Below are positions 1-64,000 of a DNA stretch of 64,000 nt, piece after piece. The position numbers and the translations under genes were made by a program. The number at the start of each line of letters is the position of its first letter. The first letter of the stretch is position 1. The stretch is from Octopus sinensis. Taxonomy: Eukaryota. The notes below the pieces were generated by a model. That model was given only the letters and a program-made list of their open reading frames with translations, was not told where the DNA came from and ran no database searches. Location of the stretch: the NCBI RefSeq assembly GCF_006345805.1, contig NC_043004.1:31000001-31064000 (forward strand), written 5' to 3'.

Positions 1-665
1 AACAACCTTTGGTTTGCCATATCACCAAAACATGTACCGAAAATGATAAAAATCAAACAACCAGTCAACATCATGGTGTTTGGAGTGATTACTTGTGATG
101 ACAATGTTATGTCTCCATTCATCTTCCCACTCAGCCTTAGACACAACGTGGAAGCCTACATTAAGTGCCTGGAGGAAGTAGTACTGCTCTGGGTCAAGAG
201 GGTAGCTGCAGGAAGACCCTATGTCTGGCAACAGGATATTGCACCATGCCACACAAGCAAGAGAACCCTGTTATGGAAGTCAGACAATTTCTGCAACTAC
301 ACCACCCCTAACACATGGCCATCTAACTCCCCAAACTGTAACCCCACTCCCCTGATTATTATGTGTAGGGTGCAGTTGAGCATGAGATCAGCAAACTCCT
401 TGAAACTCCAAAAATGAACTGAAGGCAACGATTATGACAGCATTGACCAACTTAAACAAGGAGACCATCCAGAAGACTTGCAGGAGATTCCAAAGTTGTC
501 TGGAGGCTGAGGTTGAAGCCAATAGTGATTTTATTGAATAAATTTACTCTTTAGTATTTCAAGATATTTCTATGTAATTTTGGTAAATAGATCTGTTAAA
601 ATGAGATGTCAGTGTTATTTTCATTTTTGCATTATTTAGATGACAATTCATTCACAGCACACCTG
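1..665 (+). mobile_element. IS630-Tc1-mariner (maT/DD37D-like) transposon, 3' part, decayed
   Basis: ORF 43-417 has IMVFGVIT..PFIFP..YIKCLEEVV..YVWQQD.APCHTS..WPSNSP.CNP. The right end gacaattcattcacagcacacctg is followed by TA and matches the ends of the copies at 11397 and 62224. Confidence 0.85.
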
Positions 666-679
666 TATAGATTCATACA

Positions 680-892
680 TATCTGCATACATACATGCAT
701 ACATACATACATACATACATACATACATACATGCATACATGCATTCATGTATGCATGCATGCATGCATACATACATACATACATACATACATACATGCAT
801 TCATGTATGCATGCATGCATGCATGCATACATACATACATACATACATACATACATACATACATACATACATACATACATACATACATACAT
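680..892. repeat. (CATA)n/(CATG)n microsatellite
   Basis: Directly visible. Confidence 0.95.
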
Positions 893-1056
893 CCCTTAAG
901 TTCATTTACTGGAAACGTTTTTGAGTATGCATATAAAAGCTCCAGTTTTATTATGTCAGCTACGGCCTAATGATATTAACTTGCAATAACAGTTTTATGG
1001 GATTGTAGTGAGCTGTGCTGATATAATCTAGGATAAATATAGTAATAATCATAATA

Positions 1057-1692
1057 ATGATTTCAGATTTTCGCACAAGGCCAGCAATTTGGGGGGAGGG
1101 GATAAGTCGATTATATCGACCCTAGCATTCAACTGGTACTTACTTTATGGACCCCAAAAGGATGAAAGGCAAACTTGACCTTGGTGAAATTTGAACTCAG
1201 AGCATTAAGACAGACAAACTGTTGCTAAGCATTTCACCCAGCATGCTAATGGTTCTGCCAACTTGCTGCCTTGTAATAATAATAATAATAATCTTTTCTA
1301 CTATAGACTCAAAGCCTGAAATTTGGTGTGGGGAGGGCCAGTCGATTAGATCAATCCTAATATGCAACTGGTACTCAATTTATTGACCCCAAAAGGATGA
1401 AAGGCAAAGCTGACCTCAGCAGAATTTGAACTCAGAACGTAGCTGCAGATGAAATACCTATTTCTTTACTGCCCACAAGGAGCTACACACAGGGGGGACA
1501 AACAAGGACAGGCAAACGGATTAAGTCGATTATATTGACCCCAGTGTGTAACTGATACTTATTTAATTGACCCCGAAAGGATGAAAGGCAAAGTTGACCT
1601 CGGCGGAATTTGAACTCAGAACGTAGCTGCAAATGAAATACCGCTAAGCATTTCATCCAGCATGCTAACAACTCTGCCAGCTCACTGCCTTG
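1057..1692 (-). mobile_element. tRNA-derived SINEs: one monomer (1057-1273) and one dimeric copy (1291-1692), separated by (TAA)n
   Basis: The body aaggatgaaaggcaaag..gaatttgaactcag occurs three times. It contains a B-box-like gagttcaaattc on the minus strand. The same family occurs at 32095 and 35570. Confidence 0.8.
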
Positions 1693-1720
1693 TAATAATA
1701 ATAATCATAATTCATGGATT

Positions 1721-1760
<40 letters not shown>

Positions 1761-2397
1761 TATATATTATATATATATATATTATATATATATATTATAT
1801 ATATATATATATATATACATATATAACAAAACTGAGTTGGTTCCAAAATTATTTATTTATGTCATTCTTATACCTGTTCCAGTGAAGATTATGTGATCAA
1901 ATTATATAATCTTGGCAAGGTGTACATATAATACTTTCACATCAACAGAGATTATTTCACAATGTGCTTCTGTAGTTTTTCCTGACTAACATAATAAAAA
2001 ATTTGGAGAAAAAAGTACTAGCAAAGGTAATTAAATAGTAATGTCTTAGATTCTAAGTATAAAGTGGTTGTAGATATTATTACTTTAAAAGATAAATATC
2101 TATTTAACGATAGAAAACAAGGCTAAATATGGATACATCTCCACTGGGTTCAGTTGTCAGCTTGTGATAGGGAAGTGCGATTGACCAAGAAAAAATTCAC
2201 TGACCTAGATTTTCTGTTAAACATATGGACAAATTCAGAGAGATATACATTTTCACACTTAACATTTACAAGTATATAAGTATATACATATATGCATATA
2301 TACATACATGCACAGGCACACACTCACACACACATGCACAGGCACACACACGTGCACACACACATACACACAATATATTTTTCTATTGAAAAGCTAA

Positions 2398-3725
2398 TTC
2401 AAATGACGGTAACCAACAGTGGAGTCCTTCACTATTCCTTGACTACCAAGAGTACCAAATGACACTATAGCCACTATTATTTCTGCATGCTCAATGTTAC
2501 AATGCAAAAGAAAGGTAAAGGAAGACAAGCTCTTCAATATCCAGACACACTCTCTTTTACAGTATCTGATTTTCATGATGAAAACCCATCACTATTGTGA
2601 CTGCCAGCAGATGTAATTGATATTTCTTATAACCATGTAACTTGTAGTTTTGGTTACTTAGAACCTGTAAGCTGATCTTACATGTTCTAAGCAACTAAAA
2701 GTACTTATAACTTCACAAAGGAAACAAATATTCACATTTGTCTTTTACACTTCCATTACAAACAAAACAAGACATTATAAATGTTATACAGCTCCTTACC
2801 CATATAAACTCTGCAAGAATGTAAGATGTAGGTGAAGGAGGAGCAATTCAAAATGTTGTGATTGGTTAGCAGAGTGAAGACACAGAAATATTCATTTTTC
2901 CTTTGTTTACACAGAAAGAAATACTCATTTTTCTTTTGTCTATGTGGGTAGCAGGATTGTTGATAATCATTGCCAGAAAGTCAGCATGAATTACACCCAG
3001 GATGGTTAACCTCTTCATCACCATATTTTTGTTAAAATACATCACTCTCATTCCAATTCATTTTAAAGATAATGAAAAATTTAGTAAAATGACTTTTTCA
3101 TTATTAAACAAATGGCACTTGTGCTAGTGCTATGTTAAAAGCACTGGTGCTGGTGCCACATAAAAAGTATCCAGTACACTCTGTGGATTGGTTGGCATTA
3201 AGAAAGGCTTCCAGCCATAGAAACCTTGCCAGAACAAACACTAGAGCCTGGTTCAACTCTTGATTTTTTTTTCCATGCAAATATAAATATATAGCAGAGA
3301 ATAATTTAGATGATATCAGTGAGGCTCACAAGGAAACCTTTCACAAAGACAACACGACAATAAACAGAAGGTTTGTGTGTAAAAGATGAAGATGAATATT
3401 TGTTTCCATTGTGAAGTTATTAATACTTTTAGTTGCTTAGAACTGGTAAGATCAGCTTACAGGTTCTAAGTTACCCAAAGTACAAGTTACATGGTTATAA
3501 GAAATATTAATTACATCTGCTGGTAGTTGCTGTAGTAGTAGGCTTTCACCATGTGTATTAGATACTGTAAAAGAGAGTGTGTCTAGATATTGAAGAGTTT
3601 GTCTTCTTATAACTCTCTTTTGCATTGTAACATTGAGTATGCAGAAATAATAGTGACTATAGTGTCATTTGGTATTCTTGGTAGTCCAGGAATAGAGAAG
3701 CACTTTTCTGTTGATTACATCATTC
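2398..3725. repeat. Inverted repeat pair (arms ~2398-2750 and ~3376-3725) with ~625 bp spacer
   Basis: The arms are reverse complements. ORF 2394-2576(-) LKSLSS..LLHCNIEHAEIIVAIVSFGTLGS matches ORF 3590-3793(+) MKSLSS..LLHCNIEYAEIIVTIVSFGILGS. Confidence 0.85.
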
Positions 3726-3939
3726 AAAATATTGCCATGAGGTATCACTATATATATATAATATGTAATTGCTCACAACCTTCAAAACTTTAACATTTTA
3801 AAACTGTTCCCCATTTTCTAAGTGTGTCAATGTTCTTATATCTATTGGTACGATTTTGAGCCAAGCAAACATAAAATTGATTTATATCTCTCTTATCAAT
3901 CATGGGAATAAAAAGGAAGCTAGTATCTGGTCCTAGATA

Positions 3940-4200
3940 ATGGGAGCATTATATAAGGGCATATCATATAATGGGCACATTATATAATACAATATAATGT
4001 GTACATTACAATATAATGTGCACATATAATATAATGTGTACATTACATGAAGCTTACTTTATATAAATACAACATAAAAGCAATGTTATATACAAGGCAC
4101 ATTATATAAAGGGTACTTTTACAAGGGATTCATTGTATAAAGGGTATATTATACAAATATAATATAAATATGAAGGATACATTATATAAATATAAAACTA
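3940..4200. repeat. Degenerate AT-rich minisatellite (aatataatgtgtacattac-like unit)
   Basis: Repeated cacattatata/ataatgtgtacatt motifs. Confidence 0.55.
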
Positions 4201-4610
4201 AACTTATTTGTATAAATATTGATAACAAGTAGACCTCCTAGGTTTTGTTTAGACATCAGCCTCGTAGAAGGAAATTCTGAAATAATACCCATTCCATGGC
4301 AAAGCTGGAGATCTTGCTCCTGCTTGTTTCTGGACTACTTGGCTTGAAGGTGAAAGCCTTAGTGGTGCTGTGCCAGCTGTTATTGACTTTAAATTTCACC
4401 ACAGACATTGCTGACGGCCATTGTCTTAAACATCTAGGATAAGATAAATTGTCAGTGACAGTCATAATCATCTATGAGTTGACAGCTACAATGTATACAC
4501 ACACACAGATGGGGGTGGAGGTGTGTGTATGTACATTCCAGCAACTTGCATATTTTGCATCTGATCCAACCTAGACATGTTAATGAATATGCAAATGTAT
4601 ATATATATAT

Positions 4611-4701
<91 letters not shown>

Positions 4702-4744
4702 TATATATATATTATATATATATATATATATATTATATAAAGCT

Positions 4745-4910
4745 ACACTCATGGAGTGGTTGGCGTTAGGAAGGGCATCCAGCTGTAGAAACATTGCCAG
4801 ATAAGACTGTAGCCTGGTGCAGCCTTCTGGCTTCCCAGATCCCCGGTCGAACCGTCCAACCCATGCTAGCATGGAGAACGGACGTTAAACGATGATGATG
4901 ATGATGATGA
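4745..4910 (+). mobile_element. RTE-LINE 3' tail fragment ending in (GAT)n
   Basis: gagtggttggcgttaggaagggcatccagctgtagaaac..cccatgctagcatgg matches the 3' end of the RTE at 43870-45745. Confidence 0.75.
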
Positions 4911-4929
4911 TATATATATATATATATAT

Positions 4930-5118
4930 AAGACGCCATGATAGATCGTTAGCCACTACACACATTTTTTTCTCTCCTTTTTTTTCTGTGTACCTTTCTG
5001 TAGAAGAGAATAGGCTCGAAACGTAAAAGACTTTTTCTATTCCTGAGCGTTATACTAATACACCTGTTTGTTTTGTACACCACCTGTCTTCGTTTTTTGT
5101 TTTTTTCGTAAACTTTCC

Positions 5119-5122
<4 letters not shown>
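4930..5122 (+). mobile_element. Penelope-type terminal repeat (pLTR) relic with degenerate hammerhead motif
   Basis: cttt ctgtaga a gag..gctc gaaac gta aaag at 4994-5029. Flanked by (TA)n and adjacent to a PLE RT fragment. Confidence 0.55.
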
Positions 5123-5149
<27 letters not shown>

Positions 5150-5156
<7 letters not shown>

Positions 5157-5495
5157 CTTAAAACCATTCCTCAAGCATATCAAAAGCTACGTAAGGGACG
5201 ACTTGGACATGCTCAATCACCTCCCTAAAACAATAAACAAAAACACCCTACTAGTATCCTTCAATGTAGTCAACCTCTATTCTAATATCCCTCACAGCCT
5301 AGGAATAGAGGCAATTCAATTCTGGCCAGAGAATTATGCCAATCGCATCAAAAAGAATTTGTAATAGAAGGGCTAAAATTCATCTTGGAGAATAACTACT
5401 TTGCAATGGGTACAAGAATGACCCCTTCCTTTGCTAACCTAATCATGGGTTATCTAGAAATCAGTCTTTATTATAAGGTACTAGAAAAGTACTAG
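5150..5495 (+). mobile_element. Penelope-like (Neptune-type) reverse transcriptase fragment
   Basis: LKPFLKHIKSYVRDDLD..LVSFNVVNLYSNIPHSLGIEAI..FILENNYF, then AMGTRMTPSFANLIMGYLE after an internal deletion. Confidence 0.8.
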
Positions 5496-5496
5496 C

Positions 5497-6075
5497 CTGG
5501 GCAAAGTTCAGAAAGCTCCCACCTTTATGGGTGACAAAGGGCCTCTCGCTCATAGTGAAAGGTAGACTGTATGATGCATGTGTGTGAACAGCCATGCTAC
5601 ACAGCAGTAAAACATGAGCCATGACTGTTGAGGACATATGTAGGCTTGAAAGAAATGAAGCTAGTATGATCCACTGGATGTGTAATGTCAGTGTGCACAC
5701 ACAATAGAGTATAAGCACCCTGAGAGAAATATTGGACAGAAGAAGCATCAGATATGGTGTGCAAGGGAGAGAACTGCACTGGTATGGTCATGTGTTACGT
5801 ATGGATAAGGAGAGCTGTGTGAAGAAGTGTCACTCCTTAACAGTGGAAAAACCCCTTGGAAGAGGGAGACCCAGGAAGACATGGGATGAGGCAATGAAGC
5901 ACAACCTTTAAACATTGGGCCTCACAGAGGCAATGACAAGAGACTGAGACCTCTGGAGATATGCTGTGATTGAAAAGACCCAGCAAGTGAAGTGAGATCA
6001 CAGCCATAGCCTATACCAGTGTCACATAACCAACCCATTTAAAAAGTACCTTTGAATCATCGAGCAACACACTGT
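5497..6075 (+). mobile_element. RTE-clade LINE, 3' part of ORF
   Basis: AWAKFR..KGLSL.VKGRLYDACV..MLH..WA pattern. Homologous to 44750-45260. Confidence 0.8.
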
Positions 6076-6099
6076 GCTTTGCATATCTATATATATATG

Positions 6100-6520
6100 G
6101 GTGGGTAAAGGGGGTCCACATAGTCACTGGACACTGGTTGGCTGAGCACCATGCTGGGCTAAAACTTCCAAAGAGGGACGCAAACCCCAAGTCCTACTTC
6201 GACCTCCTCATAGTACTACCTGTATCTAAACCAACAAGAGAGGACGACTGTGGGTGCCTGGCATAGTATAACTAGGCTGCTCTGAGTGGATGGGGCTCAT
6301 TAGCCATGATGGGCAGTCTGTCTAGGAGCACAACCTACAACACCCAGCTTGCTGGGCAATGGCAGATGCACTCTGGGTGTAAAGGGTGGGGGCCAGTTCT
6401 GTGCAGACTGCACTTTACCTTAAAATTCCATCATGCAGGCTGAAAGATATGCCACAAATGAGCATGCAGATGACATGGACAACAGCCTTCCTAATCTTCG
6501 TCAGCGAAGCCAAGCCAAGA
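6100..6520 (+). mobile_element. Probable LINE 5' UTR / ORF start relic
   Basis: GC-richer block ending in the short frame MQAERYATNEHADDMDNSLPNLRQRSQAK, truncated by (TA)n. The assignment rests on recalled similarity only. Confidence 0.35.
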
Positions 6521-7306
6521 TATATATATATATATAAATTAAAGGGTATAGTGAATGTTGAAGGTAAATCCATACTACATATGTTTCCAAGCCAATCAGG
6601 ACATGTTTTATATAACTCAAAGGTGTAACACAAACACACACACACACATACACACACATACACACACATATTTTTGTCTTCAGTCATAAGCCATTGTCAC
6701 AAAGAGAAATAGGTTAAAAGAATGAAACGAAAAATTATATTTTTTGTTTTATTCTTCTTATCTGTCAATCTGGTGACCTGATTCCAACTTAATTGCCTAA
6801 TTAATGATAGAACTTACCTCCTTTATTCTCTCCACCCATCTTACCCCAATGTCTATATTCTTTCTCCTTTAATAAACTGGCTTCTTTAAACACACCCTTT
6901 CACCTCAAATGTTGTTTGCCTACTAATAATGAATTTTATTTGACTTATCTGTTTCCACCTACCATTCTGCTGTGGCCTAGATTAATGGATTCCTCTCATC
7001 TCTCTTTGCAACAATGACTTACAAATACAAGTAATTCACCCTGAAGAAAAGCTGAGTTGCGCACATATATGTGTTACATTTTGAGTTAATTAAAACATAT
7101 TTAGATTGGCTTGGAAACATATGTGCCACATATTTACCTTCTCCATTCCCTACACCCTTTAAATTATAATTGTATTGTAAGCAATATTCATTGCTAAATT
7201 GTGAGTTTACAGTTATCTTATTGAAACCTCCGTTGCCATCATTTTATCAAAACCCACAGCAAATGGATGTATAAATAAAACACATACACTCACCATCTTA
7301 ATAATA

Positions 7307-7338
<32 letters not shown>

Positions 7339-7340
7339 AG

Positions 7341-8800
<1,460 letters not shown>

Positions 8801-8836
8801 CTGAAAATAGTATGCCAGGTGCATAAATCACAACTA

Positions 8837-10121
8837 TCAGGTCATCCCATAAGTTCTGTCCGAATTTTGAATAAAGAAAACAAGTGATCAAATGTTATAT
8901 TTAATTGAAATTTAATCATCAGTGTACTTTCCCTGATTATCTATGACTTCCTTCCATCTGTTTACAAGCTTTTTAATCCCATCAATGTAAAGCTCTTTTG
9001 GTGTCAAAGTGAAGAACTCTGGAATGTCAGTTTCGACCTCCTCCTGGCTTGTGAAAGTTATGTCTCCCAGATGATTCTGTAAACTATGAAACAAATGGTA
9101 GTCTGAAGGAGCAAGGTCGGGAGAATAAGGGGGATGAGGAATTTTTTCCCAACCAAGCTCTTCAATCTTCTGTGATGTGATCTTTGCAGTGTAGGGTCAC
9201 ACATTGTCTGGATGAAACATCACTCCTTTTTGATTCACTAAAGCAGGTCATTTTTCTTCAAAGCTTGGTTCAAATGCTCTAATTGCTGACAGTAGACTTG
9301 AGCATTGATTGTTGCATTAAGTGGTGACAATTCAAAGTGAATTACTCCTTTGCAATCCCACTAGATAGAAAGTAGAACCTTTTTTCCATAAAGTTCCCTT
9401 CTCAGTTGTGGTTGAGCTTTTTCCCTTTTACCAAGCTACTGTTTATGATGTCTAACATTTTGATAGAAGATCCATTTTTCATCGCCAGTCACAATTCTAT
9501 CCAAAAAGGGTGAAATGAGTTCGCGAGAATGGAGAGAAGGGCAGATGTCAACTCGGGATTTGTGTTTGCTTTCAGACAATTCATGAGGCACCCATTTTCC
9601 AAGTTTAGGAACCTTTGCAAGTTGTTGAAGATGATGATGAACAGTTGTATTGTTTGAATTAAGCTTTATTGCCAATTCTTCAACTGATAACGCAGGATTT
9701 TCTTCAAATAATGCCTCAAGGAGCTTATCATCAAAATTCAAATGGACGTCCTGTTCGAACTTCATCTTCAAGGCTGAAAACTCCACTTCAGAATTTTGCA
9801 AACCATCTACTGCAAACCATCTTTCATTCAAACATTCTTTCCCATAAACTGAGTGTATGTTTCAAGTCGTTTCAAGAGTTTCCTTTTTTGTACTCATAAA
9901 GCATTATGTGCCTCAAATGCTCTTTGGATACTTCCACATTAGAAAGGGTTTTAATCAAAGAAATTTAATTCTATTATTCTGTAAAATAATATTTAATTAG
10001 TTTAAATGTACACAAATGCATAAAAATAATTTCTAATTCCATTAGACATTCTAAAATACTATTAAATTTCATTCAATTTTAAAAAAAGGTAAAATTGGAC
10101 AGAACTTATGGGATGACCTGA
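8837..10121 (-). mobile_element. Full-length decayed mariner (DD34D) transposon
   Basis: TIRs tcaggtcatcccataagttctgtcc at both ends with TA flanks. Peptides KLGKWVPHELS..FLDRIVTGDEKWIFY and FHSLQNHL..GIKKLVNRWKEVIDNQGKY. Confidence 0.95.
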
Positions 10122-11003
10122 TATATGTGCACAGCAAGGTGTCCTCATATCAAGATGAATGAATAATGCATGTCCTTGCAGGTGGGAATCAAAATTTTCT
10201 TCAGGTCAAATAACCCATCCCACTCAAAAGGTCCCTGAATAATTGTTGTTTAAGGAGGATAAACAAAGCACCCATTATTATTACTATTATTAATGATACG
10301 TGATTCTAGCATAAGCAAAAGGCCTGAAATTTGGGTTAAGGATGGGATTAGTTGATACTGTCTGCTCCAGTATTTTATTTCATCGACCCTGAAATGACAA
10401 AAAAGGTATTTAATTATTGTGATGAAATAATAAATGAAAGGTTTCAATGATCCCTAAACCAGTCTAAACTTCCAGATTCTGTAATGTTAAACAGATGAAT
10501 GAAGGAATTCCTCTGATCATTCTGCTAGCTCATACAAGCATTGAAAAATATGGCACCTCACACATCATCATCATCATCATCATCATTTTAAAGTTCACTT
10601 TACCATGCTTGCATCAGCTGTACAGAGTTTATTGAGGCAGATTTTTAATAACCAGATGCCCTTCCTGTTGGCAACCCTCACCCCTCTCTAAGAGATAATA
10701 TTTCCCCATGACCAGAAAGATTTTTGTAAAATATTGGAAATGAATGACAATCCTTGTATAACAGTAACAATTATTTTACAACTATCACACAATATCACAG
10801 AATGTCAAGACAAGAAACAATAAACATACACACATTCACATGTACATACATACACATATATATACACACACATACATATGTATATTTTCATATTTACACA
10901 TAGACATATATATATATGTATGTATGTGTATATATATATATATGTATATGTATGCATATATATAATGTGTATGTATGTGTGTGTGTGTGTGTGTATATAT
11001 ATA

Positions 11004-11380
11004 CACTACCGTCAGAAATTAATTAGCACCCTTGATTTGCTCTTCACTCAAGGTATGTGCTGTCACCTAGTGGCCATATCTCGAACTATTGCTTTGTTGC
11101 GAGTTCACTGTTGCACAGAACGATGACGTAACTTTGTTTGCAGAGCAGTTTGAGAGTCTACAGCCTTATGATGTTGACATAGCAGTGCAACAAATTGGAG
11201 TGCGGATGCAGACAAATCTTCCTTTGTTTAATAGATATAGGTAGCGCCTCGCAAGGACCGAAATCACACCATACTAAGTTTTCTCATCGCGTAAGACGTT
11301 TTGAACAGCTCATAGGTTAATTGATTTAACCTATTTAATGTAGAAATTTGAGAAGTGCTAATTAATTTCTGACGCAAGTG
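11004..11380. mobile_element. Tc1/mariner-type MITE, 377 bp
   Basis: TIRs cact..cgtcagaaattaattagcac at both ends, TA flanks, no ORF. Confidence 0.85.
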
Positions 11381-11396
11381 TATATATATATATATA

Positions 11397-12235
11397 CAAG
11401 GTGCGATGGGTAAATTGACACCATCTTATGTATTTAATTTTATGCTTGTGTATTATTTATTTTTGATTTTGTTGACTACACAGTATATTAGGGTCAGTTG
11501 GGCAATGTCTATGAGAAAAACAGCACCATGATGCAATTCCCTCGGACAGAAATTTGGAAATGACATGCATTTGTGCCAGAGCTCTAATACAAACATTTCA
11601 GAGTGTTTGGGTGTCAATTTGAGGACAGTGCAATCTGAGGAGATGTACTGAGAGTGATAAAAATCAAACATCCAATCAACATCATGGTGTTTGGAGTGAT
11701 CACTAGTGATGGTGACATAATGCCTCTATTCATCTTCCCACACAGCCTTAGACTCAACACAGAGACCTACATCAAGTGCCTGGAGGAGATAGTGCTGCCC
11801 TGGGTCAAGAGAGGGTGTTGCTGGAAGACTTATGTCTGGCAAAAGGACTCTTCACCATGCCATACAAGCAGAAGAACCCAGTCATGGCAGTGAGACAATT
11901 TCTGCAACCACATCACTCCTAACATTTGGCCACCTAACTCCCCAGACTGCAACCCCCTTAATTATTATGTATGGGTTGCAGTTGAGCAAGAGACCAACAA
12001 AACTCCTTGTAACACCATCACCAACTTAAACAAGGACACCGTTTAGAAGAGTTGCAGGAGATTCCAAAGTCATCTGAAGGCCATGGTTGAAGACAATGGC
12101 GATTTTATTGAATAAATTTGTTCTTTATTTCAAGATATTTTTATGCAATTTTGGTAAATATATCTGCTAAAATGAGATGTCAGTGTTATTTTCATTTTTG
12201 TGCAATTTAGGCAACAGTATATTCACTGCACTCTG
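11397..12235 (+). mobile_element. Internally deleted maT/DD37D-like transposon
   Basis: ORF 11654-11893 IKHPINIMVFGVITSDGD.MP.FIFPH.LRLNTE. Both termini are present and match the copies at 1-665 and 62224-62771. Confidence 0.9.
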
Positions 12236-12253
12236 TGTGTATATATATATACT

Positions 12254-12680
12254 CTCTCTTTTACTTGTTTCAGTCATTTGACTGTGGCCATGCTGGAGCA
12301 CCACCTTTTTGTAGAGCAAATCAACCCCAGGACTTATTCTGTGTAAGCCTAGTACTTATTCTATCGGTCTCTTGCCGAACTGCTAAGTTACGGGGACATA
12401 AAAACACCAGCATCGGTTGTCAAGCAATGCTGGGGGGACAAACACAGACACATAAGCATATACACACACACATACATATAAATATATATATATATATACA
12501 TATATATACATATATACGACGGGCTTCTTTCAGTTTCCATCTACCAAATCCACTCACAAGGCTTTGGCCAGCCTGAGGCTATAATAGAAGACACTTGCCC
12601 AAGGTGCCACACAGTGGGACTGAATCCAGAACCATGTAGTTCGTAAGCAAGCTACTTACCACACATCCACTCCTACACCT
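12254..12680 (-). mobile_element. tRNA-derived SINE (second family, with internal (CA/TA)n)
   Basis: cttttacttgtttcagtcatttgactg...cccaaggtgccac.cagtgggactgaa.cc..aaccatgt. B-box ggttcagtccc on the minus strand. Confidence 0.85.
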
Positions 12681-13101
12681 ATATCTATATATACATATAC
12701 ACACACATATATATATATGCACATATATATATGCATACACATATCATCATTATCATCATTGTTTACCATCCTCTTTTCATGGCTAAATGGTTTGACATGG
12801 AGCTGGCTAGCAGAGAGCTGTCCAGACTCTGTCTATATACACGTGTGTGTGCGCATGCATGCATATGTGTGTGTGTGCATGCGTGTATGTGCACATGTGT
12901 GTGTGTGTGTGTGCATGTGTGTGTGTGTGCATGTGTGTGCATGTGTGTGTGTGCGCGCACACATGTGTGTATGTGTATGTGTGAGTGTATTTATGAAAAA
13001 TTATGATAAATACAACTTCAGATCATTTGTTATCTACATACATTTCACCTTCGTGGTTGTTTGAAACAACAGCCTTGGATGTCCCAAGTGCAACTGAATA
13101 T

Positions 13102-13248
13102 TTAACCATAATGGATTGTCAGGGAATCATCATCATGTTACAAACATTTAATCTCTGTAACATAATGCAATGAAGTGTTTCCTTGATGATCCATTGTGAG
13201 GATTAAGCATCCAGTTGCACACAGGACATGCAATGTTGTTATTCCAAA
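13102..13248 (-). pseudogene. Possible ankyrin-repeat relic
   Basis: One frame reads KFGITTLHVLCATGCLILTMDHQGNTSLHYV, giving two G-x-T-x-LH motifs, but they are only 21 aa apart and followed by stops. Confidence 0.35.
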
Positions 13249-14071
13249 CTTCCACAGTAGTGGAACATACATAGGGAACAAATTATATAAATGTGCTTAT
13301 CATAATTTCTCCTACATTAGCTTTGTATATCATGACCAGTAATACAAGTAACTATAGAAGTAGCTTAAGCACTATACTGAAAGCAGTTGAATGGTCTACA
13401 CGGAGCTTTAAAGTCAACAGTAGCAGTTATATACACACACACACACACACACCACACACACACACACACACACACGCACACAAACACATATGATGGGTTT
13501 GTTTCAGTTTCTGTCTCCCAAATCCACTCACAAGGCTTTGATTGACCCAAGGCTATATATAGTAAAAGATGTTTACCCAAGGTGCCATGCAGTGTGATTG
13601 AACCTAGAACCATGTAGTTAAGATGCAAACTTCTTACCACACACTTCCACACCTGCACCAGTTGACTAATTCAATGAAGGCTTGTGGAGTTGTGTAAATT
13701 ATGAACAGACGAGTCAAAATAACTGTAATATATTTGAACATTGTACAATCAGTCTTACACCTGAATCACATGGCCATTTCACTTTTACTCACCTGAAAAT
13801 TTTGTCCCAGATATCACTTCTGTAAACTGTATATTGGTTTCAGTCAAAAGTCTACAATCTACTTCTACACATCTCTCAATACTTTACTGATTCCTTCCAA
13901 CATTTTCTATCAAATTTCCCCTTCTTCTAAATTCCTGTCTGCTCCTTTCTCTCACCTACTATCTCACAACAGATCTTATGACTGACTTTAGGGAATTTAT
14001 ATTTTTGGCCCCTTATCATCAACATTCCTGATTTAATCTCTCGTTTTAAATATTTTCTTTTCATTCATATT

Positions 14072-14208
14072 TTATTTATTTTGTTTTTTCTCTTTTTCTG
14101 AATCAATTTCACTTTCTTCTTGCAAGATCCCATTTCTTTGTATACCATTACAAGAATTTTCTTTTTCCTCTCTACAATTAAGGTCCATCTCCAACTGTTC
14201 TTCAGCTT
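14072..14208 (-). CDS. Candidate terminal coding exon of an unidentified minus-strand gene
   Basis: Strong acceptor gttttaatttattttttacag. The phase-1 frame reads AEEQLEMDLNCREEKENSCNGIQRNGILQEESEIDSEKEKKQNK*. A donor CAG|gtgagt lies at 13793/13792. Confidence 0.3.
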
Positions 14209-16479
14209 CTGTAAAAAATAAATTAAAACGTTTGTGAAATAATAGTTTCTATTTGAAGAAATGCCAAGAATTGAAATTTTTATCTCAATATAAATTAAGA
14301 AAAATGCTTAGTATGTGTGTATGTGTGCATATGTGTGTGGATATTGGTGTATATGTGTGTATGTGTATATATGTGCTTATATGTCTGTATGTATATGTGA
14401 TGTATATACATGTATTTCAATTAACATACTGTTAAATGCCTGCCATAGTTTCCTGACAGTGAGTGTTAAACTGGATATTAACCCCCCTTGACAGCACCTA
14501 TTTAAAAAGATTGTCAACAACCTCTAAAATTAACATCCATTCAGCTACCAGAATGAAAACTCGCTTCAGATTTTCTGATATAATCATGAAAATACAAATC
14601 TGGTGCCTTGCTGTACTCAAGAAGACCCACCCTCCACAGTAGATGCGTTAATGCCTCTCCTCCTCTTCCTGAAGAAGATTGGCTGTGCCACATAAAAGCA
14701 ACCATGCCAGTACCATGTATAAACCACCCAGGACATTCTGTAAAGTGACTGACATTAAGAAGGGCATCCAGAAGTAGAAACCAAGCTAAACCAGACTGGA
14801 ACCTGGCGCAGCTCTGATCAAAGCATCCAACTCATACCAGCATGGAAAACAGATGTTAGAGGAGAGGGGGGAGGAGGAGGGGGAGGAGGAGGGGGAGGAG
14901 GAGGAGGAGGAGGGGGGAGGAGGGGGGGGAGGAGGATAATGATCACCATGGTAATCATCATCATCATCATCATCATCATCATAAATGCCCCTATACTAGG
15001 TATCTTTTATACCTTCAAACATAAAACATTAAGACATGTCAACCTAAGTGAAATCGTGGCCATCCACTCACAGACATTCTCCCTTAGGTACCTCATCTGC
15101 TGAGGCCTTTCCACTCTCTCTCATGTGCCTATCTGCACACTCTCCATACCTTCGCATATGTTCCTTACCCACCTCCCAGCCTTTCCAGTTTCCCTCACAA
15201 TCACTTGCTATAGTCATGTTGTCCCTATCTCTGAACATATCACCTCACACTCTTATGGAACATCCCCCTTTATTCCCTCTATTCCACTTATACTCACTGC
15301 TCTGCTGTTCCCTGTGGGTAGGCCCTAATATATCTCTTACACCATCTATTTCTCTCTATCTCTTTCACTCTGACTGTCTCTTTACCTTTCTCTCTAACTC
15401 TCCCCCACATTCCTTCTCCTTCCTTGTCCAACTGGGATAGTCAAGTATCACTTTACAGTAAGATGACTATCTCTACCCTCTCACCTGGGCACACAGCCAC
15501 ATCGCTCAGTTACACTCCTTCTCTCAACTAAGAGGTCTAGGTCTTGCAAGTTACTTGGCAACCCTACTGGTGCTGGTGCCAAATAAAAAGTATCTGCGCC
15601 AGTGCTACATAAAATGTAGTTATGTTAGTGCCATGTAAAAAAGCACCTGTGCTTGTGCTATCTAAAAATCTAAAAAGCATGCAGTACACTGTGAAGTAGT
15701 TGGCTTCAGGAAGGGCATCCTGCTTTAGAAACCATGCCAAAACAGACAATTGGAGCCTGGTGCAGCACTCCAGTTTTCCAGCTCCTATCAAACCATCAAA
15801 CACATAGAAAATGGATGTTAGCATAGAAAATGGATGTTAGATGATGATGATGATATTGATGATCTTATGTACATAGACGTACCTTGCATTTATATATCTT
15901 ATGCATACATGTCTCATGTATACACATCTAACATATATAGAAATATAGATACAGATTTGTATTCTGACTGTAAATCATGACTTGTACCTCTTATCACGAT
16001 TACATTAGTCTATATAAAGAGAGGTTAACATTAAAGTTTGGAAATGCTGGGCTTTTTCTAAGAAAGAGCAAAGTGAACTGACATATATCCTGCAAATCCA
16101 ATCAATAAAGATGCTACCTAAAATCAGATATTTTAGGTACTCCCAATTTCTTCCAATTTCTCCCTTTTCACTAACTTGTCCAGTTTGTCAATGAAAAGAC
16201 AATTCAGCAGGTCTTATGTAGTGTTATCAGACTCAAAAAACGCTGATGGATTAAAGATTAAAGAGGCTTAGAAATAGCTTGCTTGTGCAAGTGCAGTCAA
16301 CCGAAAAGTCCACGTATTGGATGCCAGTAGGTTTCAGGGATCATCAGGAGAGAATGAGCACCATTTCAGGGCCCTCTTAATCAACAGTTGTTTGTTATTT
16401 TGAGAAGATGTCATTTTATTTTTTGTTAAATTTTGTCCTCTAATAGTGGGTTCCACAAAACTGTACTGATTATCTACCA

Positions 16480-17250
16480 CTTTTGGAATCCAACCACTTT
16501 TGAAATCTGGCCTGGAAGTCGTTTTCCATAAGTGAGTCAGCATCTTCTGCAATTTGCTCTGGATCTCAACAACAGTGATAAAACGGTGACCTTTGAGCTG
16601 CATTTTTATCTTGGGGAAGAAATGGAAGTCAGCAGGTGTTAAACCTGGCAAATAGGGTGGATGCGAAAGCGATACTGTGTTGCTTTTAGTGAGAAACTCA
16701 TGAGTGAGGAGAGCTCAGTGACAGGATGCATGGTCGTCGTGAAGAATCCAATTCTTTGCACTCCACAGATCCTGTTGGGTCACCATAGCTCTCTTGATTG
16801 ATGGTCTGCCCCTGGGGGATGAATTCTCGATGCACAATACTACATTCCCAGGTGTGACACTCGTGGTTGATCTCCCAGATTACTCATTGTCTTCCAAAGA
16901 TATTCTTCCACTTTTGAAGCACCTTACCACTTAAAACAGTGCATACAACCCACTGCCTTGTCACTGTAAGTTTGTTGAAGCATTTTCAATGTCTCTATAG
17001 CAGACTTCCCATGTTTAACACAAAATTTCCCGTTGACGCTTTGTTCCTGTCCATGACAAAATTGCAAACTACAGCATATATGTGATCACAAAAACACAAA
17101 TTTCACAACTTGCAAAGTAAACTCAGTGATGTCACTCAGTACACTGCCTCATGAAGGTCATTGCTAGCTTTCACAACATACACAACTGTGTGCTGCCATC
17201 TATTGGCATGTTACAGAACTAGGCTGGGAACATTTTGATACCACCTCATA
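16480..17250 (-). mobile_element. Mariner relic (deleted)
   Basis: PGLTPADFHFFPKIKMQLKGHRF..VVEIQS is a mariner C-terminal motif. TIR-like end cattttgataccacctcata. Confidence 0.8.
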
Positions 17251-17254
17251 CGTT

Positions 17255-17640
17255 CTCTGTGTTTACGTATATCTTTGCAGTGTCCCTGTTTACATTGTAC
17301 GTTTACATATATTTTTATATTGTATCTCTTTACATATATCATTACATATTGTTTGCTTACATATATCATTAGTGTTCACATATATCTTTATATACTGTCT
17401 CTATATATATATTCTTTCTGCTTACATATATATTTACATTCTCTTTATTTGCATATAAATATATGTAAATATTCCTCTCTGTTTACAAATATATTCACAT
17501 TCTTTCTGTTTACATATATTGCTATACTCTCCCCATTCACATAATCTTAATATTGTATCAATTTACATATGTAAAGACAACAAGCTTTTATATTTATTAT
17601 GTAATAAAAACAAACTTTTATATTTATATATAATTTAAAT
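17255..17640. repeat. Degenerate low-complexity array (core tttacatatat)
   Basis: Directly visible. Confidence 0.6.
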
Positions 17641-18334
17641 TATTGTAAAACCAAACTCTCTCAGTGTTATTAAAAACTTTTGTAAGTTGTATACATTACA
17701 TTCTTTTATTATAGTTTGCCATCAACACCTACACAATTCATAATGAACTGACAAATTGTTCTCAACTCTGACATGACTTGCAATTTTAGTATTGGCCTCT
17801 TCCTAAGACTAACCCCTTTATAAACTAAGTACAATATTTTACAAGCAAAGATAGATATGCTTTTCCCATTTCTTGACTAACCTGACAAACAGGTGCATTG
17901 CAATAAAGTTGCTTGCATTTTACCCTTTGCACAGTTCTAATAGGGCTTAGCACTCACACGCCAGCTCTAATATATGCCCATATGTATTTATATACATATG
18001 TGGGTGAAATAAATATCAGAGATGCTTTGCCCCATGCAGAAACTGCAGGAGCTACTCAAAGATTTGCATGCCTAAATCCATTGCAGTGTGTTTGTGTGTG
18101 TATATATACATGAAGAGAGAGAGAGAGAGAATATCACTGCTTCTGCTAATAAATGAGTCATTAACTTACTTCAACAAACAGCTCATCACCATTTTCACAA
18201 GGATTATCAAACTTGTAAAGGCACACTTTTTGTTGGAAGTTCTTTACATGTTGTATTTTAAAATATTTAGGTATTTGATTTATCCTTTTCAATACCAGAG
18301 CCATGAAGTGACTAACTAATGGACAGTACAATAT

Positions 18335-18778
18335 GTTACGTATGCATACATGTATGTATGTATGTATGTATGTATGTATGTATGTATGCATGTATGCATG
18401 CATGTATGTATGTATGTATGAATGTATATATGTATGTGTGTGTATGTATGTGTGTATGTATGTATGTATGTATGTATGTATGTATGTATGTATGTATGTA
18501 TGTATGCATCATGCATGTATGTATGTATGTATGTATGTATGTATGTGTGTGTGTATGTATGTATGTATGTATGCATCATGCATGCATGCATGCATGCATG
18601 TATGTATGTATGTATGTATGTATGTATGCATGCATGCATGCATGCATGTATGTATGTATGTATGTATGTATGTATGTATGTATGTATGTATGTATGTATG
18701 TGTGTGTGTGTATGCATGAATGTATGTATGTATGTATGTATGTATGTATGTATGTATGTATGTATGTATGTATGTATT
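18335..18778. repeat. (TATG)n/(CATG)n microsatellite
   Basis: Directly visible. Confidence 0.95.
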
Positions 18779-20130
18779 CATGATTCAGACCAGGACAAAA
18801 GAGAACAGTTGGGTTAGCTGGCATTGAGCTATGATTTTATGGGTCTCTACTCTCCCAGTAAGAGGAAAATTGAGGGCCCATTACTTAAGAATTGCTTTTT
18901 ATATAACCTGGTCTATTATGAGTTGAAATGGAGCCTACATTTCACATATAGCTTAAACCTGTTACTACTTGAAACAGGCCCTATATTCCACATCTGGACT
19001 GCATTTCACATATAACTTGAACCTGTTACCGTTTTGAATGAGGCCTATATTTTATTTCTGGCCAGGGGCCTAACACCTACATTGCACCAGCCTCCAGACA
19101 TCAGGGTATACTCTATACATTGGGCCATTTTCGTGAATTTCCATACAACAACCACATCTTTATATTGTACAGTAAATGTGAATTTTTCCTCAGCTTACAC
19201 ATTGTTATTTAACATGAGCTATTAAGCGTGGTATTGGTTTAATAATTACCAAATCATTTCCTGAAATTGAATGTTACACCATAATGGCATACCATATTAG
19301 TAAAATTGGTGATCCTAACATTATTTAGCCAAGATATTGTCATTAAAGTTTAACTACCATGGCAAACAAACAAGCAACTCATACTCTCAGTTCACAACCT
19401 TCACCAGAAAGTTCAAAATATGTGCCCTTATTTGCAATTGGTTTCAAATTATCTCTTTATTCCAATAATGGTCCTGTTTCTCTGACAGTATTTGATCAGC
19501 TATAATATGCATGTACAGCATACACACACATGCATACAAGCATAAGATTGAACAACTATAAATTAGATATGTATGGTTATAAGATCTCTCTCCCTTCACT
19601 GATGATTGAGTATGTGACACACAAATGTCTAGTTCTGATGCAGATAATGTATGTACATATAAATTATATTGGACTACCGTAGCAATTTCTTGGCTTTGTG
19701 ATCTTTCATTGCTATTTTCTTCCATGAGGAGAAGCCACATTAATCCCTATTCCAGACCTACTACAGAAATATCCCAAGTCAGTGGTGGATTAACTTAACA
19801 GCAAGATTAGTATAGCTTATACTTTCCACAAGGGACCTACGCTAAATGCTTTATTACTATAGCTCTAGGCTCCCTTTGAATTTTATGAACAACTGAGAGT
19901 TTGTGGCTGATTGAATACCCCTGAGATTCAATACACTTTGATTTAAACAAATTACAATAATCAAATTGATTGTCAGTAGTAAATGGGCTGACTTCATTTT
20001 AGCCAGATACTAATTAATAGACAATCTGTTGTATTTTTCTGACTTGATGTCTTAAACACAATGTATAATAATTAAGTTTAATCATTATTTTTTGTGCAAA
20101 TAATGTTGAATAAATGAATTAGATTATTAC

Positions 20131-20700
20131 TAATAAATCTCTGAACGAGGTATAAACAGTAACTGCACGACAATGTGAGGTATATTTGCCATCTCAATAT
20201 GGTTCCAGGAGAATATCTCCTCCAGCTGGCTATAGGCACACTTTCTGTGCCCTATCGGTATTTGCAAAGGGAGGTCATCCTTCCCTTGTCAACCTAAGTG
20301 ATACGCACGGACTGCAGTTTCTGGGTCTTGACCCATCATCAGCGTACGACAATCACTGGTTTTCAATTAAAAGAGTTCCCAATGCAAATATTAATATCCT
20401 TTTTCCAGTAACTTTTCATCACTGATCTTGAAAAAGTGTATACAAGCAATAATAAATCTCTGAACAAGGTATAAACAGTAACTGCACGACAATGTGAGGT
20501 ATATTTGCCATCTCAATATGGCTAACCACTAAGAGTGGGTGTTACTGTAGCTTGTAGCCCCAGGAGAACATCTCCTCCAGCTGGCTATAGGCATACTTTC
20601 TGTGCCCTATCGGTATTTGCAAAGGGAGGTCATCCTACACATCACGAAAGTACAGATTTACCTCCATTCCCTCTAGAAAAGATGAGCTGTAAACCTTATT
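20131..20700 (-). mobile_element. Partial tandem repeat (Penelope pLTR / retrozyme-like) containing a hammerhead ribozyme
   Basis: Direct repeats 20131-20281 and 20450-20636 (the first lacks ~36 bp) flank a segment that holds the hammerhead. Confidence 0.7.
20304..20348 (-). ncRNA. Minimal type I hammerhead ribozyme (intact core, GUC cleavage site)
   Basis: Minus strand CGUACG CUGAUGA UGGGUC AA GACCCA GAAAC UGCA GUC CGUGCG. Helix I has 6 bp (one G-U), helix II is perfect, and helix III is palindromic (ACUGCAGU). Confidence 0.85.
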
Positions 20701-20759
20701 CTTCTGTCAGTAATCTTCTATCTATCTTACTCTTTATTCTTCTATTTTATTCCTTATAA

Positions 20760-20915
20760 ACTCTGAATTTCCCTGCCTAGAACTTTCATACATACTCACC
20801 CTGTCTCTAATGACAGAATACCCAGTGTACAGACATGCTAGCCTATCACTTGGGATATCCCAGAAACAGCTGTAAGACTTCAAATTTACCCTAAAATAAA
20901 ATTATTCTATATGAC
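20760..20915 (+). mobile_element. Penelope-type terminal repeat relic with hammerhead-like motif
   Basis: gtct ctaatga ... ccca gaaac agct gta agac at 20803-20878. Homologous to 33270-33395 (-). Confidence 0.55.
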
Positions 20916-21179
20916 TTGTGATATATACATCCTACCTTGGTTTTTGTTGTCTTTTTTCCCATATTTATATATATATGTGTGTATATATACATCTGATGTA
21001 AACAAACAAGTTTGTTTTCGAAACATTGAAATGTATTATAGAACAAGTGGAGAGATAAATTTTAATCAACACATAGATACACGTTGATTAAAATTTATCT
21101 TTCTACTTGTTCTACAATATATATATATATTAATTCTATTTATATATATATATATCTTAATACAAAGAAACAGGGAAAA

Positions 21180-21310
21180 GGAGAGATAAGAAAGAAAAAA
21201 AAGGAGAGATAAGAAAGAAAAAAAGGAGAGATAAGAAAGAAAAAAAGGAGAGATAAGAAAGAAAAAAAGGAGAGATAAGAAAGAAAAAAAGGAGAGATAA
21301 GAAAGAAAAA
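21180..21310. repeat. ~21-22 bp tandem repeat (ggagagataagaaagaaaaaaa), ~6 copies
   Basis: Directly visible. Confidence 0.95.
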
Positions 21311-22000
21311 GAAGGTGAAATAAAGCAGCAAAGATGAGGAGGGGCAAGGGCCACAAACACTAAAACAACATGTGTGCTCAGTTTGATTTTTGCAGACATT
21401 AGCAATTAACTTGAAAAATTATGTTTTATTGTTTAAAAAATTTTTTTAACTGAAGAAAAGAAAACCCATGTTCGAACTGAAACAAAAACACACCGCATAT
21501 TCAGTAACATCCATTGTTTCAAGAGTCATAGGCATTTCATTCCTGCACACGATAAACTTTTATTACCTTTTAAGTGATGTGTAGTAAATTTGTGAAAACG
21601 CTTTCTTCAAATTCATTAGATAATATTTGAGCAATTTTTTTTTCACTTTCATAAGACAAAGTCATTTCATTTCATATATTTAGAGCATGAACAAAGAAGA
21701 TATTTATAGTCTCATACAATATGACAGCTTATACAAAAAGGAATAATATAATATAATATATAAAAATAGCAATAACATTGGAAAGGCAAACACTCCTTCA
21801 AGTACACACTACAACAGTGAATTCTAGTATTTCCCATCCAGTATGTGTCACAGACTGTGATATTCCTCTTTGTTTATTTTCTATTGTACACACACACACA
21901 CACACACACAAATATATATATAGTTATGTTATATTCTGTTAGAAATGTGATAGAGTACAGTATAATGCCTCCAGAATTACCCAGTACTCTTTCTCTTTTC

Positions 22001-22394
22001 TCTTTTACTTGTTTCAGTCATTTGACTGCGGCCATGCTGGAGCACCACCTTTAATCGAGCAACTCGACCCCGGGACTTATTCTTTTGTAAGCCCAGTACT
22101 TATTCTATCGGTCTCTTTTGCCGAACCGCTAAGTAACGGGGACATAAACACACCACCATCGGTTGTCAAGCAATGCTAGGGGGACAAACACAGACACACA
22201 AACACACACACGCATATATATACATATATATGACAGGCTTCTTTCAGTTTCCGTCTACCAAATCCACTCACAAGGCTTTGGTCGGCCCAAGGCTACAGTA
22301 GAAGAGACTTGCCCAAGGTGCCACACAGTGGGACTGAACCCGGAACCATGTGGTTGGTAAACAAGCTACTTACCACACAGCCACTCCTGCGCCT
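22001..22394 (-). mobile_element. tRNA-derived SINE, near full length, relatively young
   Basis: Same family as 12254-12680, with many CpGs retained. Confidence 0.9.
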
Positions 22395-23109
22395 ATCCAT
22401 AATATTATTATATACTTCCAAGTTTAAATTTGGGTATTCATCATGTGTGAATATAAAATTGAAGAAATTGGATTCAAGAAGAAGGAGTATGGCTGAACAT
22501 TTATTTATTATTCATTACAATTGCTTTTGACAAAACCTAGTTCTCCAAGAATACAGGTATTTGATTATGCAACTGTTTATTTGCATAGTGAGATCTAGTT
22601 GTATTTCCTCAAGCAATATATGAGCATTGTCTCTTAGTTTAAAGTCGTTGACTTCAAGGCCATCTCCTCTGTTCATCGTGGTTTGAATTTAGTAGCGGCT
22701 GATAGACCAATGGTGTGTGCTGTGAAAGTGACAAATATGCTCCCATGGCACACAAAATTCCTTTACACACGTCAGCACACACACACACACACCACACACA
22801 CACACACACATACACATGGACAAACATGCATGCGCACACATGCACACCCATACACGTGCATACACACACATGCCCACACACACATACATGCTTACACACA
22901 CATACATGCATATTCATTCATATGTACATATGTATATTTGCATGCATGTATGCATGCATACCTGTGTACATGAATACCATTGTGCATGCACATGCATAAG
23001 TATACACATGCAAAAATAAGCATTGGAGATTGGTAAGTATTGGGAATTGGTAAGCATTAGAACTGGTATGCATTGGGGATTGGTAAATGGTTGTCCTGCT
23101 CATGGGGTT

Positions 23110-24560
23110 GGTTGGTAGTGGTGACCTTGGTGCAGGTGGAGCAGAGTAGCAGGTGGTGCTAAGGTAGTATATCTGGGTTGTTGGCAGTCAGAAGCCTGAA
23201 ATTTGCCAGAAATGCATACCTCTGGTGACAGCAATACAATAAATCCTATTTCTTGTCGATGAATGCTGCAGGTTGTTGGAGGATATGCAGTTTTTCATGG
23301 AGGCAGAGCTGGCAGTTGGAAGCACTAGGTGAATATGGTGATGCTCTGTCGATAATAGCCCACTTGATGCTGGGTATTTCATCTCGGAGATCACAGATTC
23401 TCCAGAGAAAACAAGACAAGGAAGTAGAGTTTTCTCTGTTCCTTGACCTGAACGAGTGCATAGGCTGGGAGTATCTTACCTTGAAGTCATTAGCTATCAA
23501 ACCCATATAGAGCCTCCTAATACCATCGGATGGTGTGAGGGTGGCTCTGTATACTACAATCCTTGAAAGCAAGATCCTTCTAGAGGGCACATGGTGACGT
23601 GGTCTGGGTGCATTTTTATGCTTGTTGATGCAAGCGTTGTTAGATGTAATGTTGTCTAAGCAGGAGTAGCTCACTTTGATATTATGGGTGTTCAAGGGTT
23701 TGTAATACTTATGGCCTCTGGGAAGTGTTTCTTAATTAGCTTCGTTGGTGGAAACTTCTAGGTTAAAAGAGGAGTTATACCATATAATTTTCCTTCTCTT
23801 AATCATTTTGAGGTGAGGAGAGGGTGTTTGGGAGTTGTCCACATATGTGAGCTTCTTAGTAAACGTGCTCCTAGCCAAAGTATTGTTGTAGTGGGAGGCA
23901 GCCCTGTTAAATATCTCTCTATTAGCCAAGAGATTAAATGGTCATTTACTAATGCCTGGAACCAGGTTTCTAATTACTGCAGGGGAATGGTTTGAGCTCT
24001 TATGAATGTATACTGTATCCTCATTAGGCATCCTGTATGGGTAATACTTGCCTATACTCAGGTGTAAGGTTACATCCAAGAAATCGACCATGGTCATGTG
24101 GGTGGTAACCATTATGGACAGGTCAAACTCCTTAAATATTTTTATCAAGTCCTTCCTGAATTTGTCCATGGTGTGGCTATTCATATGGCTTGAGATAGCT
24201 AGGCCGTCCCACCTATAGAGAACCGACCTATATCGGTGGGTATGTTTCTTGATGGTATCCAAGTTGTGTAACCCAATGAGGTCAGTGATTTCAGCCCCAT
24301 CAAAGCTCCCCATAGAGGCATCAAACAAAGGGCCACTTCCTTTTTCCCTCAGAAGGTATCGTCATGGGCCAGAATTGACTTTCTAACATTCATGATAATT
24401 TTAATGTCCAGGTCACTAATGCTGGTGTATTACTCAGCAAAAGTTAGGTCCTTCAAAACGTGGGGCTTAGATATGGAAGGGTAGAAGTCAACAATGTTGA
24501 TCTGGGTGATTCTACAGGCTGATTTATTCTTGATACCATGGAAACAGTCGACCACGTCTG
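23110..24560 (-). mobile_element. Penelope-like retroelement (RT + C-terminal GIY-YIG), decayed
   Basis: FDASMGSFDGAEI..LYRWDGLAI..DFLDVTL..YIHKSSNH; RKIIWYN; KVSYSC; VVYRAT..LYMGL..FKVRY..STSLS..W..CQLCLHEK. Confidence 0.9.
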
Positions 24561-25039
24561 CACATGTGTATATACATGACTGGTAATGTACCCCTGAAAT
24601 AGGTGTAGATAGAACACGCTCCTATTTTGGGATCCTTTTCATTTATGTTTTTTTAACTTTGATATCTAGCATTCTTTCTGTATTACATTCTATATGTATA
24701 AGTGATTTTTAGATGATTTAGGGAGTTTGCCATTTTAAAAGTTGACATTTTTATTCCTATATTTATCAACCTCTCATTCATTTTGCACCTCCTATGTTTA
24801 TTACACATAACCCCTTACATGTAAATTTTATTTATATGTAATTTTATAAGTTTTCTTATATATTTTTATATTTTTTCTATAATTTTATGTATTTTTGGTT
24901 TTATTCCCTATACCCTTGAAGAATCTTTATGCCTGTACATGCATGATTTATGTTGATGGGTATAAATATATATGATTCAACTACTTTGATTGAATATTTT
25001 CATTCATGCATTCGGGAATCAGTGTGACTTTTTTCTTTT

Positions 25040-25248
25040 TTTTTTTATATTTGTTTTGGTCATTTGACTGCAGCCATGCTAGAATGCCACCTTTAGTTGA
25101 ACAAATCGATCCCAGGACTTATTCCTTATAAGCCTAGTTCTTATTTTATCATCCTCTTTTGCTGAACCAATAAGCTACAGGGCTGTAAACACACCAACAT
25201 CCATTGTCAAGCGATGGTAGGGGGACAAACGCAGACACACAAACATGT

Positions 25249-25294
<46 letters not shown>

Positions 25295-25880
25295 TCTATA
25301 TATATATACATATGCATGATGGGCTTCTTTCAGTTTCCGTCTACCAAATCCATCGATTTGCTCGATTAAAGGCGGTGCTCCAGCATGGCCGCAGTCAAAT
25401 GACTGAAACAAGTAAAAGAGTAAAAGTGTAATATATATATATATATATATATATATATTCTGTATTATATATATATATATATATTATCTTTTATACTTTA
25501 CTTGTTTCAGTCATTAGAATATGGCCATGTTTGGGCGCAGTCTAGAAAAATTTTAGTCAAATGAATCAACACAAGTACTTATTTTTTTAAGCCTGCTACT
25601 TATCCTACCGATTTCTTTTGCCAAACTACTAAGTTATTGGAACATAAACACATCAACACTGGTTACCAATCAGTGGAGAGGGACAAACACAGACACACAC
25701 AAAGATATATACAAATATACAACAGGCTTCTTTCAATTTCCATCTACCAAATTCACTCACAAGTCTTTGGTTGGCTGGAGGTTATGGTAGAAGACACTTT
25801 CCCAAGGTGCCATGCAGTAGGACTGAACCCAGAATCATGTGGTTGTTAGGGAGTATACTTCTTAGCAAACAGCCATGCCT
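25040..25880 (-). mobile_element. Cluster of SINE copies, including an inverted SINE 3' end at 25354-25425
   Basis: Same SINE family as 22001. The segment cgatttgctcg..gcagtcaaatgactgaaacaagtaaaaga is in the opposite orientation. Confidence 0.8.
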
Positions 25881-27557
25881 GCACATTTATATATACATAC
25901 ACACACACACACACACACACACGTGCACACACACACACACACACAATGAGCTTCTTTCACTTACTCAATTCACTCACAGAGTTTTGATCAACCTGTGGCT
26001 ATAGCAATTGTCACATGCCTAAGAACATTTTATATTTAATCATTTCAAAAGGGCAGGTAATATTGGAATAGTCACACATTCTCTAACGAACTTGTCAAAG
26101 GCTGATCTGCATTAAATACTAAACATAGACTAATTTATCAAACATGCAAGAAAATAAACAGACACCACCAAGACTTCTAACTAATAACACCACCAACAAC
26201 AAGATCAACAATGAAAACAGCAACAACAACAACAGTAATATGATATATACTCAATACAAAACATTTTATACACAAATCTCTGAATCAAATATCACAATAT
26301 ACTTTTTCATGCCCACTTGTGTGTTGTTTAACTGTTCAATCTTATCATCTTCTCTCAATCTAACTAAAACAAGTGAATGAAGTGTGCCTCTACATAGTTG
26401 CATGGTCTGCAGAAAACAGCTGCTAAATTTTCTCTTAACAAAACAGAAGGACAAATTCATAATGTAGTCCATGATGTACTATGCCACTTGAAAAAAAATG
26501 ATGAGTTGAAGTACCTTTGATGATAGGTCAACTGGCTGGGGTTGATTTATGACTTACAATCAACAGCAATCAGAGTAAATCAAGTTAGTCATCCACAACA
26601 TAAATATCAAATTACTTTCATATATGGTCATGGTGATAAATGGATTTTTCACAACTCTAATCAGGTATGGTTCTGTGGTTAAAAAACTTGCTTTGCAACC
26701 AAGTGATACCTGGTTTGATCCCACTATATGGCACCTTGAGCCATTGTCTCTCAGTGAGGCAAGCCTTGTGAACAGAATCTGAAGATGGAAACTGTATGGA
26801 AATCCATTTGAATGGCAAGACTAATTTTCTGTTGTTGGGTCAGTAGATTTAATCCATCATCCAGTTTAACACCTCCACTTTGGTGCAACTCTCCTTCCTT
26901 TCACATAAACATTAATTAGAAATTAAAGTAAAAATTGATTTACAAGCATTCACTATTGAACATGTGTTTCCCATTACAGCAAGATTCATGTCAGTTTCTG
27001 TGTTCATGACAACTTCAATATAACTTCATCGAGTTTGTGTTCAAAAACTGACAGAACACGTTGCACAGTTCCCACTCAGATATCTACTGTATTATAACAT
27101 AATTAATTACACTTTTCATCACACAGCACCTTCATTACAGCACATCATGCTTGCTAAACCTGTCATGTTTGAATGAGGTGTAAAGTCTTTTAACACTTCC
27201 TTTACATTTAGAAAGTGATGATTTGACAAACCAACAAAATTAATTACAATTTTCACCTGTAACATACAACAATCTATGATATGTGTGCAATCTTCCAGTG
27301 AAGGTAGCTCTAAAGACAATCTAAGAAGACATAAAATTGTAATAGGCTGATTCTTGAAAATATGCATGCTATAATTAACTTTGATTCTAATTCACTTTCT
27401 CCCAAATTAACATGGGCTTTCATCTCTATGTAATAATAGTTGATATGAATATTGGTTGGTTGGTTGGTTGGTTCATTATATTTTACATTATATAGAAAGA
27501 GGAGAAGAGAGAGAGAGTAAATGACAGATTCGGAGAGAGGTAACATAAAGAGATGCA

Positions 27558-27974
27558 CAGGGCTGGATTAAGACCCATAAAGGCCCTGAGCATTTAAAAG
27601 ATTTTAGTGCCTCAATATAAATGTAATTCAACATATAAACAATAATAGATCATAAGATACATTTTATTTTTCAAAATGAAACAAAACTAATAATAAGATG
27701 GAAAATAGTGTTTATTTTTGTATACTTCCACTTTATTTGTGGAAGTTTTTTCTACTTTTTTAATTGCATAGTTTTTGATCAGATCCTCAAAATTAATTTT
27801 ACTTAACACATTTACTTCTATACTTAGTAGAGATAAGGCATACCAAATATTATCTTAGCAAGTTTAAAGTGATTTCTTTAGTGCCATAAACCATCTACCA
27901 TTTTTAGGGTGCATCTCACCTTCCCTTGATGCCCTAACCATGCTCTTATTTTGCTTCATGGTTAATCTAGTACT
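27558..27974. mobile_element. hAT-type non-autonomous element (copy 1)
   Basis: TIR cagggctggattaa / ttaatctagtacta. The 8-bp flanks gagatgca / gaggtgct match at 6/8. Homologous to 49773-50195. Confidence 0.75.
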
Positions 27975-28649
27975 AGAGGTGCTGGATGAGTGCACATAGG
28001 GGTTTGGTAGCAAATATTTTTCCTTTGAAAGTTAATATTCATTTCATCATTTTATATAAACACCAAGAAATTTGATAAATGTTATGTTATATGTATATAT
28101 GCCATATTTCTTGATACTACCCATGCTGACTAACATATACTTCTAAAGCAACCTGTAGATAACAGGCAAAACCTAATTTAAAATATACATAACAATACTA
28201 AATTTCTTTAGATAAGTTTAATAGGTTGTTGCTGTTGTTGTTGTTGTCATTTAGCACCAGGTTAGCTCTCATCGAGTAATCCTAGGAACAAATACATTCC
28301 GAACTTAACCTTCCTGCTTACTTCACATTTTTTCATAAGACAACTGAGGTGAAAAATGAAGTAATAGTTTCTTGTATGTTGAGCAAGCACAATATTTTAA
28401 ATGATGTTGTTCTTCTTGGTTTTGTTCTTTAACCCTGAGTAATCCCTAATCAAGCAGAACTATTCAAAGTCATTACAGCATTAATCATTCCTTTTTTGTG
28501 GACACGTTGTATCTGGGACAACATTATAATGTTGATAATTATCAATATGCCCTTCCATTTTGAAAGCTGGCAGAATGTAATAAGAGGAAGATTTGGTTAA
28601 CTCAAGGCCTACCTTAGGAAACACACTCTCCAGCTATGCTACTGTGTGA

Positions 28650-28948
28650 GGGCCTACTTCCTGTTAACTGTAACATATAGGAAAAGACTTTAAGGGGACT
28701 AACATTCACAAGGGCCTACTTCTTGTTAGGTGTAACATATAGGAAGAGACTTTAAGGGATCTAAAAATCACAAGTGTTTATTTCCTGTCAGCTTTAGAAT
28801 ATAGGAAGAGAGTTTAAGGGGACCAGCATTCTCAAGGGCCTACATCCTGTCAGGTTTAGATTATAGGAAGAGAGTTTAAGGTATCTATCAATCACAAGGG
28901 CCTATTTCCTGTCAGGTGTAGCATATAGGAAGAGACTTTGAGGGAAAC
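28650..28948. repeat. 62-bp minisatellite, ~5 units, resuming at ~29690-29790
   Basis: Units start at 28650, 28712, 28774, 28836 and 28898 (gggcctac.tcctgt..ataggaagaga.tttaagg). Confidence 0.9.
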
Positions 28949-28949
28949 T

Positions 28950-29088
28950 ACCTGCATCGGTTATTAGCTGTTGAGACACTACATCCTTCAAAACTTCCAT
29001 GCTTCCTGAAATCTGCCAACAGTACACCTGATGGATATTTTGTTTCTTAGTTATAGTGCACCTGAGCACTATATACAACAATTTCTTT
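28950..29088 (+). mobile_element. CR1-type LINE 3' end fragment
   Basis: ASVISC.DTTSFKTSMLPEI. Homologous to 54745-55005 (-). Confidence 0.7.
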
Positions 29089-29108
29089 CATATATATATA
29101 TATATATA

Positions 29109-29503
29109 CACAAGATAAAAGCAACAAGAATGGATTAGTTGTTCAGTACAATTGTTTCATACGAAGAACAGATTTATTAAAAGCTGCAAAAATTGCAGCA
29201 AATACAAATGTCCCGTATTCATCAGTCAAAACACATATGAGTTTTCCAAACATCCTAGGGGGTGAGGCTACACTCATGAAGTAACGAAGAGAGTTCTATG
29301 AAAATCAAAAGTTAGATGGTTACTTCGTTACTTCATGAGTGTAGCCTCACCCCCTAGGATGTTTGGAAAACTCATATGTGTTTTGGCTGATGAATACGGG
29401 ACATTTGTATTTGCTGCAATTTTTGCAGCTTTTAATAAATCTGTTCTTCGTATGAAACAATTGTACTGAACAACTAATCCATTCTTGTTGCTTTTATCTT
29501 GTT
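29109..29503. mobile_element. Foldback element / MITE: 180-bp near-perfect inverted arms, 33-bp spacer
   Basis: Arms 29110-29289 and 29323-29502, with one mismatch seen (cagtcaa vs cagccaa). TATA on both flanks. Confidence 0.85.
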
Positions 29504-29636
29504 TATAATCACCCCACATTATTTTATGGTTAATACCATAAAGATTTCTGGTGCATCTAAGTTAAGTACCACATTCACGTGAATTCATTGGAACTCACTT
29601 GAATCTTAATTGTTTTTACTGAAATTATATATATAT

Positions 29637-29681
<45 letters not shown>

Positions 29682-30023
29682 CTAGCAAGCACAAAGATCT
29701 ACTTCCTGCTAGGTTTAGAATACTGGAAGAGAGTTAAGCAATCTATCAATCACGAAAGTCTACATCCTGTCAAGTTTAGCTTATGGCAAGTTTAATGAGT
29801 TTGTCATAAGACGATGAAATCTGTTGAGAGTTTTGACAATCAAAATTTTATACTTGTTGTAAACAAAAAGCAGATATTGTTGATGCTACAAACAACAAAG
29901 CAGGAGAAAGTTTTGATTCTTCTTGATGTAATTGTAATAGTAGTCAAAAGGTTAGCTGCTGGTTGTGTTGTTGTCATCAATTATTCATTGTGGTCGTTGT
30001 CAGCTCAGCTCAGCTGCAGCCTG

Positions 30024-30060
30024 TCATCTCTGTTGGCTGTCAATGCTCTCTCCCAAGTAG
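30024..30060 (-). CDS. Candidate terminal exon (unidentified gene)
   Basis: Acceptor tattcagcacattttag. Phase 2 gives YLGESIDSQQR*; phase 1 gives TWERALTANRDDRLQLS* (slightly longer). Confidence 0.25.
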
Positions 30061-30649
30061 CTAAAATGTGCTGAATACATACAGATGAATTGGCTTAGAG
30101 AGAAAGGCACAAAAAGATGGAATTGTTGCTGGAGCCAGTTCAAGGCAAAGTCATGATTGGTTAGATTTTATTATGTGGGTAATATTCTAGCAGATCATAA
30201 CATTGGGTGTAGTGATCTGACTGCTGCGTATTCCTGCTGCAAGTCTATTAACCACAAGAGCCTACTTCAGAATATTAAAAATATTGGCTAAAATGCCAGT
30301 ATTTTTTCCAAACTCTCTATACTCTGAATTCAAATCTTGCCAAGGTCTACATTGACTTTCAACCTTTCAGGAGTCAATAAAATAATTCCAATCTAGAGCA
30401 ATGAATTGGGAGAACTGTATGAATGTTGGATTAGATGCCTTGTGATATTTGCTCCAGTTCTTTGCTGAGTTCAAATCCTTCTTTATCATATTTGAGTGGT
30501 AAACTTAAGACATTGCCACCACTCGGTATCTTAAGTAACTTTAGCTGAGTCCACTCTGATGTAAGTATTCAAGCCAGGTCTTTAATCTGTGAGTACCTTC
30601 GTCCCTCCCACCCTCCTTCCCACTAGCATTGCGAGTCAAGGACTCTTCC

Positions 30650-31690
30650 ATCTTGATTAGGCGGTGGTGGTGGTGATGGTGGTGGTGATAGTGTGGAGCT
30701 ACTGATGATGATGATGATGATGACGATGATGACGGAGAGGAGGATAATAATTGTGAAGATGATAATTTAGAACGAAGAGAAGGCAGAGACAGAGGAGGAT
30801 TGTGAAAAAGGATGTTTGTATGGTGATGATGATGACAATAAGGAAGAGGAGGGGGCAGAAGGAGGAGGAGAGGAGGGGAGGAAAATGGTTGTAAAGATGA
30901 TTCTGTGATGATGTTGCTGATCGTCATCATGTTGACAGGACACCGATGGCATAGTGATACTGATAATGATGAGCGGTGGAGGGAGAAGAGGAAGAGGAGG
31001 GGGAAAGGAAGAGGATGGGGAAAGGGAGAGGAGGGGGAAAAGGGAGAGGAGGGGAAAAGGAAGAGGAGGAGTATGATTGTAAAGATGATGATGTTTGCAT
31101 GGTGATGATGTTGCTGATCACCATCATCATGTTGACAGGACAATGACGACGACGATGATGATGATGAGAGGGTGGTTGTAGTGGTGGTGATAGGAGTGTT
31201 GGTAATAAAGAGGATGAGGATGATGATCCTGGTAATGATTGCAGTAGGAGTGGGTGCAGCACCAGTGGTTTATGATAATGACAGCCTTGGTTATAAAGAA
31301 AACAAGAGTGCTAATGGTGATAATGGTGAGGTGGTGGTAGTAATGGCAGCAGAGGTATGGTGATGGCAGTGGGTGTAACGGTGGGAAGATAGTAGTGGTG
31401 GTACTAGCGATGATGGCAGTGGTTATGATGATGATGATGATGATGATGGCAGTGGTTATGATGATGATGGTGATGATGGTGATGTTGATGATGATGATGA
31501 TCTTGATAATAGCTGTATTGGGAGTGGGGCCTGTGATAATGAGGGTGGTTATAAAGAGCTTGATAATGCTGATGGAGGTGGTGGTTGTGGTGGTGGTGGT
31601 GGTGGTGGTGGCGGCGGCGGTGGCGGCGGCGGTGGCAGTGGCGGTGGCGGTGGCAGTGGCGGTGGTGGTGGAATATATATATATATATAT
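30650..31690. repeat. Compound trinucleotide low-complexity region (GGT, GAT, GAG, GGC)
   Basis: Directly visible. The ORFs here are homopolymeric artefacts. Confidence 0.9.
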
Positions 31691-32094
31691 ATAATGTCAG
31701 GGCTAAATGTGAATTTAGAATGAATTAAACTAGATAAAAATGTCAAAAGGAATAAGCTTCTTAGATGCTCTTCTTTGTGAGGGTTTGGGTGGTGACATAA
31801 AAAAAAATAAAAGAGGAAAACAAAACCACCCAAGGTAATTAAGTGTAATGAATGTAATAGTTGGCTATGTGAAACATAAGGTGGTATTTTTGTTGAATTA
31901 ACTAACAACAGGAAGAAAGACAGCTAGGGGGCACAGATGTAACAAATAGATATTATGCTTGGTATGCGTTTGTAACTAGAGTTTACATTTGAATAACAAA
32001 ACTCATCAAATTCTGTTTACGGTTGTCAGTCGTAGTCATTGGTCTCAAATACGATCAGCATACATAAATCAGCAGCTAAAAAAATAGACAGTAA

Positions 32095-32329
32095 TATATT
32101 TCTTTACTACCCACAAGGGGCTAAACATAGAGGGGACAAACAAGGACAGACAAAGGGATTAAGTCGATTACATCGACCCCAGTGCGAAACTGGTACTTTA
32201 TTTATCGACCCCAAAAGGATGAAAGACAAAGTCAACCTCGGCGGAATTCGAACTCAGAACATAACGACAGACGAAATACCGCTAAGCATTTCACCCTGCG
32301 CGCTAATGGTTCTGCCAGCTCGCCGCCTT
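32095..32329 (-). mobile_element. tRNA-derived SINE (family of 1057-1692)
   Basis: Full head aaggcggcgagctggcagaa..gagttcgaattccgccgagg on the minus strand. Confidence 0.85.
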
Positions 32330-32466
32330 AAAATAGACAGTAATAGGTGAAGGTGTGGGTTCAGTCTCATTGTGTGGAGTCTCAGGCAAATGTCTTCTAC
32401 TATAGCACCAGATTGACCAAAGATTTTGTGAGTGGATTGGTAGACAGAAATGAAAAAAAAACCATC

Positions 32467-32900
32467 ATCTCTTATATAAAATCCGTTCTGTTTGTCTGTG
32501 TGTGAGTCTTCTCAGATCTTGGGCATCCTCCATCAGATTGTGCTCAAATTTGATATGTAGATACCGATGGTATCAGGACATGTATAAGTCTTGAAAAAAT
32601 TACAAAAATCGATTCCAGGTGAGAATGCGATCAATAAAGCCGTTTTTGTCCTGCTTTTCTTCCGTCAACCTGTACATAACCGCACCTTCCATTTTTTGTT
32701 GTTTTTGTGCTGCTTAAAGGCACGTATCTTTCCTGGCAAGCTTACTGTTTAAACCATGTTTGTGTTCTCCCAGTGAACAGCCTTATCATTACTGGAACTT
32801 TAAACTCTTCCATTGCATATTTGTGTGAATAAAATCGTTTTTCTTTGGAAAAGAAAAAAAGTCTATCTTTATTTCTTCTTTTGTTGGTGTCTCAAATTTA
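32467..32900 (+). mobile_element. Probable non-autonomous Helitron/Helentron 5' part
   Basis: Starts a|tctcttatataaaa, followed by (tgtc)-like repeats and gctcaaatttgatatg, typical of Helitron 5' ends. No 3' CTRR was identified. Confidence 0.45.
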
Positions 32901-33171
32901 GGTTAAATCAGTGTTTCTCAAATGGGAGGCCTATGGGACGGTCAGACAAGTTGTTTTGAGAAAATTTGGTTTAAATGTTTGACAACTCAGCACCGTCCAT
33001 TGGACGGGGGGGGGGGGCATTTTTCTCGTATGTGCATATATACATACATACATACATGTGTGTATGTGTATGTGTGTGTTTGTGTGTGTGTGTGTGCGTT
33101 GATAGCACTAATGCACAAAACTCTTGGCCCATGAGTCACTATGTTGCTTCTGCTAAATATCTATTTACATA

Positions 33172-33222
<51 letters not shown>

Positions 33223-33239
33223 GCATATATTATATTAGA

Positions 33240-33480
33240 GGAAAAATCAAAAGCCAAGGCAGAATGAGTAGCTCAAGTCATTTAGAATAATTTAATTAGG
33301 GTAAGATGAATTTGGAGTCTTACAGCCGTTTCTGGGATAAGCCATGAGGTAGGTTAGCATGTTCACACACTCAGTACTCTGTCATCAGAGATAAGGTATG
33401 AATATTTTAGACAGGGAAAATTTACAATTTGTAAGGGATAAAAATTCACAGTTTATAAGGAATAAAATAGAAGAATGTTC
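33240..33480 (-). mobile_element. Penelope-type terminal repeat relic with hammerhead-like motif
   Basis: Minus strand atct CTGATGA ... ccca GAAAC ggct GTA agac at 33392-33317. Homologous to 20760-20915. Confidence 0.55.
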
Positions 33481-33534
33481 ATGTGTGTGTGTGTATATAT
33501 ATACACACTCAATTCAAAACAATATCTGTCAAAA

Positions 33535-33690
33535 CAATATCTGTGTATCACGATTTCTGGGTTATTTCTTTTCATCAGCACAGAATAATTGCTCAGCTAG
33601 AGGTGGCACTGCCAAATTCCCATTCAAAGTGTATAGTTTTCAAAGTGACAACCAGTCACTGATTTATAAATTAGAAAATTACTATTTTTA
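33535..33690 (+). mobile_element. Second 3' UTR copy of the same element, tail-to-tail with the first
   Basis: Reverse complement of 33714-33845 with a ~21 bp insertion. Both ORF tracks share RGG.AKFPF..YSFQSD. Confidence 0.8.
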
Positions 33691-33713
33691 ATTTTCACAA
33701 TGTGGGAATTGTA

Positions 33714-34645
33714 ATAGTAATTTTCTAATTTATAAATCAGTGACAAGATGTGTCACTTTGAAAACTATATATTTCAAATGGGAATTTGGCAGCACCACCT
33801 CTATGATGAAGAGAAATAACCCAGAAATCATGATACACAGATATTTTGAGCTGAGTTGGGGTGCTACATTCCCTTGCTCGAAAATATAAGGACACAGATC
33901 GTGTCGTATAACCAGCTGGAGACGAAGTCTTCTGGGGCCAAATTACAAGAACATTAGTCGTAAACGAGGACTTCCATGTTATGCAGGCAAACAATCTTTA
34001 CTATAAATTCATAGACTGAATGTAGAAGCTGAAGGTTTCAAAGCAGTTATCCATAGATATCCTTTTTATTTTTTTGATTGTCAAAGAGATATTTATATCC
34101 GCAGGGCAGCTGACCTCTATGATGGTACAGACCTTTGCTCCTCTGTCCCAAACAACAATATCCGGTCTGTTTATGTTTACTTTTGACAAAGGTATTGAAG
34201 AGAATATTTCACCAGTATTTCTTGAGTAGGTGTTTATGAACATATTCCATAACAGAGGGATTTTCTAAATTTATTTCAGGACAGTCTTTTTTGCAGATGG
34301 CATTGTAAATTGTTTTAGCAACATCATGCCACATAGGGAGGTAGTACCATGATGACATTTTAGGGCAAATGCTAATCACATGCATGATGTCTTCTACAGA
34401 AACATGACATAGCCTACACATGCAGTTGCACTTTGGAATTACAAGAGTATCACTGGTTTTCTTGTTCACCTGGTAGTTTGTGGCAATCTGCAGTTCCTGG
34501 ATTGCAAACACATATCCTGCAAAGTGCGATGTAGTGGACTTGTGTCCAAGAGAGGCTGCGCTTCATGTCAATTCTACTATCTTCTTCAAGCTTCCAGGCA
34601 ACATACCCATGCATAGTCTCTTTTTAGTATGCCAAATGCTTTCCA
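33714..34645 (-). mobile_element. RLE-type (restriction-like endonuclease) non-LTR retrotransposon, 3' part
   Basis: CRLC..SVEDIMHVISIC (CCHC knuckle) followed by NRPDIVVWD..CTIIEVSCP (PD..D..E motif). The 3' UTR ends tagaaaattactatt. Confidence 0.85.
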
Positions 34646-34657
34646 TCCAGGTCTTCT

Positions 34658-34842
34658 GTGTATGCATGTATGTATGCATGTATGTATGTATGTATGTATG
34701 TATGTATGTATGTATGTATGTATGTATGTATGTATGTATGTATGTGTGTGTATGTATGCATGCATGCATGCATGCATGTATGTATGTTTGTAAGTATGAT
34801 TGTATGTATGTATGTATGTTTGTATGTATGTTTGTATGTATG

Positions 34843-34873
<31 letters not shown>

Positions 34874-35040
34874 TGTATGTATGTATGTATGTATGTATGT
34901 ATGTATGTATGTATGTATGTACGTATGTATGTATGTGTGTGTGTATGTATGTATGTATGCATGCCTGCATGCATGTATGTATGTATGTATGTATGTATGT
35001 ATGTATGTATGTGTGTATACATATATGTGTGTGTGTGAGT
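34658..35040. repeat. (TATG)n microsatellite
   Basis: Directly visible. Confidence 0.95.
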
Positions 35041-36254
35041 GTGTGTCTGTATTCTTCCCCCAATCACTGCTTGTTGACTGGTGTTGAATTGTTTACATGC
35101 CCATAACTAAGCACTTAAGCAAAAGAGACTGATAGAATAAGTACCAGGCTTTAAAAAGACAGGTACAGAGACTGATTTGGTGAACAAAAACTCTTCAAGT
35201 CAGTACCCCAGCATGGCCACAGTCCAATGACTGAAACAAGTTAAACAGAAAAAGATTCTTGTTTGTCTCATTATGAAATCTTTACATTTACCTTACTTAT
35301 TTCTTGATATTTAATTATTCAGGTGCAGGTATGACTGTGTGGTTAAGAAGTTTGCTTCCCAACTATGTGGTTTGAGATTCTGTTCCACTGAGTGCCATTG
35401 AGTGGCACCTTGAGCAGGTGTCTTCTACCATAGCCTCAGGCCAATTGAAACCTTGTGTGTGTTTTTATTTTGACATCATGTCGTTAATTCTAAGCAAGTG
35501 TCACCATTATACACGCTTTATCATTCATTTCTAGTTTTCTGTGGAAACATGTCCAGCCAAGGAGAAATACTGGTTTTAAATTTTGGCACAAGGATAGCAA
35601 TTTTGGGGAAAGGTATTAATCAATTATATCAATCCCAGTGCTCAACTGGTACTTATTTTGTCAATCCCATAAGGAGGAAAGGCAAAGTCGACCTCAGCAG
35701 AATTTGAACTTAGAACATAAAGACAGGTGAAATGTCACTAAGCATATTGTCCAGCACAGTAGCAATTCTGCCAGCTCACTACCTTACCCAGGAGAAATAT
35801 TACCATACTTGGAAACAGGTTAGGTTTGGCATCAGGAAAGGATGCCTATCTGTAAAAAATGAGACTCAATGAATTTTGTCAAGCATGGTAAAGTAGACAC
35901 TAAAACAATGATGTTAACAACAACAACAACGATAAAAATGATGATGATGATGATGACGACGATGACGACAATGATGTAATAGTAGTCAAAAGTTAGCTGC
36001 TGGTTGTGTTGTTGTCATTGACGACGATGATGACAACAACAATGATGATTAGGATGACAACAAAGACTATCATGGTGACGGTCGTGGTTTCTAATTTAAG
36101 AAATATCATTTAATTCCACTAATCCGCACTTTTCAGATTCATAGTTATTTTGCCTCAGGTTTTTCAACACCTTTACTTGATTATATAATTATTATGACCT
36201 TAAAATCTTTTTCAAGTACATGAACATCGAAATAAATATCAAATGGAAATAGTA

Positions 36255-36530
36255 GTTGTGATACCTGTGCCAGTGGCACGTAAAAAGCATCAACCGATCG
36301 TGGCCGCTGCCAGACTACCCTGGCACCTGTGTCGGTGGCATGTAAAAAGCACCCACTACACTCATGGAGTGGTTGGCGTTAGGAAGGGAATCCAGCTGTA
36401 GAAACACTGCCAGATCAGACTGGAGCCTGGTGCAGCCTTCTGGCTTCCCAGATCCCCGGTCGAACCGTCCAACCCATGCTAGCATTGAAAATGGATATTA
36501 AACGATGATGATGATGATGATGATGATGAT
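36255..36530 (+). mobile_element. RTE-LINE 3' tail ending in (GAT)n
   Basis: Matches 4745-4910, 45560-45745 and 53080-53260. Confidence 0.8.
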
Positions 36531-36744
36531 GACTTTCTTTATTTCTCTTCTGCTTGCCTTTTATTCTTCATTGATTTCCTTCTTTTATTTCTTACAATCA
36601 CTCTTTTTTTTTTGATAAAGCCCATTAGAACTCAGATATAACTAGTTACAGAAAATTTCATCATGAGGAATTAACCTACTGTTTAATTGTTTTTCACAGC
36701 CTGCCACTGCTTCACACACCAAAATATTTCATGGATAAATGTTC

Positions 36745-37130
36745 TACACATAGGCACAAGCATGGCTGTCTGCTTAAGAGGTTTGCTTCCCAACCACATG
36801 GTTCTGAGTTCACTGCCATGCATGGCACCTTGGGCAAGTATCTTCTTCTATTGCCCCAAACTGACCAAAGACTTGTGAGTGGATTTGATAGATGGAAACG
36901 GAAAGAAGCCTATTGTGTGTGTGTGTGTGTTTCGTATTTGTCCCTCACTACTCCTTGACAACCAGTGCTGGTTTGTTTACATCCCTATCACTTAGCAGTT
37001 AAACAAAAGAGACCAATAGAATAAGTATCAAACTTAAAAACAGAAAGAAAGTTCTGGGGTCAATTTGTTTGACTAAACCCTTCACGGTGATGCTCCAGCA
37101 TGGCCACTGTTTTGTGACTGAAATAAGTAA
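36745..37130 (+). mobile_element. tRNA-derived SINE
   Basis: Same family as 22001, plus orientation. Confidence 0.75.
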
Positions 37131-37397
37131 ATTACATACACTCTTTATGTTCTAGACATCAAGAATCTTGGAAGTTTCTGAAGTCCAGGAGAGATTCCAC
37201 AATTTATCTCTGAACAACCTGTACAGAAGATTTATTTATCGTGATCAAATGTTTGAGCTGAAAATGAGCTTATTCCCTCCACCAAATAAACAATATTTGT
37301 ACAGATACATGGTGTACCACAAATCAGATGCTGAAGTGATATACATTATATATTCTGGAACTAACTCAGACATTTATTACGGAGATGTACTTGCATA

Positions 37398-37592
37398 GCA
37401 AGTGACCTGATCTGAGATTGTGTGTTGGAACGAAAACAGTTGCAGCGTGGAAGGTGTTTATAAGCCATTTAAGAAACACACAAAATCCATTAGATTCACT
37501 TCAACATTTAAATTTAATTTGTCAAAATATTTTCGTCGCTTTAAGACCACGACCTGTTCACTGAACATGGAATTTTGTCAGTGAACAGGTCG
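37398..37592 (-). mobile_element. Penelope-type terminal repeat with atypical hammerhead-like fold and 15-bp inverted junction
   Basis: Minus strand tca GTGAACA g gtcgt..gcgac GAAA atat tt tgacaaa. Inverted arms at 37550-37564 and 37578-37592. Confidence 0.55.
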
Positions 37593-37594
37593 CA

Positions 37595-38220
37595 CAGAGT
37601 AGTAAGAGGCAGTTCGTTTTTCATGGGTCCACAAATGAGATTTGAGCCCAGCAAAAGAAAGGCATGATCTGTCACAAATTGTGAACACAAAGAGGTCACT
37701 GAGATTCACCTTCTCATTGATCGCAACATTCTTCTTTAAACACTGGTTGTGTTTCCCTTCTGCAAGTTCACCATAAAACAGCTGTTTGGGTGTGCATCCA
37801 TTTGCCATTCAAACTATGTGGCCAGACCATCTCATTTGATTTTTCAGAATCATTGATTTAATTGAAGTGATGTCTGCAGATACAAAGACATCTGTATCTG
37901 GTGTAAAAAAAAAAACTCTATTTAATGTTTAAAATGCAGCAAAGGTATTTTTGGTGGAATTGTTCTAACAATTTGAGAGGTCTTTTGTAACGGGTCCATG
38001 TATCAGAGGAATACAACAGGAATGGTAAGACAAACGATTTGTAAAGAGCCAATTTTATGTTATTATTTATGTCACTGGTGCCAAATGCATGACTCCAAAC
38101 CACCAAATGCTTGGGCTGCCTTTTGAATTTGTAAATGTATGTCTGTGTCCAGATTTCCATCATTTTGTACAGAGCTTCCAAAGTACGAAAGAGTCAACAA
38201 CCTCAAGTAACTTACCCTTA
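37595..38220 (-). mobile_element. RTE/BovB-like LINE 3' fragment
   Basis: KLALYKSFVLPFLLYSSDTWT..LEQFHQ..L.CIL.IK; PKQLFYGELAEG; C..CDRSCLSFAGLKSHLWTH. Confidence 0.85.
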
Positions 38221-38424
38221 ATGACTTTTTTTATATATATCTCATCTTATCTATGTTTTTAAATTACATATCTTTTACGATTTTTATGTATGTGTGAACT
38301 GCTCCATGTCGGATACCAGAATGATAGTCAATCACTCTATGAAGCATTTGGATGTTGGTTTGGTGTCTGGCATGGGACAGCCTAACTCATAGGCAGGTAG
38401 AAGCTCTTTAACTACGTATCAATA

Positions 38425-38478
<54 letters not shown>

Positions 38479-38514
38479 CTAAAAATTAATATATATAGTG
38501 ATAATAATATTATG

Positions 38515-38998
38515 ATGTAGTACCAGGCAGTGGCTCTCATGGCTTCTGATCTTAACTGATTTGAAGTGTTATCATGTACTTTGTTTTGTCTTGGTATAAA
38601 AGATGGGCTACAGCAAATATTCCACTCAGTACTACAGATTTGCTTGTTAGTTGTTTGATCTTAAGTAGCTGAGTATGTCCCTTGGTGACTGAGGATGTGT
38701 GCATCTCTGATCACAAGCAGAAATAGTGAGGGAGCTTCATAGCCATATGTTGAGAGGAATTATTTGGGATTTGAATAATTCACCACTGGAAGCATGGGTG
38801 ATTCGTTCAACATCCTTAAACAAACCTTATTCAGGAACTTTTGTGCAGGATGGGCTACTCAATCTGAACAAAATTCTAACTGAGCCCCACCTGCAAGGTC
38901 ATGCGCAGTTTATCTTAATATGAGACTACCATGTTGTACACATATGGTTGTGATGCATGTGCCTGATGTACCCTTATCCGATGGATAGTTATGATGGC
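38515..38998 (+). mobile_element. Dispersed copy of the (AAT)n-tailed element of 7341-8800
   Basis: gcagtggctctcatggcttctgatcttaactgat ... gttgtgatgcatgtgcctg shared with those units. Confidence 0.85.
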
Positions 38999-39606
38999 AT
39001 CCCCAGAGAACTCAGATGTCTGATTAAAAAAGAATGTGCAGCCTCCCATACACTGCTGCAACCACTGTCCACCCTCACTCTCTGTTCTCCTACCCCATTC
39101 ACTTCTATTCCCAATGTATCTTGAGATTTCACCCTGACATTTCATTGCCACGATTTTTATCAATTTCCAGTTTCATGCCAATCACTCTTACCTTCTCTTC
39201 AATTATGTGAGTAACCATGTAGCTCCACTATTGCAAGAAACCTGTTCTGACCTCTTTTCTTATAATTTAACCCCTCATCTTCTAGCATATAAAGCCACCT
39301 TACCCTCTACAGTAGTTCCACTGATCAAAGGAATTTTAGTCTTACACGCTGCATGGCCACCTCATTCATGCCAGTGCAATGATAAAATGAAACACCCATT
39401 ACATGTTGTAAAGTGTTAAGCATTCAACCTTGGAAACCATGCCAAGCAGAAACCATACCAAGCATGATGCAGTCCTCAGACCCTCAGACCACATCAGCAT
39501 TGAACATTGACAATAAACCATGATGATGATAATGACAATGATGATGATGATGATATCAAAGGCCAATATTATGGTTCATTATTTAATATCTACTATAAAT
39601 ACTTAC

Positions 39607-39638
39607 AGCTTGTTAATCATTCCATCAAACTCAATTGG
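39607..39638 (-). CDS. Candidate 32-nt exon
   Basis: ctaatctttag | PIEFDGMINK(L) | gtaagt. Only the phase-0 frame is open. Confidence 0.3.
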
Positions 39639-40442
39639 CTAAAGATTAGTTAACTTTTGTATATATTTATCATTTCTCACAATCTAGCCTTGTAATCTGT
39701 GTGTACGTAAATGTGCATGCATGTGTGTGCGTGCACGCACATGTGTGTGTGTGTATGTGCATGCAAGCACATGTGTGCATGTGCATGCACATGCGTGTTT
39801 CATTCCACTGTATTCAGTTTCTGCAATAAATTTCAATAATCTTGACAAGTCCTCATCTCAAAACATCTTTCACATAATTCATGGATAGATATATCTTTAT
39901 CTAACAACCATTCTGATCAATTCCACATGATTGATCCAGGTGTACTCATTTATTTAATTTTTTGTTTGTTTGTTTTATACACTTTCAGACTGTTTATCAC
40001 TTGCAATTATCTCTTGTTTCTCTTGGTAGTGTGGGGGTGGGGGTAGAGGAGTTCCTGACATTTTATATGATTGATTATCAAAACAGATAATGAAATATAA
40101 GTTTGATCAACGATTTATTTGTTAATGGTAATATGATTTCTTATCAACATAAATTAACCCTTAACATTAAACAAGCTGACATTTATCAACTTTTGTAGAT
40201 ATATTGCACTTAGCTTCAACAAAAAGTTTCTTGAGGTGTGTGTGACGTCATCAAATGAAAGTAATACTAGGACACTTATATATACTAAACAAACATATAC
40301 ATATGTGTCATATATATATATATGTATATGTGCGTATATGTTTGTATGTGTGTGTGCATGTTTATGTATGTAATTATATATGTATGAATATATCTATCTA
40401 TCTATATATATACATATATATACATATACATATATATATGTG

Positions 40443-40477
<35 letters not shown>

Positions 40478-40495
40478 GTGTATATATACATATAT

Positions 40496-40559
<64 letters not shown>

Positions 40560-40564
40560 ATATA

Positions 40565-40889
40565 ACAAATGTCTGTGTGGTAAGAAGCTTGCTTCCCAAC
40601 CACATGGATCTGGGTTCAGTCCCACTGCATGCCAGCTTCGGCAATTGTCTTCTACCATAGACTTGGGCTGACCAAAGCCTTGTGAGTGGATTTCGTAGAT
40701 AGAAACTGAAAGAAGCCCATTGTATATGCATGTGTGTGTGTCCTCATAACTTAGTGCTTTGGCAAAAGACACCGACAGAATATAAGTATTAGGCTTACAA
40801 AGAATAAGTCCAGGGGTTGATTTGTTCAACTAAAGGCGATGCTCCAGCATGGGCATAGTCAAATGACTGAAGCAAGGAAAAGAATAAAA

Positions 40890-40890
<1 letters not shown>
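40565..40890 (+). mobile_element. tRNA-derived SINE
   Basis: tgtggtaagaagcttgc..gggttcagtcccactgc head. Same family as 22001. Confidence 0.85.
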
Positions 40891-40966
<76 letters not shown>

Positions 40967-41296
40967 TGCATGGCTCAGTGGTTAGAGCGTCGAGCTTACG
41001 ATCGTGAGGTTGTGAGCTCGAATCCTGGACCGGGCTGCGTGTTGTGTTCTCGAGCAAGGCACTTTATTTCACGTTGCTCCAGTTCACTCATCTGTAGAAA
41101 TGAGTTGCGACGTCAATGGTGCCAAGCTGTATCGACCTTTGTCTTTCCCTTGGATAACACTGGTGGCGTGAAGAGGGGAGGCTGGTATGCATGGGCGACT
41201 GCTGGCCTTCCATAAACAACCTTGCCCGGACTTGTGCCTTGGAGGGTAACTTTCTAGGTGCAATCCCATGGTCATTCATGACCGAAGGGGGTCTTT
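40967..41296 (+). mobile_element. tRNA(Arg)-like, CORE-type SINE, young copy
   Basis: A box tggctcagtggtt and B box gctcgaatcc, then gcaaggcacttt..cagttcactcatctgtagaaatg resembling the MIR/CORE domain. CpG-rich. Confidence 0.75.
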
Positions 41297-41321
41297 ATAT
41301 ATATATATATATATAATATAT

Positions 41322-41355
<34 letters not shown>

Positions 41356-41364
41356 ATATATATA

Positions 41365-41409
<45 letters not shown>

Positions 41410-41522
41410 TAAATATATATAATTAGTAATATCAAGGTAATAAAGATTTTAGAAATTTCTACTACCTATGGACTAGCGTGTAGAAAAATTAGTCAATAGA
41501 CTATATATTATTCATATAAATA

Positions 41523-41648
41523 CAGTGTACATTTAAACACATAAGAGGTATCTGTCATAGGATTCCCAGCATGCTAGACTTTGGCTGTTCCTTCTAGCAT
41601 GCCAGGAATCCTATGATGGATACCTCTTATGTGTTTAAATGTACACTG
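41523..41648. mobile_element. 126-bp palindromic mini-MITE with Tc1-like CAGTG ends
   Basis: ta|cagtgtacatttaaacacataagagg...cctcttatgtgtttaaatgtacactg|ca. ~56-bp arms with a 14-nt loop. Confidence 0.75.
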
Positions 41649-41756
41649 CATTTATATATAAATATATATATATGCATGCATGTATGTATATGAATATATA
41701 CAAAAATACATTCATATATACATATTTCTTTATATATAAATATATAGATAGATAGT

Positions 41757-41822
<66 letters not shown>

Positions 41823-42195
41823 TAGACACACACACACATATATACATACATATACTCACATACATATATGTATTTATGTATGTGTATGTGTGTGTATGTA
41901 CATATATATACACACACACCACAGTGCACTCACACGTGCATGCACACACACACACACACACACATACACACACACATAATATCAGAAGAAGAAGTTGTTT
42001 GTAAAAATCAATTACTTTGACTTTTACTTACAAACTCAAGACATGAATAAAAAGAAAGCAGAACGTTTTGTATTTATTTATTTTTTCTTAAATAAATATA
42101 TTTGTCGATTGAGTGCTATAGAGTAGAATGTCAACTCTTTGCACTCTCAGCCCAACAACCAGGGTTCAATTCTGTAGATATTCCATTCCACTTAC

Positions 42196-42248
42196 CTTGT
42201 CATTACCATTTGTATTGATATAAGAGTATCAGTAAGAAGTCTTGATTC
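42196..42248 (-). CDS. Candidate 53-nt exon
   Basis: gatttttttcag | ... aag | gtaagt. Phase 0 is open (ESRLLTDTLISIQMVMT); phase 1 gives GIKTSY*. Confidence 0.35.
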
Positions 42249-42299
42249 CTGAAAAAAATCTTAATTTCTATGGAAACTGAACCAAGGGTAAATAAATTT

Positions 42300-42510
42300 T
42301 CTGCCACCCTCTCCCTCTCTCTCCTCTCTCTACTCTTTTTCTCTCTCTCTCTCTCTCTCTTTCTCTCCCTCTTCCCTCTTTCTCTATCTGTCTCTCTCTC
42401 ACTCCCTGAAGGATGTGGAAGAAGAAGAAGAAGAAGAAGAAGAAGAAGAAGAAGAAGAAGAAGAAGAAGAAGAAGAAGAAGGAGGAGGAGGAGGAGGAGA
42501 GGGGGGGAGA
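42300..42510. repeat. (CT)n, (GAA)n and (GGA)n tracts
   Basis: Directly visible. Confidence 0.95.
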
Positions 42511-42558
42511 ATGAGCAGCTTGTTGTGAAGTTTGTTTACACTTTGTTTCAGTTAAATA

Positions 42559-43799
42559 TTGGGTTGGCAACTAAGTTCTTGAAGATTTTAAAATTTTAGA
42601 ATTTATTGCGTTTATAAATTTTGGAATCTATTTTTTTCGAGAATTCTATTTTTGAATCATTTTGGAATCTATTCTGTTTGTTTTTTTTCTAGTTAATTTT
42701 AGTTAATTTTTGTTTATGTTCAGATCATTAAAATGGATTGTCAAGTTAAGAAAAACAAGCATTTTGAAGGTTCTAAGGCCACAAAAGCTGCTTGCGACGT
42801 TTGTGCTGTGTATGGAGAGGGTGCCATAGTTGAAAGAACCGCTCATGATTGGTATGCCAAGTTCAAAAATGGACATTTTGACCTCAAAGACGCGCCTCGT
42901 TCTGGTCATCCAGTTGAATTCGATGAAGAGCGATTAAACCAACTTTTGTACGAAAATTCTCGTCAAACGATAAGAGAACTCGTAGAGAAAATGGAATGCT
43001 CCCACACTGCTATAGAGAAGCATCTTCAGAAGTATGGAGCATGGATTCTGCATGCTTTAAGTGACAACAGCAAAAATCAACAAGCCACAATCTCTGCTGG
43101 TTTGCTTGCTCATCACAGCTCAACTCATGAACACAAGCAACGATTTCTTTACCAAATCATTACTGGCAACGAAAAATGGTGCCTGTACATCAATATGAAG
43201 CAGCATAAGGAATGGCTTAGCCCCAGTAAACAAGCGACACCGCACGTGAAGCAAGATCTTCATCCATGTAAAACGATGTTGTGCATATGGTGGGACTGAG
43301 AAGGGATTATCCAATTACGAATTGCTTGAATGGGACCAAACAGTCAACGTGGAACTTTATGTTCAATAGATGGAATAACTCAAGAGAAAAGACCTAATCA
43401 TCAGCATGGAGTTCTTCTGCTGCACGACAACACCTGCCCTCATATCGCCAATATGACCAAGAAAGACATTCAAACGCATGGCTGGGAAGTGCTGCCACAC
43501 CCACTGTACTCTCCTGATTTGGCACCAACAGATTTCTACCTCTTTCGATCTCTTTCAAATGCTATGCGCAGAATTTTGTTCAATACTGATGCAGAATTCA
43601 GAGCTTAGGTGGATCAATTTTTCGAGTCAAAATCAGGTGAGTTCTACCAACAAGGTATTGAAAATCTTGTTGAATGTTGGGAAGAAGTTGTAAACAACAA
43701 GGGTGAATACATTATTGATTAATTAGTTGTTATTTTTTTATTAAAACTTTTTAAAAATTTAAATTTATAAAAGCTGCGGGAACTTAGTTGCCAACCCAA
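42559..43799 (+). mobile_element. Near full-length mariner (DD34D), disrupted transposase
   Basis: TIRs ttgggttggcaactaagtt at both ends with TA TSD. ORFs with PRSGHP, IITGNEKWCLY, LLLHDNTCPH and YSPDLAPTDFYLFRSL. Confidence 0.95.
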
Positions 43800-43869
43800 T
43801 ATATTCTTAAATTCTTTCTTCTTTTTAAAATGGAAATAATAACAGAGGTATCAATTGTTCAATCAGGTG

Positions 43870-45745
43870 ATGAAAGTTACAAAGAGAGCCATATCCCAAC
43901 TAATTAGGGAGAGAGTTAGTCTAGATGAGATGCAGTTTAGTTTTGTGCCATGGAGAAACACAACTGATGCTATATATTTCTGGTAAGACAGCTAAAGGAG
44001 AAATACCTAGCCAAAGATAAGCATCTGTACTTGGTTTTTGTTGACATACAGAAAGCCTTTGACAGAATCCCCCAATCCCTTATCTGGTGGTCAATGTGGA
44101 AACTAGGGATAGATGAGTGTTTGATGAGAGCTGTACAAGTCATGTACAGAGATGCTACCATGAGGGTTGGCAATGAGTACAGCAAAGAATTCAGGATACA
44201 AGTAGGGATTCACCAAGGATCGGTGTTCAGACCCCTCTTGTTCATCATAATCCTCCAAGCAATAACAGAGGAATTTCAGACAGGCTGCCCCTTGGAGCTC
44301 CTCTATGCTAATGACTTTGCTCTTATAGTTGAATCACTATCAGAATTAGAGAAGTTTCAGGTATGGAAACAAGGTCTAGAATCCAAGGGTCTTAGAGTTA
44401 ACCTAGCAAAAACCAAAGTCTTAGTAAGTAGGAAGGCAGACAAATCCTAAATCCCTTCAGAGAGATGGCCCTGCTCAATCTGTAGAAAAGGTGTAGGTAG
44501 AAACTCCATAAGATGCACCCAGTGTAAGCTTTGGACACATAAAAGGTGCAGCAATATCAAAGGAAGGCTAATGGGAAAACTAGCTGTTGCTTGTGGGAGA
44601 TGCACAGGTACAATAAACGCTAAAAATGTACAGAAAATAGACTCCATCAACTGCCAGAGGGACAAGCTAGAGGTAGTAGATAGCTTCCATTATCTAGGTG
44701 ACCAAGTTAGTAGTGGAGGGGGATGCTCCGACAGTGCAACTGTGAGAAAAAGATTAGGCTGGGTAAAGATCAGAGAGCACCTACCTCTGCTAGCGACAAA
44801 TGGCCTCTCTCTCAGAGTGAAAGGCAGATTGTATGATGCCTGTGTGTGAACAACTATGCTACATGGTAATGAAACATGAGCTATAACAGCCAAGGACATG
44901 CATCGGCTTGAAAGAAATGAAGCCAGTATGCTTTGCTGAATGTGCAATGCCAGTGTGCATGATCAACAGTGTAAGCATCTTGAGGGAAAAGTTAGGCATA
45001 AGAGGCATCAGATGTGGTGTGTAAGAGAGACAACTGTGCTAGTATGGTCATATGACACATATGGATGAGGACAGCTGTGTAAAGAAGTGTTGATCTCTAA
45101 CTGTGGAAGGAACCTGTGGTAGAGGTGGACCCAGGAAGCCATGAGACGAAGTGGTGAAGCATGATCTTCAAACTTTGAGCCTCACAGAGGCAATGACAAG
45201 TAACCGAGATCTTTGGTGATATGCTGTGTTTGAGAAAACCTGTCAAGCCAAGTGAAATTGTAGTCATGGCTTATGTTGGTGTCATGTAACTCATGCTGGT
45301 GGCACATAAAGTGCACCATTTGAGCATTGGGCCTCACAGAGGCAAAGTGGATGAATTCCTTTCAAGCTTCGGGCCTCAGCTGAGTTCTTTTCAAGTGTTG
45401 GGCTGTACGGAGGCAAAGTGGCTGAGTTCCTTTCGAGCATTGGGCCTCACGGAGGCAATGACTGAGACCTTTGGCATTATGTCATGCTTAAGAAGTCTCA
45501 TCAAGCTGAGCAAACTCGCAGTCATGTCAGATACCAGTGTCACACAAATGGTACCTGTGCCAGTGGCCCGTAAAAGTACCGATTATACTCTCAGAGTGAT
45601 TGGTATTAGAAAGGGCATCCAGCTTTAGAAAACCATGCCAAATCAGACTGGAGTCTGGTGCAGCCTTCCAGTTTACCAGCCCTGGTCAAACCGTCCAACC
45701 CATGCCAGCATGGATAATGAACATTAAATGATGATGATGATGATA
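43870..45745 (+). mobile_element. RTE-clade LINE, 5'-truncated (RT, Cys-rich finger, 3' UTR, (GAT)n tail)
   Basis: FVDIQKAFDRIP..QVGIHQGSVF.PLLFII..LLYANDFAL..GLRVNLAKTKV; WPCSICRKGVG.NSI.C..C..WTHKRC. Confidence 0.92.
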
Positions 45746-46307
45746 AAGATGATGAACAATGGTGACATGCTTAAAGCATGCAATATTTATATTGCTGACA
45801 GAAAATAAATAAATCTGTGTTTATTAGAGATATTAGAAATGTTCTAAGAGAAAATGTAGAATTATTGTGACTTGTGCCAATTTCAGAAGATTCTTTATAG
45901 TTATTTGCATGAATTAAACCAAGTCATTTCTCTGTTTTAAAACCAGTTGCATACATAAAGCAGTGCACAGTACAATGAAATGAAATAACAACATTCTGTG
46001 TAGTTAACAACTGCCTGAGAAACCCGCCTTTAAGTGTCTGTGATGTATTGCCATATAAAAACTCATTATTACCCAATGCTTGATGAATGAGAAGACACAA
46101 CGATGCCACAAAGTATTTAAAACTAATGACTAGAGGTGATAAATTTTTATTATTAGAAAGTAAGGATGATTGTCTTTATTCAACAACGGTGTTTTAGATG
46201 AGTTATCAATAAAACGATGTGGCTGAATTACAGAGAATTTCCATGAGCATCTCTTAAAATGCAGCAAGATGCTCTTTATGTCATTGTTTCTAAAACTGAA
46301 AATTTAC

Positions 46308-46330
46308 CATTAATTTCCTCATCACCAAGA
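46308..46330 (-). CDS. Candidate 23-nt microexon
   Basis: ccattttatcttttag | tcttggtgatgaggaaattaatg | gtaaat. Phase-compatible with the 51126-51195 exon (PLGDEEIN). Confidence 0.35.
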
Positions 46331-46534
46331 CTAAAAGATAAAATGGCAGCATCATTTTCAATTATGTTAAAGAGACAAATATTTGTCCAGGATCAAAATG
46401 GATTTCAAAATAACTGCAATAAACTGCGTAAATTTTTAGCATTCAGATTACTGTCAAATGTAATGCTTATTCATTTACGCTGTTTTGAATAAATCATGTA
46501 TTACTTCATAGCTTTAAGATTTCCATGACATTTT

Positions 46535-46995
46535 TTATCTTTAATCTTTTACTTGTTTCAGTCATTTGACTGTGGCCATGCTGGGGCACCACCTTGAAGG
46601 GTTTTAGTTGAATAAATTGATCCCAGGACTTCTTTTTCTGGTTTTTTTTTATAAGCCTGATACTTATTCTATCAGTCTCTTTTTGTAAACCGATTAAGTT
46701 ATGTGGATGCAAACACACCAACACCAGTTTTCAAGGGGTGGGGGTGGGGGCAAACACAGACATAAAGACACGCATGCATACATAGATTGCATGCATACAT
46801 ACATATATACATATATACATACATATATGCATGCACACACACACACACACACAAGATGGACTTCTTTCAGTTTCCATCCACCAAATCCACTCACAAAGCT
46901 TTGGTCGGCCAGAGGATATAGTAGAAGACGCTTACCCAGGGTGCCACACAGTAGGACTGAACCTGGAACCATGTGATTGGGAAACAAGCTTCTGT
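46535..46995 (-). mobile_element. tRNA-derived SINE
   Basis: Same family as 22001. Confidence 0.85.
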
Positions 46996-47169
46996 ATTTC
47001 ATAAAAATTTGCAATGCAGGCATTACACAGAGGGGACAAATGAGGACAGACAAACATAAAAGGGTGAAGAAGCTTTGTCGATTAAAAGTTCTGTTTTAAA
47101 TGAATGGTGAAATGTGATTAAAAATTGCAATTACAATAAAAATTTTAAAAATCCGATGATTTCACATTG

Positions 47170-48110
47170 CCACATGCAATGTATCTCCTGAAGGAAAGGC
47201 ACCCGACCACCAGGGTAGAACCTTTGCTTTTCTTCTGGGGCTCCACTTACCTGGTGCCACTGACTCCCAGCTTTCTTGCCACAAGCTTCCATCTTTTATT
47301 GAATCTCTCTAGTGACAGGTACTTCTTCTCCAGTCTGATTTTACTGCTGAGGTGGTAACTAAAAAGCTGACCAACCCCTGGCCAGATACAAAGGTACCCA
47401 TCACTATTCCTTTCACATATATCTTCCATTGTGCTTCTTTCAGTATGGCTACTATGCAGAAAAAGCAAGCCTTTCTCTCCCTGTTAAGGGAAGGAGGAGG
47501 CACAATCTTGATGATAGATTCAGCCAATAGCTGTACTCTTCCTATCGATGACAACAGTTGTTCTGCGATAGCTATCAGTCCTGTTAATTCCGGACACTCC
47601 ACAAATGCATGCAAAATTGTTTCCCTGTCCTGCCCGCACCTTGGACATGTCAGCGAGACAGCACTTCCATGCCTTGACAGTTTATCACGAACAGGTAACG
47701 CCGCACAGAAGCACTGCCAAACCAGGGATTTCTGGTAATTATCCAGATACCCCAGCCTGAAAGCTCTCTTGAACAGGTTGATCAACTGATTTTCCTCATA
47801 GCCCAGGGTCTCTCCCAAGGTGTCTTCGGACATAATCTCCACTAACCTGCTATAAAAATCTGCGGTGTTTCTAAAACTGAAAATTCAGAGCAACTGAAGA
47901 GCCTGACAGAATTCCAATTGCCAGTCCCCCAGCCTAGGTCTCTGCTTGATCCATGTACCAATGTTCATTGAGGATGTTAACTGCGGAAGATAGAACCACA
48001 CATGCGGTGACCACACCAGCTCTCCATCCTTAATGCAAGTTTTTGCATCTTCAGCCAAGGCATCCCATAGCTCAGCCTCATTACAGACTGTCTTCAAAGG
48101 TGCTCAGCTT
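47170..48110 (-). mobile_element. L1/Tx1-type non-LTR ORF2 C-terminal region, decayed
   Basis: KSLVWQC...ALPVRDKL.RHG..SLTCPRCGQDRETILHAFVECP is a zf-RVT/CCHC knuckle. Confidence 0.8.
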
Positions 48111-49772
48111 TTGAAATTGAGCTAAGGTCTGTTTACATATACATTAAGTTGAATTTGCCCAACACAACTGATTCTCTTCAAAAGAATTTGATAGTCCACC
48201 CACCATGCTAGAGCAAACAAACACTGAATTCATTATATTTTATTTTTTACCCTTTACTTATTTCAATCATTGGACTGCAACCATGATAGGACACTGCCTT
48301 GAAGGGGTTTAGTCAAACAAATCAAACCCAGTACTTTGTTTCTTTGTTTGATGTTAAGTCTAGTGCTTATTTTATCTGCCTCTAATTCTAAAATAAATAT
48401 CTCTGGAGCTAATGTAAGGTGAAGAAATGTAAAAGAAATATATAATATACATGGGTGTTATTAATAGTCCTAAAAACAGACCCACAGCTAATAATTCAAC
48501 CAACTTTGGGTTTTCTGAAGGACACTGGCTCTCAATCTATACTTTCTTTTTGATAAATCACTTTAATTTAAAAAGCAATTAGTTCCAGTAATTACTTTGC
48601 TTTAGTTTTACGAAATGCAAATTATTGGGCAACCTTATTCTTTTGTATACATTCTTTCAGTCTTAAAAAGAATTATTTTTTCTTTTATAATTTTTATTAA
48701 ATAAAAATGTTTTAAATGTAGACAGTTTCCCTGTTGGCATTTTGTCTTCTTAGTATTTTGTCTTAACAGCATTTTTCCTGATGGCATTATGACTTTTGGT
48801 TGTCTGTCTGCATAGAGTAAACCAATGACTGGCTTATTGTAAATCTGTAACCAAGATTCTATTGCAAACAAAAATTTATTTTTTAAAATGGAAAATAAAA
48901 TAGAAGTCATTATGGTTTAAAGACAGAACAATAAGCTATCTGGTCATATTGTGACAGAATATCACATATGCCACAGACAGCTGTCATTTGTCTCATGAAA
49001 GTCATAATTTAGATAATTGTCCAACCTACAATGAACAAAACTATGTCTGTTCAAGAGTAGCCAAGAGACAGGTGATTATGTTCTATATTAAATTAACTCA
49101 CCATATATTTATTTACATTTAGTTTTCCAATACTTTCATCATTAGATATGTAAACATCAAATTTACAATTGTTTTTCACAAGCAGTACCTCCAAATTATT
49201 TATTTTCTAAACAAATCTATTTTCCTATGCCAATAAATGTATAATCTTGTGCTTTAACTAATTTAATTAGTGATTCATTCATCATTACTTTAGCAAGTGC
49301 AGTGAAGATAACGTTTTGCTAATGAGGTCAGAATAACATCAAAACATTTCCAGTATTGTCACCAATTCATGCAAGAAAAATGAAAATAATATTAGCCCTT
49401 GACTAATATATTATTCTCCCTCCCCATATATTCATTTCCAGTTAACTATTTATTGTTCTGTAAGTTAAATAGGTTACCACTAAGACACTAACTCAATAAC
49501 TGTGAATTCATATCCACAACATGAATAATATGTGTATCTCACAGCAATATATCTAATTTATGCATCACAGTCTATCAGCTAACAGCAACAGGAATCATAT
49601 TTATTGAATATTATTGGGGAAGATTGGCATCTGTGTTCTATCTATGAAAAAATTTAGTTATTATCAGCTTCATGTTACAGAAATTTATATTTAGTATTTA
49701 GCATTGGAGAGAATGTATAATAGGAAATATAGTGAATATCTTATATTTCAGGAGAAAGATAGAAGGAAAAAG

Positions 49773-50195
49773 CAGGTCCGGATTAAGACCCATTGAGGTC
49801 CTAAGCATTTAAAAGATTTTGGTGCCCCCATAAAAGATTATGTAATTCAAAATAGAAACAATAACAAACCATAAAATAAATTTTTACTTTTCAAAATGAA
49901 ACAAAACAAAAGAGGGAAAATAATGTTTGTTTTTGTATACTTCCACTTTATTTATATTTGAAAAGTTTCCTCCTACTTTTTTGAATTGTAAAGTCTTTGA
50001 GGATCCTCAAAATTAATCTTAGGTAACACATTTGTATCTATACTTAGTAGAGATAAAGGCATCCTGAATATTATTTTAACAAGTTTAAAGTGATTTCTTT
50101 TGTGTTGTAAACTATTTACCATTTCTGTGGTATCCCCTCCTTTCCTTGGTGCCCTAAGCATGTGCTTATTTTGCTTGATGTTTAATCCAGCACTG
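49773..50195. mobile_element. hAT-type non-autonomous element (copy 2)
   Basis: TIR caggtccggattaa / ttaatccagcactg. The 8-bp TSD ggaaaaag / agaaaaag matches at 7/8. Confidence 0.85.
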
Positions 50196-51125
50196 AGAAA
50201 AAGTCAGTGCCATTTAGTATCCTTTTTCAGGGGATTTTCAGGGTTGGTGTTAATAATCTCCAGTTTTTATAACAATTATTTTCATGGCTTATTCAAAAAA
50301 TGGACAATTTCATCCATAACCTTGATGCATAACAATTGCATCCATAAGCAGAAACACTGAGATTGGTGCAGGTGAAGTGTAGAACAGATATATAGGCTAC
50401 TGCATTAGCAAACAGCAAATCAAGATATTGAGATAGCCTCAAACTCGAGTTATCTGCAGACTGGAATCCTTGGTGAATGGTAGAGATATATGTGGACATT
50501 GTTGTCTCATTAAAAAGTTTACTTCCCAGTTATATGGTTGTGTGTTCAATCCCACTGTGTGGTATTGAACAGCATGACACCTTGGATAGGTATCTTCTAC
50601 TATAACCACAGGCTAATATAAGCCTTGTGAGTGGATTTGATAGATGCAATTTTTCTGTGGCTTGATCTTCTTGTCTTCCAGCTCTCACCTGTTTCCAAGT
50701 AATTTAATATTTACCTCAGTCTACTGAACATCAAACAGCTCAGACATGCTTTCACAAACAATTGAAAACAAATGATGCTGTATGAATGATGATGCTTTGG
50801 CCACAACGGGTAGTCACATGTCAAGCCAAGGGGAAAACACACTCACACATACACATGAAAACATGCATGCACACACACACACACACATAAAGCATGCCTT
50901 AAACTCAGTTAACAGCATACTTTAAGGTTTTCTGATTTGAATTCTTCATCTCCAAAGTTAGTTCCCTTCACCAAGGCCTAGAATCCAGCCCTTTCTGGTA
51001 GGCTAAATGTGCACCTGGGTACCAAATGACAAATTCTAAGTACTTGTACATGCATACACATGCCATGTCATTGAAGCAGACTCTCCTTAGTCCTTTGCAG
51101 GATGTCCAGAAACCATTCTACTCAC

Positions 51126-51195
51126 GGTGGTGGTGCTGCTGGTTTAGTCACTGATGGCCTTGTCATCCAGCAGTTTCTACTGGGTAACATGTTAA
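51126..51195 (-). CDS. Candidate 70-nt coding exon
   Basis: tgttgttacag | (x)NMLPSRNCWMTRPSVTKPAAPP | gtgagt. GC-richer than the flanks, with a single open frame. Confidence 0.45.
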
Positions 51196-51199
51196 CTGT

Positions 51200-51293
<94 letters not shown>

Positions 51294-51294
51294 T

Positions 51295-51347
<53 letters not shown>

Positions 51348-51434
51348 ATCAAAACAGTTTGATCCATACATATAGCTCCCAATAAATTTGTTACGAGCCT
51401 TTCTTTCATTTATCCACTCACTTGTGTATATGTA

Positions 51435-51470
<36 letters not shown>

Positions 51471-51796
51471 TGTATGTATGTGAAACACGCTAAAATAATG
51501 GTCATTACATATAATTCTTTTACTGGAGCAAATTTGGCTTACAGATGTTTCCAGATATCATTAAAGGTACATTATTGATAGGTTTATTCAATTGGTCTAT
51601 TGATCAAGTCAGGTAAATTAAACTACCTAAGAAAATTAATGCTACTTTCATCAAAATGTTTCCGAAAGTCATGGGAGCTGTGCTGTTTTCTGACTTTGTA
51701 AACATGTCCACGTATGTTAGACGTATATACATACACACACACACACACACACACACACCCACACACACCCACACACACCCACACACACACACACAC

Positions 51797-51860
<64 letters not shown>

Positions 51861-51871
51861 ATGTTTGTGTA

Positions 51872-51912
<41 letters not shown>

Positions 51913-52493
51913 AATATATAGCAGCAAGCATATAATTCTTTTATTCTCTAGTTCTGATGAAATATTTGCTAAAAATTATAATGGAGTATCCTATGTGTTG
52001 AAAACCTTTTGTGATCTTATGCATCCAAAGAAGGTGGTATATTTCAAATTGAAGTAATGTTTGCATTGCTCAATTAAATGGAGCCATCTGAAATGGCTGT
52101 AATACACTAATACCTTGACATTCTTATTACTTATTTGCTTTGTGTATATATATATATATATATAGTATCATCAATATCATCCTTTTAATGATCACTTTTT
52201 CCATACTTGGATTGCATCAGATGGAATTTTTTTATGCAGATTTTCAACATCCAGATGCCCTTCTTGTCACCAACCCTCACACATTTCCAAGCAAGTTAAG
52301 ATTTTCCCATGACTGGATATGCTTTATGCAGAATATTTGAAATGAATGATGTTGCTTGTATATCAGTGACACCTGTCCACAGCTATCATATGATACCAAG
52401 ACAAGGAGATACAAACATACACATACTCACACCATATACATAGCATACACAAACACTCACACACACATACACACACACATATACATATGCACA

Positions 52494-52531
<38 letters not shown>

Positions 52532-52784
52532 GGTTCAAATTACACGGATAGGAGAAATCAGTAAAATGTGTGCTAATAACACATTGAAATCTATTCAGTT
52601 GATTATTCCTCCCCTTTTGAACAATAAGCCTAATGTCTAATCTATAGATCACTATCATTAATATAAATATATATATGTAGCCACAAACACACATATATTT
52701 ACAACAGAATGTCTTGATGATTAAGTTTCAGGGTTGGCCAGGGACTAAACAACATAATGAATGAAAGAAAATATATACTGAATA

Positions 52785-53260
52785 CAGCACCAACCGATCG
52801 TGGCTGTTGCCAGCCTACCCTGGCACCTGTGTCGGTGGCACCTAGAAAGCACCACCCGTATGTGGCCAATGCCAGCACCGCCTTGACTGGCTTCTGTGTC
52901 GGTGGTACATAAAAACCACCAACCGAAAGTGGCCGTTGCCAGCATCCCCTGGCAAGTAAAAAGCATCATCCGTTCGTGGTCGATGCCAGCGCCACCTTGA
53001 CTGGCTTCCGTATCGGTGGCACATAAAAACCACCACCCGATCATGGCCATTGCCAGCCTCCCCTGGCACCTGTGCCGGTGGCACGTTAAAAACACCCACT
53101 ACACTCACGGAGTGGTTGGCATTAGGAAGGGCATCCAGCTGTAGAAACACTGCCAGGTCAGACTGGAGCCTGGTGCAGCCTCCTGGCTTCCCAGACCCCA
53201 GTCGAACCGTCCAACCCATGCTAGCATGGAAAACGGACGTTAAACGATGATGATGATCGT
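52785..53260 (+). mobile_element. RTE 3' UTR with ~60-65 bp tandem units and (GAT)n tail
   Basis: About 5 units cacc..cg...gtggcc..tgccagc...tggc...ggtggcac precede the standard RTE tail. Confidence 0.8.
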
Positions 53261-53469
53261 CATCATCATCATCATTGTTGTCATCATCATCATCATTGTT
53301 GTCATCATCATCATCATTGTCGTCGTCATCATCATCATCGTCGTCATGGTGGTACTGGTGCTGGTGATGATGCTGATGATGACTCCTCTGGGCCCATATT
53401 TTCTGTTCCTGTGGAATACAGATAAGTCAGATGTAGAATAAAAGTATTTCATCTTTCAGTGGTTGCTTA

Positions 53470-54040
53470 ATTGAGGTCTAGTGGGTGTGGAGGAGAAAAG
53501 TGACTAATGAAAGAAGTGAAGAGGGAGAGAGAGAGGGAGGTAGCTAAAGGGGGTCTGTAGTAAGTAGGGATAGAATGGGTGGTGATTGAAGAAAAAGGGA
53601 AATGAATAAAGTGGAGAAAGGGAGAGCGGGTGAAAGAAGGAGAGGGGGAAAAGGGAGAGTGGAGAGATGGAGAGAGAGAAAGAGAAAGGAAGAGAGGTGA
53701 CCAAACAGGGAGGGATTTGAATAGGGAGAGAATGGGAGAGAGAGAGAGCAAGAGGAAAGGAGAGAAGTGACAAATAGGGGAGAGATTTAAAGAGAGAAAG
53801 AGACAGACAGACAGACAGACAGACCGACCGACAGACAGACAGAGACAGAGAGAGAAAGGCAGACAGACAGAGAGACAAACAGCTAGATGGACGGACAGAA
53901 AGACAGCAGTAACTACAGAAAGGGGAAAGTGAGGAGAAAGAGAGAAGTAACTAAAGAGAAAGTGAGTGGAGAGAGATAGAAAGACAAAAGTAGAGCCATG
54001 TCCCCTCCTCCCCCTCCACCCACGACTACCATTCTGCAAC
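53470..54040. repeat. Purine-rich (GA/GACA) low-complexity tract
   Basis: Directly visible. Confidence 0.9.
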
Positions 54041-54565
54041 ATGGTGCATGTATGGTTTGTACATCATCTGTCTCTATGGCTGCTCGAGTGACCTAGCTCG
54101 CTGCTTTCACTGATATTACCCTCGTTAAGTACATGCCACGCACTCATTATTGTCTTAGAGAAAGTGTTAATTACTTACACTGCTCCCCACTCATGTGCTC
54201 TCTCTTTCTCTCTATCTCTCTCTTTCACTTCTCACTCTCCTTCTCTCTCCCTATATATATATATTATGTGCGTGTGTGTGTACATTGTATGTGCATGAGT
54301 GTATGTGTGTGGATGTAATATATATGTGCATGTGTGAGTGTGTGTGTGTGTGTGTGTGTGGAGAGAAATAAAGAGAAAGGGTGATATATTTATAGACATC
54401 AAAATCACATGCATGCGTAAATACAAGCGTATCTTTTACTTGCTTGTCATTGGACTGCAGCCATGCACACAACACACACAAGCATACACATATAGATATA
54501 TATATATATAAACATATATATAAGTATATATATATGCATATATACATACATACATATGTACATGC

Positions 54566-54613
<48 letters not shown>

Positions 54614-54633
54614 GTAATAATAATAATAATAAT

Positions 54634-54664
<31 letters not shown>

Positions 54665-54666
54665 AT

Positions 54667-54740
<74 letters not shown>

Positions 54741-54744
54741 GTAA

Positions 54745-55002
54745 TGAAAATATTGTATACAGTGCTCAGGTGCACCACAACTTGTCAAAAGTGTGCATAA
54801 AGCATATGCATTAATGTACAAATATCTGGAAAGTGAACAGCGTATGAGTCAGATACATGCTTGCGTGTGTATGGAGGGGAGAAAATCAGGTGTAGTGTTG
54901 GCGAATCTCTGGAAGCATGAAAGTTTTGAAGGATGCAGTGCTCCGACAACTAACAACTGATGCCAGCAGTTTGTTCCATACTTCAGCAATGCTTCGCATG
55001 AA

Positions 55003-55005
<3 letters not shown>
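54745..55005 (-). mobile_element. CR1-type LINE 3' end between (TAA)n tracts
   Basis: Minus frame FMRSIAEVWNKLLASVVSCRSTASFKT matches the CR1 WNxLP..VV...S...FK motif. Confidence 0.8.
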
Positions 55006-55043
<38 letters not shown>

Positions 55044-55164
55044 GTGACAACAAAAGAATGAGACCTCAACAATATTAGATTAATAGAGGATTATTCATAT
55101 ATGTTATAATTTAGAACAAACAGTAAAAGGCTGCTATTATAGTACTCAGAGTGTCGAGTGTCAG

Positions 55165-55627
55165 AGCAAAGAGCTATGAAACATTCTTGTCGGCTATTAA
55201 TGGCAACAGGTGCTATGAAAAACCGTTGAATATAAAACGAAAGGTATTCTTCCATCAGCATAATGTTCAACCACATACAGTGAGGATGACATTCCAAAGG
55301 CTGGAGCAGTTTGAATGGGAAAATGATGCCCTGTCCACCATATTCACCAGACATTGCCCCATCTGATTATCATTTATTCTGCAGTCTTCAAAATCATTTG
55401 GACAGAAAAAATATGAATTCTGTAGACAAGGTCAGAATAGTACTGGAGGAGTATTTTTCATCATGGACAAGTGAATTTTGGAAGAGGGGCCTTGCAAGTC
55501 TACCAGGTAGATGGAAGAGCATTGTAGAAAATGAAGGAGAGTATATTTTAGATTAAGACAGAACTTTATCTTAAATTTGAAAAATAAAATAAAAATAAAA
55601 AACCACATTATTTATGGGATGACCCAA
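55165..55627 (+). mobile_element. Mariner 3' half
   Basis: FFHQHNVQPH; PPYSPDIAPSDYHLFCSLQNHL..RW.SIVENEGEYILD. The end TIR ttatgggatgacccaa is followed by TA. Confidence 0.85.
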
Positions 55628-55640
55628 TATAAAGTATATA

Positions 55641-56752
55641 CAGGGGTTGGACAAAATAATGGAAATGCCTTAAAATGTCAAACAAATTTATTTTAATATG
55701 GAGTAGGACCGCCTTTGGGAGTATTACAGTTTGAATTCTATGAGGTATGGACTTGTACAAAGTTTGAATTATTTCCAAAGGAATTTTTGTCCATTCTTCA
55801 GCTAATGTCCAACTTCACTAGAATGTTCCTCATGCCATTCAGTAACAACATTAGCTGTGTGAATTGGTGAATTGGTGCATTATCATCCTGAAAGATTGTG
55901 TTTCCCTTCGGAAACAGTTCTGCAATCATAGGATGAATTTGATCAGATAAAATGCTTAAATAGTCATGAATATTAATTCTGCCATGAAGGGAAACCATTG
56001 GGCTGGCAGATTTCCAAGATATAGCCCCCAGATTATCACAGATAATGTTTTACAGTTGGAAGAAGGCAATCTGGGTCAAATGCTTCTTTTGGCTGTCTCC
56101 ACACATAAACCCAGCTGGTGGTCAGAAATAAGGTAAAGGATGACTTGTTCGAGAAAATAACATTCTTCCACTGTTCTTGGGACCAACTCTGTAGGTTTTT
56201 ACTCCACTCTAAATGCTTTGTAACATTTGTTTTTGAAAGTAGTGGTTTTCTGATTGCAGCCCTCCCATGAATTCTAGCTTTGTGCAGCTCCTGGCAAACA
56301 TTTTTTGTGAAAACTGGGTTCTTGAGGTGGTCTTTAAGCTCTGCAGTAATTTTGGGAGCTGTGCTTTTGCAATCCTTTCTAACAATTCATGTAAGAGTTT
56401 GACAGTCCTTATCTGAAAGTTTTGGTTTTCTTCCAGAGTTTTGTTTCAGTGAGGTGGTTTTTCCATTTCTCAAAGGCTGTCATTACTTTTCAGACAGTAT
56501 GCTAGTGCCTGCCATACAAGCACCAACAATTTGACCCCTTTGAAAGTCCAATAGATCTGTCATTTTAATGAATCTTAATTACCTTTTTCTGATGATATCT
56601 GGAAAGAAACAGCAATTTTAGCAAAACATATTAAGCAACACTAATAATAAATCAAAAAACATAAAAATAAACAAGCTTTTGACAGTTTTATAAATATTTC
56701 AAAATTATGATGCTATGATGCTAGGTGTTTCCATTATTTTGTCCAACCCCTG
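55641..56752 (-). mobile_element. Tc1 (DD34E-type) transposon, deleted
   Basis: TIRs caggggttggacaaaataatggaaa at both ends with TA TSD. Peptide IFQDDNAPIH. Confidence 0.92.
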
Positions 56753-56799
56753 TATGTTGATGGTGAAAATTCAATATGTATATATATATCCTCGTTGCC

Positions 56800-56858
56800 A
56801 TCAGCACCAACGCCACCACCATCACCACCATTGTCATCATCACCACCACTACCAACAC

Positions 56859-56922
<64 letters not shown>

Positions 56923-56945
56923 GTCATCACCACCACCAACATCTT
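56800..56945. repeat. (CAT)n/(CAC)n microsatellite
   Basis: Directly visible. Confidence 0.95.
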
Positions 56946-57119
56946 CATCACTTTACAATCATTTTTCCAAACTGCCATGTGATATGATGTTTTTTCATGT
57001 ATTTTCCCTTTCATCTCATTCTGGTCTTTCTCTATCATTTGTTAAACACAACAACAAAAGTAACAACAGAAGAAAAAGCAGATAACTGTATTGTTGCTGC
57101 GTATGTTTTGCTTTTACAT

Positions 57120-59420
57120 GGTTTTTGCAGTTTAAAGCCCTTCGTTGATACTCTTCATATAACTTTGTAGTCTTGACCATGGATTTTTTTACTTCTGGCC
57201 AAGGCTCTCATTCTTGAGTCGGCAATTTTGCTGCCAGAGCACATCCTCTGCAGCTTTTTACCTTCGTTTTCAATTTCCTTGTCCATCTTTGGCCAATACA
57301 CATAACTGCACATAAGTGCTTTCATCCTTGCCATCGTCAGTTGTCCAATATGAAATTCTTTCAACATTCTTTTTTGTAAAGTCTCATGTATTACTATCTT
57401 TTGGCCATACATCAGTATGCTGTCGTATGTTGAATATATGTTGTAAAAATGCTTGTAACAATTTGACTTTCATTGGGGGAGGTGTATTCCATATTGCCAT
57501 CATACTTGATGGGTCTGGCCTTTGTCCCCTTTCATCAATCACTTGACCTAAATATTTGATTTTTTCATTAAAAAAATTCACACTTTTCCTCTGTTAATTT
57601 AAACTTATATTAATTTATTTTTCTGAATACTTTTTTAATATGTTCAAAGTGTTGCTCCATTGTCTCACTCTTTATCAAAATACCATCAAGATAAGCAATA
57701 GCAATGTTGCAATCATTTAACATTGCATTCATCACTTGTTGGAATATGGCAGGTGCCACTTTTACTCTAAAAGTAAGCTGCTTGAATTTATACAAAACAC
57801 TTCTGGGCTTGGTAATGGATAATTGCGTTTGCCTAAACAGTCATTTAATCCAGTTGAAAAGCCCGCACAAACTCTTAGTTTCTTTACATAAACCGTCAGA
57901 GCTGCCCAGTCTGAATGGTTGACATTTTCAATTATAGCTAGACTTTCTAGTTTTTCTAGCTCTTTATTGACATGGTCCAATGCTGCAAATGACATGCTCC
58001 ATTTGGGCCTAGAAACAGGTGTTGCTTTTCTTTTACCACGATCCTCACTTTTGTTTACATGCAACAGCCTAATCCTTCATAGAAAACATTTGGAAAGAAT
58101 TTTAAAATTTTTTGTCTCAATTGTTCGATTTCATTCACACTTTTGACCGTGCCAACTACATTTTCACAGAGAACACTAATGGGAGTATCCCACATTTTAA
58201 ATAACTTCATGCATTCTGTGCCAAATAGGTTTAGTGATTTTTGCAACACATAAACGATTGTCCTTTTCATTTCGTCTTGAAAAGTTACATTGCAAATACA
58301 TTCGCCGATGAAATATAATTTCTTTCCTGTAACACCATATGCTACTTATTTGATTTAAATAATTTTGGCTTACCAATTTGTCGCTATGTTTCTTCATTTA
58401 TGATAGTGATGTCACTACCTGTGTCTAATTGCATTGTAAACACAAGTGGTTTCAATTCTCACCTTGACAGATTTTCTGTTCATTGTACAGACTACTTTTT
58501 CTGATGACAGAAAATTTTTTATCATCTTAGTTCTGCAGTGCAATTTGATATGTCCTGTGTTTCCACCATGAAAACACTTTGCCTTTTTGAATGGACACTC
58601 TTTTTTCAGGTGCCTACCACTGCATGCCATACATGAGTTTATCTTCTGCTGTCTATTGTGTTTTTTGTGAAACACTGTCTTCCAACTCTTGCACACTGGT
58701 TTTGTCTGTAAACAATCTCTTCTGTGTTGAATTTCTTCTGTGTCATGCCTTATTTTTAATATCATGTCTCAATCTTCTGATAGTTTCTGCTGAGTTATAT
58801 CCTGGTTCATTTCCAGCTTTGTGAGAATTTTCATTCTGACTTCTGTGTCCTTTATAGCGGTAAGTCCCTGAGCAAAAATCAGGCACTTGAACAAGTCTGG
58901 AGTTAGTTTACCCCATTTAAATCTCTCACACTCTCAGTTCACTCTACCTACATATGTGGTAAAATCTTGGTCATTGTTTTTCTCCGTGTTCAATCACTTC
59001 CAACATGTGTTGAATAACAATGTTTTTTCACTGAACATGTCAATTATGTCTAGGAAATTTATGTCAGAAACATTTTTAAGCAATATAAAGTTACAGTATT
59101 TTTTGTGCTCTGTCACTGCCTGTTTCCTCAGAATTAAATGCGTTTTCATTTCGTCAGTCCAGTCTTCACATCCTCTTTTGAAAATTTGTTCAAATCTTCG
59201 GTAGTATGCCTTGAAGGTGAATCCTTCTTTCAGGTCATATTTAAATTCATTTATTGAATTTGCTATATAGTCTAGTGTATTTTCTGGTTTAGTCACCAAC
59301 TTCATTAGTTATAGCATTTGTTGCTGTAACATTTGTTGTTCTTGTCAGACTGACTGTCTGACTTTGTCATGTGGGAAGTGGGGTACCATTTTCACGACAA
59401 CAGACACCTTATCACCACTT
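57120..59420 (-). mobile_element. Ty3/Gypsy (Mag / K02A2.6-like) internal region, decayed
   Basis: Gag (F.AYYRRFEQIF), two Cys/His knuckles, RT (WAA.TV.VKK..RVC..F.TGLN; APAIFQQVM..AYLDGILI) and integrase zinc finger (H.G..RMK.L...YVYWP.MD.EI). PBS-like tggtgataagg at 59417-59407. Confidence 0.9.
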
Positions 59421-59429
59421 TATTCAGTA

Positions 59430-60900
59430 TGAGAGAAATGGATAAAAGAATTAATTCAAATAGCTGCATAAATGGGGATGAAACTCCAGGTGAAGGACTC
59501 ACACCAGACAAGTATCCTGTGGGTGAGTAGCACAGGCCCAGTCATCATTATACTGCCACCAGAAGAGGATGATTAAAGGCAATGAATGTAGCCGCCATGG
59601 GATGTTATTTTTTGAGCAGACCCACTGATGGTGAAGGAAGGCCCATGAGAGGATATAGGAAGAGAATGTATGACATCTGTATGGAGATGCAGGGCTTGTG
59701 AAGTTACAGAAGAGAGATTTTGTGACCAGGTAGTAGAATTTGATGAGATTATGAAGTGGGTGATGATTGAAAACACATTTAGTGAAAATGAAGTGATTGC
59801 AGAGAATGTTTATGAGATTGTATTGAATGAAGTTGTCCAGGAGAATGAAGCTGGTTTAAGTTTTGAGAATGTTGAGAGACTGAGTGATGAAGACAGAGGA
59901 ATGATCAAAGACATTACTGGTATCATTAAGGAAAGTCTGAATGTGAAAGTAAATGGATTTGAGAAAGTGAATAGAATTTTGCTCAAGGAGTGGACCCCAA
60001 AGGTAAATAAAATACTGAAAATATTAAGACAGATAATATGACTGGAACAGTTAGATTGATTAAAGCTTGTATCATCTATACAGGAAGGAAAGTAGGTCTG
60101 AACCAAACCATCAAAGAGGACACGTAGTGAAAGAGCCTTGGTGGAAGTGAAGGATAAAGCAATCAATGAATGAACTACAAAAACATATCAACACCCTGGA
60201 AAGAAAGTGAAATCAGGAAGGAGAAATAGCAGGATCTAGAAGACAGATTTAGGATCAAGTAAATGGGTCAAATGTAGAGCTGAAACAAAGACAACAGGAT
60301 AAAGCTACAAAAATCAAGGAGCAGTAAAGGGTTTATCAACAGCTGAACAGAACAATTAACAACAGTAAGAAACCTGATGCTGAAGAAAGTATGAGATTTT
60401 GGAATAACATCTAGGATAATGGAAGAAATTATCAGAAAGATGCTAAATGGTTGAAGTAATTAAGATCAGAGAAAATGGAGTAAAACAGAATAATATAAGG
60501 ATAACAACTGAAATGGTGACCAAGAAGAGAGCAGACAACAAAGGTTCCAAACTGGAAATGTCTAAGTTTTGATGGGGTGCAAGGGTACTTGCTAAAAAAT
60601 TTCTCAGTATTACACAAAAGAATAGCTGTGCAAATGGATTAAATGATCAACAATGTGGTGGAAATCCCAAAGTGGATGACCACAGGGATAATGGTTCTTT
60701 ACTAAAAGAACCCTGGTAAATGTAATTACTGGCCAATTTCCTGTCAACCCCTGATTTGGAAGTTGATGACAGGGGTAATATATATTTGTGTGTATTACTT
60801 CCTTGAATGAATGACAAGCTCCCAGTGAAACAGAAGGGATGCAAGAGGTAAAACCAAGGGACATTGATAATAATAAATGTGGCTAGCCATGTATAGGATT
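59430..60900 (+). mobile_element. RLE-type non-LTR retrotransposon 5'/RT N-terminal relic
   Basis: Fragments PWWK.RI, FWNNI, NWK..S.DGVQGY.LK.FS.LH.RIA, PKWMTTG..VL and PISC.PLIWKLMTG across frameshifts. Confidence 0.7.
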
Positions 60901-61559
60901 GCACACCACATACAATCAAATAGAGAATTGTGGAGAAATCTATGCCATGTATAAATGGATCAAAGAGATGCAAGTTATATGTAGCTAAAAGATCACACAT
61001 TCTTTTTAGTTTCAAGAATTTCACCACACTACTTAATTGCAGATCCAAAATTTTTAGCAAATACAAGCATATGGACAAGCTCCTTTCAAAATGGAGGACA
61101 TTACCTACTCCAGATTAATTGGCTATCTCACAGACTTTGGTCTTCTTTTTGTTATATTCTTCTACATCAACTAGATTAATTATGATTTTACAAGGAGGAC
61201 AAAGATATTGGCTCTTTTTACTATTCTTTTCTTTCTTCTCATTCTACTTTTGGCACCAATCATCTTTGCCTTTTTCTTCTTATTTTTTCCTCATGACTTC
61301 TCATAGACTATCATGCTGGTTTTTAAATACATCAAGCAATAAGCATTGAGCCTGAAAGATTGCTCGGAGACACATGGCATGTTACACACATCTGCCAATT
61401 TATTGTATCTCTAAATCATGAATCTTTTAGTAGCTCTTTTGTAAATTGTGTATTATTAAATGATACTTATCTCTCACAGGATGGAGTGCTTTTTTTGTTT
61501 ATCTTGCTACAACAGAACTGTAAACTAAATATATAGGGGGAGAATTCACAAAAAAAATA

Positions 61560-61770
61560 CAAGCGAAGAAGACACAAACATGTGCATGGGAAGAGAGTTT
61601 GACCAGGCTTGGTTGTAGTGTCCTTGTTTTCCCTCCTTTTTCTCTTGTCTGCAAGGATGGTCCTGCAAGTGTCTTCAAAGGTGGTCATTGTCTAGTGGAC
61701 AGTGAGATATCAGGCTTTATAGTCAGTAGCAAGAATGGACCACTGTTGGTGAAATCAATATGGCACTTAT
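61560..61770 (-). mobile_element. RTE/BovB-like LINE C-terminal fragment
   Basis: CHID..QWS.LA.D (frameshifted) ..TFEDTCRTILADKRKRRENKD..FPC. Confidence 0.6.
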
Positions 61771-61838
61771 ATGTGTATGTGTGTGTTGTGTGTGTTGTGT
61801 GTGTGTGTGTGTTGTGTGTGTGTGTGTGTGTGTGTGTG

Positions 61839-61894
<56 letters not shown>

Positions 61895-61918
61895 ATATAT
61901 ATATATATATATATATAT

Positions 61919-62140
61919 AGTTAATCCAAACATGAAAACAAAGAGAAAACACAACTCGAGGACGTGGAACAAGTATAGTATTATTGGACACTCAGAAAAG
62001 AAGGAAAGAAGGAAAGAAGGAAGGTTTAACGTTTCGAGCAGAGCTCTTCGTCAGAAACATGGGAAAAGGAACGATCCAAAGAAAGGAAGACGGAGGGAAA
62101 AAAATCGCCAACGGTATACACACGGTCACATTTTGAAAGT
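61919..62140 (-). mobile_element. Penelope-type terminal repeat with hammerhead motif
   Basis: Minus strand GUUU CUGACGA A GAGC UCU GCUC GAAAC GUU AAAC at 62058-62024. Flanked by (TA)n. Confidence 0.7.
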
Positions 62141-62143
62141 ATG

Positions 62144-62195
<52 letters not shown>

Positions 62196-62223
62196 TGCAC
62201 ATATATATATATATATATACACA

Positions 62224-62771
62224 CAGGGCACGATGGGTAAATTATCGCCATCTTATATTTTTAATTTTGCACATGAACATTGTTTGTTTTGGATTTTGTC
62301 AACTATACAGTATAGTAGGGTCAGTTGGGCACCGTCTGTGAGAAAAACAGCACCATGATACAATTCACTCTGCCAGAAATTTGGAAATGACATGCTGTAC
62401 CGCTTGGCATTCACACCAGAAGCTCCAATATCAACATTTCAGAATGTCAATCTAAGGTCAGTGCATGTACCAAGAGTGATAAAACTCAAACACCTGGTCA
62501 ACATCATGGTATTTGGAGTGATCACTACTGATGGTGACGTTATGCCTCCATTCATCTTCCCACACAGCCTCAGACTCAACACAGCGGCCTACATCAAGTG
62601 CCTGGAGGAGGTAGTGCTGCCCTGGGTCAATGGCAATTTTACTGAATAAATTTACTCTTTAGTTTTCATGATATTTTTATGTAATTTTGGTAATTATATC
62701 TGTTAAGATGAGATGTCAGTGTTATTTTCATTTTTGTGTAATTTAGACGACTGTTTGTTCACCACATTCTG
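62224..62771 (+). mobile_element. Doubly deleted maT/DD37D-like transposon
   Basis: IKLKHLVNIMVFGVITTDGDVMPPFIFPH. Both termini match the copy at 11397. Confidence 0.9.
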
Positions 62772-62970
62772 TATGTATATATATATATATGTATATATAT
62801 GTATATATATGTATATATATATATATATCATCATCATCATCATCATCGTTTAGCATCCGTTTTCCATGCTAGCATGGGTTATATGACACTATCATACATT
62901 AAATTCAAATTATGATGAAAGTAAACAAACAAAGTTTGTTTTAGAAGCGTTGAGATGTCTAGAAAGTTAA

Positions 62971-63157
62971 GGAAGTAATTTTTTATTCTCAAATGCAGGA
63001 TAATGCTAATAATATAGCATGAACAGGATAAACTACCCATATTTTGCAGAAAAATGTGTCGGCTGCCAACACATTTTTCTGCAAAATATGGGTAGTTTAT
63101 CCTGTTCATGCTATATTATTAGCATTATTCTGCATTTGAGAATAAAAAATTACTTCC
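62971..63157. mobile_element. 187-bp palindromic element flanked by TTAA (Kolobok-like MITE)
   Basis: TTAA|GGAAG...CTTCC|TTAA with 89-bp arms and one mismatch. The ORF tracks on both strands start with the same peptide, MNRINYPYFAEKCVG. Confidence 0.75.
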
Positions 63158-63233
63158 TTAATATATATATATGTGTGTGTATGTATGTATGTATGCATGT
63201 ATGTAAATATATATGTGTGTGTGTGTGTGTGTG

Positions 63234-63274
<41 letters not shown>

Positions 63275-64000
63275 TGTGTGTACAATTATGTATGCAGGCA
63301 AAGGGAAAAAATAAAAGTGTAGAAATAACAGGTGGATGACTTAATTGAATAAATTGAAACAGGTTTGCAGACAGGTGTGTGAAGATTTATACAAAACTGC
63401 ATGATATTAAAATGATATTATTACACAAAATTATATTGCAATGCTTGATAATTAATAAAAAAAAACAAAGTTCATGAACACAAAGACATTGAAATGACAA
63501 ATTACAACTACTACTATTTATATTTCTCTTTCATCTTTACTATTTAATTCTTTCTTATATGTTAATATCTTACAATGGTTAAGCAGTTTGCACTGGATAT
63601 ATGTCATTTCAGGCAGAGACTGAACTTAAATATAAAATATATTATTTTTACTATGTTTCTGTTCACCCACAAACCCAATGGTTTACTTTAAGGACATTTT
63701 CCAATATCCATTACTCTCATGATAATCCAGAAAAAAAATACATAAATAAATATATTGGCTTTTCTTTGATGATGATCACTCATCTAGAATAAATCTGTTA
63801 ATGTCATCAAATTATATCACAGAAGTAATCAGAAGATCAAGTCCTTGATGACAATTTAATGCTTCAACTGTCTAGTTAATAACATCAAGCCATGGAAAAC
63901 ATGAAGGAAATTGCATATTTGCTAGGGTTTCTTTCTTTTCTTAGATTTTTTTATCCTTGAAGTAATTACTTCGTTTGTAAATGAATATTTGAAAAAAATA

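What the first reader, a model, noticed from the sequence alone, without database searches (positions are those of the whole stretch)
20131..20636. Intact minimal hammerhead ribozyme in a ~320-355 nt partial tandem: candidate cephalopod retrozyme / circRNA unit
Seen: the minus strand of 20304-20348 reads CGUACG-CUGAUGA-UGGGUC-AA-GACCCA-GAAAC-UGCA-GUC-CGUGCG. Every core nucleotide is canonical, helices I and II pair, the cleavage triplet is GUC (cut between 20310 and 20309), and helix III is a palindrome. The motif sits between near-identical direct repeats (20131-20281 and 20450-20636; period 319 bp, ~355 bp if the 36-bp deletion is restored). Established: minimal type I hammerheads with palindromic helix III occur in Penelope-like element termini and in non-LTR metazoan retrozymes, where tandem copies self-cleave (often as dimers) and yield small circular RNAs. 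Inference: this repeat family may be a PLE-mobilised, self-cleaving retrozyme. Only one ribozyme copy is present here, so this locus alone cannot release a unit-length circle.
Basis: partly seen in the sequence, partly recalled or inferred. Interest (0 to 1): 0.88.

Follow-up and report, generated by a model that had tools for sequence, protein, structure and literature searches.

The report
Hammerhead ribozyme in octopus repeat
A real-looking self-cleaving hammerhead RNA motif sits inside a 355-base repeat present as about one and a half copies in what is almost certainly octopus DNA; it is most likely a stranded copy of a known kind of small ribozyme-carrying mobile element, so it is a modest new example, not a new kind of thing.

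Summary
The minus strand 20348-20304 is a complete type I hammerhead, and it cuts after C20310. It is the only such motif in the window; the chance expectation is 0.003-0.05 per window. It lies between direct repeats 20131-20281 and 20450-20636 (97-99% identical, 355-nt unit, 1.43 copies). Sequence outside the motif extends helix I into a roughly 50-bp rod (z = -5).

Corrections:
- It is a canonical-architecture metazoan type I hammerhead, not a "minimal" one.
- The most conserved helix II pair, 10.1-11.1, is U-A instead of G-C.
- Rfam does not detect it, even at E <= 10.
- The right repeat copy plus about 360 bp of its "flank" have an older collinear relative at 33180-34030 that lacks the ribozyme segment. 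So 20636 is not an insertion boundary.
- No second copy of the ribozyme segment could be found in any reachable data.

Context:
- The window is octopod.
- It holds a decayed Hydra-clade Penelope-like element on the same strand, 2.6 kb away.
- It also holds a separate PLE-type minimal hammerhead at 62058-62024.
- Hydra-type PLEs from other organisms carry hammerheads with U at 10.1 and a similarly short, loop-capped helix III.

Verdict: a probable dead-end copy of a PLE-associated, retrozyme-like element. It is a new member of a known kind, of moderate-to-low interest.

The parts
20304..20348 (-). Type I hammerhead ribozyme: helix I CGUACG/CGUGCG, core CUGAUGA...GAA, helix II UGGG(UCAAGA)CCCA, helix III AC(UGCA)GU. 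Predicted cut between 20310 and 20309.
   Evidence: Sequence read. Only descriptor hit in the window; chance expectation 0.003-0.047 per window. The double-hammerhead dimer fold scores -33.3 kcal/mol, against -8.2 kcal/mol for the monomeric hammerhead fold.
20252..20400 (-). Extended rod. Beyond the 6-bp helix I come an internal loop (UGU/U), a closing stem (GUGAU/AUCAC) and further imperfect pairing of 20400-20349 with 20303-20252.
   Evidence: With the hammerhead replaced by a tetraloop, the flanks alone fold at -33.3 kcal/mol. That gives z = -5.0, with 0 of 500 shuffles reaching it and 2.8% of same-geometry genomic controls reaching it.
20282..20449 (-). Segment Y: the 168-nt ribozyme-bearing part of the unit, unique in the window.
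   Evidence: Self-BLAST and local alignment find no relative elsewhere in the window or next to locus B; scores equal those of shuffles.
20131..20281 (-). Repeat copy X' (151 nt), which lacks the 36-nt segment.
   Evidence: the repeat finder families D2 and D3, 97-99% identity; alignment.
20450..20636 (-). Repeat copy X (187 nt). The extra hairpin-forming segment is 20522-20559. Y + X make the 355-nt unit.
   Evidence: The virtual 355-nt circle has MFE -101 kcal/mol, z = -3.3, GC 41%. The longest ORF in a virtual tandem is 84 aa, and it has no match in the protein database.
20637..21000 (.). Linker (20637-20735) and segment Z (20736-~21000). This is the continuation of an older dispersed repeat that also includes X, and it ends in a (TA)n/(TG)n microsatellite.
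   Evidence: Collinear with 33180-34030. Identity is 73-80% in Z, about 58-60% in the linker and 60-70% in X.
33180..34030 (.). Locus B: an inverted, diverged relative of X-linker-Z without the ribozyme segment. It is interrupted by an unrelated 310-bp foldback element at 33536-33845.
   Evidence: The inverted-repeat arms of the foldback are 89-95% complementary.
23249..24621 (-). Decayed, 5'-truncated Hydra-clade Penelope-like element (RT plus GIY-YIG endonuclease in four ORF fragments). It is on the same strand as the ribozyme, 2.6 kb upstream of it.
   Evidence: 512 homologues; the best has E = 3e-81 at 38% identity. The homologues carry the RWK, DKT, CxCX5C, CxxC..E and CxH..N motifs listed for the Hydra clade in PMC8557442.
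62024..62058 (-). Separate PLE-type minimal hammerhead: GUUU CUGACGA A GAGC(UCU)GCUC GAAA CG U U|AAAC.
   Evidence: Found. A min-HHR descriptor gave 0 hits in 300 simulated windows. Its features match the min-HHR description in PMC4209133.

Best explanation
The motif is a genuine, DNA-encoded type I hammerhead ribozyme. It belongs to a short (355-nt), non-coding, highly self-paired unit that is a Penelope-like-element-associated non-autonomous retroelement: a non-LTR 'retrozyme' in the broad sense. It lies in an octopod genome.

How the family would work (inferred from the described retrozymes, not shown here):
1. Head-to-tail copies are transcribed on the minus strand.
2. Each hammerhead cuts after GUC. 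It is helped by pairing of two hammerheads through the palindromic ACUGCAGU helix III.
3. The 355-nt monomers, with 5'-OH and 2',3'-cyclic phosphate ends, are circularised by a host RNA ligase.
4. A PLE reverse transcriptase copies circular or multimeric RNA into cDNA. That cDNA inserts as more than one unit.

This particular locus is a dead end. It has 1.43 units (X'-Y-X) and a single ribozyme, so a transcript would be cut once and no unit-length RNA could be released.

The unit's 187-nt X module is shared with an older, longer repeat (X-linker-Z). This suggests that the short ribozyme unit and the longer repeat are relatives using the same 3' module, as expected if retrozymes derive from PLE terminal regions.
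For: Shown directly:
- The complete hammerhead is unique in the window, with a chance expectation of 0.003-0.047.
- Features not used in that search also fit:
  - Helix I continues into a long rod: z = -5, 0 of 500 shuffles, 2.8% of genomic controls.
  - Helix III is a perfect palindrome. The double-hammerhead dimer fold is about 17 kcal/mol better than two monomeric hammerhead folds.
  - The motif lies in the only direct repeat in the window with a period above 124 bp, which covers 0.8% of the window.
- The unit matches the published description of metazoan retrozymes (PMC7229834):
  - 355 nt, 41% GC, no meaningful ORF;
  - circular MFE z = -3.3;
  - no ribozyme on the other strand.
- The cleavage site is internal and uninterrupted. 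The template was therefore either uncut or religated.

Context:
- The window is octopod.
- A Hydra-clade PLE relic lies on the same strand.
- A PLE-type min-HHR lies at 62 kb.
- In 8 loci (6 families) of Hydra-type PLEs from other organisms, the hammerhead has a pyrimidine at 10.1 (U.U or C.A, never G-C) and a short, loop-capped helix III after GAAAC (palindromic in one locus, near-palindromic in others), like the window's motif.
- PLE insertions typically form partial tandems (PMC8557442).
- Retrozymes are related to PLE pLTRs (bioRxiv 10.64898/2026.07.22.740005).
Against: - No second copy of the ribozyme segment Y was found anywhere:
  - not in the window;
  - not in 20 kb of Octopus bimaculoides DNA;
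  - not in the protein-ORF database;
  The cephalopod genomes themselves could not be searched.
- There are only 1.43 units and one ribozyme.
- The 10.1-11.1 pair is U-A, where G-C is highly conserved (PMC4209133, PMC3088659). Rfam models give no match. Activity is therefore unproven.
- The one detectable relative of the repeat (locus B) has X-linker-Z but no ribozyme segment, and the tandem's right edge is not an insertion boundary. The 355-nt 'unit' may not be the mobile unit.
- No target-site duplication is visible.
- The strand orientation of the older repeat is undetermined. If it is plus-sense, the ribozyme is antisense to it.
Confidence: 0.55

Rival explanations
1. The locus is the end of a longer PLE-type element, not a 355-nt retrozyme. 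Read on the minus strand, a 5'-truncated copy (Z-linker-X) is followed head-to-tail by an internally deleted copy (Y with the hammerhead, then X'). That is the partial tandem / pseudo-LTR arrangement that PLE insertion produces. The ribozyme would process long tandem PLE transcripts instead of releasing small circles.
For: - X is continuous with linker-Z, and this whole block has a diverged relative at locus B that looks like a copy retaining only the X-side end.
- PLEs show frequent 5' truncation, partial tandems and adjacent inverted copies (PMC8557442).
- Hydra-type PLEs carry their hammerhead 31-460 nt downstream of the ORF, and again in terminal repeats.
- A Hydra-type relic lies 2.6 kb away on the same strand.
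Against: - No RT/EN coding sequence or coding relic adjoins the unit.
- The nearby Hydra relic shares no sequence with X, Y or Z and is much more decayed than the 97-99% identical repeats.
- The hammerhead lies between the direct repeats, not inside them as in PLE pLTRs (PMC4209133).
- Both copies of Z stop at a (TA)n tract at the same place, which is not what independent 5' truncation predicts.
Confidence: 0.25
2. The hammerhead is not functional. It is either a chance or decaying motif, or it is antisense to a SINE-like plus-strand repeat (X-linker-Z with a microsatellite tail). In this reading the X'-Y-X arrangement is a local DNA-level rearrangement.
For: - U10.1-A11.1 replaces the most conserved helix II pair, and Rfam gives no match.
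- The nearest-neighbour MFE of the 45-mer (-14.1 kcal/mol) is an alternative fold, not the hammerhead fold at -8.2 kcal/mol.
- Locus B lacks Y.
- Both copies of the older repeat end in a microsatellite at the plus-strand 3' side, as SINE/LINE tails do.
- Scaled to a genome of about 2.7 Gb, the strict motif alone would occur by chance roughly a hundred times (my extrapolation).
Against: - The joint occurrence of four features is hard to get by chance:
  - the complete motif;
  - a palindromic loop 3;
  - a 50-bp helix I extension (2.8% of controls);
  - location in the only long-period repeat in the window (0.8% of it).
  My rough product gives about 5e-8 to 7e-7 per window, which is below 0.03 per genome.
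- All four helix II pairs differ from the Rfam consensus yet still pair (one search compared).
- A single simple tandem duplication gives 2.0 copies, not 1.43.
Confidence: 0.12
3. The hammerhead is a host-exapted cis-acting ribozyme, for example in an intron or UTR, like the amniote HH9/HH10 motifs. It would regulate a host transcript.
For: Conserved intronic type I hammerheads exist as Rfam families (Hammerhead_HH9 is listed). The giant squid genome paper lists 235 Rfam Hammerhead_1 hits under cis-regulatory elements (PMC6962438).
Against: - No host gene is evident around the locus.
- Every ORF examined in the window is transposon-derived or low-complexity.
- The motif sits in a young partial tandem repeat.
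- No conservation data are available.
Confidence: 0.03

Closest known systems
Metazoan non-LTR retrozymes (Cervera & de la Pena 2020, PMC7229834), e.g. the Mytilus galloprovincialis 350-390-nt repeats
   Same: - Type I hammerhead in a unit of about 350 nt, with low GC (41%) and no coding capacity.
- Strong predicted self-pairing.
- Helix III of 2 bp capped by a tetraloop, as described for invertebrate retrozymes.
- Mollusc host.
- PLEs co-exist in the same genome.
   Different: - Only 1.43 units and one ribozyme at this locus.
- No further copies could be examined.
- U-A at 10.1-11.1.
- One repeat copy is continuous with a longer, older repeat.
- Expression and circularity are unknown.
Hammerheads of Hydra-clade Penelope-like elements (clade defined in Craig et al. 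2021, PMC8557442; sequences seen here in L121-L129)
   Same: - The same layout: CUGAnGA, a pyrimidine at 10.1, a short helix II, GAAAC, a 4-5-nt loop (palindromic or nearly so), GU-H.
- A Hydra-type relic lies in the window on the same strand.
   Different: - Hydra hammerheads have U.U or C.A at 10.1-11.1, where the window has a U-A pair.
- They lie 31-460 nt downstream of an RT-EN ORF and within terminal repeats. The window's motif has no adjacent ORF and lies between the repeats.
- There is no nucleotide similarity outside the motif.
PLE minimal hammerheads (min-HHR; Cervera & de la Pena 2014, PMC4209133)
   Same: A palindromic element around positions 15.2-16.2 that allows double-hammerhead dimers, and an association with PLE-rich genomes.
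   Different: min-HHRs lack helix III and loop 3. [quoted passage not shown] The finding has none of these. The separate motif at 62058-62024 has all of them.
Amphibian, Schistosoma and cave-cricket satellite hammerheads (Rfam Hammerhead_1, RF00163)
   Same: Type I topology, a 6-bp helix I, a 4-bp helix II with a loop of about 6 nt, and a short palindromic helix III. These ribozymes are active mainly as dimers in tandem transcripts.
   Different: All four helix II pairs differ from the Rfam consensus GUCC/GGAC. The Rfam score falls below the E <= 10 reporting limit, whereas controls score 32-33 bits.

Membership tests
Hammerhead ribozyme, type I | Conserved core: C3 U4 G5 A6 N7 G8 A9, G12 A13 A14, A15.1-U16.1, H17 | tested here: met
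   CUGAUGA ... GAA A...U C are all present. The motif passes the descriptor. The core definition follows PMC3088659.
Hammerhead ribozyme, type I | Three helices around the core, with helix I open and Watson-Crick or wobble pairs next to the core | tested here: met
   Helix I 6 bp, helix II 4-6 bp, helix III 2 bp plus a tetraloop; the 1.1-2.1, 10.1-11.1 and 15.1-16.1 positions all pair.
Hammerhead ribozyme, type I | G10.1-C11.1 pair (highly conserved, not absolute) | tested here: not met
   The pair is U-A. Its conservation is stated in PMC4209133 and PMC3088659. Natural variants with a U-U mismatch here are known to be active.
Hammerhead ribozyme, type I | Match to the Rfam covariance model RF00163 at its gathering score (34 bits) | tested here: not met
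   No match at gathering score or at E <= 10 on 64 kb, 601 nt or 81 nt. Positive controls L011 and L081 score 32-33 bits.
Hammerhead ribozyme, type I | Site-specific self-cleavage | not testable with these tools
   Needs in vitro transcription and cleavage assays.
Non-LTR retrozyme | Type I hammerhead within short tandem repeats of about 150-450 bp (dimers to multimers) | tested here: inconclusive
   The 355-bp period fits, but there are only 1.43 copies with one ribozyme.
Non-LTR retrozyme | Low GC (below 45%), no LTR/PBS/PPT, no coding capacity | tested here: met
   GC is 41%. The longest ORF in a virtual tandem is 84 aa, with no homologue. The direct repeats flank only 168 nt. PBS and PPT were not searched for.
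Non-LTR retrozyme | Unit RNA is highly self-paired | tested here: met
   Circular MFE is -101 kcal/mol, z = -3.3. The flank-only rod has z = -5.0. These are predictions only.
Non-LTR retrozyme | Multi-copy family with the ribozyme conserved across copies | tested here: inconclusive
   No second copy of segment Y was found in the window, in L122, or in the metagenome, genome or protein collections. Cephalopod assemblies could not be searched.
Non-LTR retrozyme | Expressed as linear and circular RNA of unit length | not testable with these tools
   No transcript data are available.
Non-LTR retrozyme | Co-occurrence with autonomous PLEs in the genome | tested here: met
   A Hydra-clade PLE relic lies at 23249-24621. 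PLEs are reported in octopus genomes (PMC13282606). Only relics were seen here, not an intact element.
PLE pseudo-LTR min-HHR | No helix III or loop 3; an extra nucleotide between 9 and 10.1; G10.1-C11.1; located inside direct repeats that flank an RT-EN ORF | tested here: not met
   The motif has helix III plus a loop, no extra nucleotide and a U-A pair. It lies between the repeats, with no ORF between them.
Hydra-clade PLE (for the relic at 23249-24621) | C-terminal GIY-YIG endonuclease after the RT; RWK and DKT motifs; CxCX5C linker; no CCHH | tested here: inconclusive
   The window fragments align over 95% of their length with about 700-aa proteins that show RWK, DKT, CxCX5C, CxxC..E and CxH..N. 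The relic itself is 5'-truncated, so RWK and DKT are missing and the linker has decayed. No phylogeny was made.

The most novel reading that the evidence does not exclude
Octopuses carry an active retrozyme family that is partnered with Hydra-clade Penelope-like elements. Its hammerhead uses a non-G-C 10.1-11.1 pair (U-A here; U.U or C.A in Hydra-type PLEs). This would be a distinct hammerhead lineage that the Rfam models miss. In that case cephalopod tissues would hold abundant, so far unannotated 355-nt circular RNAs.
Probability: 0.25. Interest if true: 0.5.

Novelty: new member of a known kind. Interest (0 to 1): 0.3.

Why it matters
- If the family is real and active, it would extend ribozyme-bearing circular-RNA retroelements to cephalopods. 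In the paper library searched here I found only an Rfam count of Hammerhead_1 hits in the giant squid genome (PMC6962438) and no retrozyme analysis.
- It would point to Hydra-clade PLEs as a possible partner.
- It also shows a practical blind spot. A structurally complete hammerhead with a changed helix II is invisible to Rfam's Hammerhead_1 model, so covariance-model annotation of mollusc genomes probably undercounts these motifs.
- The locus itself, with a single ribozyme, is unlikely to have any function.

Tried and rejected
- **Rfam on the motif.** cmscan on the window, on 601 nt and on 81 nt found no hammerhead. Positive controls show this is a property of the narrow model, not evidence against the motif. 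The SNORD47, ZL63 and MIR821 matches at E = 0.8-7 are chance.
- **Searching for other copies through translated ORFs.** The exact 79-aa ORF is not on record. The 80-aa composite query has no homologue among 5.8 billion proteins. This says little, because eukaryotic repeats are rarely gene-called.
- **Metagenome scan** with CTGATGA N8-24 GAAACTGCAGTC. Almost all were chance matches. Three were real type I hammerheads (L011, L081, and L096 with three tandem copies), unrelated to the unit outside the motif.
- **Exact 33-mer in genome contigs:** no match.
- **Exact look-ups of two window ORFs** to place the window in a genome: not on record.
- **A hammerhead-like string in locus B** (CTGATGAAAAGAAATAACCCAGAAA, in both orientations). 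It proved to be the terminal inverted repeat of a 310-bp foldback element, with no pairing helix II. I judged it a coincidence.
- **A coding relic of the Hydra ORF upstream of the hammerhead in the unit:** no similarity.
- **The RT-like fragment at 5059-5492** is not Hydra-type and has no Pfam match. My reading of it as a canonical PLE RT rests on motif memory only.
- **A hammerhead downstream of the window's own Hydra relic:** none recognisable.
- **A custom covariance model:** not built. The available non-window hammerheads were either selected by a pattern copied from the window's motif or are too few, so the test would have been circular.
- **Viroid-like or other RNA replicon:** rejected. 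The sequence is embedded in host repeats, and no ribozyme of any Rfam family lies on the other strand.
Full report
**1. The observation**

The minus strand from 20348 to 20304 reads CGTACG-CTGATGA-TGGGTCAAGACCCA-GAAAC-TGCA-GTC-CGTGCG. This is a complete type I hammerhead.
- Helix I has 6 bp, including one G-U.
- The core boxes CUGAUGA and GAA are present.
- Helix II is 4 bp (UGGG/CCCA) with the 6-nt loop UCAAGA, whose outer bases could add one or two more pairs.
- Helix III is A15.1-U16.1 plus C-G, capped by UGCA.
- Cleavage would follow GUC, between 20310 and 20309.

A descriptor scan of both strands of the window finds only this site. Three hundred first-order Markov simulations of the window give 0.047 hits per window under loose helix limits. 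They give 0.003 under the observed helix lengths.

20131-20202 matches 20450-20521 at 99%, and 20205-20281 matches 20560-20636 at 97%. Copy 2 has 38 nt where copy 1 has 2 nt. The unit is therefore 355 nt, and 1.43 units are present. There is only one ribozyme.

**2. Is it more than chance?**

Extrapolated to a genome of about 2.7 Gb, the strict motif alone would arise by chance about a hundred times. The motif by itself is therefore not decisive. Three features that the descriptor did not use argue for a real RNA.
- *Helix I extends into a rod.* After its 6 bp come an internal loop (UGU/U), a closing stem (GUGAU/AUCAC) and further pairing of 20400-20349 with 20303-20252. With the hammerhead replaced by a tetraloop, these flanks fold at -33.3 kcal/mol. 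That is z = -5.0, reached by 0 of 500 dinucleotide shuffles and by 2.8% of same-geometry positions elsewhere in the window.
- *Helix III is a perfect palindrome (ACUGCAGU).* A double-hammerhead dimer fold scores -33.3 kcal/mol, against -8.2 kcal/mol for the monomeric hammerhead fold.
- *The motif lies in the only direct repeat with a period above 124 bp in the window.* That repeat covers 0.8% of the window.

My rough product of these factors is below 1e-6 per window, which is below 0.03 per genome. I conclude the hammerhead is real as a sequence feature, with about 0.9 confidence.

**3. Corrections to the description**

The motif is not a 'minimal' hammerhead in the sense of Cervera & de la Pena 2014. 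[quoted passage not shown] The motif here has what that paper calls the canonical metazoan architecture: helix I of 6 bp, helix II of 4 bp with a loop, and helix III of 1-2 bp with a small palindromic loop.

The 13 core positions are canonical. The 10.1-11.1 pair, however, is U-A, and this pair is described as the most conserved of the consensus after 15.1-16.1 (PMC3088659). G10.1 together with A9 forms a metal-binding site (PMC6257768).

All four helix II pairs differ from the Rfam consensus GUCC/GGAC. This explains why Rfam gives no match at gathering score or at E <= 10 on 64 kb, 601 nt or 81 nt. The same tool scores two unrelated type I hammerheads from metagenomes at 32-33 bits.

The nearest-neighbour MFE of the isolated 45-mer (-14.1 kcal/mol) is an alternative fold that pairs CUG of the core with CAG of loop 3. 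'Intact' is therefore a structural statement. Activity is unproven.

**4. The unit**

A virtual 355-nt monomer, taken from cleavage site to cleavage site, has these properties.
- GC content is 41%.
- As a circle it folds at -101 kcal/mol, z = -3.3.
- It has no ORF longer than 84 aa in a virtual tandem, and that ORF has no homologue.
- No ribozyme of any Rfam family lies on the opposite strand.

These properties match the published description of metazoan non-LTR retrozymes: repeats of about 150-450 bp, GC below 45%, no LTR/PBS/PPT, and highly self-paired circular RNAs of 170-400 nt. The mussel family is 350-390 bp (PMC7229834).

The cleavage site lies inside uninterrupted sequence. The RNA or DNA template of this copy was therefore uncut or religated.

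**5. The surroundings change the picture**

The right-hand repeat copy is not bounded by unrelated target DNA. A second locus, B (33180-34030, inverted), is collinear with X and also with the 'flank'.
- Identity is about 60-70% across X.
- It is about 58-60% across a 100-nt linker.
- It is 73-80% across segment Z (20736-~21000).
- Both copies end in a (TA)n/(TG)n tract at the Z side.

B is interrupted by an unrelated 310-bp foldback element. It has no counterpart of the ribozyme segment Y, and Y has no relative anywhere else in the window.

So X-linker-Z is an older dispersed repeat of about 550 bp, whereas the X'-Y-X arrangement (97-99% identity) is young. Two readings remain open.
- *Minus-strand sense.* The locus looks like a PLE-style partial tandem: a copy retaining the X-side end (Z-linker-X), followed by a short copy (Y-X') that shares the same 3' module.
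- *Plus-strand sense.* X-linker-Z looks like a SINE-like element with a microsatellite tail, and the ribozyme would be antisense to it.

Two copies cannot settle this. No target-site duplication is visible.

**6. Host and Penelope-like elements**

*Host.* The best match in the protein database to a Tc1-like ORF of the window is an Octopus bimaculoides protein, at 59% identity. A 20-kb stretch of O. bimaculoides chromosome CM046625.1 shares 31 interspersed-repeat matches with the window, at 66-93% identity. The window is therefore octopod.

*Hydra-clade relic.* On the same strand as the ribozyme, 2.6 kb upstream, four ORF fragments (23249-24621) align with 512 proteins of about 700 aa. The best hit has E = 3e-81 at 38% identity. 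These proteins show the RWK, DKT, CxCX5C, CxxC..E and CxH..N motifs that Craig et al. list for the Hydra clade of PLEs. The relic is far more decayed than the repeat and shares no nucleotide similarity with it. It shows that such elements lived in this genome, not that it mobilised this copy.

*Hydra-type hammerheads elsewhere.* In eight loci (six families) encoding these homologues in other organisms, a sense-strand hammerhead lies 31-460 nt downstream of the ORF, and again in terminal or inverted copies. Its form is CUGAnGA-U-[helix II]-U-GAAAC-[UCGA/UCAGA/UCUGA]-GU-H. The 10.1-11.1 position is U.U in five families and C.A in one, never G-C. The window's motif shares the U at 10.1 and the helix III style. 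This is a lead towards a Hydra-type partner, not a demonstration.

*A second hammerhead in the window.* 62058-62024 (minus strand) holds a textbook PLE min-HHR: GUUU-CUGACGA-A-GAGC(UCU)GCUC-GAAA-CG-U-U|AAAC. A min-HHR descriptor gave 0 hits in 300 simulated windows.

**7. Mechanism**

*Shown here:* a complete hammerhead at the tip of a rod, inside a 355-nt self-paired unit present as 1.43 copies.

*Inferred from the described families (PMC7229834, PMC4209133, bioRxiv 10.64898/2026.07.22.740005):*
1. Tandem copies are transcribed.
2. Hammerheads cut after GUC, probably as double hammerheads formed through the palindromic helix III.
3. Monomers are circularised by a host tRNA-type ligase.
4. A PLE reverse transcriptase copies circular or multimeric RNA, giving insertions longer than one unit.

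At this locus one cut is possible and no monomer can be released. It is best seen as a dead-end copy, comparable to the monomer derivatives discussed for vertebrate retrozymes.

**8. Comparison, novelty and limits**

Type I hammerheads are already counted in one cephalopod genome: 235 Rfam Hammerhead_1 hits in the giant squid (PMC6962438). Retrozymes are described in another mollusc, the mussel. I found no paper in the held library describing retrozymes in cephalopods. The finding is therefore a new member of a known kind.

Its points of interest are the non-G-C 10.1-11.1 pair, the resemblance to Hydra-type PLE hammerheads, and the fact that Rfam misses it.

The main limit of this work is that no cephalopod assembly could be searched by nucleotide sequence. 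The central question is whether Y-X is a multi-copy family with a conserved ribozyme. It remains open, and the genome search listed under next steps would settle it.

Noticed in passing
window 23249-24621 (-): Decayed, 5'-truncated Hydra-clade Penelope-like element: RT and GIY-YIG endonuclease split over four ORF fragments. It has 512 homologues, the best at 38% identity.
   Followed up: yes
window 62024-62058 (-): A second, independent hammerhead of the PLE 'min-HHR' type: an extra A after A9, G10.1-C11.1, palindromic ACGU with no loop 3, and a 4-bp helix I. The predicted cut is at 62028/62027. The descriptor gave 0 hits in 300 simulated windows. No PLE ORF was seen next to it.
   Followed up: partly
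window 33536-33845: A 310-bp foldback (MITE-like) element with arms 89-95% complementary, inserted into the older repeat at locus B. Its termini contain a hammerhead-like string (CTGATGA...ACCCAGAAA) that I judged coincidental.
   Followed up: partly
L121, L123, L124/L125, L126, L127, L128/L129 (contigs encoding homologues of the Hydra-type relic): All carry sense-strand hammerheads just downstream of the ORF, with U.U (or C.A) at 10.1-11.1 instead of G-C. L126 and L127 also show adjacent inverted copies, and L128 shows the motif in both terminal repeats. This fits published PLE architecture.
   Followed up: partly
L096 (metagenome contig), 12-87, 545-620, 1073-1148: Three tandem copies of a type I hammerhead at a 528-nt period, scoring 24.9 bits against Rfam Hammerhead_HH9. 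It is a retrozyme-like array of unknown eukaryotic origin within a metagenome.
   Followed up: no
window 5059-5492 (+): RT-like ORF fragments (LLVSFNVVNLYSNIP..., ...AMGTRMTPSFANLIMGYLE) that resemble canonical PLE reverse transcriptase motifs from memory. They have no Pfam match and no similarity to the Hydra-type proteins.
   Followed up: partly
window 1-414 (+), 11639-11890 (+), 62359-62646 (+): Three diverged copies of one Tc1-like transposase family. The best database match is an uncharacterised Octopus bimaculoides protein at 59% identity.
   Followed up: partly
window 57158-57840 (-); 42733-43299 (+); 43968-44447 (+); 47312-47884 (-); 56039-56386 (-): Other transposon relics: an LTR-retrotransposon RT plus integrase zinc domain, a Mos1-type mariner, a LINE-type RT with a zf-RVT domain, and a Tc3-type HTH. 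The window appears to hold transposon relics and microsatellites, with no evident host gene.
   Followed up: partly
window 21990-22400, 12255-12680, 25030-25880, 36750-37130, 40570-40890, 46530-46990: An abundant SINE-like repeat of about 400 bp (69-96% identity between copies in the window). It is also present several times in the 20-kb Octopus bimaculoides stretch L122.
   Followed up: no
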